Assembly (NCBI GenBank): GCA_965226495.1
Contig: OZ245365.1
Coordinates: 1,888,001-1,952,000 of the forward strand
Reading direction: 5' to 3'
Length of the DNA stretch: 64,000 nucleotides
Origin: Candidatus Marinacidobacterales bacterium
GTDB taxonomy: Bacteria; Acidobacteriota; Vicinamibacteria; Marinacidobacterales; DATDRI01
The translations under genes and the position numbers were made by a program. The stretch's first letter is position 1. Each line of letters opens with the position of its first letter. This document shows positions 1 through 64,000 of the stretch, one piece after another. The notes beneath the pieces are model-generated. The model was not told the DNA's origin, made no database searches, and saw only the letters and a list, made by a program, of their open reading frames with translations.

Positions 1-621
1 GAAAACATCAAGGTTCCCGAACGCATCATGGCTAAAGGCAACGAGTGAACCGTCCGGAGACCACGAGGGAAACAATTCGACACCATCGAAGCTGGTGAGC
101 GGCCTGATTTCCCAGCCAGGTCCCCGGTCACGCGACGTGAGAAGGAGGGCGGATATCGTCGCGCCGGCGGCTAACAACACCAGCACGAAGCTCGCTGCCG
201 GTCTAAGCCACCTAACACGTGGCTCTGCTCTAGGCGCGTCCCCCTCGACAGCGGGTGTCACGATCCCGTTGAAGACGTAGCCTTTCTTCGGGACCGTCTG
301 GATCAATCCGGAGTCGTTCGCCTCCTCGCCAAACGCCCGGCGCAGCTTCCCGATCGCGTTGGTGAGCACCTCATCGGTGACGAATGTACCCTCCCAAACC
401 GCCTCGAGGATCTGTTCCCGCGAGACCACCTCGCCGGCGTGCTCGACCAGATAGGCGAGCACCTGCATCGCCCGTGGCTCGATTTTGATTCTATTGCCGT
501 GTGTTTCGATCAGATCTCGCCGTAGATCGACGAGCGATTCACCGACGTAGAAGGCATTCCGGATCAGAGCTGGCCTCCTGAATCCGTATGCCGGGAGTCT
601 AACATCCCATCCGCTTTTCAC
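1..621 (-). CDS. CadC/OmpR-type winged-helix + TM + TolB/PD40 propeller sensor (5' part; runs off left edge)
   Basis: Manual translation from GTG at 621 gives EPRAMQVLAYLVEHAGEVVSRE...TVPKKGY, a TM helix, then PLTSFDGVELFPSWSPDG. DNA is near-identical to the 5' end of 3634-5802. Absent from ORF track because there is no stop in the window. Confidence 0.85.
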   Translation of the reverse strand, partial: MKSGWDVRLPAYGFRRPALIRNAFYVGESLVDLRRDLIETHGNRIKIEPRAMQVLAYLVEHAGEVVSREQILEAVWEGTFVTDEVLTNAIGKLRRAFGEEANDSGLIQTVPKKGYVFNGIVTPAVEGDAPRAEPRVRWLRPAASFVLVLLAAGATISALLLTSRDRGPGWEIRPLTSFDGVELFPSWSPDGSLVAFSHDAFGNLDVF

Positions 622-646
622 AAAGAAAAACCCCCTTTTGTAGCGT

Positions 647-690
647 TTTGGGGATGGTTTGGGAACCGTTTGGAAACGGTTTGGTGGCCT
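647..690 (+). promoter_or_regulatory. Four 11-bp-phased TTTGG direct repeats, putative wHTH operator
   Basis: TTTGG at 647, 658, 669 and 680 in the divergent intergenic region; related array at 5879-5911. Confidence 0.55.
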
Positions 691-781
691 TCGGGATTCC
701 TTTCCTCGCCCCTTGTTACTCCTCGGTGCGACGGCGGCGGCCGGCCTTGAGCGACCGTCGCATCAACGAGGAGGGTCAGCA

Positions 782-1474
782 ATGAGAAAACGAGATGTTC
801 GCTTCTGTTGTAGCGCTTTCTGCATGTTGTGTGCCCTGATTCTTGTGGGTACCAGCGCCGCCTCTGCGCCGCAGAATGACGTGGTAAACCCCAAACCCCA
901 ACTGAATGTCACCTGGCTCGACCCCGCCAATCTGTTTCCATCCGGGGCGCAAAGAGTCGGTCAGCATGTGAAGTGGATATTCGAGAATATCGAGGTGTCG
1001 ACCTCCTGGCGGATTGGAAGTATAGCGATCTCGAACGATCCATCTGCCTTTGGGCTTCGCGTGGTTCTCATGCCGTCCGATCCGACCTCCTGGGGGTTGT
1101 CCGATCGCGTGATGGGACTCGTCCCTAAGAAGGAACCGCGAGAGGCGATTTACGTATTCTATCCCGCCATTCTGCGGGCACTAGGCTACGAGGGAGATGG
1201 GGTAGCCAGCGGTCCTCGGTTGGAGACGTGGGTAAGGCGCCATTGGAGGGAAGTGTCTCTCGCACTCAGCCGGGTCGTAGTGCACGAGGTCGTTCATGCG
1301 GTATTACCGGCCCTCGACCACCACCCCAAGGGATTGATGAGATCCAAACTGAATGAGGCGACGCTGATTCAATACCGGGCGGCAATCGATCCTCATCTCG
1401 CGGCATTACTTCGGGTGGGCTTGACTAATCCGTCGTCGACGAGGGTGGTAGCCGCAAACACTCGACCAAATTGA
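782..1474 (+). CDS. Secreted protein with HExxH zinc-metalloprotease-like motif
   Basis: RBS GAGGAGG before ATG 782; signal peptide MRKRDVRF...SAASA; VVHEVVHAVL followed by H...GLM. Confidence 0.7.
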   Translation: MRKRDVRFCCSAFCMLCALILVGTSAASAPQNDVVNPKPQLNVTWLDPANLFPSGAQRVGQHVKWIFENIEVSTSWRIGSIAISNDPSAFGLRVVLMPSDPTSWGLSDRVMGLVPKKEPREAIYVFYPAILRALGYEGDGVASGPRLETWVRRHWREVSLALSRVVVHEVVHAVLPALDHHPKGLMRSKLNEATLIQYRAAIDPHLAALLRVGLTNPSSTRVVAANTRPN

Positions 1475-1711
1475 CTGGCGCCCCAGCGCTTCAACGGATC
1501 GACGAAACTCTCTTCGGCCAATGACGAAGATGCCGCCGATACGCCGGATTTCGTCTTCCCCGGCGGTCAGGGGCAGCCGCTAGCAAGTTCGGCCTTAAGT
1601 CTCGTTGGTCAGAGCTCGTGTGATGGGATCGAAGGTCTGGATCACCCACCGAAATCTAGAAGCATGATGTCGCCCGCGGCTTTCGTTGAGCGTTTCCGGC
1701 CGTTGGCGCCA

Positions 1712-2836
1712 TCATTGGTAGTTTTCGATGACGTAAATATCGGACTGATCGGTGTCGCGGGTGTAGAAGATCTTTTGCCCATCCGGAGACCAGCCACCGT
1801 TGTGAGGGTGCCATCGCTCTCGACCCTCCGTGATCTGCACCGGCAGTCCCGCGGGCTCCGGCAGCTCTTCCGGCGCGGAAGGCGGGGTTAGGGGCAACAC
1901 GTAGAGCTCTTGGCCGAAATGGCTGGGCCCCTTGCAGTAGGCGACGGCGCGGCCGTCCGGAGAGACGGCCATCTCGATGGTCGCACCTTCAAGTAGCCTG
2001 GCCTCTCTGCCGGTGGTCAGGTTCCTGACCACCATTTCCCGTCCACTGCCGTCGGAGACCATACGAGAGTAAATTACATGTTGGCTGTCCAGATACCAAT
2101 CAAAGTAGAGGACATCGGTTAGCACCGGCCCTGCGACATCATCGTCTCGGGACACGACCCAGAGCGAAACTCCCGAATCGTCAATGGCCAGGGCGGCGAT
2201 GGCCTTCCCGTCGGGAGACCACCGCGTGCCTGCCCGCACCAGGTTCGGACCCTGCTGGCCAGCCGTTTGAATCGGCTCCTCGTGTAAAAGGCTTGGGGAG
2301 GTACCGTCGATCGACACTGTCCAGAATTGGTATTGCCCCTCTCGGTTGGACAGGAACGCGATCTCGCCTCCGTCCGGAGACCAGGAGGCGCCGATGTCGT
2401 TTGCTGGATTTTCTGCGAGCTGGCGCTCCGACCCGCTCTCCAGGTCCATGAGCCAGATCTCGTTATTGCCGGTGCGATTCGAGCTATACAGTAGGCTGTG
2501 CCCGTCGGGGGAAAGACGTGGGTAGAAATTGCTTCGAGTGTGATGAGTGAGGCGTTCTTCCCTAGCTGTCTCGACGTGTGTCCAGTATAGGTCGGTTTGA
2601 TGACTGAACGGAGCGTACACGAGAGGCCCCTTGCTTGAAACGGCGAGCGAGAGATCCCACTCGCTGGTAGTGAGCTGACGTAGTTGGCCGGATCGAATAT
2701 TGATGTCCCAAATGTTTTGCATACCGGCGCGGTGAGAACGGAAGAGGACACGCTGACTGTCGGCGGAGAAGGCCGCCTCGACATTGACGTACGGCTCGTC
2801 GACGAGGGGTTGGGGCTCGCCCCCATTGGCTGGCAA
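1712..2836 (-). pseudogene. 3' half of a TolB/PD40 propeller sensor, 5'-truncated
   Basis: Multiple WSPDG/LSPDG repeats and C-terminal SDIYVIENY; begins mid-repeat at a junction with a phoH fragment. Confidence 0.75.
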
Positions 2837-2839
2837 CCC

Positions 2840-3018
2840 GAAAACTGCTCGAAGATGTTCTCCACGAGCTCGACTTGGTCGGGCTCGCCATCAACCATAA
2901 CCTCCTGTCCCCGAGTCACAATCTTGACGTTCAGAGCGTTCTCGATGGATTTTAGATTCTCGTCTTGAGTGCCAAAGAGTGCGAGGGTTCCCTCTACCGG
3001 GACGGTGATTTTCTTCAT
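2840..3018 (-). pseudogene. phoH: PhoH-family (YbeZ) N-terminal fragment
   Basis: MKKITVPVEGTLALFGTQDENLKSIENALNVKIVTRG matches the KH-like N-terminus; resemblance stops after about 60 aa and there is no P-loop. Confidence 0.7.
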
Positions 3019-3633
3019 AAAGTGAGCGGCGTTACCCCTTGGCGGAAGACTCCTTTGGGGACGGGTCTGCCTCCCGTCTAGACGGCACGATTCTTTCTCT
3101 AATTAGGCAATGGGAAAAATTCGACTGCCGGGGACTGGTGGAAAGAAGGGGCCGGGACGGGACGATAAAGAGCCCGAATAAGCTGATTCATCTCCTGAAA
3201 AGGATGCTAGCACGGGCCTCTAAACCGTCAAATATACGTGCTGGCCTAACCTGACCGCTGATTGCCGCCAAAAAAAGGGGGTTGGAGCCAACCGGCATGG
3301 CCGGGGGCTAGATCGTGTCTTCGCCGCCGCCGGGACCTGGAAGCGGGGGCTCTAGGGAGACCGGCGGGATGGTCATTTTCGGTGTGATCGGGAGAGGCGA
3401 GATAACCGGGGGCGGGGCGTGTGCCTCGATAGCGGCCCCGTATGAGGCCCTGCTTGGTGCGCCGCTCTTGGCTCCCGAGACCGCAATCGATCCCGTGCCT
3501 GTTCCTTGAGCTTCTCGGCCATCGCCTCGGCGAGTCGATCGGCGAGCGGGCAAGTGTCACACCCACGTTGGCACCGCTTGCAATTGCGGAGAGATAGTTG
3601 CTATCTCGGTTATTTTGCCCAGTGTCGATTCAC

Positions 3634-5802
3634 TCAGAACTTTTCGAGAGTGAGCAGCCAGATGTCGGATTCGCGACTGACCAGTGAGAAATAGATCGCG
3701 CGATCGTCCGTTGTGGTGCGAGAGACGCGGGTCAGTTCGACTGGGTGTCCCATAAGAGCACCCGGCGCAAATATCTCGCGATATTCTTTGGACTCACTAT
3801 CGAGAATGAAGAACTTGCCCTGAGTACGCTCGGTAAAAAGGAGTCTGTGGCTATCGTTGAGCCAGACCGGCCTTGTTCCGAAATCCGTTAACTGGCGGTA
3901 TTCCTTCGACTCGAGATCGTAAAGGATGATGCTTTCGTCGAGCGAATGGAGGGCCAGACGCCGCCCATCGGGAGACCATGACATCACCTGCAATCTCTCA
4001 CTCTTGCCCTCAAACGGCGGCATAGCTTCCGGAAGCGTTTCAGTCCACGGCTTGCCCAGCTCGACGACATAAGACCAGACTTGAGGAAAGAGAGTGTAGG
4101 CTATGCGCAAGCCATCCGCCGACCAGACGGGAAAAGAAGCATCGTAGCCCGGGGTGTTGGTGACTTGCTGAAGGCCGCTACCGTCCGGATTCACGATCCA
4201 GATCTCGGACGTACCGCTCCGGTACGACTGAAAAGCGATCCGCTCGCCGTCGGGGGACCATTGGGGATGACGATCCCTAGCGTCCGTGAGCTGGCGGATC
4301 CCGGTGCCATCCGTACGGATGAGGGAGATGCCATGCGGTGGTCTACGCGAAGAGAAGGCGAGCCATTCACCGTCGGGTGAGGCACTGGGGCCGATGGCCG
4401 TGTTGGAACCTCGAGTGATGGCGACCGGTTCACCCTGAACTTTTTCTGCCGTCTCATCGAAGGCAATCTTGTAGAGATTGAAGTTCTCGACCCCCCGCGA
4501 CGCGTAAGCAATTCTTCGCCCGTCCCCAGACAGCGTCGGATGTACCGCCGAAGCGCCCGCACCGGTGGTCACCGGTTCCGGCTCACTAAGGATCTTGCCC
4601 GATTCCTCTTCAATCGCGACTCGCCATAGGTTCATGCTGCCGCTCCGGTCGCTGGAAAAGTAGATGTAGCTCCCGTCCGGAGACCAGACCGGGTTCCAAT
4701 TTACATAGGCACCGTCCGTGACCCGTAGCGCTTCACCCCCCTTCGCCGATATGGTCCAGATGCCTGGGTGATCGGTCTTCTTGGAGAAATTCTTAGAGAA
4801 ATAGGCAACCCGGTGACCGTGAGGCGACCAGCGGGGCTGAGACGCGTCCTTTCCGGCAATCAGCCGTCTCTCGCCCGTGGCAATATCGATCGCCCAAAGC
4901 TCGCTGACCTTCCATCGCACCGGCCACCAAGTAGGCGCGGTGGCGAAGAGGATTTCCCTGCCATCGGGCGACCAGACCGGGTCGTAACCGAAATCCGTCA
5001 AGCGCCTGACCGATTCGCCAGTCGCCCCCATCAAGAAAATGCCGCCACCGTCTCGCTCGGAGCGGAACACAATGAGCTCGCCATCCGGGGAGAAGGCCGG
5101 TTGTGTGTCATCGGCGGGAGAATCCGGAGTCAGGTTAGTGGCGTTCCGCCCCTGCACCCTTCGGACGTAGACGTCCCAGTTGCCGGCGGCCCGGCTGGTG
5201 TAGGCGATGAATCTTCCGTCCGGCGACAGGCTGGGGAAGAGCTCCTCACCAGGTTCTGAAGTCAATTGGGAGAAGGTTCCCTGGACCGCAGAGGCTCCGA
5301 TTTGCCTGGTATCTCGGGCGAGCGGCACTGCCAGATAGACTGCGACCGCAGAGATAACGGCTCCTAGGGCTGCCCAAAGAGCCCGCCGGCTGATGCGCTT
5401 CGGCTCGGGCAGGCCCCGTTCCTCGAAAGCGAACGAACCCTCCACCGGCGAGACCGAAGCATTGAGTCGGTAGCCTTTTTTCGGAACCGTCTGGATCAAT
5501 CCGGAGTCGTTCGCCTCCTCGCCAAACGCCCGGCGCAGCTTCCCGATCGCGTTGGTGAGCACCTCATCGGTGACGAACGTACCCTCCCAAACCGCCTCGA
5601 GGATCTGTTCCCGCGAGACCACCTCGCCAGCGTTCTCAACCAGATAGGCGAGCACCTGCATCGCCCGTGGTTCGATTTTGATTGTGTTGCCGTGTCGTTC
5701 GATGAGGTCTCGCCGCGGATCGACGAGCGATTCACCGACGTGGAAGGCATTCTGGATCAGAGCTGGCCTCCTGATCCTACTATGGCCGGAGTCTAGCACC
5801 AT
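3634..5802 (-). CDS. CadC-type winged-helix + TM + TolB/PD40 propeller one-component sensor
   Basis: Trans_reg_C motif (EPRAMQVLAYL...IQTVPKKGYRL), TM at ~aa 140-160, more than 10 (W/F/L)SPDG-type repeats. Confidence 0.9.
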   Translation of the reverse strand: MVLDSGHSRIRRPALIQNAFHVGESLVDPRRDLIERHGNTIKIEPRAMQVLAYLVENAGEVVSREQILEAVWEGTFVTDEVLTNAIGKLRRAFGEEANDSGLIQTVPKKGYRLNASVSPVEGSFAFEERGLPEPKRISRRALWAALGAVISAVAVYLAVPLARDTRQIGASAVQGTFSQLTSEPGEELFPSLSPDGRFIAYTSRAAGNWDVYVRRVQGRNATNLTPDSPADDTQPAFSPDGELIVFRSERDGGGIFLMGATGESVRRLTDFGYDPVWSPDGREILFATAPTWWPVRWKVSELWAIDIATGERRLIAGKDASQPRWSPHGHRVAYFSKNFSKKTDHPGIWTISAKGGEALRVTDGAYVNWNPVWSPDGSYIYFSSDRSGSMNLWRVAIEEESGKILSEPEPVTTGAGASAVHPTLSGDGRRIAYASRGVENFNLYKIAFDETAEKVQGEPVAITRGSNTAIGPSASPDGEWLAFSSRRPPHGISLIRTDGTGIRQLTDARDRHPQWSPDGERIAFQSYRSGTSEIWIVNPDGSGLQQVTNTPGYDASFPVWSADGLRIAYTLFPQVWSYVVELGKPWTETLPEAMPPFEGKSERLQVMSWSPDGRRLALHSLDESIILYDLESKEYRQLTDFGTRPVWLNDSHRLLFTERTQGKFFILDSESKEYREIFAPGALMGHPVELTRVSRTTTDDRAIYFSLVSRESDIWLLTLEKF

Positions 5803-5878
5803 ATCCTTCGCAAGGGAAAACCCATTCTTTTCGTGGAGGCGCCGTTCGTCTCCAAGTCCTGGCCAGGATGGAACTTCG

Positions 5879-5911
5879 TTTGGGAATCGTTTGGGAATCG
5901 TTAGGAGTTTT
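5879..5911 (+). promoter_or_regulatory. 11-bp-phased direct repeats (TTTGGGAATCG x2 + TTAGG), putative wHTH operator
   Basis: Units at 5879, 5890 and 5901; same relative position as the 647-690 array. Confidence 0.55.
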
Positions 5912-6002
5912 TCGGGACTCGATTGTCGACTCCTTGCTACTCATCACTAGGACGACGGCGGCCGGCGCTCTGCGACCGCCGAATCGACGAGGAGGGTCAG
6001 CA

Positions 6003-6140
6003 ATGAGAAAACGAGATGTCCGCTTCCGGCATAGCGCTTTCTGCATGTTGTGTGCACTGATTCTTGCGGGTACCGCCGCGCACAATGGTCCTGGAACAAG
6101 TTGTAGCCCGCAAAAGTCTATTGAAAGGAGAATAAGGTGA
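6003..6140 (+). pseudogene. Signal-peptide remnant paralogous to the start of 782-1474
   Basis: MRKRDVRFRHSAFCMLCALILAGT nearly identical to the 782 start, then diverges; stop overlaps the FG-GAP start (GTGA). Confidence 0.65.
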
Positions 6141-7636
6141 ACCTAATGAACGCCTTGCGAGGAACTCGATGGACGAAAATCGCCGCGTTCGCTCTATGCT
6201 CGTGCGTGGCGGGGGTGCTCGTCGCCACGCCACAAAAGGGAAAAAAACCCGAGAAGCCTGCGAGCTCATGCGACGTGATTCAACCCCTGAACCCAGACTT
6301 CACCCTGGTGGCCACGCTGCAAGCCAGCATCCCGATGGCGAACGTCGGGTTTGGCGGGGGCGTTAGTGCGACGTCCTTCGGAACGGAGGTCGTGGTCGCA
6401 GTGGGGTCCTTTTTCGAGACGGACACGGTGGAGGTCTTCCAGTTGAATCTCGACGGGTCGCCGGCGGCGGCCCAAGTCACCCTAACTGTCCCTGTCTCCG
6501 GGCGGTACGACAATGTTGTTATCGCTGCCGTGAACACCGATAACTTTCCAGACATCGTCGTTGGAGACGGCAAGAGTGCGTTCTTGTTCCTCGCCGATGC
6601 CTATGGAAATGGTGGATACGAAGCTCCCATCGAGCTCCTGCCCTCCGAGGCCAGCTTAGGCTTTGGTTCTTCGATTGCCGTCGGAGATCTCATCGAGGAT
6701 GGAATGAATAATCCGGATGGTTATCCCGACATCGTCGTCGGCGCTCCCGCCAGCGGCACCAAAGACAGTGGCAAGGTGTTCATTTTCGAGCCGTCGGGAG
6801 CGATGTTCCCCTCCTCCAGCCTCACGATTGACGGGGCGGATCGACCCGGCGCCCAGAGCGGTGATCGGTTTGGCCAGAGCGTAGCGGTCGGAGATGTCAC
6901 GGGGGCGTCCATGAACGAAGATCTCATTGTATCCGCTGACCGTGCCGATGAAGGCAAAGGCAAACACAACGTCGGCAAAGTGTGGGTGTTCCCGGGAGCT
7001 CTTAACGGCTCCCCCTTTCTGCTCGCCCAAGGGGAAAAGAGTGCCTCTCTGGGGAACAAGGTGGCGGCGGCAGATCTTACCAACAGCGGGTTCCGCGATG
7101 TGGTGGTCACAGATTTGGGTGAGGAGGCGCTGGTCTTTCCAGGTCTGGTTCCAAACGGCCCTGTCCCAGTCGTCCTTCTCCCCGATCCTAGCCTCGCCGG
7201 GACCGGAGGCTATGGGCAAGCCATAGCGGCGGGCGACATCGATGGGGACGGGCGTCCGGATCTGATCGTGGGGGCCAGGCTAGCCAGACCACCGGGGTGC
7301 AACCGCAACATTGGAGCGGCTCAGGTCTACTTGTCCGACGTCGCCGATTCTAAGCCCTATGGATTCCTCTTGCAGCCGCCAGACACAGAGGGCGGCAATT
7401 ACGGAGTTGGCGTGGCGGTCGCCTCTGGACTCGTCTTCGTCGGCGAGTTTGGTCGCGATGCAGTCGATGGCGGCAATTTACTCGATGCCGCCGGTCTGGT
7501 TTACGTGTACGGGCTGGTGGACACCGATGGTGATGGTGTTCCGGACGTCCAGGATAACTGCCCTCTGGTGTCCAACCCTCTTCAACTGGATGCCGACGGG
7601 GACGGTGTCGGAGATGCCTGCGACCCGACTCCATAA
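6137..7636 (+). CDS. Secreted FG-GAP (integrin-alpha-like propeller) protein with C-terminal thrombospondin type-3 repeat
   Basis: [40 protein letters not shown]; [35 protein letters not shown]; RBS AAGGAG. Confidence 0.88.
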
Positions 7637-7669
7637 GGGCTAAGTACGCGACAACACTGAGCGCGAGTC

Positions 7670-7703
7670 CGGGAGCCTCACTTCGGCTGAGGCCCCCGAT
7701 TTG
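7670..7703 (+). terminator. Possible intrinsic terminator
   Basis: Hairpin cgggagcctca-cttcggc-tgaggcccccg after the FG-GAP stop; weak U-tract. Confidence 0.4.
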
Positions 7704-7807
7704 CTTCGTGTGCGCCAGGAAGGGTGGGCTGTCACTACCACCTAGGTTGGAGGTATCGAGATCTCAAGAGATCCACATACCTTGGGGCTACGCGTGCTTC
7801 TCATGCT

Positions 7808-9010
7808 CGTAGGGTCAAAATACTCATGCGGCCTTCCGGTAGTAGAATTTCAGCAGCCCGCCGAGACGTTCGCGACAGCGAATCGCTCCGTCTGCCGCGT
7901 TCGTCTGGCCCACACGGGGAAACAACAACAGATTGTTCTTGCCTTGATGATTCCTCTCGTGATGATGATGTGCGACGTACTCCTTCAGCGCGTGACGAAG
8001 CGACCTCTCCCCGAACAAGATAAGCTTCGAGAGACATTCCTCTTTGACGGACTTCACCCAGCGCTCCGCGAACGAGTTCAAATCCGGGCTCCGCGCGGGC
8101 AGCTTGACAGGCGTGACGCCGACCGACTCAATGGTGGCCCGGAACGACTCGCAGAACTTGGAATCCCGGTCGTGGATAAGATATCGGCTCGAGGACAGAA
8201 AGCCGACATCGGCCATCGTCACGTTGCGGGCCACTTGAGTCATCCACTGTTCGTTCGGATGCGGCGTGATGCCGGCAATGTAGACGCGTCGCGTAGCCAG
8301 GTGGATGAAGAACAGAACGTAGTACGTCACCAACCCGCCCTGAGCCCACACCTCCGCGGTGAAGAAATCTGTCGCCGCGAGGACATCCATGTGCGAGCGA
8401 ATGAACTCCGTCCAGGTGCTGGCCTTCTTTCGCTCAGGGGCAGGTGGTATGCCGTGACGCCTCAGGATGTTACCTACGGCTGGGTCGCTGACTTCATGCC
8501 CGAGATTGGCTAACGCCCCGGCAATCCGGTCGTAACCCCAGGACTTGTTCTCCTTGGCGAGATGCACCACCAGCTCTTCGATGTCGGCGTCGACCCGCGG
8601 CCGCCCTGGATACTGACGGTTCTTGGAGCCGTCGAACTTCTTCGCAACAAGCCTCCGGTGCCAGCCCAGGATCGTCTCGGGCTTCACGATGCTCGCTACT
8701 TCGTCGAGCGCTCGTTTGCCGAGCTGTTTTCCGATCTCGGCCAGAGACCGCCGTTCGCCATCGGTCAGGCGCAAACGACCCTGGATCTGATCTCGAAGAA
8801 TTCGATTCTCGGCCACAAGATACTCGTTCCGCAGGAGCAACTCCTCATCCACGGATCCTGAGATGTAGGCCAGCATGGTCTTCCAGTCCATCGCGACTCC
8901 TTCCGGTGAACCGGTGTTATACGTATCCGACCGCGATGGCGGATTCAAGCCACCTTTGGGAAGGTGCAAACTGCTGACCCGGCTGGGCGTTCGAGTATTT
9001 TGACCAGACG
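7808..9010 (-). mobile_element. IS with rve/integrase-core transposase and 18-bp terminal inverted repeats
   Basis: IRs cgtagggtcaaaatactc (7808-7825) and gagtattttgaccagacg (8993-9010), 16/18 match. Confidence 0.8.
7824..8891 (-). CDS. Integrase-core (rve) DDE transposase
   Basis: WGYDRI HTH, ATDFFT, YLIHDRDSKF, NSFAERWVKSVKEECL, RLGGLLKFYYR; start MDWK after GAAGGAG. Confidence 0.9.
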   Translation of the reverse strand: MDWKTMLAYISGSVDEELLLRNEYLVAENRILRDQIQGRLRLTDGERRSLAEIGKQLGKRALDEVASIVKPETILGWHRRLVAKKFDGSKNRQYPGRPRVDADIEELVVHLAKENKSWGYDRIAGALANLGHEVSDPAVGNILRRHGIPPAPERKKASTWTEFIRSHMDVLAATDFFTAEVWAQGGLVTYYVLFFIHLATRRVYIAGITPHPNEQWMTQVARNVTMADVGFLSSSRYLIHDRDSKFCESFRATIESVGVTPVKLPARSPDLNSFAERWVKSVKEECLSKLILFGERSLRHALKEYVAHHHHERNHQGKNNLLLFPRVGQTNAADGAIRCRERLGGLLKFYYRKAA

Positions 9011-9099
9011 GGAATGGCATCCCGTCCCCTACGTCGATTCTCACAAAGATTCTCACAAAGCCGAGCTCGTATATTCGGCACAAGCTCCTGTGTCTTCTT

Positions 9100-9205
9100 C
9101 GAGACCGTGGGCTCGTTTCCCGTCTATCCCAGCGACACCAAGGGATTGCACAAGCTCGCTTGTTATCTCATGCGGGCTCACGTGAACCTGTCCCGACTTC
9201 GGCTC
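9100..9205 (+). pseudogene. IS91/ISCR transposase scar
   Basis: VYPSDTKGLHKLACYLMRAHVNLSRL parallels VWPQNTEGLERLCRYLLRCPLSLSRI in the ISCR transposase at 26835-27629. Confidence 0.5.
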
Positions 9206-9259
9206 TTCGTCCTCGACCGCCGCGGCCCGCCCGGGCAAGTGTAATAATATGTAACATTG

Positions 9260-9288
9260 TTGACAGGCATCCGCAATTCTGTTAGGAT
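9260..9288 (+). promoter_or_regulatory. Sigma70 promoter for the XRE-ino1 operon
   Basis: TTGACA (9260) - 17 bp - TAGGAT (9283), with extended -10 TG. Confidence 0.65.
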
Positions 9289-9322
9289 ACCGTTTCCATG
9301 AGAAGGAGCGGGGAGACCAGCC

Positions 9323-10645
9323 ATGGCCCAGAAGCTTAAGGATATAGGTAGTATTCTCCAGGAGGCGCGGACGTCACGCGGTTTCACTCAGGCTGACATT
9401 GCACCTCGGCTTGGTGTATCGCGAGCCACCGTCGCTCAGATCGAGACAGGGCGGCGATCCTTGAAGGCTGAAGACCTGCGCCGGCTAGCTGCCTTCTATG
9501 GTTGTAGCCCCAGCGAGCTCCTGCCCCGGGCTACCGACGACGAGGAAGTGGATGGCGTCGCCGAGCTGTTCCGCTCCCATCCTGATCTCGCGGAAGATCA
9601 GGGGCCGAGTTCCTTCGCCGGTGTGTGCGCGATGGCGAGAGCTCTCACCCATCTGGAAGCAAGACTCGAGATCGACGCCCTTGCACACCCGCTTCCTCTG
9701 TACCGAATTGAGCGCGCAGATACGCCGTGGCAAGCGGCGCAGCAAGGACATCGCATTGCGGAGGATGAGCGGCGGCGCCTAGCACTTGGAGAGGGGCCCG
9801 TCCGTTTCGTCGATGAACTGCTCATGACGTCGGGCGTTCGTTCGGCCAAGGCAACTCTGCCTAAAGGAATCATCTCGATTTCGATCGCTCACCCGGACCA
9901 CGGGCTTCTCGTTGTGGTCGACAAGAATCTTAGTCTCGAACACCGCCGCTTCAGATACGCACACGGACTTGCCCATTTCTTGTTCGATACCGAAGCGCCG
10001 TGGCGCGTATGCATTTCTAGCGTGGCGCCTGATCTTGCGGAGCTGAGGGCCGACGCTTTCGCAAGCGGCCTTCTGATTCCCCAGCATGGCCTGCGTCGAT
10101 ACGTGGAGACCCTCGGCAAAGAGACATTGGGACGCGCTGGTCCCACGGTGCTCTCCGTGTTTTCAGAGGGCGACGGTCGCGACACGACGGGCGAGAGCCG
10201 TCGGGTGGATGGTCGCCAGCGCAAGGGTTGTACCCCGATCACCTTGTCGGATGTCCTACGCACGGCTCACTACTACGGCACGAGCCCTAGAGTGGCTGCG
10301 CATCGTTTGAGGAACCTCCGGCTCTTAACGGACCGGGAACTCGATCAACTAGAAACGATGATGCAAAGTGAAAAGCATACGCCAATCGAAAGGGAATTTG
10401 CGCTACCGCCAGCACTCCATGAGATGGACTCCCTTTGTTCTCGACTGGCAGCGCTGGCGGCCAGTGCACTCCATCGGGGAAGTATCAATGTCCCCAGATT
10501 CAACGAACTAGCGGATCTCGCGGGAGTTCGCGTGGCCGACCGAGAGCGTATCTTGGCCATTACGGCGACGCCTCCACGACAAGAGCGTGAGACTTCTAGC
10601 CAAACATCCGAGGCGACCACCTCACAGGAGAAGGAGCATTCATGA
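9323..10645 (+). CDS. XRE-HTH + IrrE/ImmA (Peptidase_M78-like) regulator with degenerate HExxH
   Basis: TQADIAPRLGVSRATVAQIETGRR HTH; RRFRYAHGLAHFL and ELRADAFASGLLIP motifs. Confidence 0.85.
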   Translation: MAQKLKDIGSILQEARTSRGFTQADIAPRLGVSRATVAQIETGRRSLKAEDLRRLAAFYGCSPSELLPRATDDEEVDGVAELFRSHPDLAEDQGPSSFAGVCAMARALTHLEARLEIDALAHPLPLYRIERADTPWQAAQQGHRIAEDERRRLALGEGPVRFVDELLMTSGVRSAKATLPKGIISISIAHPDHGLLVVVDKNLSLEHRRFRYAHGLAHFLFDTEAPWRVCISSVAPDLAELRADAFASGLLIPQHGLRRYVETLGKETLGRAGPTVLSVFSEGDGRDTTGESRRVDGRQRKGCTPITLSDVLRTAHYYGTSPRVAAHRLRNLRLLTDRELDQLETMMQSEKHTPIEREFALPPALHEMDSLCSRLAALAASALHRGSINVPRFNELADLAGVRVADRERILAITATPPRQERETSSQTSEATTSQEKEHS

Positions 10646-11916
10646 AAAGTGAAATCAAGATTGCAATCGCGGGCGTTGGCAACTGTGCCAGCTCCCTGGT
10701 TCAGGGACTTGAGTACTATCGGCACCACGATACCTCAGAAGCTGCCGGGCTTATCCATCCTGAACTTGGTGGCTACCGAATCGAGCACGTCGAGGTCGTT
10801 GCTGCATTCGATGTGGATCGGCGAAAAGTAGGGCGGCCCCTTCACGAGGCGGTTTTTGCCAAACCCAACTGCACAACAGTGTTCCAACGAGAACTTTCCG
10901 AGACTAGCGTCACTGTCCAGATGGGGCCCGTCTTGGACGGGATTGCGGGTCACATGGATCGCTATCCCAACGACCGGGCCTTTCGTCTGTCCGATGCCGA
11001 GCCGGTTGATATTTTGGAAGCGCTCAATGCATGCGGCGCGGAGATCCTCGTCTGCTACCTGCCGGTAGGTTCGGAGCAGGCCGTGCGACACTACGCGAAG
11101 GCGTGCCTCGATGCTGGTGTCGCCATGGTCAACTGCGTGCCGGTGTTCATCGCCTCTCATCCGGAGTTCGCCGAGGAGTTCAAGAAGAAAGGACTTCCGA
11201 TAGTAGGCGACGATATCAAGAGCCAGTTCGGCGCCACGCTCCTGCACCGAATCATCACGCGCACACTCGGCGACCGTGGCGTGAAGATCGAGCGTACCTA
11301 CCAACTCAACACGGGCGGCAATACCGACTTCCTGAATATGTTGGAACAGACCCGACTCGCGACCAAGAAAGTCTCAAAGACGGAATCGGTGCAGTCTCAG
11401 CTCGACCAACGCCTCGCGGACGAGAACATTCACATCGGCCCCTCCGACTACGTGCCCTGGCAGAACGACAACAAGGTCTGCTTTCTTCGCATGGAATGGC
11501 GCGGCTTCGGCGACGTTCCGATGAACCTCGAGGCGCGGCTCTCCGTTGAAGACTCGCCGAACTCCGCGGGCGTGGTGATCGACGCCATCCGGTGCGCCAA
11601 GCTGGCACTCGACCGAAAGATCGGCGGGCCGCTGGATGCTGCATCCGCCTGCATGATGAAGCACCCGCGGAAGCAGATGCGCGACAGCGAAGCATTTATT
11701 GCACTGGAGCGGTTCATTCGAGGGCAAGATGGCATGACCAGCGCCCCGTTCCACGACACATCGACGGACTCTCAGGAGACGCTGACGTTGCTGAGGCCGC
11801 ATCAAGTGGATTCCCTACAGGTGCTCGATCAGGTTCGACCTGGGCTGGACCAGAGGGAAGCAGTTGGTGTGAATGCCAAGGGCGATGACCAGCTTGATCG
11901 CGGCGGCAAGCTCTGA
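10642..11916 (+). CDS. ino1: myo-inositol-1-phosphate synthase
   Basis: IAGVGNCASSLVQG, YLPVGSE, GDDIKSQFGAT, YQLNTGGNTDFLNM, SVEDSPNSAG. Confidence 0.95.
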   Translation: MKSEIKIAIAGVGNCASSLVQGLEYYRHHDTSEAAGLIHPELGGYRIEHVEVVAAFDVDRRKVGRPLHEAVFAKPNCTTVFQRELSETSVTVQMGPVLDGIAGHMDRYPNDRAFRLSDAEPVDILEALNACGAEILVCYLPVGSEQAVRHYAKACLDAGVAMVNCVPVFIASHPEFAEEFKKKGLPIVGDDIKSQFGATLLHRIITRTLGDRGVKIERTYQLNTGGNTDFLNMLEQTRLATKKVSKTESVQSQLDQRLADENIHIGPSDYVPWQNDNKVCFLRMEWRGFGDVPMNLEARLSVEDSPNSAGVVIDAIRCAKLALDRKIGGPLDAASACMMKHPRKQMRDSEAFIALERFIRGQDGMTSAPFHDTSTDSQETLTLLRPHQVDSLQVLDQVRPGLDQREAVGVNAKGDDQLDRGGKL

Positions 11917-11933
11917 GCTCGCAAAGGAGATCG

Positions 11934-13388
11934 TTGATGTCCTCGATAATACCGATTACTGACGCTAAGAAAAACAATTCCGGCAGCCTCCCTGTCGTCG
12001 TGTTGGCGGCCGGCAAGGGTTCCCGTGTAGCTTCGCTGGGCAATGGCCGCCCTAAGCCAACGCTTCGTTTGCTCGGCCTGTCCCTTGCCGAACGGATCAT
12101 CCTCTCCTACCAGGCAGCGGGTATTCAACGCTTCGTAGTGGTCCTGGGCGACCGTGCAGACGAGGTGCGTGAACACTTCCTGGATGTAGCGGTGCGGCGC
12201 GGCTGCGAGGTGGAGTGCGTCGTTGCCACCGACTGGCAGCTGGGAAACGGGGCCAGTGCTCTCGCCGCGTTTCGCATGGTGGAGGAGGAGCCCTTTCTGC
12301 TAACGATGGCCGACCATCTGATCGATCCCTCGCTGTTGGAGCAAGTTTTGGCCGCCCCTCCTGGCGAGGACGAGATTTGCCTGGCAGTGGATTCGAACAA
12401 AGAGAATCTCCTCGATCTCGAGGACGTGATGAAGGTGGACGTCGCAAACGGTCGGGTGGCCCGGATTGGAAAAGGCCTGAGGGATTGGGACGTAGCGGAC
12501 ACGGGAGTTTTCTACTGCACGCAGGTCCTTTTCGAGGGTATCCGGCAGGCATCGGCCAAGGGACAGTATGGGCTTTCGGACGCGGTCAGGGAGCTAGCGG
12601 CTGAGCGTCGGGTTCGCGTGGTCGACGTCACGGGGAAGCGATGGATTGATATGGACAACGCATTGGCATTCCGCCATGCGAAGCGGTGGCTTCTTTCCTC
12701 GGTCGTCAAGAACACGGACGATGGCTATGTTTCGGCGTATCTCAACCGTCCTCTCTCCTTACGGCTCTCGAGTCTGCTGGCCGAGGCGCGGATCTCTCCC
12801 AACCTCATTACCCTTGTCAGCTTCTTGCTTGCCCTGGGCGGCGCAGTGCTTTTCTCTCTACAGGGTTACATGGCGGGGCTGATGGGGGGACTCTTGGTTC
12901 AGTTCTCCTCGGTAGTGGACGGCTGTGATGGTGAGGTGGCTCGTCTCAGACAGATTGCCAGCCCCAGAGGAGGTTGGCTCGATACGATACTCGACCGCTA
13001 CGCGGAGCTTGCGGTGGTGCTGGCCATCACCTTTTCTTACTCCACCTCCCATCCGGGCCCTCTCGCCTGGATGGGGGGTCTCCTTTCCATTTCCGGGTAC
13101 TACATGGCAAGCTACGTGACCAAGGAGTTTGCCCTCCGGCACGGCAAAGCCTACCCGCCCAACTTCCTAAACCGCATTAAACGCCGGGACCTCCGCCTGT
13201 TAGGGATTTCGGTGGGGGCCGTATTGGGCATCGCGTTTGAAGCTATGGTTGGCCTTGGCGTGCTCAGCCACCTTTGCGTGGTGGGAATCTTGGTCCGCGG
13301 CTGGCGGCAAGGGGACCATTTCCAGCTAGCCGCATCATCAAAACGTGCACTCGACCTGGAAAAGGCGCCGGGCCCAGCGGTCATCTGA
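11934..13388 (+). CDS. Bifunctional inositol-1-phosphate cytidylyltransferase / CDP-alcohol phosphotransferase (IPCT/DIPPS-like)
   Basis: LAAGKGSR...PKP NTP-transferase domain; DGYVSAYLNRPLS, PNLIT, DGCDGEVAR...GGWLDTILD CDP-alcohol transferase motif; follows ino1. Confidence 0.88.
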   Translation: MMSSIIPITDAKKNNSGSLPVVVLAAGKGSRVASLGNGRPKPTLRLLGLSLAERIILSYQAAGIQRFVVVLGDRADEVREHFLDVAVRRGCEVECVVATDWQLGNGASALAAFRMVEEEPFLLTMADHLIDPSLLEQVLAAPPGEDEICLAVDSNKENLLDLEDVMKVDVANGRVARIGKGLRDWDVADTGVFYCTQVLFEGIRQASAKGQYGLSDAVRELAAERRVRVVDVTGKRWIDMDNALAFRHAKRWLLSSVVKNTDDGYVSAYLNRPLSLRLSSLLAEARISPNLITLVSFLLALGGAVLFSLQGYMAGLMGGLLVQFSSVVDGCDGEVARLRQIASPRGGWLDTILDRYAELAVVLAITFSYSTSHPGPLAWMGGLLSISGYYMASYVTKEFALRHGKAYPPNFLNRIKRRDLRLLGISVGAVLGIAFEAMVGLGVLSHLCVVGILVRGWRQGDHFQLAASSKRALDLEKAPGPAVI

Positions 13389-13599
13389 AAGCTTATTCCA
13401 GCCCAGGTGGCTGGCACAGCCCGACCAACAAAATATTGGGCGGGCCGAGCGACCGACACTGCGGGAACGCCTACTCGCAAAAATAGTTGGGGAACTTACG
13501 GTCTGGCTGTAGTCTGAGGCTCACAAGGGTGCGTCCGCGGGGGTGGATGCACTGAATCAGCTGATCGACCTATGGCCGCTTTTTAGAAGGAGCCGTGTC

Positions 13600-14240
13600 A
13601 TGGCAATTCGTTTGGGAGATACGGCTCCAGATTTCAAAGCCGATACGACAGAGGATCCCTTCAATTTCACGACTGGATCGGGGATGGTTGGGCCGTGTTG
13701 TTCTCGCACCTCAAGGACTTCACGCCAGTCTGCACCACCGAGCTGGGTGAAGTAGCGAAGCTCAAGAGCGAGTTCGACAGGAGGAACGTCAAAGTCGTGT
13801 GGCTCAGCGTGGACAAAGTCGGCGATCACAGGAGGTGGTCCGAAGCCTTCAAGGAGACGCAGGGGGCGGCCGTCAACTTCCCCCTGATCGACGACGCCAA
13901 TTGGAAGGTGTCGGATCTCTACGACATGATCCATCCGGAAGCCGACAACACGATGACCGTGCGATCGGTTTTCGTGATAGGTCCGGACAAGAAAGTAAAG
14001 CTCAGCATTACGTACCCGGCGAGCACTTGACGCAATTTCGACGAGATCCTGCGCGTGATCGACTCTCTACAGCTGACTGCGAACTATCAGGTGGCGACAC
14101 CCGTGAACTGGAAGGACGGCGATGACGTCATCATCGTACCTGCGGTGAGCAACGAAGAGGCGAAAAAGAAGTTCCCCAAGGGCTTCAAAGAAGTAAAACC
14201 CTACTTGCGCGTGACCCCTCAACCGAATCGCGACGCGTAA
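13600..14240 (+). pseudogene. 1-Cys peroxiredoxin (Prx6) pseudogene
   Basis: MAIRLGDTAPDF, DFTPVCTTELG, YPAST*RNFDE, VATPVNWKDGD; frameshift at ~13653 and in-frame TGA at 14028-14030. Confidence 0.88.
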
Positions 14241-14552
14241 GCCCGCGTCCCAGGGAGCTTGTTAGGCGATCCCCGGCGTCAGGCCGGGGGATCCACATCA
14301 AAGAGCACCGATCCGTTCTGCACGAACGGTCCACGCGCTCGAACCCATCCGGATTAATAATGATGAGGGACAGGCCCACGGGCAATGCGCTCGGCGACTG
14401 TGTATCTAGCAGGGCCCGCGTCGATAACCTATACTCTTCTCGTACACGTCAGACTCATCGACCCGCGAAACGGGGGAGGCCTTTTATGTCGGGAAGGGGC
14501 AGAGCACCGGCTCTTCCCAGGCGTCGGGTGTGGAAGTGCAACTTTGAGCTCC

Positions 14553-16739
14553 ATGGTATTTGAGAACTACGGCGGTATATTCCAGCTGCGTCTGGAAACG
14601 GCTGAGGATCTCGCCTCTCTGGGGAAACTGAAAGAGTCCAGGTGGGCGGCAACGAGCGCGCTGGTTGACTGTTTTCGCTGCGATCCCGCCGTGCTGAAGT
14701 GTCTCGACCCCGATGAGACCGGACGCATCCGCACCCAAGACCTGAAAGATGCGCAAGAGTGCCTGTTTCACTTCTTGAGCAACCGCGAGGGTACCACCCA
14801 GCAGAGCGACGTTCTGCGTCTCGACGACTTGGACACGACCCACTCGGAAGGCTCCAAGCTGCAAGAAGTTTGTAAGTGGATTCTAGAACAACTCGAAAGG
14901 CAAGGGAGCAAGGAAATCTCCCTCAAGCAGATTCGCGCCTTTCGCGCCGGCTACGCTCGCGTCTTCCCGAACGGAGACGGCATCGTGCCGCTGGTCGATA
15001 TCGAAGCCGAAAACACCCGGGCGTTCTGCGCGGATGTCGTCAAATACGCGGGGGAAGTCAAGGACGCTGCCGGAAAGATCGGATACGGGAAGGAACAGCT
15101 CCAGCGCTTTCTTGATCGCGCGCGAGCCATGCGGGATTGGATGGTCGAGGGAAAGCAGACGGCGGCAGGCGAGCAACGCAGCTCGGAGCTCTGGACGTGG
15201 GGCGATGCCACGCCCGAAGCGACCGCCATCGTCTTCATTCTCGAAGCGAAGCTCGAGCAGTTCTTTTTGCAATGCGACTTGTTGAGGGTGGAGCCTCGTG
15301 CGGCGAGCCGATTCGAGCTGAGCGAGGAGGAGCTCGATGGATTCGAACTCGAGGACGCCCTCGCCATCGAAAAGAGATTGAGCATGGCCCCGCTCAGTCG
15401 TCCGAACGCAGCCGGAGAATTGAACCTGAATAGCGCTCTCAATCCCTGTTATGAAGAACGGGTCTGGGAGCTCCGAGACAAAGTCCTGAAGCGAGCCTTG
15501 GGAACGGAAGTGGAGAAGCTTACCCGCGAAGACTGGGAAAAGGTGAAGGCTCTTTTCGAGCCGCACAAAGCCTGGTATGACGCGAAACCGAAAGACGAGA
15601 TCGAGGCTCTCGGAGAGGAAAGACTGACCGCCTACCTTGAAGGCGAGCTGCCGACAGAAGCGGAGGTGCTCATCGAACGCGACTTGTCCGTCAGAGATGA
15701 GCTCGAGCAAATCGCCACGGTGGAGAAGCTCTGCCTGCTGCAGCGCTGGCTCCTGGAGCTCGCGAACAACTTCGTGAACTTCTCCCAGCTGTATGACCCC
15801 AATCGGCGATCCCTTTTCGAGGAAGGCACATTGGTCATCGACGGTCGCGAATTAGCGTTCAGCATGAAAGTGACGAACCGCTCCGAGCATAGGAAGATCG
15901 CCGAAACGAGCCGTATGTTTCTCATCTACGCCGAGATCACCTCCAAGGTAATCACTTCCTCGCATCGTGAAAAGTTCGAGCTCGTCGTGGCGGTAACGGC
16001 AGGCCAGCGAGGCGGCATTTCCGTCGGTAAACGAGGCGTCTTCTTCGACATCGAGGAGCGCGAATGGGACGCGCGCATCGTGGAAGTCGTGGAGAATCCC
16101 ATCAGCCTGTGGGAGGCGGTGAAAGCACCGTTTCAGCGAATCGCAGGACTGGCCGCTCAGAAAGTGGAGCGGATCGCCGCAAGAGAGACTGAATCGATCG
16201 AAAAGGCCACCGAAGCGGGCTTGGAGAAAATCGACGCCACACCTGCAAGAGAAGAAGCCGCCGCCCCGGTTCACAAAACGTCGGTTCGCGACCTTTTGCT
16301 CGGTGGCGGCCTTGTTTTCGCCGCAGTGGGCTCCTCGCTGGCGTTCATTGTCAAGACCCTCTCGGAAGTGAATCCTTTGCACCTGGGGGCGGTGGTTCTG
16401 GCCCTGGTAAGCATCGTCACGCTCTCGAGCGGACTTCTCGGCTACCTAAAACTGCGATCGCGCGACATGAGCGCCCTGCTAGAAGCGGCGGGTTGGGCGG
16501 TGAACTTCCGCATGAAGCTGACGCGACGTTTGGGCCGACTCTTCACCCACAGGCGGGAGTTGCCCAAAGACGCGGTCAAGAGACGTCGCGATCTCATCGA
16601 CGGTTTTCTCGCCGAAATCGACGTGGCACCGTCCAGGCGGGGGCGGATTCTTGCCCTGATCGCCGTGCTCTTGGTGGTGGTTCTCGGGGTACTGGCTTAC
16701 TTGAATCCGGAGGTCTTGGCGGACCTCTCGTTGTGGTGA
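14553..16739 (+). CDS. Large hypothetical membrane protein with EF-hand-like N-terminal segment
   Basis: Long ORF with DPDETGRIR and NGDGIVP loops, two central TM helices and a C-terminal TM; start uncertain (ORF opens at 14385). Confidence 0.7.
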   Translation: MVFENYGGIFQLRLETAEDLASLGKLKESRWAATSALVDCFRCDPAVLKCLDPDETGRIRTQDLKDAQECLFHFLSNREGTTQQSDVLRLDDLDTTHSEGSKLQEVCKWILEQLERQGSKEISLKQIRAFRAGYARVFPNGDGIVPLVDIEAENTRAFCADVVKYAGEVKDAAGKIGYGKEQLQRFLDRARAMRDWMVEGKQTAAGEQRSSELWTWGDATPEATAIVFILEAKLEQFFLQCDLLRVEPRAASRFELSEEELDGFELEDALAIEKRLSMAPLSRPNAAGELNLNSALNPCYEERVWELRDKVLKRALGTEVEKLTREDWEKVKALFEPHKAWYDAKPKDEIEALGEERLTAYLEGELPTEAEVLIERDLSVRDELEQIATVEKLCLLQRWLLELANNFVNFSQLYDPNRRSLFEEGTLVIDGRELAFSMKVTNRSEHRKIAETSRMFLIYAEITSKVITSSHREKFELVVAVTAGQRGGISVGKRGVFFDIEEREWDARIVEVVENPISLWEAVKAPFQRIAGLAAQKVERIAARETESIEKATEAGLEKIDATPAREEAAAPVHKTSVRDLLLGGGLVFAAVGSSLAFIVKTLSEVNPLHLGAVVLALVSIVTLSSGLLGYLKLRSRDMSALLEAAGWAVNFRMKLTRRLGRLFTHRRELPKDAVKRRRDLIDGFLAEIDVAPSRRGRILALIAVLLVVVLGVLAYLNPEVLADLSLW

Positions 16740-17118
16740 GACAAGTTGAGCGCCGGCCCTCTGTGCCAACGTGCGTGAGACAGGGAGACCCTTTGAGTTT
16801 AATGTAGAGGGCGGAGGAGTGATGTCCCATGAACGCCTCTCCCAGAGAAATGCAGTTTGAGGAAACCTCGGAAACGGAAGAAGCGGGTAGCGACAGACCA
16901 CGATGGCAGGTGGCGAGTCTCAATCTCGTAGGGCCCGGTTTGCATCCTCGTTGGTTTTCCTCTAGCATCACGGGCTTGTTGTAAACGGCATGGAAGGCAC
17001 CGCGTGCACGAAAAGGACCAGTCATTATTGGTTTGTCGTTCTCGTCAAGAGTGCTGACGCGGTCGAGCCTGAGTTTGTGGAACCACACTGAATCATCAGA
17101 CGACGAGGAGATTCCGAA

Positions 17119-17628
17119 ATGAGGATATACCCCCGTACCGAAAGTCCAAGGGGCTTTACCGCAATTCTGTTTTGCCTGATGGTGCTTGCTCTAGCCGTCG
17201 CTTGTGGCGGAGGCGGCGACTCGGGAGAGGAAGTCGCTGAACCCGGAACCACGGAGGAGCTCGCCGCCGAGGAGGAAAGCTCGGGCGCCCCGCGGGTGTT
17301 CTTCACCGAGCCGTCCGACGGCGCCACGGTGACGTCACCGGTGACGTTCACGTTCGGCCATGAGAATTACTCCATCGAGCCCAAGGGTGAAGTTCACGCA
17401 GGCGCCGGACACCATCACATCGGCCTCGACACCGACTGCCTCCCGCCGGGCGAGGCCATTCCGGAAGCGGCTCCGTGGGTCCATTTCGGTGATGGCTCGG
17501 CAACGATCGACATGCAGCTGCCTGCAGGTCAGCACACGCTGACGATTCAGATTGGCGACGGCGAGCACGTGACGTCGGACGAGCCTGGCCTCTGTCAGAG
17601 CATTACCATTACCGTCGAAGAAGGGTAG
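17119..17628 (+). CDS. DUF4399-domain lipoprotein
   Basis: Lipobox AVAC; RVFFTEPSDGATVTSP, GHHH, VHFGDG, GQHTLTIQIGDGEH. Confidence 0.85.
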   Translation: MRIYPRTESPRGFTAILFCLMVLALAVACGGGGDSGEEVAEPGTTEELAAEEESSGAPRVFFTEPSDGATVTSPVTFTFGHENYSIEPKGEVHAGAGHHHIGLDTDCLPPGEAIPEAAPWVHFGDGSATIDMQLPAGQHTLTIQIGDGEHVTSDEPGLCQSITITVEEG

Positions 17629-17699
17629 AACGTTTCATTAACTTGGTCACCCTCCGCTGGCAGATGAGGACCACCGTCAGCGGGAGAGGCTCTTGGCCA

Positions 17700-17975
17700 G
17701 TCGCGCTCGCGTCTTGGTCGGCGAGTTTGGCGGTGCGGGGAGCACCCTCGCTTCGTTGGGCCCAGTCGGGCTTCAGGTACAAGAGCTTCTCCTGAAGAAC
17801 CTCGATCTGGCGGCTCCAGCCATACCGGTGAAAACCGTCGGGGCAGATGTGATTGCGGTCGGCGGCACCGGCGCGCCTTCCGGAGCGTTGGCGCTCTTCC
17901 AGCCGCCGGTCGATCCCTTGGTGGCACCTCTGGTCTACACGCCACCCCTTCAGATCTTTGCCCACCGGGTGGCGT
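17700..17975 (+). pseudogene. Chimeric remnant: class II fumarase/adenylosuccinate-lyase-like fragment joined to a GlmS SIS C-terminal fragment
   Basis: RVLVGEFGGAGSTLASLG..GLQVQ followed by PLVAPLVYTPPLQIFAHRVA; recognised from motifs only. Confidence 0.45.
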
Positions 17976-18089
17976 ACGGCTGGGTCGCCCCATCGACCGA
18001 CCACGAGGCTTCAAAAAGGTGGTAGGAGAAGCCTAATCACCATAAACGGGAGTCAAGCCCTTTCTATTTGAAATTTTTCCTAAGGGGCG

Positions 18090-18290
18090 GCTCGATGCCC
18101 GCGAGCGCGGTCGCAAGCCAGCGCTGGCGTTGGCTCGAGTTTTCCAGCGGTCGACTTTCGCGCAGCGTTCTTCGACGAGCGCATGCACGGCCTTCGAGGC
18201 AGTTCGCCGTTTTCAGCAAGCGGCCCAGCACCCCGTACACGCCGAGCCGATGCAACGTCATGGTCTCCTCGAGAAACTCTTCGTCAGTGA
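18090..18290 (-). pseudogene. IS256-family transposase scar
   Basis: LEETMTLHRLGVYGVLGRLLKTANCLE and QRQRWLATALAGIEP resemble the IS256 C-terminal region; frameshifted. Confidence 0.55.
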
Positions 18291-18433
18291 CCTGGCCTCT
18301 AGATTCGATTCCATATCTCTGGTAAATTCGCGCCACTTCCGCGGCAATGGGATTCACCCAGACGTAGAAGAAGGACAGCCCTGTGTCACACTTGACATGG
18401 TCATTCGGATTGGCAACAAGAAGGAGGCCCGTT

Positions 18434-19489
18434 ATGGATTTTTTTGCCAACATAAAAGAGCTCAGCGCCTATTTTAGGGACCCTTGGATCCAGTCCTTGG
18501 GGACCGTCATCCTTTCGCTGGTTCTGACCCTCGCCCTGCGCTGGACCCTGCGGTTTATCGTGTTGCCATTGGTTCACAAGACCAAAACTGAGGTGGATGA
18601 TATTACGATAAGGGCGGTCAAAGGGATTCTGACCTATTTGATCCCCTTGATTGGCCTGATGGTGGCCCTCATCCCTTTGTCTTTACCCACACCGATTCCT
18701 CAGCGTGCTCTTTTTTCTTTGCTTGCCATACTGTTGATGCGCAGCGCAATTGGGTTCGTAGATGTGCTGTCCAAGTGGCTGAAAACAACATGGGTGACTC
18801 GTACCCAGTCTACTTTAGATGATGCTCTGCTGCCTCTTATGGGCAAAGCCATAAAGGTAGTTGTGGTGCTTCTCGGTGTGTTGCTAATCTTGCAGCGATG
18901 GGAAATTGAAATTGCTCCCATGTTGGGCGCCCTCGGTATTGGCGGTTTGGCCATTGGCTTGGCTTTGAACAGCAGCCTCTCCAATATCTTTGGCGGCATT
19001 CAGCTTATTTTGGATCGTTCCATCAATGTTGGCGACAAGATCATGCTGGAAAGTGGTGAAGTGGGGGTGGTGCAGGACATTGGCCTTCGTAGCACCAAAT
19101 TACGGACCTATGACAACGAGTTGCTCTCTCTTCCCAATTCGCAACTATCCAATGCGCGGGTCAAGAATTTCACCAAACCCGATGTCAGTATTAGAGTAAC
19201 AGTCAATTTTGGGGTGGCTTACGGCAGTGATGTGGCTCGGGTCAAAGAGCTTGTCGTGGATGCAATTAGCAACTTGGACGATATTTCGCGAGAACCTGGA
19301 CCCCAGGTACTGTTCTTGAATATGAGTGATTTTTCCCTAGATATGTCGGCTCGAGTGTGGGTGGATGATTACGACAAGCAGTTTGCTAGAAAGCTTGAAA
19401 TGACAGAGTTGGTCTACAATACTCTTAACAAAAATGGCATCGAAATCCCTTTCCCCACTCGCACGGTATATATGAAACAATCCGAGTGA
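18434..19489 (+). CDS. mscS: Small-conductance mechanosensitive channel
   Basis: LGIGGLAIGLAL, NIFGGI, VGDKI, GVVQDIGLRSTKLRT, PNS, GIEIPFP; RBS AAGGAGG; visibly lower GC. Confidence 0.93.
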   Translation: MDFFANIKELSAYFRDPWIQSLGTVILSLVLTLALRWTLRFIVLPLVHKTKTEVDDITIRAVKGILTYLIPLIGLMVALIPLSLPTPIPQRALFSLLAILLMRSAIGFVDVLSKWLKTTWVTRTQSTLDDALLPLMGKAIKVVVVLLGVLLILQRWEIEIAPMLGALGIGGLAIGLALNSSLSNIFGGIQLILDRSINVGDKIMLESGEVGVVQDIGLRSTKLRTYDNELLSLPNSQLSNARVKNFTKPDVSIRVTVNFGVAYGSDVARVKELVVDAISNLDDISREPGPQVLFLNMSDFSLDMSARVWVDDYDKQFARKLEMTELVYNTLNKNGIEIPFPTRTVYMKQSE

Positions 19490-19572
19490 TCGGCTTCATC
19501 AGCGATCCCACGTCATTTTGCCATGGGGTAGTCCTTCGAAGTAGCCCGGCAACATTTGATTCCTTCGAAAAA

Positions 19573-19660
19573 GGATAGGAAATTTCATACGTGTCCGGCC
19601 CCGGTCCGCTCGAAATTTCCCCTCTGGGAAGGGGCTGTGCCGTCCAACTGAGTCCTGGTG
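19573..19660 (-). mobile_element. Isolated ISCR/IS91 oriIS end
   Basis: About 88 bp nearly identical to 25005-25092 and 26607-26694; minus strand ends CGTATGAAATTTCCTATCC. Confidence 0.75.
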
Positions 19661-19833
19661 TGGGTTGTCCCTCGTCATTATTGATCCGGAAACGACCTCG
19701 GCCTACGTGAAACTGCGAAGAGCGAGGCGGCCGGGGTCGATGAGTGCGAGATAATCCTAGGATCGCACCCACAGGTTCAAGCCATTGAGTGCGTCGTTGT
19801 TAAAGGGATCGAGCTGAGCGACGAAGGACGGCT

Positions 19834-20571
19834 TTACGCCGCTTCCCGCCACTCGTATCGGTGGTGCAGTCCGCCGACGCGCGGCAGCGCCACAACCTTC
19901 GCGTTGGGTGACGGTCTTGGGGTGACCGGTCTTCTTTCTGGCGTGTCTTTGTCGAGCCCCAGGTGACAACGGTCTTCATGGTAGTAAGCGGTGTACGAGC
20001 GCACGAGTCGGACGAGATGCCGCTCGCCGAAGATGAACACGTGCTCGAGGAGCTCGCGTCGACAACAGCCGATCCAACGCTCGGCGGTTCCGTTCTGCCA
20101 CGGGCTGCGATACGAAATGCGAACAGGCTTTGTGCCCATGGCCCGTATGAACTCGCCCACCCCAGAGCTGAAGATCGAGTCGCGGTCGAAGATGAGATAT
20201 CCAGGCGCGGTTTCGTAAGGAAACGCGTCGCGCAGTTGCTGGATCACCCAGGCGGGCGTCGGATTGAATGTGGCGTTGAAGTGAACGATGTGGCGGCGAC
20301 CATGCTCGATGACGAAGAAACCGTATAGGAGCCGGAGCGACGCGGTCGGTACGGTGAACAGGTCCATCGCAGCAATGTCGTCCTTGTTGTTACGTAGAAA
20401 CGCCACCCATCGCTTCAGCTGGTCAGGCTCCGCAGACCGCCGCGGCAGATATCGCGATACTGTCACCTCGGACACGATGAACCCGAGCTTAGCGAGCTCG
20501 GCATGGATGCGCGTCGCGCCCCAGCCATCCTGAGCCATGGTCCGGATCAGCTGACGAATCTGGGCGTCCAC
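19834..20571 (-). pseudogene. Second rve/integrase-core transposase, 5'-truncated
   Basis: WGATRIHAEL, AMDLFTV, YLIFDRDSIF, SPWQNGTAERWI, GGLHHRY; N-terminus missing; IS-end-like gagttttgacgagagacagg at ~20914-20933. Confidence 0.8.
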
Positions 20572-21171
20572 GCGCGGCCGTCCGGGATGACGTTGCTGAG
20601 AAATCTTCGCCCAGCCCGGCCACGACTCCCGAAGAGCGACCCAGAACGCTCGGTCCGTATCATCGAGCGGCCGGCCGAGGACGCTCCTTCTTCAGTGCCG
20701 TGACTTGCTGCCGAAGAGCCAGATTCTCAAGCACGAGGTCCGCGCGGCGACGGCATATCGCGCGAATTACATGCGCACCAATGGAAACGAGGAAAGTGAC
20801 AACGCGGAGCATAGCGGCGGAGTTTGCCCTTCCGGGGCCGGGATCTCAAGCGACCGAGGGTCGTTAGGCGACTCGAAGCCGAGGCTCGTAAGTGTCTGAT
20901 TTTAGGAGCCGACGAGTTTTGACGAGAGACAGGACTCGCCACTCACGCAGGCCCATCGGGAGAACCGATGGGCGAAACCGTCGAGGCGAGTTCCAGCGAA
21001 GATTTCTCGTCCAAATTACGCGAACGCTGATTGGCGCGCGGCGGAGCCAACCTAGCCCGGACTAGCTTCTAATAAACGAGACCCAATAGCGCGCTGCAAA
21101 AATGTTCCAAATGCGAGGCGCGCTAGATTCCTCCGTTTTTTACTAATGAGGTTGGCGACGCAAGCGACCGT

Positions 21172-22674
21172 TCAGGTCAGCGTGCCAGACCTTTCGGCGT
21201 CCTGGTCGAGCGGAAAGATCGGCCTCGGCACGTTCCGGTACGGTAGGCGTTCATAGTGCACCGTGCAAAGGGCGCCACTATCGCAGACGATGACGCGGCC
21301 GGCGATGGGTTCAAAAGCGGCGCGGAAATGCTGCATCGATTTGAGCGCGATGACGTGTTTGCGTTCGGGCTCGATACCGAACGATTTGAACTGTTGCAGG
21401 TCGAGCATCTGCTGGGCAATCGTGACGACCAGGATATCGATTCCCTCAACGCGCACGACGGCGCTGGGGCCATAGGAGCGATGCAGCCCGCCAAGGATGG
21501 GTCCGTCCCCGACGAAGTGGCCGTCGCTGATCGAGAGCAATTCAGCTTCGAGCGTCAACGGGCCACCACCAAACTCGGCATCGGTCTTACCGCCGAGAAC
21601 GATATCAACGCGCTCACCGAGCTCAACGCGGTGAAGCGCCTGAACTGCCTCGCCGTCGACCATCGGCCCAAAGCAGGCGTCGGTTACGCCTGCCGTGAGG
21701 AGTGCGCCAAGCAGCGCGGTCGAGTCGCCGTAGCCGCCCGCGCCCGGATTGTCGGCATAGTCGGCGATCACGAGTGGACCGCTTTGAGGATCGAACTCGG
21801 CGGCGAGGGCGGCGGCAGCCTCAACGGTGAGGTATTCATTTAGCGCTTCATGACGCCGCGCCCAAATGTCGTCGGCCAGCGTTTCAGCGAAGGCAATGTG
21901 CGCGTCGAGATCGCCCTGGCCGGTGACGAGAACGGTGGGCCCGACATCGGCGACATCGGTGCTGGCAAAGCCTGCGTTGACACTAACGGCGAACACGTCG
22001 GCTTGCCCTTCGTAGTCTCTGGCTGACGCCAGGCGAGCGATCATCGGGCCGACATCGGTGCGCCCGCCATTCGTTTCCTCGAGCATCGGGAGGCAGACGC
22101 GGATCGTTTGCGGCCTGATCTCGCCTGCCATCGCCCGTTGCAGGATCGCACCCGCCCGGCGTCCGGTTTCGCGCATATCGATATGGGGATACGTCCGGAA
22201 GGCAACAATGATATCGGCCAGCTCGCACATTTGCTGACTAACATTCGCATGCGGGTCGAGGGTGATGGCAATCGGGGTCTTGCCGCTGAGTGAGGCTCGA
22301 ATGCGGCGCAAGATTTCGCCGTCACCGTCCTCGCAGAAATCAAGGACCATCGCGCCATGTAGGCCGAGGAGAATACCATCGAACCCGCCACGCTCGGCAG
22401 CGGCGACGATCGGATCGCAAAACCATTCGAACGCCGCGCGCTCGACTTTGGCGCTCGGCCCCGCCGCCGCGCTGAGGACATGTTCGATTTGCCAGCCATG
22501 CGCCCGGCCAGCGTCAAGGAAACCGGCGAGCTCGGTATTGGCCTCGCTTCGTGCGGCGATAGCCTCGTCTCCGATCAAGACATAACGGTCCTTGAATGCC
22601 TGTGCACCGGTCGCACGGCGACTGAAGGTGTTGGTCTCGTGCGAGAGTTCTGCGCTAAGGACCCGGAATGTCAT
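21172..22674 (-). CDS. M81-family metallopeptidase (MlrC-like)
   Basis: HETNTFS, LHGAM, LDPHAN, RTYPHID, DNPGAGG, LKSMQHFRA. Confidence 0.92.
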   Translation of the reverse strand: MTFRVLSAELSHETNTFSRRATGAQAFKDRYVLIGDEAIAARSEANTELAGFLDAGRAHGWQIEHVLSAAAGPSAKVERAAFEWFCDPIVAAAERGGFDGILLGLHGAMVLDFCEDGDGEILRRIRASLSGKTPIAITLDPHANVSQQMCELADIIVAFRTYPHIDMRETGRRAGAILQRAMAGEIRPQTIRVCLPMLEETNGGRTDVGPMIARLASARDYEGQADVFAVSVNAGFASTDVADVGPTVLVTGQGDLDAHIAFAETLADDIWARRHEALNEYLTVEAAAALAAEFDPQSGPLVIADYADNPGAGGYGDSTALLGALLTAGVTDACFGPMVDGEAVQALHRVELGERVDIVLGGKTDAEFGGGPLTLEAELLSISDGHFVGDGPILGGLHRSYGPSAVVRVEGIDILVVTIAQQMLDLQQFKSFGIEPERKHVIALKSMQHFRAAFEPIAGRVIVCDSGALCTVHYERLPYRNVPRPIFPLDQDAERSGTLT

Positions 22675-22929
22675 CACACAGTTCCGTCCGGTAGCGCCGC
22701 TTCGCATGGCTCCGTCTTGAAATAATCGTGCGACACCGGCATGGCGTTACTTTCATCCTGAGCTCTGGATTGGTGAGGTTCGTCGATGAGCGGCCTCAGC
22801 TCGACTAGCTAGCTAGTCTACCCGCTTTCGACGCTCAGATCGATTCTGTTTCACGATCATCGGTTGAATATCGAACCGATCGACGTCTTCGGACGACGCT
22901 GTGATCAGCACCCAATGCATCTGTGGATG

Positions 22930-24037
22930 GGCGTTGGTGCACGAATCGCTCTTGACTCCGGCAAGCGCTTCGACTCAGCTTCTCGATGAAGATCGAGGAG
23001 ATGAACCCATGGCGGCGCGCAAGTCCCCAGAGTGAACCGCAAATACAAGACGAAGTACCGCGTGACCAACTGGCGGGAGTACGAGCGCGGCCTCAGGAGC
23101 CGTGGCGACATCACTGTCTGGTTCAGCGAGGAGGCGGTCGAAGCTTGGACGCCACCGAAGAACGGCCGCCGCGGTGGCCAGCCGCGCTACTCGAATCTGG
23201 CAATCGTGACGGCGTTGACGTTGCGCATGGTCTTTCACCTTCCGCTCCGACAGACCGAGGGGTTCCTCGACTCGTTGTTGCGGTTGATGGAGCTCGACCT
23301 GAAAGCGCCGGACCACACCACGCTGTCGCGGCGGAACAAAGACGTCGACGTGTCTTCGCCTACCATGGTGCATGATGGCCCGATTCAGCTGATCGTCGAT
23401 TCCACGGGACTGAAGATCTCGGGTGCCGGCGAGTGGCACGCCCACAGGCACAAGAGCTCGAAGGCGCGTCGAGTATGGCGGAAGCTGCATGTTGGCGTGG
23501 ATGACGACGGCTTCATCGTGGCGGCGAAGCTCACGAAGAGCAGCGAGGACGATCCGTCCACCGTCCCGGAGCTTCTGGAACAGGTCGACTCTCCAATCCA
23601 GCGCTTCACGGCCGATGGAGCCTACGATACGCGCTCAGTGTACGAGTTGCTCGGCGAGGTCGGCACCGCGGATATCAAGATCGTGATCCCACCTCGACGA
23701 GGGGCGGTGCCTTCGGGCTGCGCCGAGGGCACGTGGGCGCAGGGGAACGCGACCCTCGAGACGATTCGCAAAGTCGGGCGCCAAGGCTGGCAGCGGGAGT
23801 CACGGTATCGCCGACAGGGTGCAGTCGAGAATCTTTTCTTCAGGTACAAGCGGACGCTCGGAGACAGCCTTCGCGCGTGCGGCTACGAATCGCAGAAGCG
23901 GGAGGCAAGGATCCGGTGCAACGTATTGAACCGGATGGCTCAGCTGGGCAAGCCTGAGTCCCAAGCGATCGGCGGGGAGTAAGTCGGGCCGCCAAAAGGT
24001 TCCGTGCGTGTCCCGAACTGATTCATGCACCAACGCC
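22930..24037 (+). mobile_element. IS5-family (IS903 group) insertion sequence
   Basis: 18-bp IRs ggcgttggtgcacgaatc (22930) and gattcatgcaccaacgcc (24020-24037); no target duplication visible. Confidence 0.9.
23032..23982 (+). CDS. IS903-group transposase
   Basis: YRVTNWREYE.GLRSRGDIT, LPLRQTEG, PDHTTLSRR, DSTGLK, WRKLH, ADGAYD. Confidence 0.93.
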   Translation: MNRKYKTKYRVTNWREYERGLRSRGDITVWFSEEAVEAWTPPKNGRRGGQPRYSNLAIVTALTLRMVFHLPLRQTEGFLDSLLRLMELDLKAPDHTTLSRRNKDVDVSSPTMVHDGPIQLIVDSTGLKISGAGEWHAHRHKSSKARRVWRKLHVGVDDDGFIVAAKLTKSSEDDPSTVPELLEQVDSPIQRFTADGAYDTRSVYELLGEVGTADIKIVIPPRRGAVPSGCAEGTWAQGNATLETIRKVGRQGWQRESRYRRQGAVENLFFRYKRTLGDSLRACGYESQKREARIRCNVLNRMAQLGKPESQAIGGE

Positions 24038-24139
24038 GTACAACTAACCTAGTACGGCAACGATAACAGACCCAAGGGATAAGCGGGCGAAGAAGTCGTG
24101 AATCGTAACCAATAGTGCACACCTTTGAATCGAGTCCGG

Positions 24140-24958
24140 TTAGCGAAGCGGCGTGCCGATTCGAGATCGGTCGCTCGCCCAGTAGACGTAAAGCACTCGC
24201 CCGAGTAGGTTATCGACTGGTAATGGACCCCAAAACCGGCTATCGAGACTGTTATCGCGGTTGTCCCCCATAACGAAATAATGCCCTCGTGGAACAACCA
24301 CCGCCGGCATGTTGTCACGCCGGGCGTCCGCAAAGACCGCGGTAGACTCAGACAAATAGGCGTAGGGTTCCTCGAGCGGCTCATCGTTGACGAATACCTG
24401 TCGATCAACGATCCGTAGCGTCTCACCGGGGAGACCGACGACACGGTGCATGAAATCGCGACTTGGATCTAGTGGATACTCGTAGACGACGAGCTCGCCG
24501 CGCTCCGGCGCTCGCGTTTGGTAAACGCCAAACCGAACCATAACGCGGTCTCCCGAGTGAATCGTAGGTTGCATGGATCCGGATGAAAAACGGTAGCTCT
24601 TGTAGATCTTGGCGGGCGACAGGCTGTACGACGCTATGAACGCCACGCCGATCACGACGAGGTACACGTACCACCGATTGTAGGCCCTTAACTTGTAACT
24701 GCGCTTGCGGCGCGCCTGCACGACGGCGTCGACAATCGCGTAGCCAGCCACGAAGAGCGCGCAAAGCAAGATCGCAATGCTAAGGACGAAACCCATGAAG
24801 GTCTCGCGAAGCCCACTCCGCGAGGCGGTGATCCAAAGACTCCACACCGCGGAAAAAAATATCAGTCCCTTCAGCGGCTCACCGTTGTAGAGCTGACCGA
24901 GGCCCGACGTGCCGAAGGAAAGTATGGCCGCGAGGATCGGCCGGCGTCGGCGAGTCAT
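24140..24958 (-). CDS. lepB: Signal peptidase I with N-terminal membrane domain
   Basis: SGSMQPTI, GDRV, YFVMGDNRDNSLDSRFWG; the catalytic Lys position reads FMHRVVGLPGE (His). Confidence 0.85.
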   Translation of the reverse strand: MTRRRRPILAAILSFGTSGLGQLYNGEPLKGLIFFSAVWSLWITASRSGLRETFMGFVLSIAILLCALFVAGYAIVDAVVQARRKRSYKLRAYNRWYVYLVVIGVAFIASYSLSPAKIYKSYRFSSGSMQPTIHSGDRVMVRFGVYQTRAPERGELVVYEYPLDPSRDFMHRVVGLPGETLRIVDRQVFVNDEPLEEPYAYLSESTAVFADARRDNMPAVVVPRGHYFVMGDNRDNSLDSRFWGPLPVDNLLGRVLYVYWASDRSRIGTPLR

Positions 24959-25004
24959 GCCTTCGGTCCTCGATGTCTCAATCGGAAAATATTGGCGCAA
25001 AAAA

Positions 25005-25795
25005 GGATAGGAAATTTCATACGTGTCCGTCCCCGGTCCGCTCGAAATTTCCCCGCTGGGAAGGGGCTGTGCCGTCCGAGTGAGTCCTGGTGAGGGTAGC
25101 AGAGCTCGAGCAATCAGGGCAAGGCGGTTGAGAGGTGTCTCCCGCCGGGGGGATGGAAGTGAAGAAACACTCCGAGCGTTCTCGTGTCGGGGTATTCGGA
25201 CAAGTGGGTTTTTCGGAAGTCAGTGGCTAGGGCTCGGGTGGCGAGCGCGAGTCGCTTTTTCTTATTTCGAGATGAGCCAAAATTTTCCGAATCACCTTGT
25301 GCTCGGTAATGAAGGCGATGACGCGATAGGTACCCCCGCAGTCGCACCGGAGAGGGTCGGTCTGATGAACGCGCCTGATGAGCTTGATGAGCTGTGCCCA
25401 TCTTTTTCTGAGCGCGGCGCGCTTTTTTGGAGGACAGCTTCGGCTCAGAGTCGGCTTTGGGGTTTTGTTGTCCGGTGAGCGATTGCAGGGGGCGGTTTTT
25501 CCTTTTTCGAAAGGCGCGCGCTCTCGAGGAGTAGGCGCCCATGTAGTGGACGCCGTGTTGGCGAGGCTTGGGGATTTGGGTGAGGACTCGGGCCAGAAAC
25601 TCGAAGACATCGAGGGTCTCGCCTTGCGGATGAGAAGCGAGGGGGGTCGTCATGTGAGCCTTTCGCTTCATAGAAGAGCGTCTTTGCGCCCGGTGTCCAG
25701 TGAATGCGAGACAGGCTGAGGGGGCAGCGAAGTAGGTCCGGCAGAGGCGCTCGAGCCCTTCGGTGTTCTGAGGCCAAACGGTCACGGATGTGTCG
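25005..25795 (-). mobile_element. 5'-truncated ISCR/IS91 copy (transposase 3' part + oriIS)
   Basis: Near-identical direct repeat of 26607-27395, with a 1-bp deletion near 25737. Confidence 0.85.
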
Positions 25796-26003
25796 CTCGT
25801 CCCTTTACCGGGCAGGGTTGATGTGCGGCTTCCTCGCCGCCCCGCCGGGTCCGATCAGGAGGGTTTCCGTCACGATGGCTCTACATCATGCTTCCCCCCT
25901 CCCAGGACTTTCCCTGGCGCAATGAGACCTGACCCCCGGCCCGGTGTCCCCCCATTCTCGGCGTAGGCGCGACCCTCTGCAGCGTGCGGCGGCCCTCGCC
26001 CCA

Positions 26004-26474
26004 CTACCAGACGAAAAACGCGCCGCCATCTAGGAACGCGACCAGCTTTCGAACGAACTCCTCGTGCAGCTCAAGTCCCCCGCTTGCCTCTTCGTCACTG
26101 AGCCACTCACCCGTATCTTGGAAGAAGAAATCCTTGATGCTCTGGCTCAGCTTGCGTACAACCTCAGCTTCCTTCTCCTGCCTCCGCGGATCGGCAAGCG
26201 CCCGCCGCAAGGCTTTCGCAAGTTCGATAGCATCAGTCTGGGTGACTTCTTGGCCATCGTTTGTATTGTAGCCTCCATTCCACCGCCGCCTCGACCGACC
26301 CCGTGGCGCCGTGGTACCAAGGGGCGTCCATCCGTACTCCCTTGCAAGAGCCTGATAGAAATCCCATGGTCCACCTCGAATGTTCAGGGCGTCCCCTTGT
26401 CGCCTCTTGAAATCAAAGCTCACGGTCGTGTCGTCACGAAGGCACGTTTCACTCTTTAGACTCGCTCTCGACAA
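26004..26474 (-). CDS. Hypothetical protein between the two ISCR copies
   Basis: Protein-like ORF (LAREYGWTPLGT, YNTNDGQEV, FLDGGAFFVW); start uncertain. Confidence 0.6.
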   Translation of the reverse strand: MSRASLKSETCLRDDTTVSFDFKRRQGDALNIRGGPWDFYQALAREYGWTPLGTTAPRGRSRRRWNGGYNTNDGQEVTQTDAIELAKALRRALADPRRQEKEAEVVRKLSQSIKDFFFQDTGEWLSDEEASGGLELHEEFVRKLVAFLDGGAFFVW

Positions 26475-26606
26475 GCGATTCTTCCGTCACGACCTCCATC
26501 GATCCCGCGGGCTCATCGTCCTCACCGAAGTCAATCTCCTCGCCAGCCTTGAGCTTCTGATGGATGGCAAACTCCTCGTCCGTTAGTTCCACGTCGCTCT
26601 CGAAAA

Positions 26607-27860
26607 GGATAGGAAATTTCATACGTGTCCGTCCCCGGTCCGCTCGAAATTTCCCCGCTGGGAAGGGGCTGTGCCGTCCGAGTGAGTCCTGGTGAGGGTA
26701 GCAGAGCTCGAGCAATCAGGGCAAGGCGGTTGAGAGGTGTCTCCCGCCGGGGGGATGGAAGTGAAGAGACACTCCGGGCGTTCTCGTGTCGGGGTATTCG
26801 GACAAGTGGGTTTTTCGGAAGTCAGTGGCTAGAGCTAGGGTGGCGAGCGCGAGTCGCTTTTTCTTATTTCGAGATGAGCTAAGATTTTCCGAATCACCTT
26901 GTGCTCGGTAATGAAGGCGATGACGCGATAGGTGCCTCCGCAGTCGCACCGGAGAGGGTCGGTCTGATGAACGCGCCTGATGAGCTTGATGAGCTGTGCC
27001 CATCTTTTTCTGAGCGCGGCGCGCTTTTTGGAGGACAGTTTCGGCTCAGAGTCGGCTTTGGGGTTTTGTCGTCCGGTGAGCGATTGCAGGGGGCGGTTTT
27101 TCCTTTTTCGAAAGGCGCGCGCTCTCGAAGAGTAGGCGCCCATGTAGTGGACGCCGTGTTGGCGAGGCTTGGGGATTTGGGTGAGGACTCGGGCCAGAAA
27201 CTCGAAGACATCGAGGGTCTCGCCTTGCGGATGAGAAGCGAGGGGGTCGTCATGTGAGCCTTTCGCTTCATAGAAGAGCGTCTTTGCGCCCGGTGTCCAG
27301 TGAATGCGAGACAGGCTGAGGGGGCAGCGAAGTAGGTACCGGCAGAGCCGCTCGAGCCCTTCGGTGTTCTGAGGCCAAACGGTGACGGATGTGTCGACGG
27401 AAAAGCCGCTATGTCGAAACGAATTGAGTAGCTCGATGCGTTCGTCACTCAAAAGGCCTTTGCCTTTCAGCAAATCAAGGATCTTGTGGCGAAATAACTT
27501 CTCCGCGGCGAAGGTATCGATGTAGGGGACAGGAATCCATTGTCCTTGTGCATCCCAAACCCCACGAGAAGCGAGGCAGTGGGCATGTGGATGTTGGTTC
27601 AGAACACTCCCAAACGTCTGTGGGACCACAACGACTCCGGGACGGGCGTGAGGATCGCCGAGACGGCTTCGAGCATCAACTCCTTGATGGTCTCATAAGC
27701 AAGGCGGGCCAGATCCCGCAGAAGCTCTCGCTGGCGCATGAAATAGGGTCTGAGCATCTTGGGAAGTGTAAATGTCCACAGACTATGGCCAACGTTTTCC
27801 AGCAGCTCGTCTTTAAGAAAACCAGCAAAGGCAGCGGCGCGTTTGGCGTCGCCGAAGTAG
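26607..27860 (-). mobile_element. ISCR/IS91-family element with degenerate HUH (Y2) transposase and oriIS
   Basis: WTFTLPKMLR, QTFGSVLNQHPHAHCL HUH motif, SGFSVD, RYLLRCP, YMGAYSSRAR; frameshift at ~27640; N-terminal Zn domain absent. Confidence 0.88.
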
Positions 27861-28044
27861 TCGTCTGCGGTGACGCCGGATTTCAGTTTAGCGGGTCGAA
27901 TCGAGTGCACTCAGTTGTCCTTTCAACGACATTATATTTTCGTTAGCTTGCGCACACCACCGTCGTCGGAACGAGTTGGGAAAAACGAAGAGGACCCTCG
28001 GCCGTTGGGCGCGGCCGGGGTCCTCTCCCTCGCGACTCCCTCGT

Positions 28045-30672
28045 TCAGGGAACGAGGCGAACGGTAAGGGTGTTGGAATTGGGAAGGCCGATTGCTGCCC
28101 CGAGCAGTACGATGTGGTACATGCCGGGTTTGCTCAACTGGTAGCCGCCGCTGGCATTTAACACCACGCGAAGAGTGATCTGGGCGCCGGGCTGAAGCGG
28201 AATCGATTTCGGTGTAGCGGCATTGGTTGTCGGGTGCGGAGTGGCTTTCCAGCTCGTGTCGGCGACTTGGAATCGTGCCGTTCCGTCGATGGCGGATAGC
28301 CCGACGGGAACCTGGATCGTTTGGCTGGTGAGATTCGATATGGTGACCAGGATCTCGATCGGTTCTCCGACCCGGTAAGTCGTGCGGGCCGTCTCGATGC
28401 GGCAGGCCAAAATCCCTTTCTCGTCCCGGTCGTTCAGCGCGAAGCGGTCGCGCTCCTTCCGAGGCTGGCTTCCTTCCGTTACTCCCTCTCCCTCTGGGAG
28501 AGGGTGGGGTGAGGGAAACCGGACCGCCGACTCTCCGGGTCTGTTCCGCGCCGTGCGCGGCTGGCTTAACGAGGAGGCGTCGGGAGGTTCCTCTTCCAGC
28601 CGGCGAGCCGGTGCGGGCGACGTGGGGAGTATGGATGCGCTAAGCCTGCCTCCCACGTAGCCTTTGGCGGCTTGCTTCAATTTCTGCTCGCGCCCGAAGA
28701 CGCCTTCGTAGCTGACGCCCGCCGGCATCTCCACCGGGACTTCCACGAGCATCGGTTGCTCGGAGCCGGTCACGAGCTGTTTCTCGACCGCGACAAAGGA
28801 CGTATAGGCGGATACCAGTCGATGAGCAAGCGCCACCTTGGTGATCTCTTCGACGAGCTCTTGTCGAGGATGCACGATGTGCTGGTCGGAGAGATCCTCG
28901 ACGCGAGCCCGTGCCCACAGAGTACCGATCGCCTTTCCTTGCTTGCGTCGATCGGGAAGGTCGACTTTGATCTTCTGCTGATAGGGCTTGCCACCCAGCC
29001 GCGCGTGAAGCGTAACCGGGCCGCGGCCTGGCTCGGTGTACCGGCCGTGCACGACAACGGGCTGACCCAGGAAGAGGTCGGGGATTCGCTGAGGATAGAT
29101 GTCGGTGACCTCGAGGCCGTTCCAGTCGATCTCGATATCGGTCAGATACGGATTTCGGATGCGTTCGTAGAATCTCTGGACCGGCGCCTCGGCGTCGTCA
29201 TTGGGGAGCACGTACTCCACGGCACCTCTTCCGAATTCCGCCATCCTGTCCAACAGGAACCGGTTCACCGAGCTCCCGACGCCGAACGAGAAAAGCCGGG
29301 TTCGACCAAGGTTTTGTTCGAGGTAAGCCAGGACCTGACCCTCATTCCCGATGTATCCGTCGGTCATGAACGAGACGATGCGGAGTCGCTCGGGATCGTC
29401 GGTGTAGTCGAGGGCGGTCTTGACGCCCTCCAACATGATCGTGCCGCCGCGACCGGAAAGGCCCTCGACATAACCCAGCCCACGCTGGACGTTCTCGCGA
29501 GTCGCCGGCATCGGCAGCGGGGCGAAGGTCTCAGCCCGGTTGGAGAAGCGGACGATCTGGAACGTGTCCTGCGGGTTCAAGTTCTCGAGGGCGTGCCGCA
29601 TGGCTTCCTTAACCTTGTCCATGGGGGATCCACTCATCGAGCCCGAGCCGTCCACCACGAAGATCATCTCCTTGGGCGTGATCTTGGTGTCTGCTGGCTG
29701 GGCCTCCGGTTGGATGAGCATCAAAAAGTAGCCGTCGCCGTCCGTTCGGTGGGGGAGGAGAACGATTTTCGGGATGTTCCCATCGACCTGGTAGCGGAGA
29801 AGGAAGTCCTTGTTGGGAATGGAATCTTCCGGCTTGAGCTCGATGATCGCTCGCTCCTTACCCTTTCGCTGGATGTCGACTTCATGGGAAGGAGACATCA
29901 ACTGCTGCAGCTTCGTGCCAGGGTCGAGCGTTACCTTCACCGAAATGTCATGTCCCGAACGCTGGCCTGGCTTGAGAACCGGGGGGGTGATGCGTGAAGC
30001 GTCCGACACGTCGGCGGTGTTAGGAGCCCAGCCTCGGTTCCCGGCTGATGTGGGCGCACCGGGGATGAATCGCGGTCCGACAACCATAGGAAACGAGAAC
30101 TCGTAGGAGCTCGATTGATAGGGGAGTGTCTCGACGTAGCGGATCTTCACTTCGACTTCATTACCCGGGAGGATGTTGGCCACCGATTGCGTGAAGAGGT
30201 TCGGTCGGTCTTGATCGAGGAGCGCGGCGACGTGCCCGGCTTTTCGCGCCGCCTCATAAGCCCGGCGAGCCTCGTCCCGTTTCTTGATGACGCCCTGGAT
30301 GGTTCGCTCTCCCACCAAGATCGTCATGTCGTCGACGGCGGCTTTGTTGGGGAGGGGGAACACATAGACTGCCTCGATTTTCTTGTCGTAAGGGTTGTGG
30401 AAGCTCTGAGTGACTTCGACTCGGGCGACGTTTCCAACGATCTCGACGCGAACGTGGGTGTGTTTGAGTGGAAAGCTCTGTACCCCCGAGCCGCCGTCGA
30501 TGACTCGCAGGTCGCCGCCCGAGATCTTGTCTGGGTCGGGTGGGGTGACCGGCGCCGTTTCGAAAGAGGCTGGGGTAGGGGCAGGTTTAGACGTCGGCTC
30601 GGCGTCCACTCCGACGCAAGCGACGGAAAAAAGAACGAAGCCGACCAGGGCTGAGCTCGAGAATGGGTTCAT
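28045..30672 (-). CDS. VIT + von Willebrand A domain protein (inter-alpha-trypsin inhibitor-like), probable lipoprotein
   Basis: VTQSFHNP...EAVYVFPLP, FVVDGSGSMSG MIDAS, FMTDG, FGVGSSVN, LWARAR, LVSAYTSFVAVE. Confidence 0.92.
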   Translation of the reverse strand: MNPFSSSALVGFVLFSVACVGVDAEPTSKPAPTPASFETAPVTPPDPDKISGGDLRVIDGGSGVQSFPLKHTHVRVEIVGNVARVEVTQSFHNPYDKKIEAVYVFPLPNKAAVDDMTILVGERTIQGVIKKRDEARRAYEAARKAGHVAALLDQDRPNLFTQSVANILPGNEVEVKIRYVETLPYQSSSYEFSFPMVVGPRFIPGAPTSAGNRGWAPNTADVSDASRITPPVLKPGQRSGHDISVKVTLDPGTKLQQLMSPSHEVDIQRKGKERAIIELKPEDSIPNKDFLLRYQVDGNIPKIVLLPHRTDGDGYFLMLIQPEAQPADTKITPKEMIFVVDGSGSMSGSPMDKVKEAMRHALENLNPQDTFQIVRFSNRAETFAPLPMPATRENVQRGLGYVEGLSGRGGTIMLEGVKTALDYTDDPERLRIVSFMTDGYIGNEGQVLAYLEQNLGRTRLFSFGVGSSVNRFLLDRMAEFGRGAVEYVLPNDDAEAPVQRFYERIRNPYLTDIEIDWNGLEVTDIYPQRIPDLFLGQPVVVHGRYTEPGRGPVTLHARLGGKPYQQKIKVDLPDRRKQGKAIGTLWARARVEDLSDQHIVHPRQELVEEITKVALAHRLVSAYTSFVAVEKQLVTGSEQPMLVEVPVEMPAGVSYEGVFGREQKLKQAAKGYVGGRLSASILPTSPAPARRLEEEPPDASSLSQPRTARNRPGESAVRFPSPHPLPEGEGVTEGSQPRKERDRFALNDRDEKGILACRIETARTTYRVGEPIEILVTISNLTSQTIQVPVGLSAIDGTARFQVADTSWKATPHPTTNAATPKSIPLQPGAQITLRVVLNASGGYQLSKPGMYHIVLLGAAIGLPNSNTLTVRLVP
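28484..28515 (-). repeat. REP-like palindrome inside the VIT-VWA CDS
   Basis: Minus strand ccctcaccccaccctctcccagagggagaggg; related to 52824-52860. Confidence 0.6.
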
Positions 30673-30980
30673 TGGTATTCCTCCTCCTTCGGTTTCGGAG
30701 GGGTTACCAGGCCGGCGAGACCTTTATTCCACTTTTTATTCGGCGTAAGTGTGGGAGAACCAGCCTTTAACGGCGAGTAGAATTTGGGCGAAACTTAATG
30801 GGGAAGGTGAGACGGAAGTCCCACCCCGGTGTTGGGGACGATTTTGGGAAGCCCCTCAAAAAGGCGCTAGACCCAGAGAATACCCTTTTGACCCAACCTA
30901 AACCTCCAATTACTTGGAGCGTATTTTCGACCGATTTTGAGGCTTTGTCAACCATTTTTTGGGGTATTTGTAGGGTCGAC

Positions 30981-31056
30981 CCCCAACATATAGTGGGTGT
31001 GGGATTTTAACAACGATCAAACATGTTATGCACAAGTTTTCAAGAGGTTTTCCACG
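30981..31056. promoter_or_regulatory. NrdR-box-like and DnaA-box-like sites
   Basis: cccCAACATATAGtgg (30981-30996); TTATGCACA (31026); TTTTCCACG (31048). Confidence 0.4.
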
Positions 31057-31485
31057 CGCCCACCAACCGCGGTCGCTTTTCACGGGCTAGAGCGCCCGGG
31101 AGATGAGCGAAAGCCGGGGAGTCGCTCTAGCTCGCGAACCACTTCGTCCGGAAACATGGACTTGGTCTCAACATGAACTGCTATTTTTCGACATGGGCTG
31201 CGGTTTTTGTAGCGTGAGCCGCTAAATTTGAGCATGAACTGTTACGAGGCGCGAATTCATAAAGTAAGTGCAACACAGCTCCCGGATGAGGTGACCTGGA
31301 ATGTGCCACGATTCCTCAAACGACCAAGAATGGGGACTCGCTAATGACTTATTACCAGATCACCTCGGAAGAACGCTACACCATCGCGGCGCTGCGACGG
31401 GAGGGATTTTGCTCGGCCGAGATCGCGCGGCGCCTGGGGCGCCACCGGAGCACCATCTCGAGAGAGGTCAGGAGGAACAGCTCAC

Positions 31486-32922
31486 CTAGCAGCCCGGTGA
31501 AAAAGTCCCGATTCTGCTCACGGAGAAAGTTTGGTGGGCAAGTTCAAGGAAGATGTGATTCGGCGGAACGGCCAAGTTGAGACGCCCAATGGATTGCAGC
31601 GGGGCAAAACGTGCGCCTATGGTCGAGACGAAGCGCAATAAAGCAGCGATCAGACTGGCGTTGAGCTCCGCGTATTCCTTCGGCGTGGCCTTGCCGATGA
31701 GATTGCGCATCAGAATCCCGAGATTGAATCCGGCCACGTGCGTGAGGAGGCGCTTGAGTATATTTTCGTGTCTTCGCAAATGCGTTCGTCGCATGCCTCC
31801 CGCTTCGAGGTAGTGCGCGAAAGGTCGTTCGAGTAACTCGCCGCGACGGCGTATTAATCGCTTACCTCGAGTCCCGCGAATGCGACGTCGGTTCGCGTAG
31901 GTGGCGGCTTGCTCGGCCTGTTTGTCCTTCCATTTGCGGCCACCTCGCTCTGGCTCCGAAATGTAGCTCCGGTATTCTTGTTCGACCAGCTCAACCAGGA
32001 TGTCGTTGCCGTGATAGCCCTTGTCCCCGACCACTTCGCGACCCGCGTCTTCATGTATTCGTTCACAATATTCCGCGTTGTTCGCGAGCTCTTGCAGATT
32101 TGACTGCGCTTTTTCCAGCGTATCCGGTAGGCTCTTTGTGTCACCCTTCGCGCCTCCGTGAAGCGTCACGGCAATTACCGCACCTTCCCCGCTCATGTCC
32201 ACAGCATGCTCGGCTTTGTGCGCCATATCCGTGCCCCCGCTCTTCATTTTCATGATCTCCGCATCCGGCTCGTTCGGATTCACCCACTCCTTGTTCGACC
32301 CTTTCTTTGGCCGCTTCTTGTCCAACTTCGCAATGTCCGCTCGGCTCGGCTCTTCGATACCACTCTTGCGCGCAAGCTCCTTCAAATACGATTCGTAGCT
32401 TTCCCCCGTGTCTCGACGAACGATTGACCGAAGCGCCGCATTCGCTTCCAGCGTCGTCGCGTCCACACCCAGTGTCTTGCCATCTATCATCCCTCTCGAC
32501 GCTAGAATTTCTAGCACCCATCCAAATACAGATTCGTGAACTTCCAGCGGAAGTCGATTCCGTATCCGAGACAGCGACGAATGGTCCGGCGTTCGCTCTT
32601 CCATTCCAAGGCCAAGAAACTGGCGCAAAGACAGTGAGTCCGAACACCGCCAGCAGATCCCGCGCTCTGAATCGATGCGCTCAAAGTAGCCGATCAACAG
32701 CATTCGAAAATACACACCCGGCGGTATGCTCGGCCGACCTTGCTTCTTCGCGTAATACGGCGAGCATTTCGACTCCACAAACGAGTCAAACTCTTCCTCT
32801 CGAAGTACCCGCTCGAGTTCCTCATAAAAAGGGTGACCAGGACTCGACGCAACCGCATCGTGTGGAATCCATAAAGTCTCTTGGCGACTTTTCTTTTTCT
32901 TCTTCATCGACATGCGATGCAA
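31486..32922 (-). CDS. DUF772 + DDE transposase
   Basis: GRPSIPP, SERGI, PDHSSLSR, VDATTLEANA, GDKGY, ERPFAH. Confidence 0.9.
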   Translation of the reverse strand: MHRMSMKKKKKSRQETLWIPHDAVASSPGHPFYEELERVLREEEFDSFVESKCSPYYAKKQGRPSIPPGVYFRMLLIGYFERIDSERGICWRCSDSLSLRQFLGLGMEERTPDHSSLSRIRNRLPLEVHESVFGWVLEILASRGMIDGKTLGVDATTLEANAALRSIVRRDTGESYESYLKELARKSGIEEPSRADIAKLDKKRPKKGSNKEWVNPNEPDAEIMKMKSGGTDMAHKAEHAVDMSGEGAVIAVTLHGGAKGDTKSLPDTLEKAQSNLQELANNAEYCERIHEDAGREVVGDKGYHGNDILVELVEQEYRSYISEPERGGRKWKDKQAEQAATYANRRRIRGTRGKRLIRRRGELLERPFAHYLEAGGMRRTHLRRHENILKRLLTHVAGFNLGILMRNLIGKATPKEYAELNASLIAALLRFVSTIGARFAPLQSIGRLNLAVPPNHIFLELAHQTFSVSRIGTFSPGC

Positions 32923-32990
32923 TTTTACATCGTCATCGAATGAGTCTTCAGAGAAATATCGCGGCCGAATACGACTTTTTCAACGGGCTG
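31490..32990 (-). mobile_element. IS1182/IS5-like element with CTAG target duplication
   Basis: IRs cagcccggtgaaaaagtc / gactttttcaacgggctg, flanked by CTAG at 31486 and 32991. Confidence 0.9.
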
Positions 32991-34021
32991 CTAGTGATGG
33001 ATGCTACCGGCCGAGCAAGGCCATCGAGAGAACGAACGGACGACGCTCGCGGTCTCGCCGGAACCAGTACTTCACAAAGGCCGACTTTGCCCTGGTGGAG
33101 AAGAAGCTTAAGGCCGACTGGAGCCCAGAGCAGATCTCCGGCCACCTGCGCCTTCACGGCGAGCTCTCGATCAGCCACGAGACGATCTACACCCACGTTT
33201 GGCGGGACAAGGAGGCCGGAGGACATCTATACCGCCACCTTCGGTGCTCGCCCAAACTTAGACGCAAGCGCCACAACAGCTACGACAGCCGAGGCCGCCT
33301 GGCCGGGAAGCGTCACATCTCCGAGCGGCCGTCTTGTATCGACAAGCGCCGTGCCGTTGGCCACTGGGAGATTGACACCGTGGTAGGAAAAGACGCGCCG
33401 GACTGCGTCACCACGCTCGTGGAACGAAAGACGGGCTTTGCGCTGATCGGCAAGCTGTCCGACCGCAGCATGTTCGGCACTAGCCAGCGAACGAAGATGT
33501 TGCTCCGGCGGGTGCCGGAGCAGGTCAAGACGATCACCGCGGACAATGGCACGGAGTTCCACGACTACGAATCCGTCGAGGAAGCGACCGGCGTCAAGTT
33601 CTACTTCGCAACTCCCTATCACTCATGGGAGAGAGGCAGCAACGAGAACTTCAATGGCCTGCTACGACAATACCTGCCGAAGCGCACCAGCCAAGCAGCG
33701 CTCACGCAACGCCACTGCGATCGTATCGCAAACAAGCTCAACTCACGGCCCCGCAAGAGGCTCGGCTACCGCACACCGGAGGAACGTTTCCGTGGGCTCT
33801 AACGAATGGTGCGCTTCAAACTTGAAGTCACAAGGAGCTCCCCAGCAACTGCCGCTTTTCTCGAGGCACCTCCGCCCAACGAGTCCGACGGTCTCCATCC
33901 AGTGACTTAGCGGAACTCCAAGCGGCGAAACTCCCAGAAGAAAAATCTGACCTCAAACTACGTCCCGGAGGCATCGGGAGTGAGCGTATAGCCGAGAGCA
34001 TTGGCCGCACTTCGTAAACTG

Positions 34022-35276
34022 CTATGGAGCTCGAGGCAGCGGTGACCTGGGCGCCGGCACTTCCTGACGCCCCCGTCTTTCATCGATCTTCCGCCTCTTA
34101 TCGATCTTCTGTTGGATGAATTCCGCCCCGTAGACATGTTCGGCCGCCAAGCGATTATGGGGAGGGCACAAGAGACGAAGGAATCGCTCGTCGTGGCTGC
34201 GAAAGATGGCAAACGGCCGCTCGTGTTCCACCTGAAGACCGGTCCGCGACCGACATCGCCTCCCATCAACGCTTTTGTATTCGCATTGGTGGTTCCCACG
34301 GGCATGGACCCGCTCGACGGCCTCGGAGGGAATGTATCGCGACCTCGACGGCTTGTCTTCCATGTCCGGCACGCCCGGCCCGACATCATCCGACACCTCG
34401 TCTGGACGAGGTACGGCTTGGGTGGCCTTTTGCCTCGCCTTCCGCCGCTCGAGCTTCCTGTTGGGGTCTTTCTTATCGAGGGCAACGTCCAGAGCCTGCT
34501 CCAAGATCTCCGCCATATGCTTTTGAGCATTCTCCACACCCATGACTTCGGCGAGTCGCTCGAACTTCTCTTTGAAGCTCCGGTTGGCCGAGAACCTGAA
34601 ATTGAACACGGCGGGTCGGGCTGGCTGGAGGATGTTGGGCGAGCTCGGCGACCGCTGGCGCTCGCTCATCGTCAACTCGCGCGGAGGGGCCGTTGGTCTT
34701 TCCGCTGGCGCCGGCTCCATGGCCAGCGGCCGGGCGGGGCGTCTTCGGATCGACGGCTCGAACACCGGTTGGGGCTCGACGCGAACGAGATACTCTAGCA
34801 CCGCTTTCTTGGTCATCCCGGCGCAATCCGCAAGGAGCTTATCGACATTGCTCTCTGTCAGGACGGGCGTGAGGAGCCCTCAGCCCGAGCGTAGGGCGAG
34901 GCCATCGCCGAGTCCCGAAGCGAGAAGCCGTGGGGGTGGGGCCCCGCGGCACTTATGGAAGACCCGCAACCGTGAGACTGATACGGTTCTCGGCCAGCGC
35001 GACGAGGAGCTGAGGGAAGCGAATCGAAACATTCGCGACATGGATTCGCGATGCGACCGAGCCTTCGCTCAGATGAAGCCGCTCGACGCAATAGTGAAAC
35101 GTGCTCTTGTAACCGAGCTCGAGTGCGACCTTCCGCCTCGACATCTCGGCGATATGGGCGATGAGCTGGGCCACGTTTTGTTTCTCGGCGCAGACCAATG
35201 TCTCCGCCGAACGATCCAGCTCGCCGTCAGACAGACGTTCGAGCTTTCCGAAGTAGCTCTTGAATCTTTCGAGCAT
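34022..35276 (-). pseudogene. DUF222-like/HNH endonuclease interrupted by a ~80-bp repeat element
   Basis: N-part (LGYKSTFHYCVERLHLSEG) stops at 34953; resumes LLTPVLTESNV; C-terminal CEY...C...LQVEHERP...LLCPPHN. Confidence 0.75.
34927..34950. repeat. 24-bp GC-rich repeat core
   Basis: gccgtgggggtggggccccgcggc, identical to 45743-45766. Confidence 0.7.
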
Positions 35277-35752
35277 CGTCTTCCCCCCAAAGAGTTAGTA
35301 ACCAAATTATACTCCGGGGTTTTAGAACGCCCGCAGGTGGCGTAAGGAAGGTGACGACCGATCGGAATGAAACGAAAATCAAAATGGCGTGGTGAATGCT
35401 GCAGGACGCTAGGTAGCAAACGTGAGCGATGTTTTTGAAGGCGGCGTCATCGCGATGCAATTTGTCGCACGAAAGCTGTCAAGCTTTTTTTTGAACATTT
35501 TTTTCGAGTCTTGACGAACCAGTCATCGACGGCCGGAAAAAGGGTTCGCTGCCGGCGCCTTCACCCACAACCCTCTTATCAGCTCAGGTAGTTTCTCGCC
35601 TGATCGTCATGCTCGTGGGTTTGAGCTCGCTCTGGGCTTGTCCGGTACGCACGAGCGTTTGCACGAGTGATGCGGTGCCGGTGTACGGTCCACCGCTTGA
35701 GGCATCTCGCCGAACGTTGGGCTGTCATACTGCGCGTCCCTTGAACGGCTCG

Positions 35753-36283
35753 TCAATCGCGGAAGGCTTGCTTTGCGACTCTCTCGTAGACTTTTCGGTT
35801 TCCGTCTGAAAAGCAGCAGAACACTACTCTCTCCGGTAGGCGGTTCGCTTCGAGCCAGTCACGGACCGTGATCTGGGCGATCTCCGCTGCCTTGTCGATC
35901 GGGAAACGGTAGGCACCGGTCGAGATGGAAGGAAAGGCGATGCTCTGGAGGTCATGGCCTAGCGCAAGCTCGAGGCTCCGCCGGTAGCAGCTCGCCAGAA
36001 GCTCGGGCTCACGCCTCTTGCCGCCGCTCCATACGGGACCGACGGCGTGAATGACATATTTCGCGAGCAGGGCATAACCTTTCGTGATCTTGGCCTCGCC
36101 GGTAGCCGCGCCACCGAGCGTTTTACATTCCGCGAGTAGCTCCGGGCCCGCGGTCCGATGGATGGCGCCGTCGACGCCGCCCCCGCCAAGCAAAGACGTG
36201 TTGGCCGCGTTGACGATGGCGTCTACATCGAGCTCGGTGATATCGCCCTGTGCGATCTCGACGCGACCGCCTATGTAGGGCAT
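35753..36283 (-). CDS. ymdB: Macrodomain O-acetyl-ADP-ribose deacetylase
   Basis: [43 protein letters not shown]. Confidence 0.93.
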
Positions 36284-36393
36284 GGCAGTTCGACTTTATG
36301 ACCGCCGCGAACTGCCGTCAAACCGTAGAGGCTCCTTGATTGTTAGTGCGCGTCGGGATCTGAGCTCGGTTTGTCTCATGAGGAGGACTCGAC

Positions 36394-37169
36394 ATGAGAA
36401 ACATCGCGATCGTCGGGGCTGGGCAAGCCGGCCTTCTGGCCGCGCACGCGCTTCACAAGAAAGGCTATGACATCACACTTTTCTCCGACAAGACATCCGA
36501 AGTTTTCCTGACCAAAACCAGACCGACGGGATCGGCGGGTCGATTCGACATGTCTCTCGATACGGGACGACGAGCAAATAGCGAGTTGTGTGGAGCGCAC
36601 CGTTGCCGCTCTGGGCGGTGTAGATTTTCTCGTCAACCTGGCCTGCGTCTACACCGACGAGGGGGTTGCCACGAGCCGCAAAGATTTCCTCGACGCTTTC
36701 AATGTCAACGTCGTCGGCGGAACCATCCTGCTCCAGCAGGCCCGCCCGCACATGGCGAAGCGGGGCGGTGGAGCGGTCGTCAACTTTGGCAGCGTCAGCG
36801 GCAAGTTGGCGCAACCGGGGCGGTGTGCTTACCCGGTGACGAAGGCGTCGATGCTCCAGATCACGCGCAGCCAAGCCCTGGAGTTGGCCGCCGACGGTAT
36901 TCGAGTGAACTCGGTCTCGCCGGGTTGGATTTGGTGCCGGCTCATGGACGAGTGGACCCCACGGCGATCGCGCCAAGACCGACACGGTTGGAGGGCGATT
37001 TCACATCTTGGGTCGGGTCGGGAATCCGGATGAAGTCGCGCAAACCGTGTTGTTTCTTTGTTCCGATCACGCTTCGTTCATCACCGGGACCGATGTGGCG
37101 GTAGACGGCGGCTACACGGCGATGGGACCGGAGCGAGCCGACGCCGCCATCCCCGAGCTGATGTCGTAG
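36394..37169 (+). pseudogene. Fusion remnant: StyA/IifC-like monooxygenase N-terminus joined to IifB-like SDR C-terminus
   Basis: MRNIAIVGAGQAGL for ~57 aa, then in another frame [22 protein letters not shown], frameshift, [13 protein letters not shown]. Confidence 0.7.
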
Positions 37170-37174
37170 AAGGG

Positions 37175-37876
37175 TTATTTGGTCACGCGAAGGCTCGGCC
37201 CGTCGGGTAGCTGAAGCGTCTTACCGTCGAACGTGGCTTCGAACGTCTCGTCCGCGGCGTAGTGGGTTTTATCGGCTTGGACGGAGAACCAACGCAGAGC
37301 ATCGAGTCGGAGCGCGTTTCCCTTTCGTTGGTAGTTACCGGAACCCGCCAACCAATCTCCGTCGGCTCCACCGGGGTTCGTCACTAGCACGAAGTGTTCG
37401 TCGGTGAGAGCGAGCATGCCATGGTCCAAGGTGATGAGCTTCGTTTTCGTGGTGGGGACCTGGACGAGTTTTTCCGTTGCCCCGTTGTCGAAACTGAGGA
37501 GGAGACTGCCGCCCGAACGCTTGTAGCCGACTTCATGGCTAGTACCGGACCGTCCCGCCAGGAGAGTGTCTCCCGCCGGTGTGACCACAATGCCGGTTTC
37601 AACGTCGAACTGCACGACGCCACCTGATTTGAGTTGGTACCTGCCGATATGGGCGTCGGTGAGTTGACGTTCCATGGGCTCGCTGCCGTGCATCGCTTGA
37701 TGTACGAACCGGCCATCGTGGAAGAGGAATAGTCCCACCAACGGCTTGACGCCATGCTCCGGCCTATCGAACGACTCGTAAGACCAAAGCCCCGCGATAT
37801 CGTCGCCGAACGCCATAGATGCTAGAGGGGGTAACAACAGCCAACAGGTCAGAGCAAGCACGGACTTTGTTTTCAT
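37175..37876 (-). CDS. Secreted hypothetical protein (lipocalin-like repeats possible)
   Basis: Signal peptide MKTKSVLAL...AFG; DIAGLWSY; two similar halves. Confidence 0.65.
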   Translation of the reverse strand: MKTKSVLALTCWLLLPPLASMAFGDDIAGLWSYESFDRPEHGVKPLVGLFLFHDGRFVHQAMHGSEPMERQLTDAHIGRYQLKSGGVVQFDVETGIVVTPAGDTLLAGRSGTSHEVGYKRSGGSLLLSFDNGATEKLVQVPTTKTKLITLDHGMLALTDEHFVLVTNPGGADGDWLAGSGNYQRKGNALRLDALRWFSVQADKTHYAADETFEATFDGKTLQLPDGPSLRVTK

Positions 37877-38038
37877 GTGGCCGGTTATATCACGTCTAAG
37901 GAAGCGCTCTAGTTCGTATTTAGACAACCGCTCGCAGCTTCATTTAGCGACGCCTTCGAGCTTATTCCAATATCGGAGTCATGATTACGTACGAGGATAG
38001 CTTCTTCGTCCTTCCCGTTATGACCCTTCGCAGAGGGT

Positions 38039-38117
38039 CAGGGTTACATTTCTGTAAGACTTTCCGTGCAGTTCAACGTGCAGGGTTACATTTCTGTAAG
38101 ACTTTCCGTGCAGTTCA
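38039..38117. repeat. Tandem duplication, 42-bp period
   Basis: cagggttacatttctgtaagactttccgtgcagttca at 38039 and 38081. Confidence 0.85.
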
Positions 38118-38347
38118 TAAATGCGCATCCCACGGACGTCGCGGTAGTTCAATCCCGCAAAGTTGAAAGTGATATCGATGTAACCGCTTTCCTCGAGGCT
38201 GCCCGTGAATTCAAACTGGAGCGTTTTATTTCCCTGAAAAACGGCGTCCCCGTCATGGGGACAGAAAAGGAGAACCATACATCAACCAAGCAGGGTGATC
38301 GTCCGGTCGGGAGCTCGTATCCGCGGTGAATACGAGAAAGATTGTAC

Positions 38348-40318
38348 GATGTCGACGCGTGACATTGAGGCGACGTTCGCGGACGTGCTGAGCGGCACGG
38401 GTGTCTCGAATCGATGTCGTTTTCAATCTTGAGGGTCGCCTTGCCGCCTTTGGCAAGATTCTTAAAAACTAACCACGCGACCCCCTGGAAATCCACTGCC
38501 GAGTACCGGCCGGACTTGACCGTGGCCGGCTGTAGCTCAGGGACGCTGAGGTCGAGTTCCATAGCGTTCAACCCCCGCGCCAATGTTTCTACCAAGCGGG
38601 GTGTCAGTTTTTTCGATCCTTCCGTTTTTTGCAGGATGAACTCTTTCATCTCTTTGTTGAAATAAGTTCCGGTTGGAACTTCCGCAAACAAGTTACGCAA
38701 CTGGCTTAGGGAAGTGTCTGCAACTTCCTCTCCGGCGATGGAGAGCAAAACCCTGTAGCTGGAGAGCAAAACCCCCGAATTCTTTGTACATTTCTGAGTG
38801 ATATGGTGGGCCGGCGTGTGAACTCGAGCTGCTTCGACTGAAGTGTTCGCAACCGTAACAGCAAGGACCTGAAGTGGGACAAGCGTCGACGTCTTCTTCT
38901 TCTTGATGGTGCGCTTCGGCGGCAATATGCCAAAAGCTGTCGCAAACCAACTTAGGGAGTTCGGTCCATGAAGTGAATACCGCCCTACAACGTGATTTAT
39001 AGTATCCCCCCCCAGAACTGCCTGCATAGAATGGGCTGCCTTCAGGATCGCAGCTCCCTGGATTACTATCGAGAACACCGTGGTCGTAGAGTAGGTGATT
39101 GTTTTGCGATTCATAGAAACTTACGTGCAGGTTATTGCAGGGATCGACGGCAAGGGATAGGTATTCTTCGCCATACCATTCCCAGTCTGATTCGTAGATC
39201 GTTTCCCCCGTCCATGAGCCATTTTTCTTGACGTACCAAGGAGACATCACATCCCCGCCTCGAAGCAGGATGATCGGAGATCCGTTCGAATCAACTGCAA
39301 CCATGGCCGAAAAATAGATACTTTCGGGAAAGTACGGATCGCTCAAGTCAACTGACTCTGGTGTGCTCCAAGAGCTGCCTGTGTTGGCGAGGTAATAAAG
39401 CCTACTTGGAGGGTGTGGTGGTGGGACACCGAAGCTGGTCCCCACGATATAGCTGAGGTGATGTGTGCCGTCTCGCAGAACGGATGAAAGACTGTGGACC
39501 CTGTCGTTAGTATTGAAATCTCCTATGGTCTCTTCGCTCCAGTCACCGTTGGCAACAGAGTACGAAAGACGACGCAGCTGATTAAACATAGAATCATGAA
39601 ATACAACATGCACGTTGGGAGGAGGAAAGACGCTCGGTTGATCGATAACTAGCTGGGCCCCTGACGAAGTCCGAACCGAAATCCCATTCTGTCGAACGAA
39701 AGGCACTAGCGCCCAAGAATATGGATAAACTGTAGAACGGTCTTCGAAAGCAAGCTTGAGCTCTTGCCCCTCCGTGTATGCGACGTAAGGGTGTCCCTGT
39801 CGATCCGCGGAGATTGAAAGCGCAAGGGCGAAAGGATAGTTGCCGGTATCTATCGTCTGAATCGACCAGCTGGTGCCTGTTTTTTTCGCGTATTTTAGGG
39901 CCCCATTCACAACGTCGCTATAAGCGAAGTGGGCCCGCCCTTTACGATCGATGTGGATGGCGATAGCGTTGCCTCCGACAGACGGCGAGGAGTCCACCGT
40001 CTCGGTAATCCAATTACCGGACTCGTTCAAGTAGGCGTGTTTCAGTTCACCATTCGTCGCATCGTAGTAGGCAATGTGGACGTGATTGTTTTTGGGGTTG
40101 ACCGCGATCGCACTGTGGAGACCGACGTCAGCGACGGCATCGACGGCATCGACGGTTGTGACTTCAAACGTGTACTGTGCGAAGCTCGCCTGCGGAATCC
40201 CAACGACAACTGACAGCTTAATAAGAAAAACACTCCGACAGACGGCGAGAAATGGCGACAACTCTACTGGTCTGCTCCCTAATCCGCGAACGTCGCCTCA
40301 ATGTCACGCGTCGACATC
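38348..40318. mobile_element. ~1.97-kb cassette bounded by perfect 36-bp inverted repeats; no transposase
   Basis: gatgtcgacgcgtgacattgaggcgacgttcgcgga (38348-38383) and its exact reverse complement (40283-40318). Confidence 0.65.
38693..40261 (-). CDS. Secreted beta-propeller-like repeat protein; 3' end uncertain
   Basis: Repeats of HIAYYD..NGELKHA...W..ETVD; tail overlaps a second ORF (38149-39114), so a frameshift is possible. Confidence 0.6.
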   Translation of the reverse strand: MSPFLAVCRSVFLIKLSVVVGIPQASFAQYTFEVTTVDAVDAVADVGLHSAIAVNPKNNHVHIAYYDATNGELKHAYLNESGNWITETVDSSPSVGGNAIAIHIDRKGRAHFAYSDVVNGALKYAKKTGTSWSIQTIDTGNYPFALALSISADRQGHPYVAYTEGQELKLAFEDRSTVYPYSWALVPFVRQNGISVRTSSGAQLVIDQPSVFPPPNVHVVFHDSMFNQLRRLSYSVANGDWSEETIGDFNTNDRVHSLSSVLRDGTHHLSYIVGTSFGVPPPHPPSRLYYLANTGSSWSTPESVDLSDPYFPESIYFSAMVAVDSNGSPIILLRGGDVMSPWYVKKNGSWTGETIYESDWEWYGEEYLSLAVDPCNNLHVSFYESQNNHLLYDHGVLDSNPGSCDPEGSPFYAGSSGGGYYKSRCRAVFTSWTELPKLVCDSFWHIAAEAHHQEEEDVDACPTSGPCCYGCEHFSRSSSSSHAGPPYHSEMYKEFGGFALQLQGFALHRRRGSCRHFPKPVA

Positions 40319-40561
40319 CCGTGGAAATGGCGCCTGATTGCCGTTACCGCTCCCTCGCCCGTGAGGACCCATGGCACCCCTCCTTCGTCGCGGATTAGAG
40401 TTCAAACTTGAGCCCCCAATATCAACTTAGCTTGGGACGAAATCATACGCGGGTCGCTGTCTGCGTTCAAGCTTTGCGGTCTTGCGGCTCGGGGACATCT
40501 TGGACACGGCTAACCTAGGTAAAGGTTACAGGAAATTATGGGACTCTGATGGTGGGCCGTG

Positions 40562-41224
40562 TTAGCGGGAGACGATTTCGAGAAGCGTCGTATCATCCAG
40601 CCGGTGCCCGCCTTCGAAGCTTTTCTCCTCGAACGGGACGCCGAGTCGGTCGAGGCGCTCTCGGAGCTCGTCGCGGCGTGACTGCGTGAAGAACTCGTCG
40701 CGCGTGCCGCCGACGATCGTCAATTGTATCGCGCGAAGGCGTTTCAGACTTTCGTCGTCCTCGAGCTCCGGCGGGAGGCTCTCCCCCCAAATGATTAGCC
40801 TCGCCGCGTCGACCGAGCCTCGGCACGCCCACCGCGCTGCGGTAGCCGCTCCTTGCGAGAAACCGAGGACGGTAATGTGCGCGGACGCGCCATGGATCCG
40901 AGAGAAAACCTCCGTCTTAACGGCATCGAGGTACTTCAGGTAATCACGCATCTCGTTTTCACGGTCCTCGCGGGTTATCCAGGAGGCACCAACCTTTTGA
41001 TGTGTCCCGTCCACATAGAACCGCGAAAGCGCCTCGGGAGCTACCAAGAGCCTTGTCCCGTCGTCGAGCACCGAGAGTCCTTGGACAAAGGGGGCGGCGA
41101 GCTCTCCGTACCCGTGGCAGACGAACCAGACCTCGGAGGGTTGTGCTGTGGACCCCATCGTGACGAAGCGTGCGGTGCGTTCGACGGTGACGTAGTGCTC
41201 GAAAGTGTTGCGGGAACGAGACAT
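40562..41224 (-). CDS. Phospholipase/carboxylesterase-family alpha/beta hydrolase
   Basis: HGYG, GFSQGA nucleophile elbow, GTRD, FEGGH. Confidence 0.9.
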   Translation of the reverse strand: MSRSRNTFEHYVTVERTARFVTMGSTAQPSEVWFVCHGYGELAAPFVQGLSVLDDGTRLLVAPEALSRFYVDGTHQKVGASWITREDRENEMRDYLKYLDAVKTEVFSRIHGASAHITVLGFSQGAATAARWACRGSVDAARLIIWGESLPPELEDDESLKRLRAIQLTIVGGTRDEFFTQSRRDELRERLDRLGVPFEEKSFEGGHRLDDTTLLEIVSR

Positions 41225-41457
41225 CTTCTATATTTTATACGAAGAAGGAGAAGGCTGAGACGTCCGGCGGAACCGGAATCGAGAACCGGTCAATCAGGCG
41301 CTTGTCTTGATTAGTGCTTCCCCTCACTGGCCTGGATGTGCTAGTTTCGGCGTCCAGATAGGCAAGAGTCAGCCGGCATTGAGGATTCTTCCTCGTTTTA
41401 TTGGGTAGCCGCGATCGACATTCCTATCTTCCTACATTCGGAGAAGAAAGAGCCCTT

Positions 41458-43255
41458 ATGAATGTTGGTTTGGTATCAGAGATGGCCTTCCACGTCGTTG
41501 GAGGTCTCGGCATTTTTCTGCTAGGCATGAAATACATGCAGCAGGGTCTTCAAGTCGTTGCCGGCGACAAAATAAGACGCCTGATCAACGCGGTCACCTC
41601 CAACCGATTTCTGGCAGTGGGCATAGGGCTCTTCATTACCACCCTCATTCAGTCGAGCTCGGTCACTTCGGTGATGGTGATTGGCCTCGTCAACAGTGAG
41701 CTAATGACCCTCAGCGGAGCGATTGGGGTCGTCATCGGTGCCAATATCGGCACCACGATCACTGGGTGGATACTGGCGTTGAAAATAGGACAATACGGTC
41801 TCCCCCTGCTCGGCCTGGCTGCCTTTTGGCTGTTTATTAAAGGGGAAAAACTACGGTACTCAGCCCTGGTGATACTTGGGATTGGCATGGTGTTTTTCGG
41901 CTTGGAGCTTATGAAGGATGGTTTCAGCCCTGGTGATACTTGGGATTGGCATGGTGTTTTTCGGCTTGGAGCTTATGAAGGATGGTTTCAAACCGGTGAG
42001 AGATCTCCCAGACTTCGCCGCGATGTTCCAAATGTTCGAGGCCACGGATTACCTCGGTGTGTTGAAATCCGCTCTGGTCGGCTGCGTGGTGACTCTGATC
42101 GTTCAATCCTCGTCAGCCACCCTCGGGATGACGATCGCCCTCGCCAATACCGGCGTTGTCGATTTTCAAACCGCAGGAGCTTTAGTTTTGGGCACAAATG
42201 TTGGGACGACAATTACCGCCTTTCTGGCTTCCTTAGGGGCGGACGATGTCAACGCCAAACGGACCGCCTACTTTCACATATTGTTCAACGTGTTTGGAGT
42301 TGCAGTGATCACGGCTCTTTTCCTCCCTGTGTATCTCCCCTTCATAGATAACGTCGTGATGCGAGGTGTGGATCCCAACATGCAGCTGCCGGGGGGGACC
42401 TTTCCCTACATGACTGCCGGGATTGCTGTGGTACATACGGTGTTCAACGTTGTGACGGCGCTCTTGTTCATTCCGTTCATCACATCCATAGCAAATGCCC
42501 TGAGAAAACTGGTTAAGGACAAGCCCAAGGCGGAAAAAGTTCGTTTGACGCACTTGGATTTTGGCCTGGTAAGTTCACCTTTGATCGCGATCGAACAATC
42601 TGGCTTTGAAATTGCGCGTACGGATCAACACGTAAGAACGATGCTGGATGACTTGCGTACCGTTATTACCAATAAGAAGGAGCACCGAGAGCTGATCGAT
42701 AAGACTTTCCAGCGAGAGGGGATTATCGACAACGTTCAAGTCGAAGTTACGCGGTTTCTAACCGATCTACTTGCCATTGACCTGAGTCATCACGTCGCTG
42801 AGGAGGCGAGATCCCAGCTGCGATTAGCAGACGAGTTCGAATCGGTTAGCGATTACGTCGCCAATGTCTTGAAGCTCTACCTGCGGTTACGAGAAGCTAA
42901 CGTGGCTCTATCGCCGGTACAACAAAAAGAGTTGCTGGGGTTACACGACTTGATCGCCGCCTATTACGACAGCGTGCATGAAGGTTTTTCGGTTGACGTT
43001 TACGATGAGTACTTGGCTGGAATACGTCGGGGTAGCCGTGAGATTACCGATAAGATCAGGGCGTTGAGAGACCGCCACTGGAACCGATTATCTGAAGAGA
43101 CTGTTGATCCGTTGATCAGTACCTCTTATATGGACATTGCGAATGCCTACCGAAGAATGAAGGATCACCTATTGAACATCGGGGAGGCGATAGTGGGCGG
43201 CAAAGATATCGGCAGACAAAGAATCGAGTCTCCGGAGGAAGTGGCCTCGGAGTGA
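41458..43255 (+). pseudogene. Na+/Pi cotransporter (NptA/YjbB family with PhoU tail), frameshifted by a 64-bp tandem duplication
   Basis: GGLGIFLLGM, QSSS..GANIGTTIT repeats, HTVFN; 41861-41924 repeated at 41925-41988. Confidence 0.88.
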
Positions 43256-43360
43256 GCAAGGAGAGGGCGAGCACTGTTCGCGAATTATCAAACAGGGAGA
43301 AGTGGGCCCGGTCAGTCCCGAGCGGGAGTGCCGGGCCCGCACTGCAGCAAGGGGTTCACA

Positions 43361-44692
43361 CTAATTTTTCTCCCAAAGCCGCTGCCACCAGCTCCCACCT
43401 TCAGGACTCCCCCCGCGCAGGTTCATCTTCTGGCGGATCTCATTGATGTTCCAACCGGTGATCGATGCCAGCGTCTGAGCCTCTTGCTCCTGCCGCTGTA
43501 TGACGTTGCGCCGGTACTCCTGCGCCACCGGACAGTTGTCACGGCCCTTCCACGGATGACGCAGTACGTAGCGTCCCTGAAAGTTGGTGCGATCGGAGGT
43601 TTCCTGGAAGACGAGGTCTTCGGGAAAGTGCTCGCCGTCGTAGCGAACGTGAAGTCGCGTCACGAAGACTTGCTGCGCCTTTGAGCCGCGTCCCTGGCGT
43701 CCGTCCAGCCAGAAAACGCCCAGCTCGCGAAGCTCGTCATAAGAGAGAGGGTCCGCCGCACAAGGGTCGCACCAGGCCATGTCCCACGCGTACTCCAAGA
43801 ACACCGTCCTCATATTCTGCTTCCTGACTTGCTCCGCGAACATCGCGCGATAGAAGTCGCCGAACTCGTTCTTGACGAAGACGGGTATCTCCATCCCGGT
43901 GGGGAGCTGGGTGGTGCGGTAGTTGGTGGTCTCCACACGGCCGTTCTTGGTCAGGGCGTAGATGAAGAGCTCTTGCGGACCGTCGGCGTTCACTGTGCCG
44001 AGTCGGATGGGAAGCATGAACTTCGGGGACTGGTAGGCGACCTGGAGGGGGCGAAGATAGTTGTAACCGAGCTTCGACTGCTCCTCGAGGTTCACCCTGG
44101 CCACGAAGAACCTCATGTTCTGTTTGATGTAGCTTCCGAGGACGCGCGAAGCACCGGGCGGTAGCTTGTAGCCGTTCTGCTTGAGCCACTTTTCGAGGCC
44201 GTTGCTCTGCTCGGCCGAGAGGATCAAGATGTCGTACTCGGCGACGGTGTATTGGGCTTCGATGGTCACCCCGAGGCTTCGAGCCTCGGCATTCGCCGAC
44301 TTTCGCAGGCGTCCTCCCGCTGCGGCCGGTGCCTCCTGGGCCATGTCGTACATACCGTAGCGGCAAGGGTCTTCGTCGAAGTACTCCACCAGTCGCGGCG
44401 ACGTATAGGCATCCAGGTGATCGATCAGGGCCTTGTTAGTAACGTGGATCTGCCCGCGCTCGATGAAGGTGGGTACCGGGACGACCACCGCGAACTCCTT
44501 TGGGTCGCCCCGAAAATCGTTGGCCATGGTGATGACGGTTTTGTCATCGTGTCGGACCAGGACCACCTGCGAGGCTTTGTTGAAGAGCTTCGCGTCGGCC
44601 TTGGCCACGTAGAATCCGCAAAAGGCTCTCACCGATCCCTGCGAGAATGCCGCCGCCAGGACGAGAGCCGACAAGATCAATAACCGTTTCAT
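43361..44692 (-). CDS. Secreted DUF2330-domain protein
   Basis: Signal peptide then AFCGFYVAKAD, FAVVVPVP, WLKQNGY, FMLPIRLG, TRLHVRY, NFQGRY. Confidence 0.85.
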   Translation of the reverse strand: MKRLLILSALVLAAAFSQGSVRAFCGFYVAKADAKLFNKASQVVLVRHDDKTVITMANDFRGDPKEFAVVVPVPTFIERGQIHVTNKALIDHLDAYTSPRLVEYFDEDPCRYGMYDMAQEAPAAAGGRLRKSANAEARSLGVTIEAQYTVAEYDILILSAEQSNGLEKWLKQNGYKLPPGASRVLGSYIKQNMRFFVARVNLEEQSKLGYNYLRPLQVAYQSPKFMLPIRLGTVNADGPQELFIYALTKNGRVETTNYRTTQLPTGMEIPVFVKNEFGDFYRAMFAEQVRKQNMRTVFLEYAWDMAWCDPCAADPLSYDELRELGVFWLDGRQGRGSKAQQVFVTRLHVRYDGEHFPEDLVFQETSDRTNFQGRYVLRHPWKGRDNCPVAQEYRRNVIQRQEQEAQTLASITGWNINEIRQKMNLRGGSPEGGSWWQRLWEKN

Positions 44693-45542
44693 TGTTGTCT
44701 CCTTTGCTAAGAGCGACAGGTGTCACCGCCGCACGTTTCCATTGGTATTGGGTTCCCGGCAGCAGCCGGTCGATGAGTGGGACGAGCATCGCGAATAAGG
44801 CCAGAGACCAGAGCAATCCGTTAGGGCGATAGAGAACGAAGTGGACGAATCCGGCTCCGACGGCGACGAGCAAGGCGAAGAGAATTCTGCCGGCGCGGGT
44901 GTCGGGGGTGGTCTTCGGATCGGAGATCATGAAGAACGCGAACAGAAGGAACGCTCCGCTTTGGAGCCGGTGCCAAGGAATCGTCATCGGCTCGCCAAGC
45001 CAGAAAGAGCGGCCAAAGAGGACCACGAGATAAAAACCGAGAAACGCGTAAGTCACGTCGCTGCGGGATGAACGGTTCACGACGAGTCCGCCGAGAGACG
45101 CCATCAAGAAACCGAAATAGAGACCGGCGCCCCATTGACCCGGTGAGACCCAGGCTTCACCGGTCAGAAGAATCGCGGCCACGAGACCGAAGTTCGTGGG
45201 GTTGAAGACGTGCTTTCCGTTCCAGCGGATGTAGAACTTACTGGCAATGGTGATGCCGGCGGCCCCCAGCGCGACGGCCAGGAAGTTGGTTCGCAGCAGC
45301 AGGCACAACGAGAGGCCAGAGATGAGAGCGCTTTTGGGATCGAATCGCGGCAATCCAGAAAGCCTTGTGCACACATACTGAGTGAGCTGAGCGGTAATCA
45401 GGATGCCGATGGCGTGCGCGGCGCGGACTTCGAAATCGAGCCAGAGAATGCCGTAAACGAGAAGGGTGGTCAGGACCGCGATCTGATAGTGGCGGGGGTC
45501 TCCGAGCTTTATGAGTTGGCCGAGTCGGCCTAGTTTGGTCAT
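44544..45542 (-). CDS. Stand-alone RnfD/NqrB-like membrane protein
   Basis: DPRHYQI, SALISGLSL, KHVFNPTNFG, FFMISDPKTTP; 3' end overlaps DUF2330 by 149 bp. Confidence 0.82.
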   Translation of the reverse strand: MTKLGRLGQLIKLGDPRHYQIAVLTTLLVYGILWLDFEVRAAHAIGILITAQLTQYVCTRLSGLPRFDPKSALISGLSLCLLLRTNFLAVALGAAGITIASKFYIRWNGKHVFNPTNFGLVAAILLTGEAWVSPGQWGAGLYFGFLMASLGGLVVNRSSRSDVTYAFLGFYLVVLFGRSFWLGEPMTIPWHRLQSGAFLLFAFFMISDPKTTPDTRAGRILFALLVAVGAGFVHFVLYRPNGLLWSLALFAMLVPLIDRLLPGTQYQWKRAAVTPVALSKGDNNETVIDLVGSRPGGGILAGIGESLLRILRGQGRREALQQSLAGGPGPTR

Positions 45543-45646
45543 CCGTACCCTCCCATAGCTCCGTTCGCTATTGGAGGAGGTACTGGCGGGCGGCGGCTTT
45601 ATTCCCTCGGGTCGAGGCTATAATCCTTTCTCCGACGGGGGACGCA

Positions 45647-46408
45647 ATGCACATATTTCGCGCACTGAGCAGGCTGATGAGAAACGGGGGAGCCTGCGCG
45701 ACCGGAGGGAGCCCGGCGCGACTGCGCGCCGACGAAAGGCCGGCCGTGGGGGTGGGGCCCCGCGGCCTTGGCATCCTAATGATAGCGATTTTGGGAGCAA
45801 GTTCGGGCCTGGGAAGCGCTCAGACCTTGGAAATAGTGCCTTTTTACGGTTGGCAATTCGGCGGCGGGTTTGGTGTCGAAGACGGTCGTGTCGAGGTCAA
45901 GGCGGCCCCTGTTTTCGGGTTCTTGGTGGATGTGCGGGTGCGTCCGGATGCCGCGGTCGAGTTCATCTACAGCCGGCAACAGACGACGCTCGAGCTCAGG
46001 AGCACCGACGCCCTTCGGCCCAGCGCCGAGTTCTTGGACTTGAACGTCGAGTACTTCCAGGCGGGCGGGGTGTACGAGTTCTTGGGCGACGACGCAGAGT
46101 TTTTCGACGACGATGGCGACAAGCCCGCCGTGCGCCCGTTTATTGTACTGACCCTCGGCGCAACGCGGTTCAGCCCGAGCCTGGCTGGCGCAGGGAGCGA
46201 TTGGCGTTTCTCGCTGAGCTTCGGTGGCGGCGTCAAAGTGTTTCTCTCCAGGCGGCTGGGCTTTCGCCTCGACGCCCGCGCTTGGCCCACATTTGTAGCG
46301 GGTGGTGGTGCCTTCTTTTGCTCGCTTCCGGGGGGATGCTTGTTTGCCTTTGGCGGCTCGGCATCGTGGCAGGCAAGCGGCACCGCCGGCCTGATCATCG
46401 CTTTTTAA
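45647..46408 (+). CDS. Outer-membrane beta-barrel protein
   Basis: EIVPFYGWQFGG, GGGVKVF, GFRLDAR, C-terminal Phe; start 45647 (GGGGGA RBS) or 45779. Confidence 0.75.
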   Translation: MHIFRALSRLMRNGGACATGGSPARLRADERPAVGVGPRGLGILMIAILGASSGLGSAQTLEIVPFYGWQFGGGFGVEDGRVEVKAAPVFGFLVDVRVRPDAAVEFIYSRQQTTLELRSTDALRPSAEFLDLNVEYFQAGGVYEFLGDDAEFFDDDGDKPAVRPFIVLTLGATRFSPSLAGAGSDWRFSLSFGGGVKVFLSRRLGFRLDARAWPTFVAGGGAFFCSLPGGCLFAFGGSASWQASGTAGLIIAF

Positions 46409-46413
46409 CCCCT

Positions 46414-46472
46414 TGCACAGTTTTGGATCCGACCCCCAGTTGTGGTGCAAGGGTCGGATCTAAAAATGTGCA
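46414..46472. repeat. 22-bp-arm palindrome (REP-like or terminator)
   Basis: tgcacagttttggatccgaccc ... gggtcggatctaaaaatgtgca, 20/22 complementary. Confidence 0.6.
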
Positions 46473-46524
46473 CGGTCCACTCACATATGGGGCCGGGAGG
46501 TCAAGGGACCCCTACATCTTGCCG

Positions 46525-46553
46525 TTGACCTACACCTAATTTGCACCTATATT
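46525..46553 (+). promoter_or_regulatory. lexA promoter, likely leaderless, with direct repeat in the spacer
   Basis: TTGACC - 17 bp - TATATT, ATG 6 nt later, no SD; spacer is TACACC-taatt-TGCACC. Confidence 0.6.
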
Positions 46554-46559
46554 ACCCCC

Positions 46560-47168
46560 ATGGATTTAACTCAGAAACAACAAGCCGTTTTCGATTACTT
46601 GAAGGCTTATCGGGGCGAGAACGGGCGACCTCCTTCCTATGAGGAAATCCGCGAGGAGTTCGGCTTCGCCTCTTTGAACTCGGTGCGGAAGCATCTGCAA
46701 CAGCTTGAACGAAAAGGGTTTATCAAATCGCCCTGGGGGAACCAAAAAAGGGCCCTGGAGATTGTTTCCGACCAGCCGGAAGCGGCCGCCGCCGTTTCAT
46801 TGCCCCTGCTAGGTACGGTCGCGGCCGGTGGGCCTCTCGAAGTCTCAGAGGTTCCCGAGACCATCGATGTCCCTGAAGTTCTTATCGGTCGGGGCGAGCA
46901 CTTCGCCTTGAAGGTAACCGGCGACAGCATGGTGGACGACGGCATTCATGAAGACGATTTACTGATCGTGCAGAGGCGAGAGAGTGCCGAGCCCGGCCAG
47001 ACAGTGGTGGCGCTGGTTGAAGGCGAAGCCACCGTCAAGCGGTTCTACCGGCACGGGGAGCGAATCGAGCTCCGTCCGGCCAATCCGAATTACTCTCCCC
47101 TGATTGTGGGAGAGGAGGCAGTCCGCATCCGAGGAATCGTCGTCGGGCTGATACGAAAATATGCCTAG
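46560..47168 (+). CDS. lexA: LexA repressor
   Basis: PPSYEEI HTH, VAAG cleavage site, GDSM Ser, ATVKR Lys. Confidence 0.96.
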   Translation: MDLTQKQQAVFDYLKAYRGENGRPPSYEEIREEFGFASLNSVRKHLQQLERKGFIKSPWGNQKRALEIVSDQPEAAAAVSLPLLGTVAAGGPLEVSEVPETIDVPEVLIGRGEHFALKVTGDSMVDDGIHEDDLLIVQRRESAEPGQTVVALVEGEATVKRFYRHGERIELRPANPNYSPLIVGEEAVRIRGIVVGLIRKYA

Positions 47169-47391
47169 CAAGAGGACAAGCAAGAAAATGGTCCGGCTCC
47201 CCAAGGATCTTTACCATCGTCTCGAGAAGGTAGCCGGTCAGCAGGCCCGAGTAAAAGACAACCCATTGGATGATGTGATCCGCGATGCGGTAGAGATCCA
47301 ATATGGCGAGGGAGGGCTTACCACGAGGTTGCGAGCTATCGGTGCTTGGCTCGAGTTCAGGCCTCGTCGTCACGTGGTCAAAGAAAGTTAA
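47161..47391 (+). CDS. Small ribbon-helix-helix-like protein
   Basis: KMVRLPKDLYHRLEKVA...LDDVIRDAVE pattern; overlaps the lexA stop. Confidence 0.55.
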   Translation: MPSKRTSKKMVRLPKDLYHRLEKVAGQQARVKDNPLDDVIRDAVEIQYGEGGLTTRLRAIGAWLEFRPRRHVVKES

Positions 47392-47479
47392 TCTTCATTT
47401 TTTCTAGTCGCAACTAGCGTTTTTCTCGGAAACACCCAGTCAATCTAAGGGGAGAAGTGTCTCTAGAGGGAGGTGTCAA

Positions 47480-48331
47480 GTGATTTTCATCGGCACGAGC
47501 GGGTACGGTTATCACAACTGGTCTCCTAGCTTTTATCCATCGTGGTTGCTTTATGAAGACTACCTAGATTTTTACTCCGAACAATTCAATTGCTGCGAGC
47601 TGACATTCACCCGTTACCGGATGCCGACCGTGGAGGATCAAGAGAGTTTGCTTCGCCGCTCGGCAGGAAGACTTGTGTTTACCGTGAAGGCGCATCGTCG
47701 CCTGACGCATCAACGTCCACTAGAGACGAAGGACCTGAGCCTGGCCCATCATTTTGCTGCTTCGCTGGCTCCGCTTGTCCAAGCCCGGAAGTTGGGAGCG
47801 GTGGTGGCCCAGTTTCCTTTTTCCTTCATCAATAACCCTGAGCATCGTGCTTACGTCTGTCGACTCCGGGCGGCACTGGATGGGCTTCCGCTGATAACGG
47901 AATTTCGTCACGACAGTTGGTTCGACGAGGAGACGCTCCACTTTCTCCGAGGATGGGATATCGGTGTCGCGTGTGTGGATGTTCCGAAACTAGCCAAGCT
48001 TCCCGGTCCTCGTGCTCTTGTGACCTCCGAGTTGGGCTACGTGCGCTTCCATGGACGCAACGCCTCTCGGTGGTGGAAGTGGTGGGCGCCAAGAAGCAAA
48101 GATCAAGGTTACCGCTACGATTACAATTACCGCCGTCGTGAGCTGATGGGCTGGATACCCCGCTTGCGAGAGATCGAGAAGCAGAGCCAACACACTTTCG
48201 TCATCTTCAATAACCACTGGCAGGGCCAAGCGGTCATCAATGCTCAGGCGCTTCAGAAGATTCTGAATAAGCGGAACAGTTCGATCGCCACCGCCCGCCA
48301 GACGGTCGCTCCTCAGCTGCTAGCGGGGTAG
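47480..48331 (+). CDS. DUF72 (YecE-like) protein
   Basis: IGTSGY, FTVKAHRRLTH, QFPFSF, EFRHDSW, YVRFHGRN, FNNH. Confidence 0.9.
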   Translation: MIFIGTSGYGYHNWSPSFYPSWLLYEDYLDFYSEQFNCCELTFTRYRMPTVEDQESLLRRSAGRLVFTVKAHRRLTHQRPLETKDLSLAHHFAASLAPLVQARKLGAVVAQFPFSFINNPEHRAYVCRLRAALDGLPLITEFRHDSWFDEETLHFLRGWDIGVACVDVPKLAKLPGPRALVTSELGYVRFHGRNASRWWKWWAPRSKDQGYRYDYNYRRRELMGWIPRLREIEKQSQHTFVIFNNHWQGQAVINAQALQKILNKRNSSIATARQTVAPQLLAG

Positions 48332-48342
48332 GGGAGACAACC

Positions 48343-48990
48343 GTGGCTCGCCAGAGTTTTGTCACCACCCGTCTCTCTGCCGATAGCAAGTTACGAGTCG
48401 TCGCTCCCTGGGGGGTTCCTCAAATTGCCGGGCGCCTAGTAGAGCTTTCCGGAACCGGAGCGACGGCGACGCTGACCGCGGCTTTCGGGCTGGTGCTCGA
48501 GGCGCAATGGAGGGGCGAGCCCGTCGCCTGGATCACATTGCCGTCGAGCACATTTTTCCCGCCCGATGCTGCGGCGGGTGGTATCGACTTGGATTCCCTC
48601 GCGGTCGTTCGTGCCCGTGATTCTTACACTGCGGCGCGATCGGCGATGCAACTCGTTCGCTCGGGTGGGTTTGGACTCGTGGCGATTGACCTCGGCCCGA
48701 AGCCGGCCCCCGCAAGCATGGGACAAAAGCGCGTCGAATACACGTCCATTCCCACGTCGCTGCTGACGCGTCTAGTCGGACTGGCCAAGAAACACGACAC
48801 CGCGGTCGTTGTCCTTACTGAAAAGCCGACCCATGCGAGCTCTCTCGGTTCCCTAGTTTCGCTGAGGGCAGAGGCTCGCCGGCCTCCAGCGGCTCCTTAT
48901 CGCATCGAGCTCTCGGTTCTCAAAGACAAAAGACGCGGCCCGGGACAAGTACATCGGGAGACTTGCCGTGGTCCGGCTGGCATGTGTTGA
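48343..48990 (+). CDS. imuA: ImuA / RecA-like accessory protein
   Basis: GRLVELSG, VAWI, FFPPD...GIDL, RSGGFGLVAIDL; directly upstream of imuB. Confidence 0.82.
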   Translation: MARQSFVTTRLSADSKLRVVAPWGVPQIAGRLVELSGTGATATLTAAFGLVLEAQWRGEPVAWITLPSSTFFPPDAAAGGIDLDSLAVVRARDSYTAARSAMQLVRSGGFGLVAIDLGPKPAPASMGQKRVEYTSIPTSLLTRLVGLAKKHDTAVVVLTEKPTHASSLGSLVSLRAEARRPPAAPYRIELSVLKDKRRGPGQVHRETCRGPAGMC

Positions 48991-50455
48991 TGTTCCGGCG
49001 TTCCCACTCCAACTCCTCCTCCGGGAACATCCGGATTGGAAGGAGTTTCCGGTCGCCGTGGTTGCCGAAGATCGACCGAACTCTCCTCTGCTCTGGGTAA
49101 ACGAGAAGGCTAGGCGAGCGCGCGTCCTCCCCGGGCAACGTTATGCCCAAGCGTTGTCGCTGTCGTCCGAACTAAGGGCCGGTACCGTTTCCCGTCATGA
49201 GATCGAAAAAGGCGTCGAGCTTCTCACCGATCGACTCCGTCATTTCACGCCGGAGGTGGAGCCGGGGCTCGACACGCCGGGCGTCTTCTGGCTGAATGCC
49301 CAAGGACTGGAGCGGCTCTACAAAAGCCTGGAGGACTGGGCGGGTGCGATCGGCAAAGATCTCCTGAAGGCTGGATTTTTATCCACCGTCGTCGTGGGCT
49401 TCACTCGCTTCGGGACTTATGCGGTGGCCAAGTCCATCCTAGGAGTGAAGGTCTTCCAGGATGCCGGTGAGGAAAACCGGGTTGCCCGCCGTGTGAAGCT
49501 GGATCGTTTGGAGATCGAGCCCGCGGTGCGTGACGCCCTGGATAAGCTCGGGGTTCGCACGGTTGCGGGTTTCCTCAAGCTTCCGGCCAAGGGACTCCTG
49601 AAGCGATTCGGCGTCGAAGCGCATCGGTTGTACCGTCTCGCCGCCGGAGATCTCTGGGCCCCTCTTCAACCTCATCCCGCCGTGGAGCCCCTCGAGCGCC
49701 AGTTCTTGCTGGATGCTCCGGACTCCGATTCCGAGCGCTTGTTGTTTCTCGTAAAAAGAATGCTGGACTCGCTTCTGGCGGAGTTGGTGCCGAAAAGCAA
49801 AGCGCTGACCGAGGTCGCGCTTCGCCTGGTTCTCGATCGCGAGGGAGAGTATGGAGAGCGGATTCGCACCGCGGCGCCGACCGTCGACAGCGCGCAGATC
49901 CTAGGACTCATCCGACTGCGCCTGGAGTCTTTGCGACTCGATTCGGGCGTGGTGGCGCTCCACTTGACCGTTTGTGGAACGAAGGTTCTCCCTGAACAAG
50001 ATCTTTTGTTCACCGAGAAACCGCGCCGCGATCTGGAGGCGGGCAGTCGCGCTCTTGCTCGTCTACGGGCAGAGTTTGGGGAGACGGTCGTGGTGCGCGC
50101 CCATTTGCAAAATAACCATCTTCCTCAGGCGAGCTTCCGATGGGAGCCCATGGAAAAAACAACCATCCCTCATCCTCAAAAAAAGAGCAGTCCTCGTCTT
50201 CTGGTGAGAAGAATCTACGAAAGGCCACTTCTCCTTCCACATCGGTCCCGACACGAGCCCGATGGCTGGCTCTTGCGCGGGCTCGAGCACGGGCCTGTCC
50301 AAAAGTTCGTCGGCCCTTACGTTTTTTCCGGAGGTTGGTGGGCGGGTGGCGTCCACCGCGAGTATTACTTCGTGAACATGCTTCGCGGAGAGGTGCTTTG
50401 GGTTTTTTACGATCGAAAGCGACGTCGCTGGTTTCTGGAAGGACGCGTCGAGTGA
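48968..50455 (+). CDS. imuB: ImuB, inactive Y-family polymerase
   Basis: PAFPLQ, HFTPEVE, LGVRTV, RFG, GGWW...REYY, WFLEG C-terminal signature. Confidence 0.9.
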
Positions 50456-53400
50456 CGTACGTGCCTCTCTGGTGCAAGACCAATGGCTCCTTCCTCGAGG
50501 GGGCGAGTCACCCGGAGGAGCTTGTCGAAGAGGCACAGCGTCTCGGCTTGCGCTCCCTCGCAGTCACCGATCGCGACGGTGTGTATGGCGTGGTGCGCGC
50601 CCATGTGAAAGCGAAAGAGATAGGTGTGCAGCTTCTCATCGGAGCGCAAGTGACGGTTGAGGACGATTCGGTCATTCTATTACTCGCTCAGAATCGTCGG
50701 GGTTACGCGAGTCTTTGCCGCCTCTTGACCGTTGGGCGACTCCGTTCGCCCAAAGGCGAGTCCTCGGTGAGTTGGGGTGAAGTTTACGAGCATCAGGACG
50801 GACTCCTTGCTCTTTGGGGAGGGGAGAGAAGTCTGTTGGTTGGGGAGCCGGATCCGGGGAGGGTTGCCGAGTCCTTACGGGAGGCTTTTGAGGATCGGCT
50901 CTACGCGATGGTAGTACGACATCGCCGTGACACCGAGGCGCCTCAAGAGGCTCGACTGCGCGAGCGTGCCGTGCGCCACAAGCTTCCTATCGTTGCCGCG
51001 GTGGAGGTGCTCTATCACACGCCCGAAAGACGGGATCTTCAAGATGTCTTGACCTGCATCCGTTACGGGTTGACGGTGCGGACGGCGGGCCGGCAAACCA
51101 AGCCGAACGCCGAGCACGCGTTGAGGACGCCTTTTTCTTTCGATCAGCTCTTCGCCGACGATCCCTCGGCGGTGACGAGGACCGAAGAGATCGCGGCGCG
51201 TTGTGATTTTTCACTGGACCAGCTTCGCTACCGTTACCCTGCCGAACGCTTACCGGATGGCACAACCTCTGCGGAATGGCTTTATCGATTAACTATGGAA
51301 GGTGCACGTCGTCGTTATCAGGGCGACGTGCCTTCCAGCGTGCTGAGGCAAGTCGAAAAAGAGCTTCGCGTTATCGAGGAGCTGGATTACTGCGGATATT
51401 TCCTGACCATGTATGAGATCGTGCAATTTTGCCGCGCAAATGAAATTTTGTGTCAGGGCCGTGGCTCGGCTGCGAACTCGGCGGTTTGCTACTGCTTAGG
51501 CATCACCGCGGTGGACCCGGTACGGATGGGGCTCTTGTTCGAACGCTTCTTGTCGAAAGATCGCAACGAGCCTCCGGACATTGATCTCGACATCATGCAT
51601 CAGAGAAGGGAAGAGGTCATCCAATTCGTTTATAACAAGTATGGTCGGGATAAGGCAGCGATGGTGGCGAATATTATCCGTTATCGGGCCCGCTCGGCGG
51701 TGCGCGACGTTGGGAAAGCTCTGGGACTTCCGGAGACCTCTCTCGACCGGCTGGCCAAGGTTCTCTCTCATTACGACGGGGTTTCCTCACAAGCGCTTCG
51801 TCATGCAGGCCTCGATCCGGAAATCCCGATCAATCAGCACTTGTTGAGACTGACTTACGAGATTCAAGACTTTCCGCGGCATTTGTCGATCCATCCGGGA
51901 GGGTTCCTTCTCGGCCACGAGCCGGTCCATGACATCGTTCCCATTGAGAATGCCACCATGGCCGACCGCACGGTGATCCAGTGGGACAAAGACGATATCG
52001 AGTCGCTGGGGCTCTTCAAAGTGGATCTCCTGGGGCTCGGTGCGCTCACTCAGCTCGACCTTTGCTTTCGCTTGCTGAAGAGACATCGAGGTATCGATCT
52101 CTCCATGGCTACTATCCGCAAGGACGATCCCGAGACTTTCGACATGATTTGTCGCGCCGAGACAGTGGGCGTCTTCCAGATAGAAAGCCGTGCGCAGATG
52201 GCGATGCTGCCCCGCCTCCGGCCGCGTCATTATTACGACCTCGTCGTCGAGGTGAGTATCGTGCGGCCCGGTCCTATCACGGGAGGGATGGTGCATCCTT
52301 ATCTTCGCCGGCGGAACGGAGAAGAGCCGGTGGAATACCCTCATCCGTCTTTGAAACCGGTGCTCGAGAAGACGCTGGGGGTGCCTCTCTTCCAGGAGCA
52401 AGTGATGCGCCTGGCGGTAGTGGCGGCTGACTACACTCCCGGTGAAGCCGATCAACTGCGACGCGACATGGCGGCGTGGCGACGCACCGGACGCATCGAG
52501 AAGCACCGCGAGCGACTGATTTCACGAATGCAGGCGAAGGGGATCAAGCCGGAGTTTGCAGAGAGGGTCTTCGAGCAGATCCGGGGTTTCGGCGAATACG
52601 GTTTTCCCGAGAGTCATGCAGCGAGCTTCGCCTTGGTCGCCTATGCCGCGGCCTATCTTTTGAGACATCATCCGGCCGAGTTCACCTGCGCTCTCCTGAA
52701 CGCTCAGCCGATGGGTTTTTATTCGCCGGCAACCATCATCGACGACGCCAAGCGGCGTGGCGTCGAGGTCCGCCCGGTGGATGTTCGTCTGAGCGACTGG
52801 GATTGCACGTTGGAGAAAATTGACCCCCTCACCCCGACCCTCTCCCCACAGGGGAGAGGGAGAAATTCGATTCCGTATGCGGTACGAATGGGACTCCGCT
52901 ACGTCAAGAGTCTCGGCGAGAGAGATTGGAAGCGTGTCGACGCCGCTCGTCGCAAACGGATTTTTGTTTCTATCGAAGACTTCGTTCGCCGGACTCGATT
53001 GAACGAGGGGGCTCTCCAAGTTTTATCCGAAGCCGGTGCCTTCGAGGGGTTCGGCAAGGTGAGAAGAGCCGCCCTCTGGGACGTACGCGGTCTGGCTCGC
53101 GAGCCTTCACCGACTCTGCCTCTCGAAAGCACAGAGGAAACTCCGGAGTTTCCGAAGCTCGACGATTTCGAGACCATCGCATGGGATTACCACGCGTCTT
53201 CACATAGCACCCGGGGGCATCCTCTGGGGCCCTTGCGAGAAGCCCTCCGTGCGCAAGGCCTACCGGATGCGGAGACGGTCTCGAAGATGAAGCACGGAAG
53301 AAAGATTCGTTACGCAGGATTGGTGATCTGCCGACAGCGCCCGGGGACTGCCTCCGGCGTCACCTTCATGACCCTAGAAGACGAGACCGGCTTCGTGAAT

Positions 53401-53580
53401 CTCGTAATTTGGACGAGAGTCTTCGAACGTTATGCGGTGCTGGTCAAGACAGCATCCTTTCTTGGCGTCACCGGCAAGCTCGAGGCCCGCGACAATGTCG
53501 TGCATCTCATCGCCGACGAGCTATGGGTGCCCAGTCTCAAAGTGCAACCAGAGCACGGGCGAAGCCGGGATTTTCACTAA
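50452..53580 (+). CDS. dnaE2: Error-prone DNA polymerase DnaE2 (ImuC)
   Basis: PHP domain ([12 protein letters not shown]), [37 protein letters not shown]-terminal SRDFH; GTG overlaps the imuB stop. Confidence 0.97.
52824..52860 (+). repeat. REP-like palindrome within the dnaE2 reading frame
   Basis: ccccctcaccccgaccctctccccacaggggagaggg, encoding [12 protein letters not shown]. Confidence 0.65.
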
Positions 53581-53696
53581 ATACTAAATAAGGACTCGTA
53601 CGACATCGGCGCTGCCACTCATCAGCCTATTGGGACCGTTGTGGACTCGCAGTATCCGGTTGAATTCTCGAGCCGCCTCGGTTAAACCTTCTGCCT

Positions 53697-53969
53697 ATGC
53701 GCGAGGTGCAGGCAGGCATGAAAGGGATCGTAGGCGCCTGCGTCGCGAGCATTCTGTTGACAGCGACGCTCGCAGCCCAGGAACTGTCCTCCCAATCGCG
53801 CCCCGCGGCGACGCAGCGAGGCGCGCCGCTGTATCGCAATCATTGCGCGCGCTGCCATGGGCTCCAAGGATTGGGTGGTACCGGACCGAGCCTGACTCGG
53901 CCGGTTCTGCGCCACGCCCGAAGCGATAAGGTGGAGCCCCAGCACGGCAGGAGCCGTGACTTTCACTAG
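53697..53969 (+). pseudogene. Truncated c-type cytochrome fused in frame to a copy of the dnaE2 tail
   Basis: Signal peptide, CARCHG, GPSL, then [13 protein letters not shown]. Confidence 0.7.
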
Positions 53970-54291
53970 CCGTCGGTCACGGAAATGCGACGCTCCTGCT
54001 CATCACGGGGAGCCCGAAAGCACCTCCCGCAAGAACTCTTTGACACCCTTCCCGCCCGTGAGACGAAGAAGAATAGGGCCATCACTCGAAACATCCAGCT
54101 CGAACTTTAGGAACGGACAGCATTGACGTTCGAGGCCGAGATGAACTGGAGCCCCAGCACGGCAGGAGCCGACTTTCCTAGCCGTCGGTCACGGAAATGC
54201 GACGCTCCTGCTCATCACGGGGAGCCCGAAAGCACCTCCCGCAAGAACTCTTTGACACCCTTCCCGCCCGTGAGACGAAGAAGAATAGGGC
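53932..54291. repeat. ~145-bp direct duplication (53932-54080 / 54147-54291) including a dnaE2 3'-end copy
   Basis: Direct sequence comparison; the second copy has small deletions in the SRDFH codons. Confidence 0.85.
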
Positions 54292-54681
54292 GGGTAAAGC
54301 GAATTCATAACCCGCAGGAAGCTCGCGAATCTCCTCGACTGCGGATCGCAGCTGTCCCATCAATGCTTGGTGACGCTCTTGCTGCTCGGCGTTTAACGCC
54401 TGCCGTTCGCAGGCGAAAGAGGGTTCGGCCTCGATGGCTACTTCCCCTTCATCTTGTTCTGGCGGCTCAGAGTCGGTCCGGGGATGTGCCAGCGCTCGCA
54501 CGAGGGCGAGAGCTCGCGATTGCGTGTCCTCGTCGCTTAGGAGGGCCTGACAATAGGTGCACGTGCACTCATCGAGCCGACTTTGGATTCCCGCATCCAC
54601 CCGTTCCGCAGCCCAACTGAACATACCCAAGCTCAACACTCCGAAGGCGACCAGCGCCAACCACTTCAAGCTTTGCGTCAT
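54003..54681 (-). pseudogene. Small Cys-containing putative metal-binding protein, disrupted by deletion/duplication
   Basis: N-part CTCTYC, FAC...ELPAGYEFALP; C-terminus LERQCCPFLKFEL...LRLTGGKGVKEFL found at 54003-54146. Confidence 0.6.
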
Positions 54682-54722
54682 TTCTCTCCTCCAATCTTGT
54701 CAGGAGAGGGCCGCCGTCGTTG

Positions 54723-55112
54723 CTAGATATCGAGCGCCACCAGGGCTGAGCACGGTGCCTGATCGTCTCTGCAGCGGCAGTTCTGGAGAAGCGCATTGAG
54801 CTCCTCGCGCATTGACTTCAGTAGTCCCACCTTCTCGTCGATACTTCGAATCTTCGCTTCCGCAATCGCTCGCACCTCGGCACCGCTGTGACGTTGCTCC
54901 TCCCGCAGCCGGATTAACTCCTTGATCTCCTTGAGGGTGAAACCGACTTCCTGGCTGCTTTTGATGAAACGCACCCGTCTCAACGCATCTTCCGGATAAT
55001 CTCGGTACCGCGACGCAAGTCGATTCGGCTTCCTCAGGAGCTCACGGCGCTCGTAAAACCTTATGGTCTGGACGTTGACGTTGGCCCTCGCCGCCATCTC
55101 ACCGATTCGCAT
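54723..55112 (-). CDS. MerR-family heavy-metal-responsive regulator
   Basis: MRIGEMA...TIRFYER, YRDY, GFTLKEIKEL, C-terminal CRC...C. Confidence 0.9.
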   Translation of the reverse strand: MRIGEMAARANVNVQTIRFYERRELLRKPNRLASRYRDYPEDALRRVRFIKSSQEVGFTLKEIKELIRLREEQRHSGAEVRAIAEAKIRSIDEKVGLLKSMREELNALLQNCRCRDDQAPCSALVALDI

Positions 55113-55128
55113 TTTTTCTCTCCCCCTT

Positions 55129-55160
55129 AATATGCATCCTATACCTAGGTATAGAGTCAA
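55129..55160 (-). promoter_or_regulatory. MerR-type long-spacer promoter with perfect palindromic operator
   Basis: Minus strand TTGACT, then CTATACCTAGGTATAG (55139-55154), -10-like CATATT after a 20-bp spacer. Confidence 0.75.
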
Positions 55161-55185
55161 GGACAAATTGAAGTTTTTTGGTGAT

Positions 55186-55266
55186 GTGCACTTGATCGCC
55201 GACGAGCTATGGACGCCCCCCCTCAAGGTGCAGCTTCAGCGCGGCAGGAGCCGGGACTTTCGCTAA
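55186..55266 (+). repeat. 81-bp diverged copy of the dnaE2 3' end
   Basis: Encodes [26 protein letters not shown], versus [26 protein letters not shown] at 53500-53580. Confidence 0.88.
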
Positions 55267-55285
55267 ACGATGCCGAGAGAGTGCG

Positions 55286-57434
55286 CTACTGAATGTAGCC
55301 CAGCGCGCGCAGCTGCTCCATCGTCTTAGCGTCGAGCTCGGGAGTGGTAGTTTCTGCTTCCACTTTGGGGCGGGACAGATATTTCTGGGCAATGTCCTTC
55401 AGTCGCTCGAACTCGGACAGTCGATTCGGCGATTGCTCTTGGCTCCACTCGCGGCGTCGGCGGTAGACTTGGGAACCATCGTCTCTGTCCGAGCCCAGGT
55501 CGAGAAAGGAATAGGTTCCATCCTCTCGAGTGTAGAGCTTTTTGTCGCCGCGCCACGCGGCGGTCGTGCGTTCGAGTTGATACGCGTCGCTCGAATGGCT
55601 GAAAGCCACGTCGGGGCCGCGGCGGGCGCCGGTCACCAAACCGAGCAAAGAGCGGCCGTCCATCGTGGGGGCCTGGATGTGGTTCAGTTCAAGAAGGGTC
55701 GGCAAGACGTCGACGAGTTGGACGTTTGTGGTGACGCGTCTCCCTTCGGGAAAGTGTGTCCGCCCAAAAAAGATGAGAGGGACTCGTGTCTCCGATTGCT
55801 CCAGCGTCGCACCGTGAGGCACCGTGAGGCCCTGCCGGAAGTTCTCGCCGTGATCGGAAGTGAATGCGATGAGCGCACGGTCCAGTACACCGCTGGCGCT
55901 TAGCTCGTTCATCAGAGCACCGAAGGCCTCGTCCACGTACCGGATCTCTCCGTCGTAGGCAGCAATCTCTTCGGTCGTTTGTTCGTCGTCGAACGCCGTC
56001 GCCCAGCCGTCGGGGTCTCCATAAGGAAAGGTGCGGGTCGATGAGGTGGGCGTAGAGTAGCAATGGTTCATCACGGTGGCGCTCGATAGCCGATTTCAAG
56101 CCGGCCTGCACGGCTCGGGCATCGCTCTGTGAAGAGCTGTCCAGGCTCCGATCTACGACTCGATCGAAACCGCTATGCAGGTTCGAGCTCCAACCGGCGT
56201 GCGCATTCGCGATGACACTCACCGTGACGAAGCCCGCGTCCCGGAAGAGCCGTCCCAGGCTCGGGATGCTCGTCGACAGCGCCTGGCCGTGCTCCCCGGC
56301 ACGGTGAGCATCGGGTGCCAGGCCCGTGAACAAAGAAGTGACGGACGGTTTGGTCCAAGTGGCCTGAGAGTAGCAGTTCTCGAAGAGGGTAGCGCTTCGT
56401 GCGAATGCCTCGAGGTTGGGGCTGGTTGGTCTGGAATACCCATATGCTGAAAGATGATCGGCCCTCAGTGTGTCCACGAGGTAGACGATGACGAGAGGAG
56501 CTTCCGGTGAGTGTTCGGCCACCAGAGGTGAGCCAAGGTAGTAGACCCCATCGGCTTCGTCGGTCCTCATGGTGAAGCGGAGATCGACGGAGCGGCCTCC
56601 AAAACGAGTCAGCTCGACGGTGTGATCCGCCCATGCTTCGGTGTCGATGGCCCCTCGCAACAAGGACTCCCATGTGCCGTTGGCCCGGATGTCCACATCG
56701 AGGTTCGCCGGGGCGCCCCCCGCGCGGCGGGAGGTCGAGAAATGAAGTCGGCTCCGCGCCGCGAGCTCCAAGCCAAACACGAGCTCCGTGTCTCCACCGC
56801 CAAAAACGAAGCTCGGCTGAAGTGTGTCTCCGACGACCGCATCCTCGCGTACGGGCCCAACCCGACTGTAATCGGGCTCGTACAGAAGCTCGATCTCGTG
56901 AAGCTCAAAGCCACCGGAGACGTCCATCGGTGCGAACACGAGGTGGGCAGCCGTCCGTTCGCCGCCAGATACGTTCAAAGTTCTGACGTCGATGAGGTAA
57001 ACATGCGCCTTTCCGTCCGTGAAAAGGCCGATTTTACGTTGAGGTTCCGTAGAATAGATGGAAAGAAGTTCCTCCGCCCTTTCGGCCGATCCCACGACGT
57101 TTAGCAGCAGATTCGCCGGCTCTTGTTTTGCCGGCGAGGCCGCGAGTTTCACCCTGATGTGGGCCACCGAGCTCAAGTCATAGCTTTTCTGGTTCCATAA
57201 CTTGGAGCCGCCGTGGAGAGTTCCGGTGATTGGGGTGCTACTCGTGAGGACGACCCGTGCCGACGTTCGGAGCTCGCTGCTTGCAAGGTAGGACTCGCTC
57301 CGCGTTGCGAGCTTGCGCTCGGGCAGTTTCGAATCGGCGAGATCGGTGAGGCGCGTTACCCTCGGTTTGGGGAGCTCGGGGGAACCGCAGGCGGAAAGCG
57401 ACACGATCAGCAGGATGACTACCCATCGGATCAC
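55286..57434 (-). pseudogene. Sulfatase-like hydrolase/transferase lipoprotein with frameshift at ~56030
   Basis: Lipobox LSAC, VDTLRADH, WTKPSV.SLFTG, DPH; second frame YDGEIRYVD, SDHGE, LRALGY. Confidence 0.82.
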
Positions 57435-57638
57435 GCGCCGGATTATACCGCAGTTCAAATTTGGTATAGCATAGGCTGCCGCAGGACCCATGTGTGCCTG
57501 TGACCCGAATTTACAGTCCATCCAGAACGAAACTGATGGTGGATTAGCCCACATGGGAGTGGAGTTCGGCGAGCCGGGAGCGCTGCCTTAACGGCGCGAA
57601 TCCTGAAACAAGCATCGAGACAAAAGGAGGAAAGGACA

Positions 57639-57965
57639 GTGGCAAACTACCTACTCATCCAGTCTCGTGACCCGTTCGAGTACAACGAGGTGACTCGTGA
57701 CTTTGAACTGGCCGCGAGTCTGGCCAAAGATGGCAACACGGTCACTTTATTCTTGGTTCAAAACGGGGTCCTGCCCGCCCGCAAAAACGCGAAGGGGAGC
57801 GGCCTCGAGGATGTGGTGACGAGTGGCGTCGAAGTTTTGAGCGATGAGTTCTCGCTTCGCGAGCGAGGCATTCATCACGACGATCTGGCTGCCGGAGTCA
57901 AGGCTGCCTCGTTGGATAGCGTCGTTGACCAACTGGCAGAAGGCCGCAAGGCCATCTGGTTCTGA
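57639..57965 (+). CDS. DsrE/F/H-like protein
   Basis: SRDPFE, LFLVQNGV, FSLRERGI. Confidence 0.8.
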   Translation: MANYLLIQSRDPFEYNEVTRDFELAASLAKDGNTVTLFLVQNGVLPARKNAKGSGLEDVVTSGVEVLSDEFSLRERGIHHDDLAAGVKAASLDSVVDQLAEGRKAIWF

Positions 57966-57976
57966 GGAGATAAAAC

Positions 57977-58390
57977 ATGGCTGACAGGAAAACCTTGACC
58001 TTCTCGATCATGGATGGCCCCTTTGAACAGGCGCGTACGGTAACGGTTTTTCGCCTCCTCGATATCGCTGCTCGCCGTGGCTACAACGTGCACGTCTTTG
58101 CCTACGAGGGAGCGGTGAGCCTCCCGTTTGCCAAGCAGTCAAAGCATGCGAACACAGTGCACGGTTGCGATGTCGAAGAAGAGGACCATCCTCTTTCCAA
58201 GGACTGGATCGCCGCTCTCATGAAGACCGCCCAGGAGAACGGCGGCAAGATCGACTGGATCAACTGCGGCCTCTGTGTCGACGAGCGCGGAGTCAACGAG
58301 GCCATCGAAGGCGTTCGGCGAGGCACTCCCGGTGATTTGTGGAGCTCTGCCAATGCATCCGACAACACTCTCGTCATCGGTACCCGCTAA
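57977..58390 (+). CDS. DsrE/TusD-like sulfur-carrier protein
   Basis: MDGPFE, VFAYEGAV, NCGLCVDERGV with the conserved DsrE Cys. Confidence 0.82.
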   Translation: MADRKTLTFSIMDGPFEQARTVTVFRLLDIAARRGYNVHVFAYEGAVSLPFAKQSKHANTVHGCDVEEEDHPLSKDWIAALMKTAQENGGKIDWINCGLCVDERGVNEAIEGVRRGTPGDLWSSANASDNTLVIGTR

Positions 58391-58404
58391 AAAGGAGCAA
58401 ATCC

Positions 58405-58785
58405 ATGAAAGCACTGCAAGTGATTGAATCGGCCTATCGCTGTACCGTTGAAGAGCAGGACGACCCGATCGTTTGGATCACCCATGCCATGAAGGGTGCG
58501 GGCGCCGACCTAGGCGTGCTCCTTCGCGGCAACGCCGTCAACTACGCGGTCGCGGGGCAAGATGCCTCGGGGCTCGTTTTTGGCGGGCTCGCGCAGCAAC
58601 ATCCGCCACAGATCGACCGAGACGTTAAATCGTTGACCGAGAAAGGAATCTCTGTTTACGTGGTGAAAGAAGACGCCGCTGAGCGAGGCATCGGAGAAGC
58701 GGACTTCATCGCTGGTGTGGAACACGTGTCGCGTACGAAATTAGCCAAGCTCTTTGGAGACTACGACCAAGTTTGGCACTGGTAG
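58405..58785 (+). CDS. DsrF/H-like protein
   Basis: LLRGNAVNYA, VYVVKEDAAERGI, YDQVWHW; RBS AAGGAG. Confidence 0.8.
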   Translation: MKALQVIESAYRCTVEEQDDPIVWITHAMKGAGADLGVLLRGNAVNYAVAGQDASGLVFGGLAQQHPPQIDRDVKSLTEKGISVYVVKEDAAERGIGEADFIAGVEHVSRTKLAKLFGDYDQVWHW

Positions 58786-58855
58786 AAGTTAGCGCCGGCC
58801 GATTTCGGCTCACCCTGACTCTAACCCGCATACTTCGCTACCGACGTGAGTGTGG

Positions 58856-61102
58856 CTAGAAATCGAAGAGAAAGGTGAATTTAGCGATCAACGCGCGGTC
58901 CAAGCGCGCGCCGGTGATGGCGTCGCGGCGCTCGTTGTAGACGAGGAAGAAATTGGACAGCGGCCGGTGAATCCAATTGAAACGAAGGTTGCTGCTCCAT
59001 TCCTCGAGGACGGTGTTGTATTGAATGAGGCCATTGAGAAACATGCTGTTGCTAAAGGAGTAGTTGAACTGGCTGGTCACCAAATGGGTAATGAAGCTTC
59101 CCTCCACCAAATCCACGTCATTCGTCGAAAAGATAACTTGGGCGTTGAGGCTGGCGCCCAACCTTACCGTTCCGCCGACCGTCCAATCCCGCTTAGTTCC
59201 GGAGAAGAAGTCGCCGTAGCCGGCCCGGAAGTTGCCCGAGAGCGTCCGGCTAGGGTCGGTGTAGTAGAAGGCGAAGTACTCCGTGAAGTTATAGAGACCG
59301 GCGCTGACTACTGTCGTGGGGTGGATCTCGAAGGGCTCGAGCGTGAGATCCAGGGTCTCGTTTCGGCCGACTTGGATGATGCCGCCTTTTTGGAGGTAGA
59401 ACGGAATGTGGATGTTGAAATAGCGGTTAACCAGCTGCCCCTGTTGATCGGTGAAATAGTCGAACTCAGTATGGGCATTGATCTCCCGCATCCATCCTCG
59501 CCAGAACGGCTGCCGAATATGGAATCCGAGGTACGTGCTGGAGCGCCTGACGCCGACCCGTGGGGCGAAACCAACCTCAGGATTGAAATTGTCCTGCAGG
59601 CTCGACAGGGACGTGCGCAAATTGACGAAACTCCCGTCGAAATTGAACGCGAGCCGCCCAGCTAGGTCGTTCCCCTCGAGTCCTGGTGTCTCCGTCTTCG
59701 CGATGTACCCGAGGATCTCTACCTTGGAGCCCAACCGGAAATCGGCGTCGACGCCGAAGCTTCGATTGTACTGCGGTGAATCCATGGTCGCCCGGTTGAT
59801 GAACATGGCGCCCACATTGGAGGTCGCGAAGACGTCGCGCTTGACGCGGACCACGGTGAAGTTCTCCTCGTTAACAAAGGGCTCGAGGGCATCGGTTTGA
59901 ATAGTGAGGAAACCGAGCTGGTAAGGCCCCGCCCGCCCGGTCAAGCGCGCTCCTGCGATAATGGGAATGGGCGTTCCAATCTCCGAAAGCCCAATGCGAC
60001 GGCTGAAAAACAAGAGGAGGTCGTCACCTCGTGCCTGGGCGCCGCGGATGTTGGAGCCGACCAGGAGAGCGCCGAACTGGGCGCGGGCCAACTGAACCCT
60101 CTGTTTCTCTGGCGACCCGAAGCGGAAGACCCCGGAGTTCTCGAGGAAGAACTCCCTCTTCTCGGGAAGAAAGAGGCTGAAACGTGTCAGGTTGACTTGC
60201 TGCACGTCGGCCTCGACCTGTGAGAAGTCGGTATTCACAGTCAAATCCAGCGTGAGACCGGTCCCGATTCCCAGCTTGGAATCGAGTCCGCCGTCGATGT
60301 CTGTTTGCCGGCCCGTTATCCGCCTATCGGTCAGATCCCCTTTTGCGTACGGCGTCACCTTGATGTTTCGCCCGGGTTTGGTGCCGTGAAGATTGTCCAG
60401 CGTGCCGGCCAGCGAAACGCGGGGGAGCCGGTGAATCCGCGGCAGGGGTGACCAGTAGCTCTCCTCGTTCAAGCGCCGGACTCTTCGCACGAAGTTGATC
60501 CCCCAGGTTTGAACCTGCTGGTCACGGAAATTCAAGGACTTGAACGGTATGGCTATCTCGGTGCTCCAGCCTCGTGCGCCCACGGTACTGGCCACATGCC
60601 AAACGGCATCCCAGTTCACGTTGTACTCGGCGCCCTCGTTGAAAAATTGCGCGTCGTACTTCGCCCCTCCCGGATTAGTTTGGAAGATGTATCCGTTCCG
60701 ATGGTCGAGGAACGTATCGAGGACCACGCCGAAAGCATCACCGGAGCTGATGTTGAAATCGCGTGTGATGTCATTGAGTGTGATGCTGCCCGGATCGTCA
60801 TCGAGGGCCATCACTCCCAAATAGAGAGTATCGTCGTCGTAAACGACTTTGACCAGGGTATCGAAGGTCGCGGGTTGGCCTTCGTGAGGCTCGTTTTGAA
60901 TGAATCCCGAGGCTGCGGGTGCCTCTTCCCAAACTGCCTCGTCGAGCGAACCGTCGATGACGATGGAGCTGCCTGTACGAGTTGCCGATAGTCTTCGCTC
61001 CGTCCTCTCAGCTTTCCGGCTCGTGTTCTGCTGAGCGGTGAGGATCCCTGCGAAGCTGAAAGTTATCAGGGAGTAACCTAGGAGGCATCGGGCCCTCATC
61101 AA
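58856..61102 (-). CDS. CBM9-like + DUF5916 outer-membrane protein
   Basis: IDGSLDE..W, WSTEIAIPF, LTVNTDFSQVEAD, FLPEKREFFLEN, FFSRRIG, C-terminal Phe. Confidence 0.85.
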   Translation of the reverse strand: MMRARCLLGYSLITFSFAGILTAQQNTSRKAERTERRLSATRTGSSIVIDGSLDEAVWEEAPAASGFIQNEPHEGQPATFDTLVKVVYDDDTLYLGVMALDDDPGSITLNDITRDFNISSGDAFGVVLDTFLDHRNGYIFQTNPGGAKYDAQFFNEGAEYNVNWDAVWHVASTVGARGWSTEIAIPFKSLNFRDQQVQTWGINFVRRVRRLNEESYWSPLPRIHRLPRVSLAGTLDNLHGTKPGRNIKVTPYAKGDLTDRRITGRQTDIDGGLDSKLGIGTGLTLDLTVNTDFSQVEADVQQVNLTRFSLFLPEKREFFLENSGVFRFGSPEKQRVQLARAQFGALLVGSNIRGAQARGDDLLLFFSRRIGLSEIGTPIPIIAGARLTGRAGPYQLGFLTIQTDALEPFVNEENFTVVRVKRDVFATSNVGAMFINRATMDSPQYNRSFGVDADFRLGSKVEILGYIAKTETPGLEGNDLAGRLAFNFDGSFVNLRTSLSSLQDNFNPEVGFAPRVGVRRSSTYLGFHIRQPFWRGWMREINAHTEFDYFTDQQGQLVNRYFNIHIPFYLQKGGIIQVGRNETLDLTLEPFEIHPTTVVSAGLYNFTEYFAFYYTDPSRTLSGNFRAGYGDFFSGTKRDWTVGGTVRLGASLNAQVIFSTNDVDLVEGSFITHLVTSQFNYSFSNSMFLNGLIQYNTVLEEWSSNLRFNWIHRPLSNFFLVYNERRDAITGARLDRALIAKFTFLFDF

Positions 61103-61309
61103 AGTGTCTTATCGCATACTGTATGCCGCCCGTCAATGAGTTTGCGGCCCCGGTCGCACGGTGGCACCGCCGACCGAATCTGGCGCCCTTCTTGCGTAAC
61201 TCCACTGAAACGCGAGAACTCCGTCCTTTTTCGAAAGTCCAACAGAAGCGAGTAGTGGGTTTTGTCGGCCATCCCTGTGGGGTTTCGGCCACGTACAGGA
61301 GCGCGAAAA

Positions 61310-62074
61310 ATGAACGAAAACGAAGTCCAACCCTCGGAAGACCTCCGATTCGACAAAGTAGACGGGAACGCCGACCAACTCGCGTGCGAGTTTTGTGAGA
61401 GCCAGATCCACGATGCTTACTTCGACGTGAACGGTCAGACGGCCTGTCAAAAATGCCGCTATACAGTCGAGGAGCAACGGAACAACCGTTCGTCTGCGGG
61501 CCGATTCCTTCGCGCTTTCTTCGCAGGAAGCGTGGCGGCAGTCGTAGGCGCCGGCATCTACTATGCGGTCTTGGCGCTTACAGGATATGAGTTCGGGCTC
61601 CTGGCGATCTTGGTGGGTTTCATGGTCGGCGTGGCCGTCAACTGGGGCTCTTACGCTCGCGGTGGTTGGGTGTATCAAGCACTCGCAGTGAGCCTTACGT
61701 ACGCGGCGATAGTGAGTACGTACGTTCCGTTCGTTTTCGAGGCATGGGAAGAAGAGGAGCCCGCGTTCGACGCGCAATCTGTCGATTCCATCGGCGCCGA
61801 GGGCGCCCAGGAGGAAGAAGTGATTTCCTTCAACACGCCCGCGGGAGCGCTCGAAGCCGAGGAAGGACCGCTGACGCCGGGTGATTTCTTCGTCGGGCTG
61901 GTTGCTTTCGTCTTTCTCGTGGCGGCGATACCTTTTCTTGCCGGTGTCGAGAACATCATCGGCCTTCTCATCATCGGATTCGGACTCTACGAGGCATGGA
62001 GGCTCAACCGCTATCGGGCTTTGATGATCGAGGGGCCGTTTAGGGTCGGGCAAGATCGAGCCAGCAGCCCCTAG
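61310..62074 (+). CDS. Membrane protein with N-terminal CxxC...CxxC zinc finger
   Basis: CEFC...CQKC, 4-5 TM segments; RBS AGGAG. Confidence 0.7.
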   Translation: MNENEVQPSEDLRFDKVDGNADQLACEFCESQIHDAYFDVNGQTACQKCRYTVEEQRNNRSSAGRFLRAFFAGSVAAVVGAGIYYAVLALTGYEFGLLAILVGFMVGVAVNWGSYARGGWVYQALAVSLTYAAIVSTYVPFVFEAWEEEEPAFDAQSVDSIGAEGAQEEEVISFNTPAGALEAEEGPLTPGDFFVGLVAFVFLVAAIPFLAGVENIIGLLIIGFGLYEAWRLNRYRALMIEGPFRVGQDRASSP

Positions 62075-62107
62075 CCTTCTGCGTTCAGCGACGGGGCGCT
62101 CAGCTGT

Positions 62108-62701
62108 TTACTTGGCAAGCGCGGTCTTGCGAAAGGCGAAGTACAGAGACTCCTCGCACATGTCAGCAACGTCTTTTTGAGACGCGAACGGCCACTCTAG
62201 CACCGCTCGACGTGCCAACTGCTCGGAAATATCCCGCTCGCGGATCTTGTCCGCGAGCATCTGAGATACATCGCCGCTGTCGCGAAGAGTTAATCCGCGT
62301 AATAGTCGAGTGCGCACGATGAGGACATCTTCGAGGTTCGCGCGCAAGTCCTGCCTCAAGGCGGAAGCCGCCCCGGCGGAGACCGCACCGTCGGGGAGCA
62401 ACCGCTCGATGCGATCTGCAAGCTCGGGCGCCACTCCCAAGATATAGAGCTCTTCCAACCTGTCGCCTTGTTCTCTCGTTACGACGGTTTGTCCTCGCTC
62501 GACGACCTCGATCAAGGAGTCGACCGAGAATGTCAACTGGTCGTAACGGGCTTGCGCCTTGGGTTGCATGAAGAGCACGTAATACAACACCAAGAATACG
62601 GCCAATCCGAATGTGCCGGTGAGCTGCATTGCCACCGACCAAGCTTCCGGCAATCCAAGAGTTCCGAGCCGGGGCTTGGTTGATTCGTCGTTGTTGTTCA
62701 T
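62108..62701 (-). CDS. Hypothetical single-TM protein
   Basis: GTFGLAVFLVLYYVL followed by a coiled-coil-like segment; RBS GGAGG. Confidence 0.6.
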   Translation of the reverse strand: MNNNDESTKPRLGTLGLPEAWSVAMQLTGTFGLAVFLVLYYVLFMQPKAQARYDQLTFSVDSLIEVVERGQTVVTREQGDRLEELYILGVAPELADRIERLLPDGAVSAGAASALRQDLRANLEDVLIVRTRLLRGLTLRDSGDVSQMLADKIRERDISEQLARRAVLEWPFASQKDVADMCEESLYFAFRKTALAK

Positions 62702-62889
62702 TGCACACCTCCGCAGGAACCCCTGACCGATCCCAGTGTAGCGCTCGGAGAGTCCTCGTGTCGGTGACCGGTGTCCTAATCCTCGGAGTTTAGAAATGAA
62801 ATGGAGGGGATTGCAGATTGCAACATGCGGGCTAGATCACTTCGCTCGGAACGAGAAGGGAGGAGAATCGGGGTGTCGGAGGAGACTTT

Positions 62890-63573
62890 ATGGCGCGGAA
62901 GTATCGGGTCAGAAACCGAGACACCCTTAGGAAGATAGCAGAGCGTTTCTACAGGGAGGCGGAGTGCTTCGAGAAGCTAGCGCTTTACAACGGCATCCTC
63001 GACCCGGACCGGATCGGGATTGGGCAATGGATCGAGATTCCGTCAAAGCGGGAGCTTTTGGGAGCGAGCCTGCCGCGCGGCGGCCGCCTGGTGCGTCCCC
63101 ATGGCCTGGAAGAAATATTATCCACCTTCGGCGACATCTATGACTTTATCCTAGACGATGGGACGCTGGACCCCAGATGGGAATCGGAGTACCTGGCGAG
63201 GACCCAACTGCCGTTCCCGATCCCACTGTCGTGGGAGCCGTCGACAGTCGTCCGCTCGCTCTATTGCCACTCGCGCCTAGCGGAACTGTTTGCTGAGGTC
63301 TTTTCCGTGCTCGATATCGAGGGGCTGAGGGGAGCCATTCGAACGTACGGAGGGTGCTTCAATTTCCGAAGCAAGCGGACGCACAGCAAGCTATCCTCTC
63401 ACTCCTGGGGCATCTCGATCGACCTAAACCCGGAGACGAACTGGCCGGGAGAAAAAGGAGATATGGACGAGGCAGTCGTCAACGTGTTTCGAAGCTTCGG
63501 TTTCGAATGGGGTGGCGACTGGTCCTATCGATCGAAAGACCCCATGCATTTTCAATTTTGTACGGGTTACTGA
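62890..63573 (+). CDS. LysM + M15-family peptidoglycan peptidase
   Basis: YRVRNRDTLRKIAERFY...NGILDPDRI LysM; SSHSWGISIDLN, WGGDW, DPMHFQ. Confidence 0.9.
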   Translation: MARKYRVRNRDTLRKIAERFYREAECFEKLALYNGILDPDRIGIGQWIEIPSKRELLGASLPRGGRLVRPHGLEEILSTFGDIYDFILDDGTLDPRWESEYLARTQLPFPIPLSWEPSTVVRSLYCHSRLAELFAEVFSVLDIEGLRGAIRTYGGCFNFRSKRTHSKLSSHSWGISIDLNPETNWPGEKGDMDEAVVNVFRSFGFEWGGDWSYRSKDPMHFQFCTGY

Positions 63574-63589
63574 GACGGGAGGGGTGTTG

Positions 63590-64000
63590 CTATTCGGAGG
63601 AGTCCTTTCCGTGCGACTCCTCCAAATAAGTGTAGCCTTCCAGACCTTCTTCATAGAAGCGGAGGAGGCGTCCCGATTCTTCGTAGCCTATCTTGCCTGC
63701 TCTCAGAGCGGCTTCCACGTCCCGGCGGAAGTCGGAAAGCAGGTTTTCGGCCGAGAACTGAACATATTTCAAGACCTCGCGAACGGTATCGCCTTTGATG
63801 ACTGTGTCGAGCATGACGTTACCGTCGTCGCCCAGGCTGACGTGGACTGCGTGCGTATCACCGAGAAGGTTGTGAAGGTCGCCGAGGATCTCCTGATACG
63901 CGCCGATGAGGAATGCACCAATGTAGTAGGGTGGCCTATCGAAAGGGTGGAGCGAGAGCGTCTGCTTCAGCTCCCTGCGATCGATGAAGCGATCCACCTT
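63590..64000 (-). CDS. speA: Biosynthetic arginine decarboxylase, 3' end (partial)
   Basis: FLIGAYQEILGDLHNLLGDT, GDTVREVL.YVQF, GLEGYTYLE. Confidence 0.92.
   Translation of the reverse strand, partial: KVDRFIDRRELKQTLSLHPFDRPPYYIGAFLIGAYQEILGDLHNLLGDTHAVHVSLGDDGNVMLDTVIKGDTVREVLKYVQFSAENLLSDFRRDVEAALRAGKIGYEESGRLLRFYEEGLEGYTYLEESHGKDSSE

Follow-up and report, generated by a model that had tools for sequence, protein, structure and literature searches.

Why are the last codons of an error-prone DNA polymerase gene found again, several times over, downstream of the gene itself? The question is raised by a 64,000 nt stretch of a Candidatus Marinacidobacterales genome (contig OZ245365.1, positions 1,888,001 to 1,952,000; hereafter, the window), in which the working 3′ end of dnaE2 is followed by further versions of the same sequence, each with unrelated DNA behind it. 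The analysis described below indicates that the stacked tails are genuine traces of gene exchange, of a kind that recurs in other genomes, and that a new kind of mobile element is not needed to account for them.

The window dnaE2 gene is part of an SOS mutagenesis cluster (Table 1). Its relatives were examined in a comparison set of 80 of the more than 595 matched dnaE2 loci, 78 of which had readable tails, and tblastn detected imuA-like relatives in 48 and imuB-like relatives in 57 of the 80. The tabulated coordinates of dnaE2 are counted from the first ATG of the reading frame, and the actual start is probably near 50.45–50.47 kb, since close homologues are 1031–1041 aa long. A mosaic scan of the protein (sliding 150 residues against 71 full-length relatives, which are only 55–90% identical) gave locus L002 as the best match for segments starting at residues 326–776, and not later. 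The ending [SG][RH]DF[HRQC] is present in all 78 readable loci and in 114 of 120 database homologues, in line with the conserved C-terminal motif of the original prediction.

Table 1. Positions of the dnaE2 cluster, the tail copies and the sequences between and behind them in the 64,000 nt window.
Feature	Position (nt)	Strand	Basis or remark
lexA, first gene of the SOS mutagenesis cluster	46560–47168	+	Pfam Peptidase_S24 and LexA_DNA_bind
imuA-like gene (RecA-related)	48343–48990	+	Weak Pfam RecA match (E = 9e-5); precedes imuB and dnaE2
imuB-like gene (Y-family polymerase fold)	48968–50455	+	Pfam IMS
dnaE2, error-prone DNA polymerase	50140–53580	+	Pfam PHP, DNA_pol3_alpha, finger, HHH_6 and OB domains
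Tail A, working dnaE2 C-terminal end	53500–53580	+	Sequence comparison
Block that would have arrived with tail A: 116 nt spacer and N-terminal 77 codons of cytochrome c (53697–53927)	53581–53927	+	Pfam, partial
Tail B, putative displaced earlier tail, last 13 codons and stop	53928–53969	+	Continues the reading frame of the cytochrome c fragment
3′ fragment of a copy of gene X	53970–54147	-	Translation compared with full-length homologues P0002–P0005
Tail B′, local duplicate of tail B	54148–54181	+	Repeat families D1 and D2
Gene X, pseudogene	54178–54681	-	Comparison with homologues P0002–P0005
MerR-family regulator gene, upstream of X	ORF 54723–55226, likely ATG 55112	-	Pfam MerR_1, MerR-DNA-bind and MerR
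Perfect 16 bp palindrome CTATACCTAGGTATAG	55139–55154	.	Read from sequence
Tail C, putative displaced tail, 27–29 codons	55180/55186–55266	+	Sequence comparison and tblastn (E = 4e-10)
Sulfatase gene, two overlapping reading frames	55286–57554	-	Pfam Sulfatase, 1–195 and 181–298 of 301

Comparison of the window with itself revealed four same-strand copies of the last 12–29 codons of dnaE2, and in every one the homology ends at the stop codon (plus 1–2 nt), with unrelated DNA following. When the last 60 residues of DnaE2 were searched against the whole window by tblastn, tail C was recovered at E = 4e-10, tail B at E = 1.4e-5 and tail B′ at E = 0.28, and no further copy scored better than E = 0.5. 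Tails B and C are thus far beyond chance, while B′ is accepted because its flank is identical to that of tail B. The reiteration that had been predicted is therefore present, at the expected positions after small corrections of the coordinates. The homology of tail C plausibly starts at 55180, where the window has GGTGATGTGCAC and relatives have a GGTGTCGTGCAC-type sequence.

Tails B and B′ are part of a longer direct repeat (family D1, 53928–54079 and 54143–54291), of which the last 114 nt are 100% identical. The local duplication of tail B proposed originally is real; it starts at 54148 rather than 54147 and, given the 114 identical bases, is not a separate diverged version. Deletions of 2 nt and 1 nt have replaced the ending …GRSRDFH-stop by …GRSRLS-stop, so that B′, judged by its reading frame, is no longer a valid DnaE2 ending. 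Tails A, B and C differ from one another by 17–26% and have no common core longer than about 5 nt. All three match the type of the closest database DnaE2 proteins (78–93% identity), which suggests that the donors were relatives. The closest of these proteins, P0006, is 93% identical to the window DnaE2 over the last 247 residues and shares 25 of 26 tail residues with tail A; P0007 is 89% identical over the same 247 residues.

The DNA behind each tail is of a different kind. The reading frame at 53697–53969 encodes an N-terminal cytochrome c fragment (positions 1–30 of 68 in Cytochrome_CBB3 and 2–41 of 90 in Cytochrom_C) fused in frame to tail B, the cytochrome c gene being cut at the start of tail B by junction J1. 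A 3′ fragment of a copy of gene X (…EFIS / LERQCCPFLKFELDVSSDGPILLRLTGGKGVKEFLREVLSGSP-stop) converges on tail B and is cut at junction J2. Gene X itself is a broken copy of a gene for a 187 aa cysteine-rich, secreted-type protein; it has lost about 31 codons and is shifted in frame, its 3′ 114 nt are identical to 53966–54079, and its product has no Pfam family. Beside the palindrome CTATACCTAGGTATAG upstream of merR is a TTGACT hexamer (minus strand, 55160–55155), and the two are likely the operator and promoter of a merR–X unit, an assignment that follows the usual layout of MerR-type promoters. Of the cargo labels given originally, the cytochrome c fragment and merR were confirmed by Pfam, while the supposed metal protein is the broken cysteine-rich gene. 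Of this cargo, only the truncated cytochrome c fragment can be said to stand behind the SOS operon; merR and its partner are encoded on the opposite strand.

The sulfatase gene converges on tail C and is probably the original downstream neighbour of dnaE2. No terminator-like site was found behind tail A; in the region 53.3–55.6 kb the only such site falls inside dnaE2, and no promoter-like sites were found. The window has no detected tRNA or tmRNA genes and no Rfam families at gathering score. The window cargo (the cytochrome c fragment, both X parts, MerR and both sulfatase ORFs) gave no tblastn matches in the 80 loci, among which neither a donor-type nor an empty-site arrangement for the window was seen. 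As the best of these loci has only about 70% protein identity, the donor arrangements for the window have to be deduced.

Downstream tail copies with variable cargo, which the original prediction called for in other genomes, were found in 4 of the 78 readable loci, all of other phyla, with lengths of 48–437 nt. The copies are of 103 nt (L025), 249 nt (L052), 46–48 nt (L058) and 426–437 nt (L063), and L063 also carries an internal dnaE2 fragment of 123 nt. Two of the four are in large contigs (5.68 Mb, chromosome-level; 347 kb), and tail reiteration spans at least four phylum-level groups. Across all loci, the retained lengths are about 34–37, 42, 46–48, 81–87, 103, 249, 413 (internal fragment) and 437 nt. 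Each locus has cargo of a different kind, with no gene common to the inserts: an adenylate cyclase-FHA gene in L025, a PstI-type restriction-modification pair with a frameshifted endonuclease gene between the 249 nt repeats of L052, BrnT/BrnA in L058 and L063, and an RHH-PIN pair in addition in L063. Toxin-antitoxin or restriction-modification genes are thus present in three of the five loci, counting the window. The cargo units of L025 and L052 are complete, so neither locus discriminates between models.

Tail remnants were found for 4 of 70 dnaE2 genes compared with 4 of 445 other long ORFs of the same loci (p = 0.014), an enrichment that comes from four loci and is only suggestive. Regular-expression matches in L006, L040, L043, L053 and at 40526–40615 of the window were without upstream similarity and were set aside as chance, as were blastn matches of 13–24 nt (E = 1e-4 to 1e-2) in 20 other loci.

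The most informative relatives form a Binatia-type series in which empty, clean and scarred states are found side by side. In L027 and L065 the site is empty, and only about 28 nt separate dnaE2 from a histidine-phosphatase gene behind it. In L061, BrnT-BrnA is cleanly placed between dnaE2 and the phosphatase gene, and there is no tail copy. In L058 and L063 the order is dnaE2–BrnTA, a fragment of the phosphatase gene (26–30 nt in L058, about 75 nt in L063), a displaced piece of dnaE2 and, farther on, the full phosphatase gene. The flanking repeats of these two loci align to the single-copy target of the empty sites, and mobility genes are absent. L061 (10901–12119) and L063 (10931–12169) are colinear at 85% identity from inside dnaE2, through BrnTA and into the phosphatase fragment. 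The presence of a fragment of the donor's neighbouring gene at the end of the insert indicates that the block is a stretch of donor chromosome, not an element with ends of its own. At the L058 junction, at most about 3 nt are common to the donor-like and recipient-like sequences. The internal fragment of L063 is 92.7% identical to L058 dnaE2 and 87.0% to that of L063 itself, and the working 3′ end of L063 is 90.6% identical to that of L058 and 88.0% to its own distal copy. The distal copy of L063 shows indels and a mixed pattern of substitutions.

With the exception of B/B′, the repeats of the window and the other loci are 74–94% identical. Synonymous changes account for 9 of the 11 differences between tails A and B (two are non-synonymous), 11 of 14 in L052, 25 of 49 in L063 and 10 of 19 between tails A and C, compared with a neutral expectation of 0.21–0.24 (p = 3e-5 to 4e-3). 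When compared with one copy decaying neutrally in place (expectation 0.35–0.39), the A–B pair (p = 0.002) and L052 (p = 0.003) still stand out. A clear synonymous excess was absent in L025 (9/25) and between tails B and C (3/7). Differences that are mainly synonymous suggest that the copies were functional alleles of separate lineages while they diverged. The excess in A–B and L052, with which the L063 identities agree, points to separate lineages as candidate sources of the proximal and displaced copies.

The original prediction noted that no integrase is visible nearby, and this was upheld: no recombinase was detected by Pfam among the window ORFs scanned at 45.5–64 kb, and none was found within or beside any of the five inserts (window, L025, L052, L058 and L063). 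The nearest transposase (IS) genes of the window are at least 20 kb upstream. Integron features were also sought, and there was neither an integrase in the window nor an attC-like repeat family at 50–64 kb. Mobilisation by an IS91-type rolling-circle element was rejected, as the Y2 transposase (26.8 kb) is 26 kb away and would yield no tail repeats; a Xer/dif-type module was also rejected, the tails being without a dif-like palindrome on inspection. In one relative, L045, a tyrosine recombinase gene lies 21 nt after dnaE2; it belongs to an integron with attC-like repeats, and there is no tail copy within 10 kb. All eight junctions are within the last 440 nt of the 3.1 kb dnaE2 gene, and three independent ones (J1, J2 and L058) are within a few bases of one homologous position. 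The sequence shared at J2 is GAACT.

The reading favoured here, with a probability of roughly 0.6, is that the tails were left by sequential displacement, in which homologous recombination acts on one side only (homology-facilitated illegitimate recombination, HFIR, or something equivalent). DNA of a related lineage, carrying the 3′ part of dnaE2 and the genes downstream of it in the donor, would enter the cell and pair with dnaE2 of the recipient along the conserved coding sequence. At the far end of the incoming DNA, which has no homology, an illegitimate join would be made some dozens to some hundreds of bases ahead of the stop codon of the resident gene, so that the incoming tail becomes the working C-terminus, while the resident tail and all that follows are shifted downstream and begin to decay. 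Several such rounds would give a stack. In the window, tail C with the sulfatase gene would be the ancestral state, and tail C the oldest; the convergent X–merR unit would have been added next, in one block with a B-type tail, followed by local re-duplication of tail B with the 3′ end of X and an internal deletion in X, and lastly by tail A (the newest) with the start of the cytochrome c gene. We infer this mechanism, the order of events and the related-lineage donors from the structures described above. The body of dnaE2 runs unbroken into tail A, as an anchor should, and the truncated cytochrome c gene fits a stretch of donor chromosome cut in mid-gene. Homology that ends at the stop codon, with unrelated DNA behind, fits tails that each brought along the DNA that follows them. 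The clustering of junctions runs against displacement, as random illegitimate joins alone would not give it; it might be ascribed to a collapse of identity at a variable linker together with loss of long repeats, and a site preference may lie behind it. Recombination is also inefficient between alleles that are just 77–90% identical. Import from a diverged lineage does not explain B/B′, where 114 identical nt require a local duplication or a very close donor.

Four other explanations were weighed against sequential displacement. An assembly artefact, in which strain variants of the region downstream of dnaE2 were strung into one contig, is the least probable and can be given very little credence. 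In its favour, the sequence probably comes from a metagenome or long-read assembly, several nearby genes are frameshifted (the sulfatase and X, as well as the L052 endonuclease), and the exact identity of B/B′ with its small indels might stem from an error in the consensus or the assembly graph. However, the window sits in a 6.34 Mb contig, the same architecture is seen in four independent assemblies (including the 5.68 Mb chromosome-level and 347 kb records), the order of the blocks is biologically sensible, and the differences among A, B and C are far larger than those between strain variants. The collapse of variants, one of the outcomes named as refuting the original prediction, is thus unlikely. 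Duplication in place, with distal copies decaying on site and no imported dnaE2 sequence, agrees well with B/B′, for which a local duplication is the best explanation, and with the indels and mixed substitutions of the L063 distal copy. Insertions free of mobility genes, with target repeats of 30 to about 420 bp and mostly of restriction-modification genes, are documented (PMC2853133), and L052 fits that description. As a general account it is nonetheless unlikely, because the synonymous excess of A–B and L052 exceeds what one decaying copy would give, a mechanical target duplication would not respect the stop codon at which homology always ends, the L063 fragment and working 3′ end are closer to L058 than to the copies in L063 itself, and the phosphatase fragments of L058 and L063 would require further duplications.

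Decayed site-specific integrative elements, stacked at an attachment site that mimics the dnaE2 3′ end and since deprived of their integrase genes and most of their content, would also produce inserts with a direct repeat of the 3′ end of the target gene on either side. Such repeats around foreign DNA are the classic signature of islands, as described for trmE (PMC8409611). The extreme conservation of the DnaE2 ending would make a good broad-host target, the junctions cluster near the 3′ end with three at one homologous spot, and L045 has its recombinase gene next to dnaE2. Yet none of the five inserts has a recombinase in or adjoining it, the repeats are not constant in length (about 35–437 nt), the L058 and L063 inserts end on the inner side with pieces of the chromosomal gene next to dnaE2 in the donor, the BrnTA cargo is present in L061 without a repeat, the L045 enzyme is that of an integron lacking any tail copy, and the window tails resemble those of the local clade rather than a foreign type. 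These elements are accordingly an improbable source. The original prediction was borne out in so far as it held that successive events swapped the dnaE2 C-terminus and left older tails and other DNA downstream, which the copies and their recurrence support; its appeal to integrative elements that restore a target gene's end was not supported, in view of the missing recombinases, the variable repeats and the donor-gene fragments. A dedicated and unrecognised capture mechanism, in which an enzyme acting in trans, or some feature of the mutasome operon, makes the dnaE2 end a true landing pad, is less probable still. It would be favoured by the enrichment at dnaE2 (p = 0.014), the clustered junctions, the spread over at least four phylum-level groups and the addiction-type cargo of three of the five loci; against it, the enrichment amounts to four loci, the window tails share no core longer than about 5 nt, the inserts have no gene in common, and ordinary recombination covers every structure seen.

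Sequential displacement has precedents. HFIR has been reported from the natural transformation of Acinetobacter, Pseudomonas stutzeri and Streptococcus pneumoniae and from E. coli conjugation (PMC3240628). The dnaE2 loci resemble it in having one homologous anchor (the dnaE2 coding sequence), one illegitimate join that shares a few bases at most (L058), and no mobile-element gene. They differ in that the process is read here from genome scars rather than observed, the donors are 77–95% identical and not nearly identical, and the join lies inside the anchor gene, so that the gene end is duplicated, with several rounds stacked at one gene. For T6SS effector-immunity arrays and Rhs loci, PMC5361080 proposes HFIR-type sequential displacement, and it cites Jackson et al. 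2009 for displacement of Rhs C-termini. In those systems the newest module is likewise beside the conserved gene body, with older 3′ pieces and genes pushed back and no integrase, and the variable part is a toxin tip with its immunity gene, retention of which is selected. At dnaE2, by contrast, what is repeated is a conserved polymerase tail, the cargo is miscellaneous, and there is no evident selective reason for the old pieces to persist.

Restriction-modification genes can insert with long target duplications (>30 bp, of variable length) and without mobility genes, and some of these duplications overlap the 3′ end of a gene (PMC2853133). The L052 pair between its 249 nt repeats is of this form, while the dnaE2 repeats in general are 74–94% identical, are biased to synonymous changes, end exactly at the stop codon, stack up to four deep and hold mostly other cargo. 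Nobusato et al. reportedly described a restriction-modification insertion with long target duplication in 2000. Genomic islands can also stack in tandem at the end of a protein-coding gene, as they do at the 3′ end of trmE (PMC8409611). Accretion of islands and CIMEs is similar to the dnaE2 loci in that repeated copies of the 3′ end are separated by foreign DNA and the gene in use keeps a complete end; it needs an integrase and fixed attachment sites, whereas the dnaE2 loci have no integrase, varying repeat extents and donor chromosomal gene fragments at the ends of inserts. Tandem accretion of cis-mobilisable elements is also said to have come out of the ICESt1/CIME work. Among the literature matches listed, from a search outside which most subscription journals fall, none ties dnaE2 to an integration site, and matches to SRDFH, RDFH or SRDFR as whole words were all unrelated.

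The dnaE2 tails provide a clear, multi-layered natural record of how foreign genes are added beside a conserved gene without the machinery of mobile elements, with empty, clean and scarred states side by side in relatives. They also call for caution in annotation, as reiterated gene ends need not mean integrase-driven islands. If the modest enrichment at dnaE2 holds, accessory genes, toxin-antitoxin and restriction-modification genes among them, would enter preferentially beside the SOS mutagenesis operon, and loci of stress-induced mutagenesis would, if this is true, be linked to horizontal gene gain. A bolder and doubtful version of this idea is that the extreme 3′ end of dnaE2 is a phylum-spanning hotspot of gene capture tied to the SOS mutagenesis operon. 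Either a widely exchanged, portable imuA-imuB-dnaE2 cassette could serve as a homologous landing pad that drags its neighbours, often toxin-antitoxin or restriction-modification genes, between lineages, or an unrecognised activity could target the invariant SRDF-coding end. By either route, stress-induced mutagenesis and gene acquisition would be physically coupled.

The 3′ end of dnaE2 is reiterated downstream within the window, as the original prediction held: a tblastn search of the whole window with the last 60 DnaE2 residues recovered tail C (E = 4e-10) and tail B (E = 1.4e-5), and beyond these two nothing below E = 0.28. Similarity ends at the stop codon, plus or minus one base, in all tail copies, and the DNA behind each is unrelated. 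Tails A, B and C resemble those of the closest database DnaE2 proteins, such as P0006.

Features of the SOS mutagenesis cluster and of the DNA behind dnaE2 (positions in the window)
Feature	Position	Strand	Remarks
lexA	46560-47168	+	SOS mutagenesis cluster; Pfam scan
DUF72 gene	47480-48331	+	between lexA and the imuA-like gene; Pfam scan
imuA-like gene	48343-48990	+	SOS mutagenesis cluster
imuB-like gene	48968-50455	+	SOS mutagenesis cluster
dnaE2 ORF	50140-53580	+	complete Pfam domain set of a Pol III alpha-type polymerase
tail A	53500-53580	+	working dnaE2 end
tail B	53928-53969	+	13 codons and stop
gene X	53970-54681	-	a 3′ fragment and a second copy with an internal deletion
tail B′	54148-54181	+	copy of tail B with 2-nt and 1-nt deletions
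MerR-family regulator	54723-55112	-	upstream of gene X
perfect 16-bp palindrome	55139-55154		beside a TTGACT hexamer, next to merR
tail C	55186-55266	+	26 codons and stop; homology start plausibly 55180
sulfatase gene	55286-57554		convergent on tail C; two overlapping frames, 55286-56074 and 55689-57554

DnaE2 ends in [SG][RH]DF[HRQC] in all 78 related loci with a readable end and in 114 of 120 database homologues; the window copy of this near-invariant pentapeptide is encoded at 53563–53580. Such conservation at the extreme C-terminus suggests a candidate binding function for this end of the protein. A literature search for the motif as a whole word returned unrelated matches only. A DUF72 match was present in just two of 80 related loci, there several kb upstream of dnaE2.

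Behind tail A, a 116-nt spacer leads to a truncated cytochrome c gene, of which the initial 77 codons are present and run in frame into tail B; this fragment has the haem-binding motif and covers just positions 1–30 of the 68-position Pfam domain. Tail B is followed, on the opposite strand, by the 3′ end of gene X, which is cut at 54147, where tail B′ begins. The same 114 nt of gene X recur behind tail B′ at 100% identity (repeat family D1) and there run on into the N-terminal 130 codons. Loss of about 31 codons and a shift of frame make this copy a pseudogene. Full-length relatives (P0002–P0005), a small family, are cysteine-rich proteins of 187–188 aa without a Pfam family, with CxCxxC and CC motifs and a hydrophobic stretch at the N-terminus, ending in ...AEFISLERQCCPFLKFELDVSSDGPILLRLTG.KGVKEFLREVLSGS. 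The cysteine motifs and the position behind a MerR-family regulator make gene X a candidate metal-binding partner. The palindrome and its adjoining hexamer, about 25 nt before the start of tail C, form a putative MerR-type promoter of the merR-X unit. The split frame of the sulfatase gene means either that the gene is a frameshifted pseudogene or that the sequence contains an indel error.

Reiterated dnaE2 tails are real and recurrent. Genome contigs were searched with the C-terminal 496 residues of DnaE2, and the best 80 of 595 confirmed matches were analysed; their identity to the window DnaE2 is at most about 70–77%, the top matches being Vicinamibacterales MAGs. Extra copies were sought in the 78 loci with a readable dnaE2 end, and same-strand downstream tail copies ending at the stop codon were found in four. 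L025 (Nitrospirota) carries a 103-nt copy (78% identical) 1.2 kb downstream, with an adenylate cyclase-FHA gene as cargo, and L052 (Hydrogenedentes, 347-kb contig) one of 249 nt (95%) 2.9 kb downstream, with a PstI-type methylase and endonuclease. The copy in L058 (labelled Syntrophobacterales) is 48 nt long (83%), lies 0.45 kb downstream and accompanies BrnA and a truncated BrnT, while that of L063 (Binatia, 5.68-Mb chromosome record) measures 426–437 nt (88%) and lies 2.1 kb downstream, with BrnT-BrnA followed by an RHH-PIN pair; L063 also has an internal 123-nt dnaE2 fragment that matches positions −413 to −291. Cargo varies between the four loci. The refuting condition set in the original prediction, that no other genome has downstream tail copies with variable cargo, therefore does not hold, and the finding stands. 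The PstI-type endonuclease gene of L052 (L052:13063-14029) is frameshifted with the methylase intact, which reflects either a restriction gene in decay or an indel from long-read sequencing.

In-place duplication followed by decay of the distal copies would be expected to leave mostly non-synonymous differences. Against a neutral expectation of 0.21–0.24 for the synonymous share, an excess is seen in several pairs: window A–B (9 of 11 differences, p = 3e-5), window A–C (10/19, p = 0.004), L052 (11/14, p = 3e-5) and L063 (25/49, p = 5e-5). It is weak in L058 (5/10, p = 0.044) and not significant in L025 (9/25, p = 0.18) or window B–C (3/7, p = 0.13). A more generous null, with one copy neutral and the other allowed only synonymous changes (expectation 0.35–0.39), is still exceeded by window A–B (p = 0.002) and L052 (p = 0.003), with p = 0.054 for L063 and p = 0.13 for window A–C. 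The internal fragment of L063 is 92.7% identical to the dnaE2 of L058, compared with 87.0% to that of L063 itself, and the working 3′ end of L063 shows 90.6% identity to that of L058 and 88.0% to its own distal copy. Given the synonymous excess, these identities and the P0006-like tails of the window, the copies look like end segments of functional dnaE2 alleles that came from related lineages. Successive states of one site are represented by five loci whose DnaE2 ends are very similar (L027, L058, L061, L063 and L065). In L027 and L065 the site is empty, and about 28 nt separate the dnaE2 stop from that of a convergent histidine-phosphatase gene. L061 has a clean BrnT-BrnA insertion between the two genes, without a tail copy. 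In L058, dnaE2 is followed by BrnA and truncated BrnT, 26–30 nt of the phosphatase 3′ end, the last 46–48 nt of a dnaE2 tail and, beyond 360 nt of unrelated sequence, the full phosphatase gene. In L063, dnaE2 and BrnT-BrnA are followed by a phosphatase 3′ piece of about 75 nt, filler and the internal dnaE2 fragment; the RHH-PIN pair comes next, with the 437-nt copy of the dnaE2 3′ end between it and the full phosphatase gene. L061 and L063 align colinearly for 1.24 kb (85%), from inside dnaE2 through BrnTA to the phosphatase fragment. This colinearity and the phosphatase fragments indicate that the inserts of L058 and L063 are stretches of L061-type donor chromosome, extending beyond the cargo into the following donor gene and joined inside the recipient dnaE2 tail, a structure not expected of a discrete mobile element with its own ends. 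At the L058 junction, donor-like and recipient-like sequences have at most about 3 nt in common.

The original prediction of successive insertions at the dnaE2 tail holds in outline, as tail swaps with accretion, but integrative elements as the agent are unsupported, since a recombinase is absent near the window tails and from the related inserts. No tyrosine or serine recombinase was detected by Pfam among the main ORFs of 45.5–64 kb and 39 non-overlapping ORFs of 0.6–45.5 kb, and none lies inside the inserts of L025, L052, L058 and L063. The window has no tRNA genes, and an Rfam search of it gave no matches. Several IS transposases are present, the nearest ending at 33.8 kb, 20 kb away from the tails. 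They form an IS-type cluster (7824–33799) with rve-type (7824–9080, 19834–20568, 32912–33799) and DDE transposases (23032–23979, 31486–32919). Within 25114–27692 lies an IS91-family (Y2) transposase gene (26835–27626, minus strand) with a partial copy 1 kb downstream (25233–25795; 562 nt, 97.7% identical) and an unassigned 155-codon ORF in between, which makes it another example in the window of a 3′ portion that recurs downstream.

The flank of dnaE2 is highly variable: Pfam annotation of 108 of 122 first and second downstream ORFs, from 62 of 69 loci (the other 14 ORFs belong to seven separately studied loci), showed neighbours that differ nearly everywhere. A recombinase was found behind dnaE2 in L045 alone among the 62. 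In this Binatia MAG (11449–21446), an integron-type tyrosine recombinase, interrupted by an IS3 element, starts 21 nt past the dnaE2 stop in the same orientation, with a good ribosome-binding site. Small same-strand ORFs are separated by attC-like repeats of about 102 nt (CCTAAC ... palindrome ... GAACGTTAG), and a group II intron reverse transcriptase lies behind the array. The integrase is apparently appended to the SOS mutagenesis operon, which is of interest in its own right.

All eight junctions fall within the last 440 nt of dnaE2. Three independent ones, at −42 (J1, cytochrome c fragment/tail B), about −37 (J2, gene X 3′ fragment/tail B′) and about −46 (L058), share one homologous place, where a variable linker starts that connects the conserved VHL(I/V)A.ELW.P block to the invariant SRDF end. 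This clustering sits less easily with the displacement account given below, and two reasons are proposed for it: exchange of strands between diverged alleles may halt where identity collapses, and insertions flanked by long repeats would be lost again via recombination between the repeats. A true site preference may also play a part. Enrichment was assessed, with the window left out, from same-strand matches (E ≤ 1e-3) to the last 150 nt of each gene, reaching the stop and within 6 kb downstream; other ORFs of at least 250 codons from the same loci (n = 445) served as controls. Tails recurred in 4 of 70 dnaE2 genes versus 4 of 445 controls (odds ratio 6.7, one-sided Fisher p = 0.014), a suggestive enrichment resting on few events. 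One control positive, in L043, reflects a family of paralogous repeat proteins, and another is a tandem tail copy of 65 nt at a beta-lactamase-family gene (L004, 13483–15384). The other two are long partial copies of genes without a Pfam family (L061, 15906–21178, 644 nt, 94%; L063, 15198–19106, 936 nt, 95%). Tail remnants are not unique to dnaE2, since partial 3′ copies also occur behind other genes in L061, L063 and L004.

The simplest account, to which a probability of about 60% is given, is repeated one-sided homologous recombination, whether by homology-facilitated illegitimate recombination (HFIR) or by an equivalent single crossover involving a piece of donor DNA. Conserved dnaE2 sequence would pair incoming DNA with the resident gene, and the heterologous end of the incoming DNA (new tail, stop and donor downstream DNA) would be joined illegitimately just before the resident stop. 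The new tail would become the working end, shifting the resident tail and all DNA behind it downstream. In the window, tail C and the sulfatase gene would be the ancestral state, which then gained a block carrying the convergent X-merR unit along with a B-type tail. Tail B and the X 3′ end would next have undergone local duplication, or a second import from a near-identical donor, with a deletion in X, and tail A would have arrived with the start of a donor cytochrome c gene. None of the window cargo genes is present in the best 80 of 595 related loci, and these donor arrangements are predictions. The main uncertainty of the account lies in the donor and empty-site states of the window itself.

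Primary studies of HFIR are reportedly those in Acinetobacter, P. stutzeri and S. pneumoniae. The process is defined in PMC3240628. For T6SS effector-immunity arrays and Rhs loci, sequential or C-terminal displacement has been proposed, with HFIR suggested as the mechanism, and the architecture described there (PMC5361080) is the same as in the dnaE2 tail arrays. The structure also fits “insertion with long target duplication”, a descriptive class for restriction-modification genes (PMC2853133). Among cases of displacement by homology-anchored illegitimate recombination, the dnaE2 tails are best counted as a new one, located at a DNA polymerase gene.
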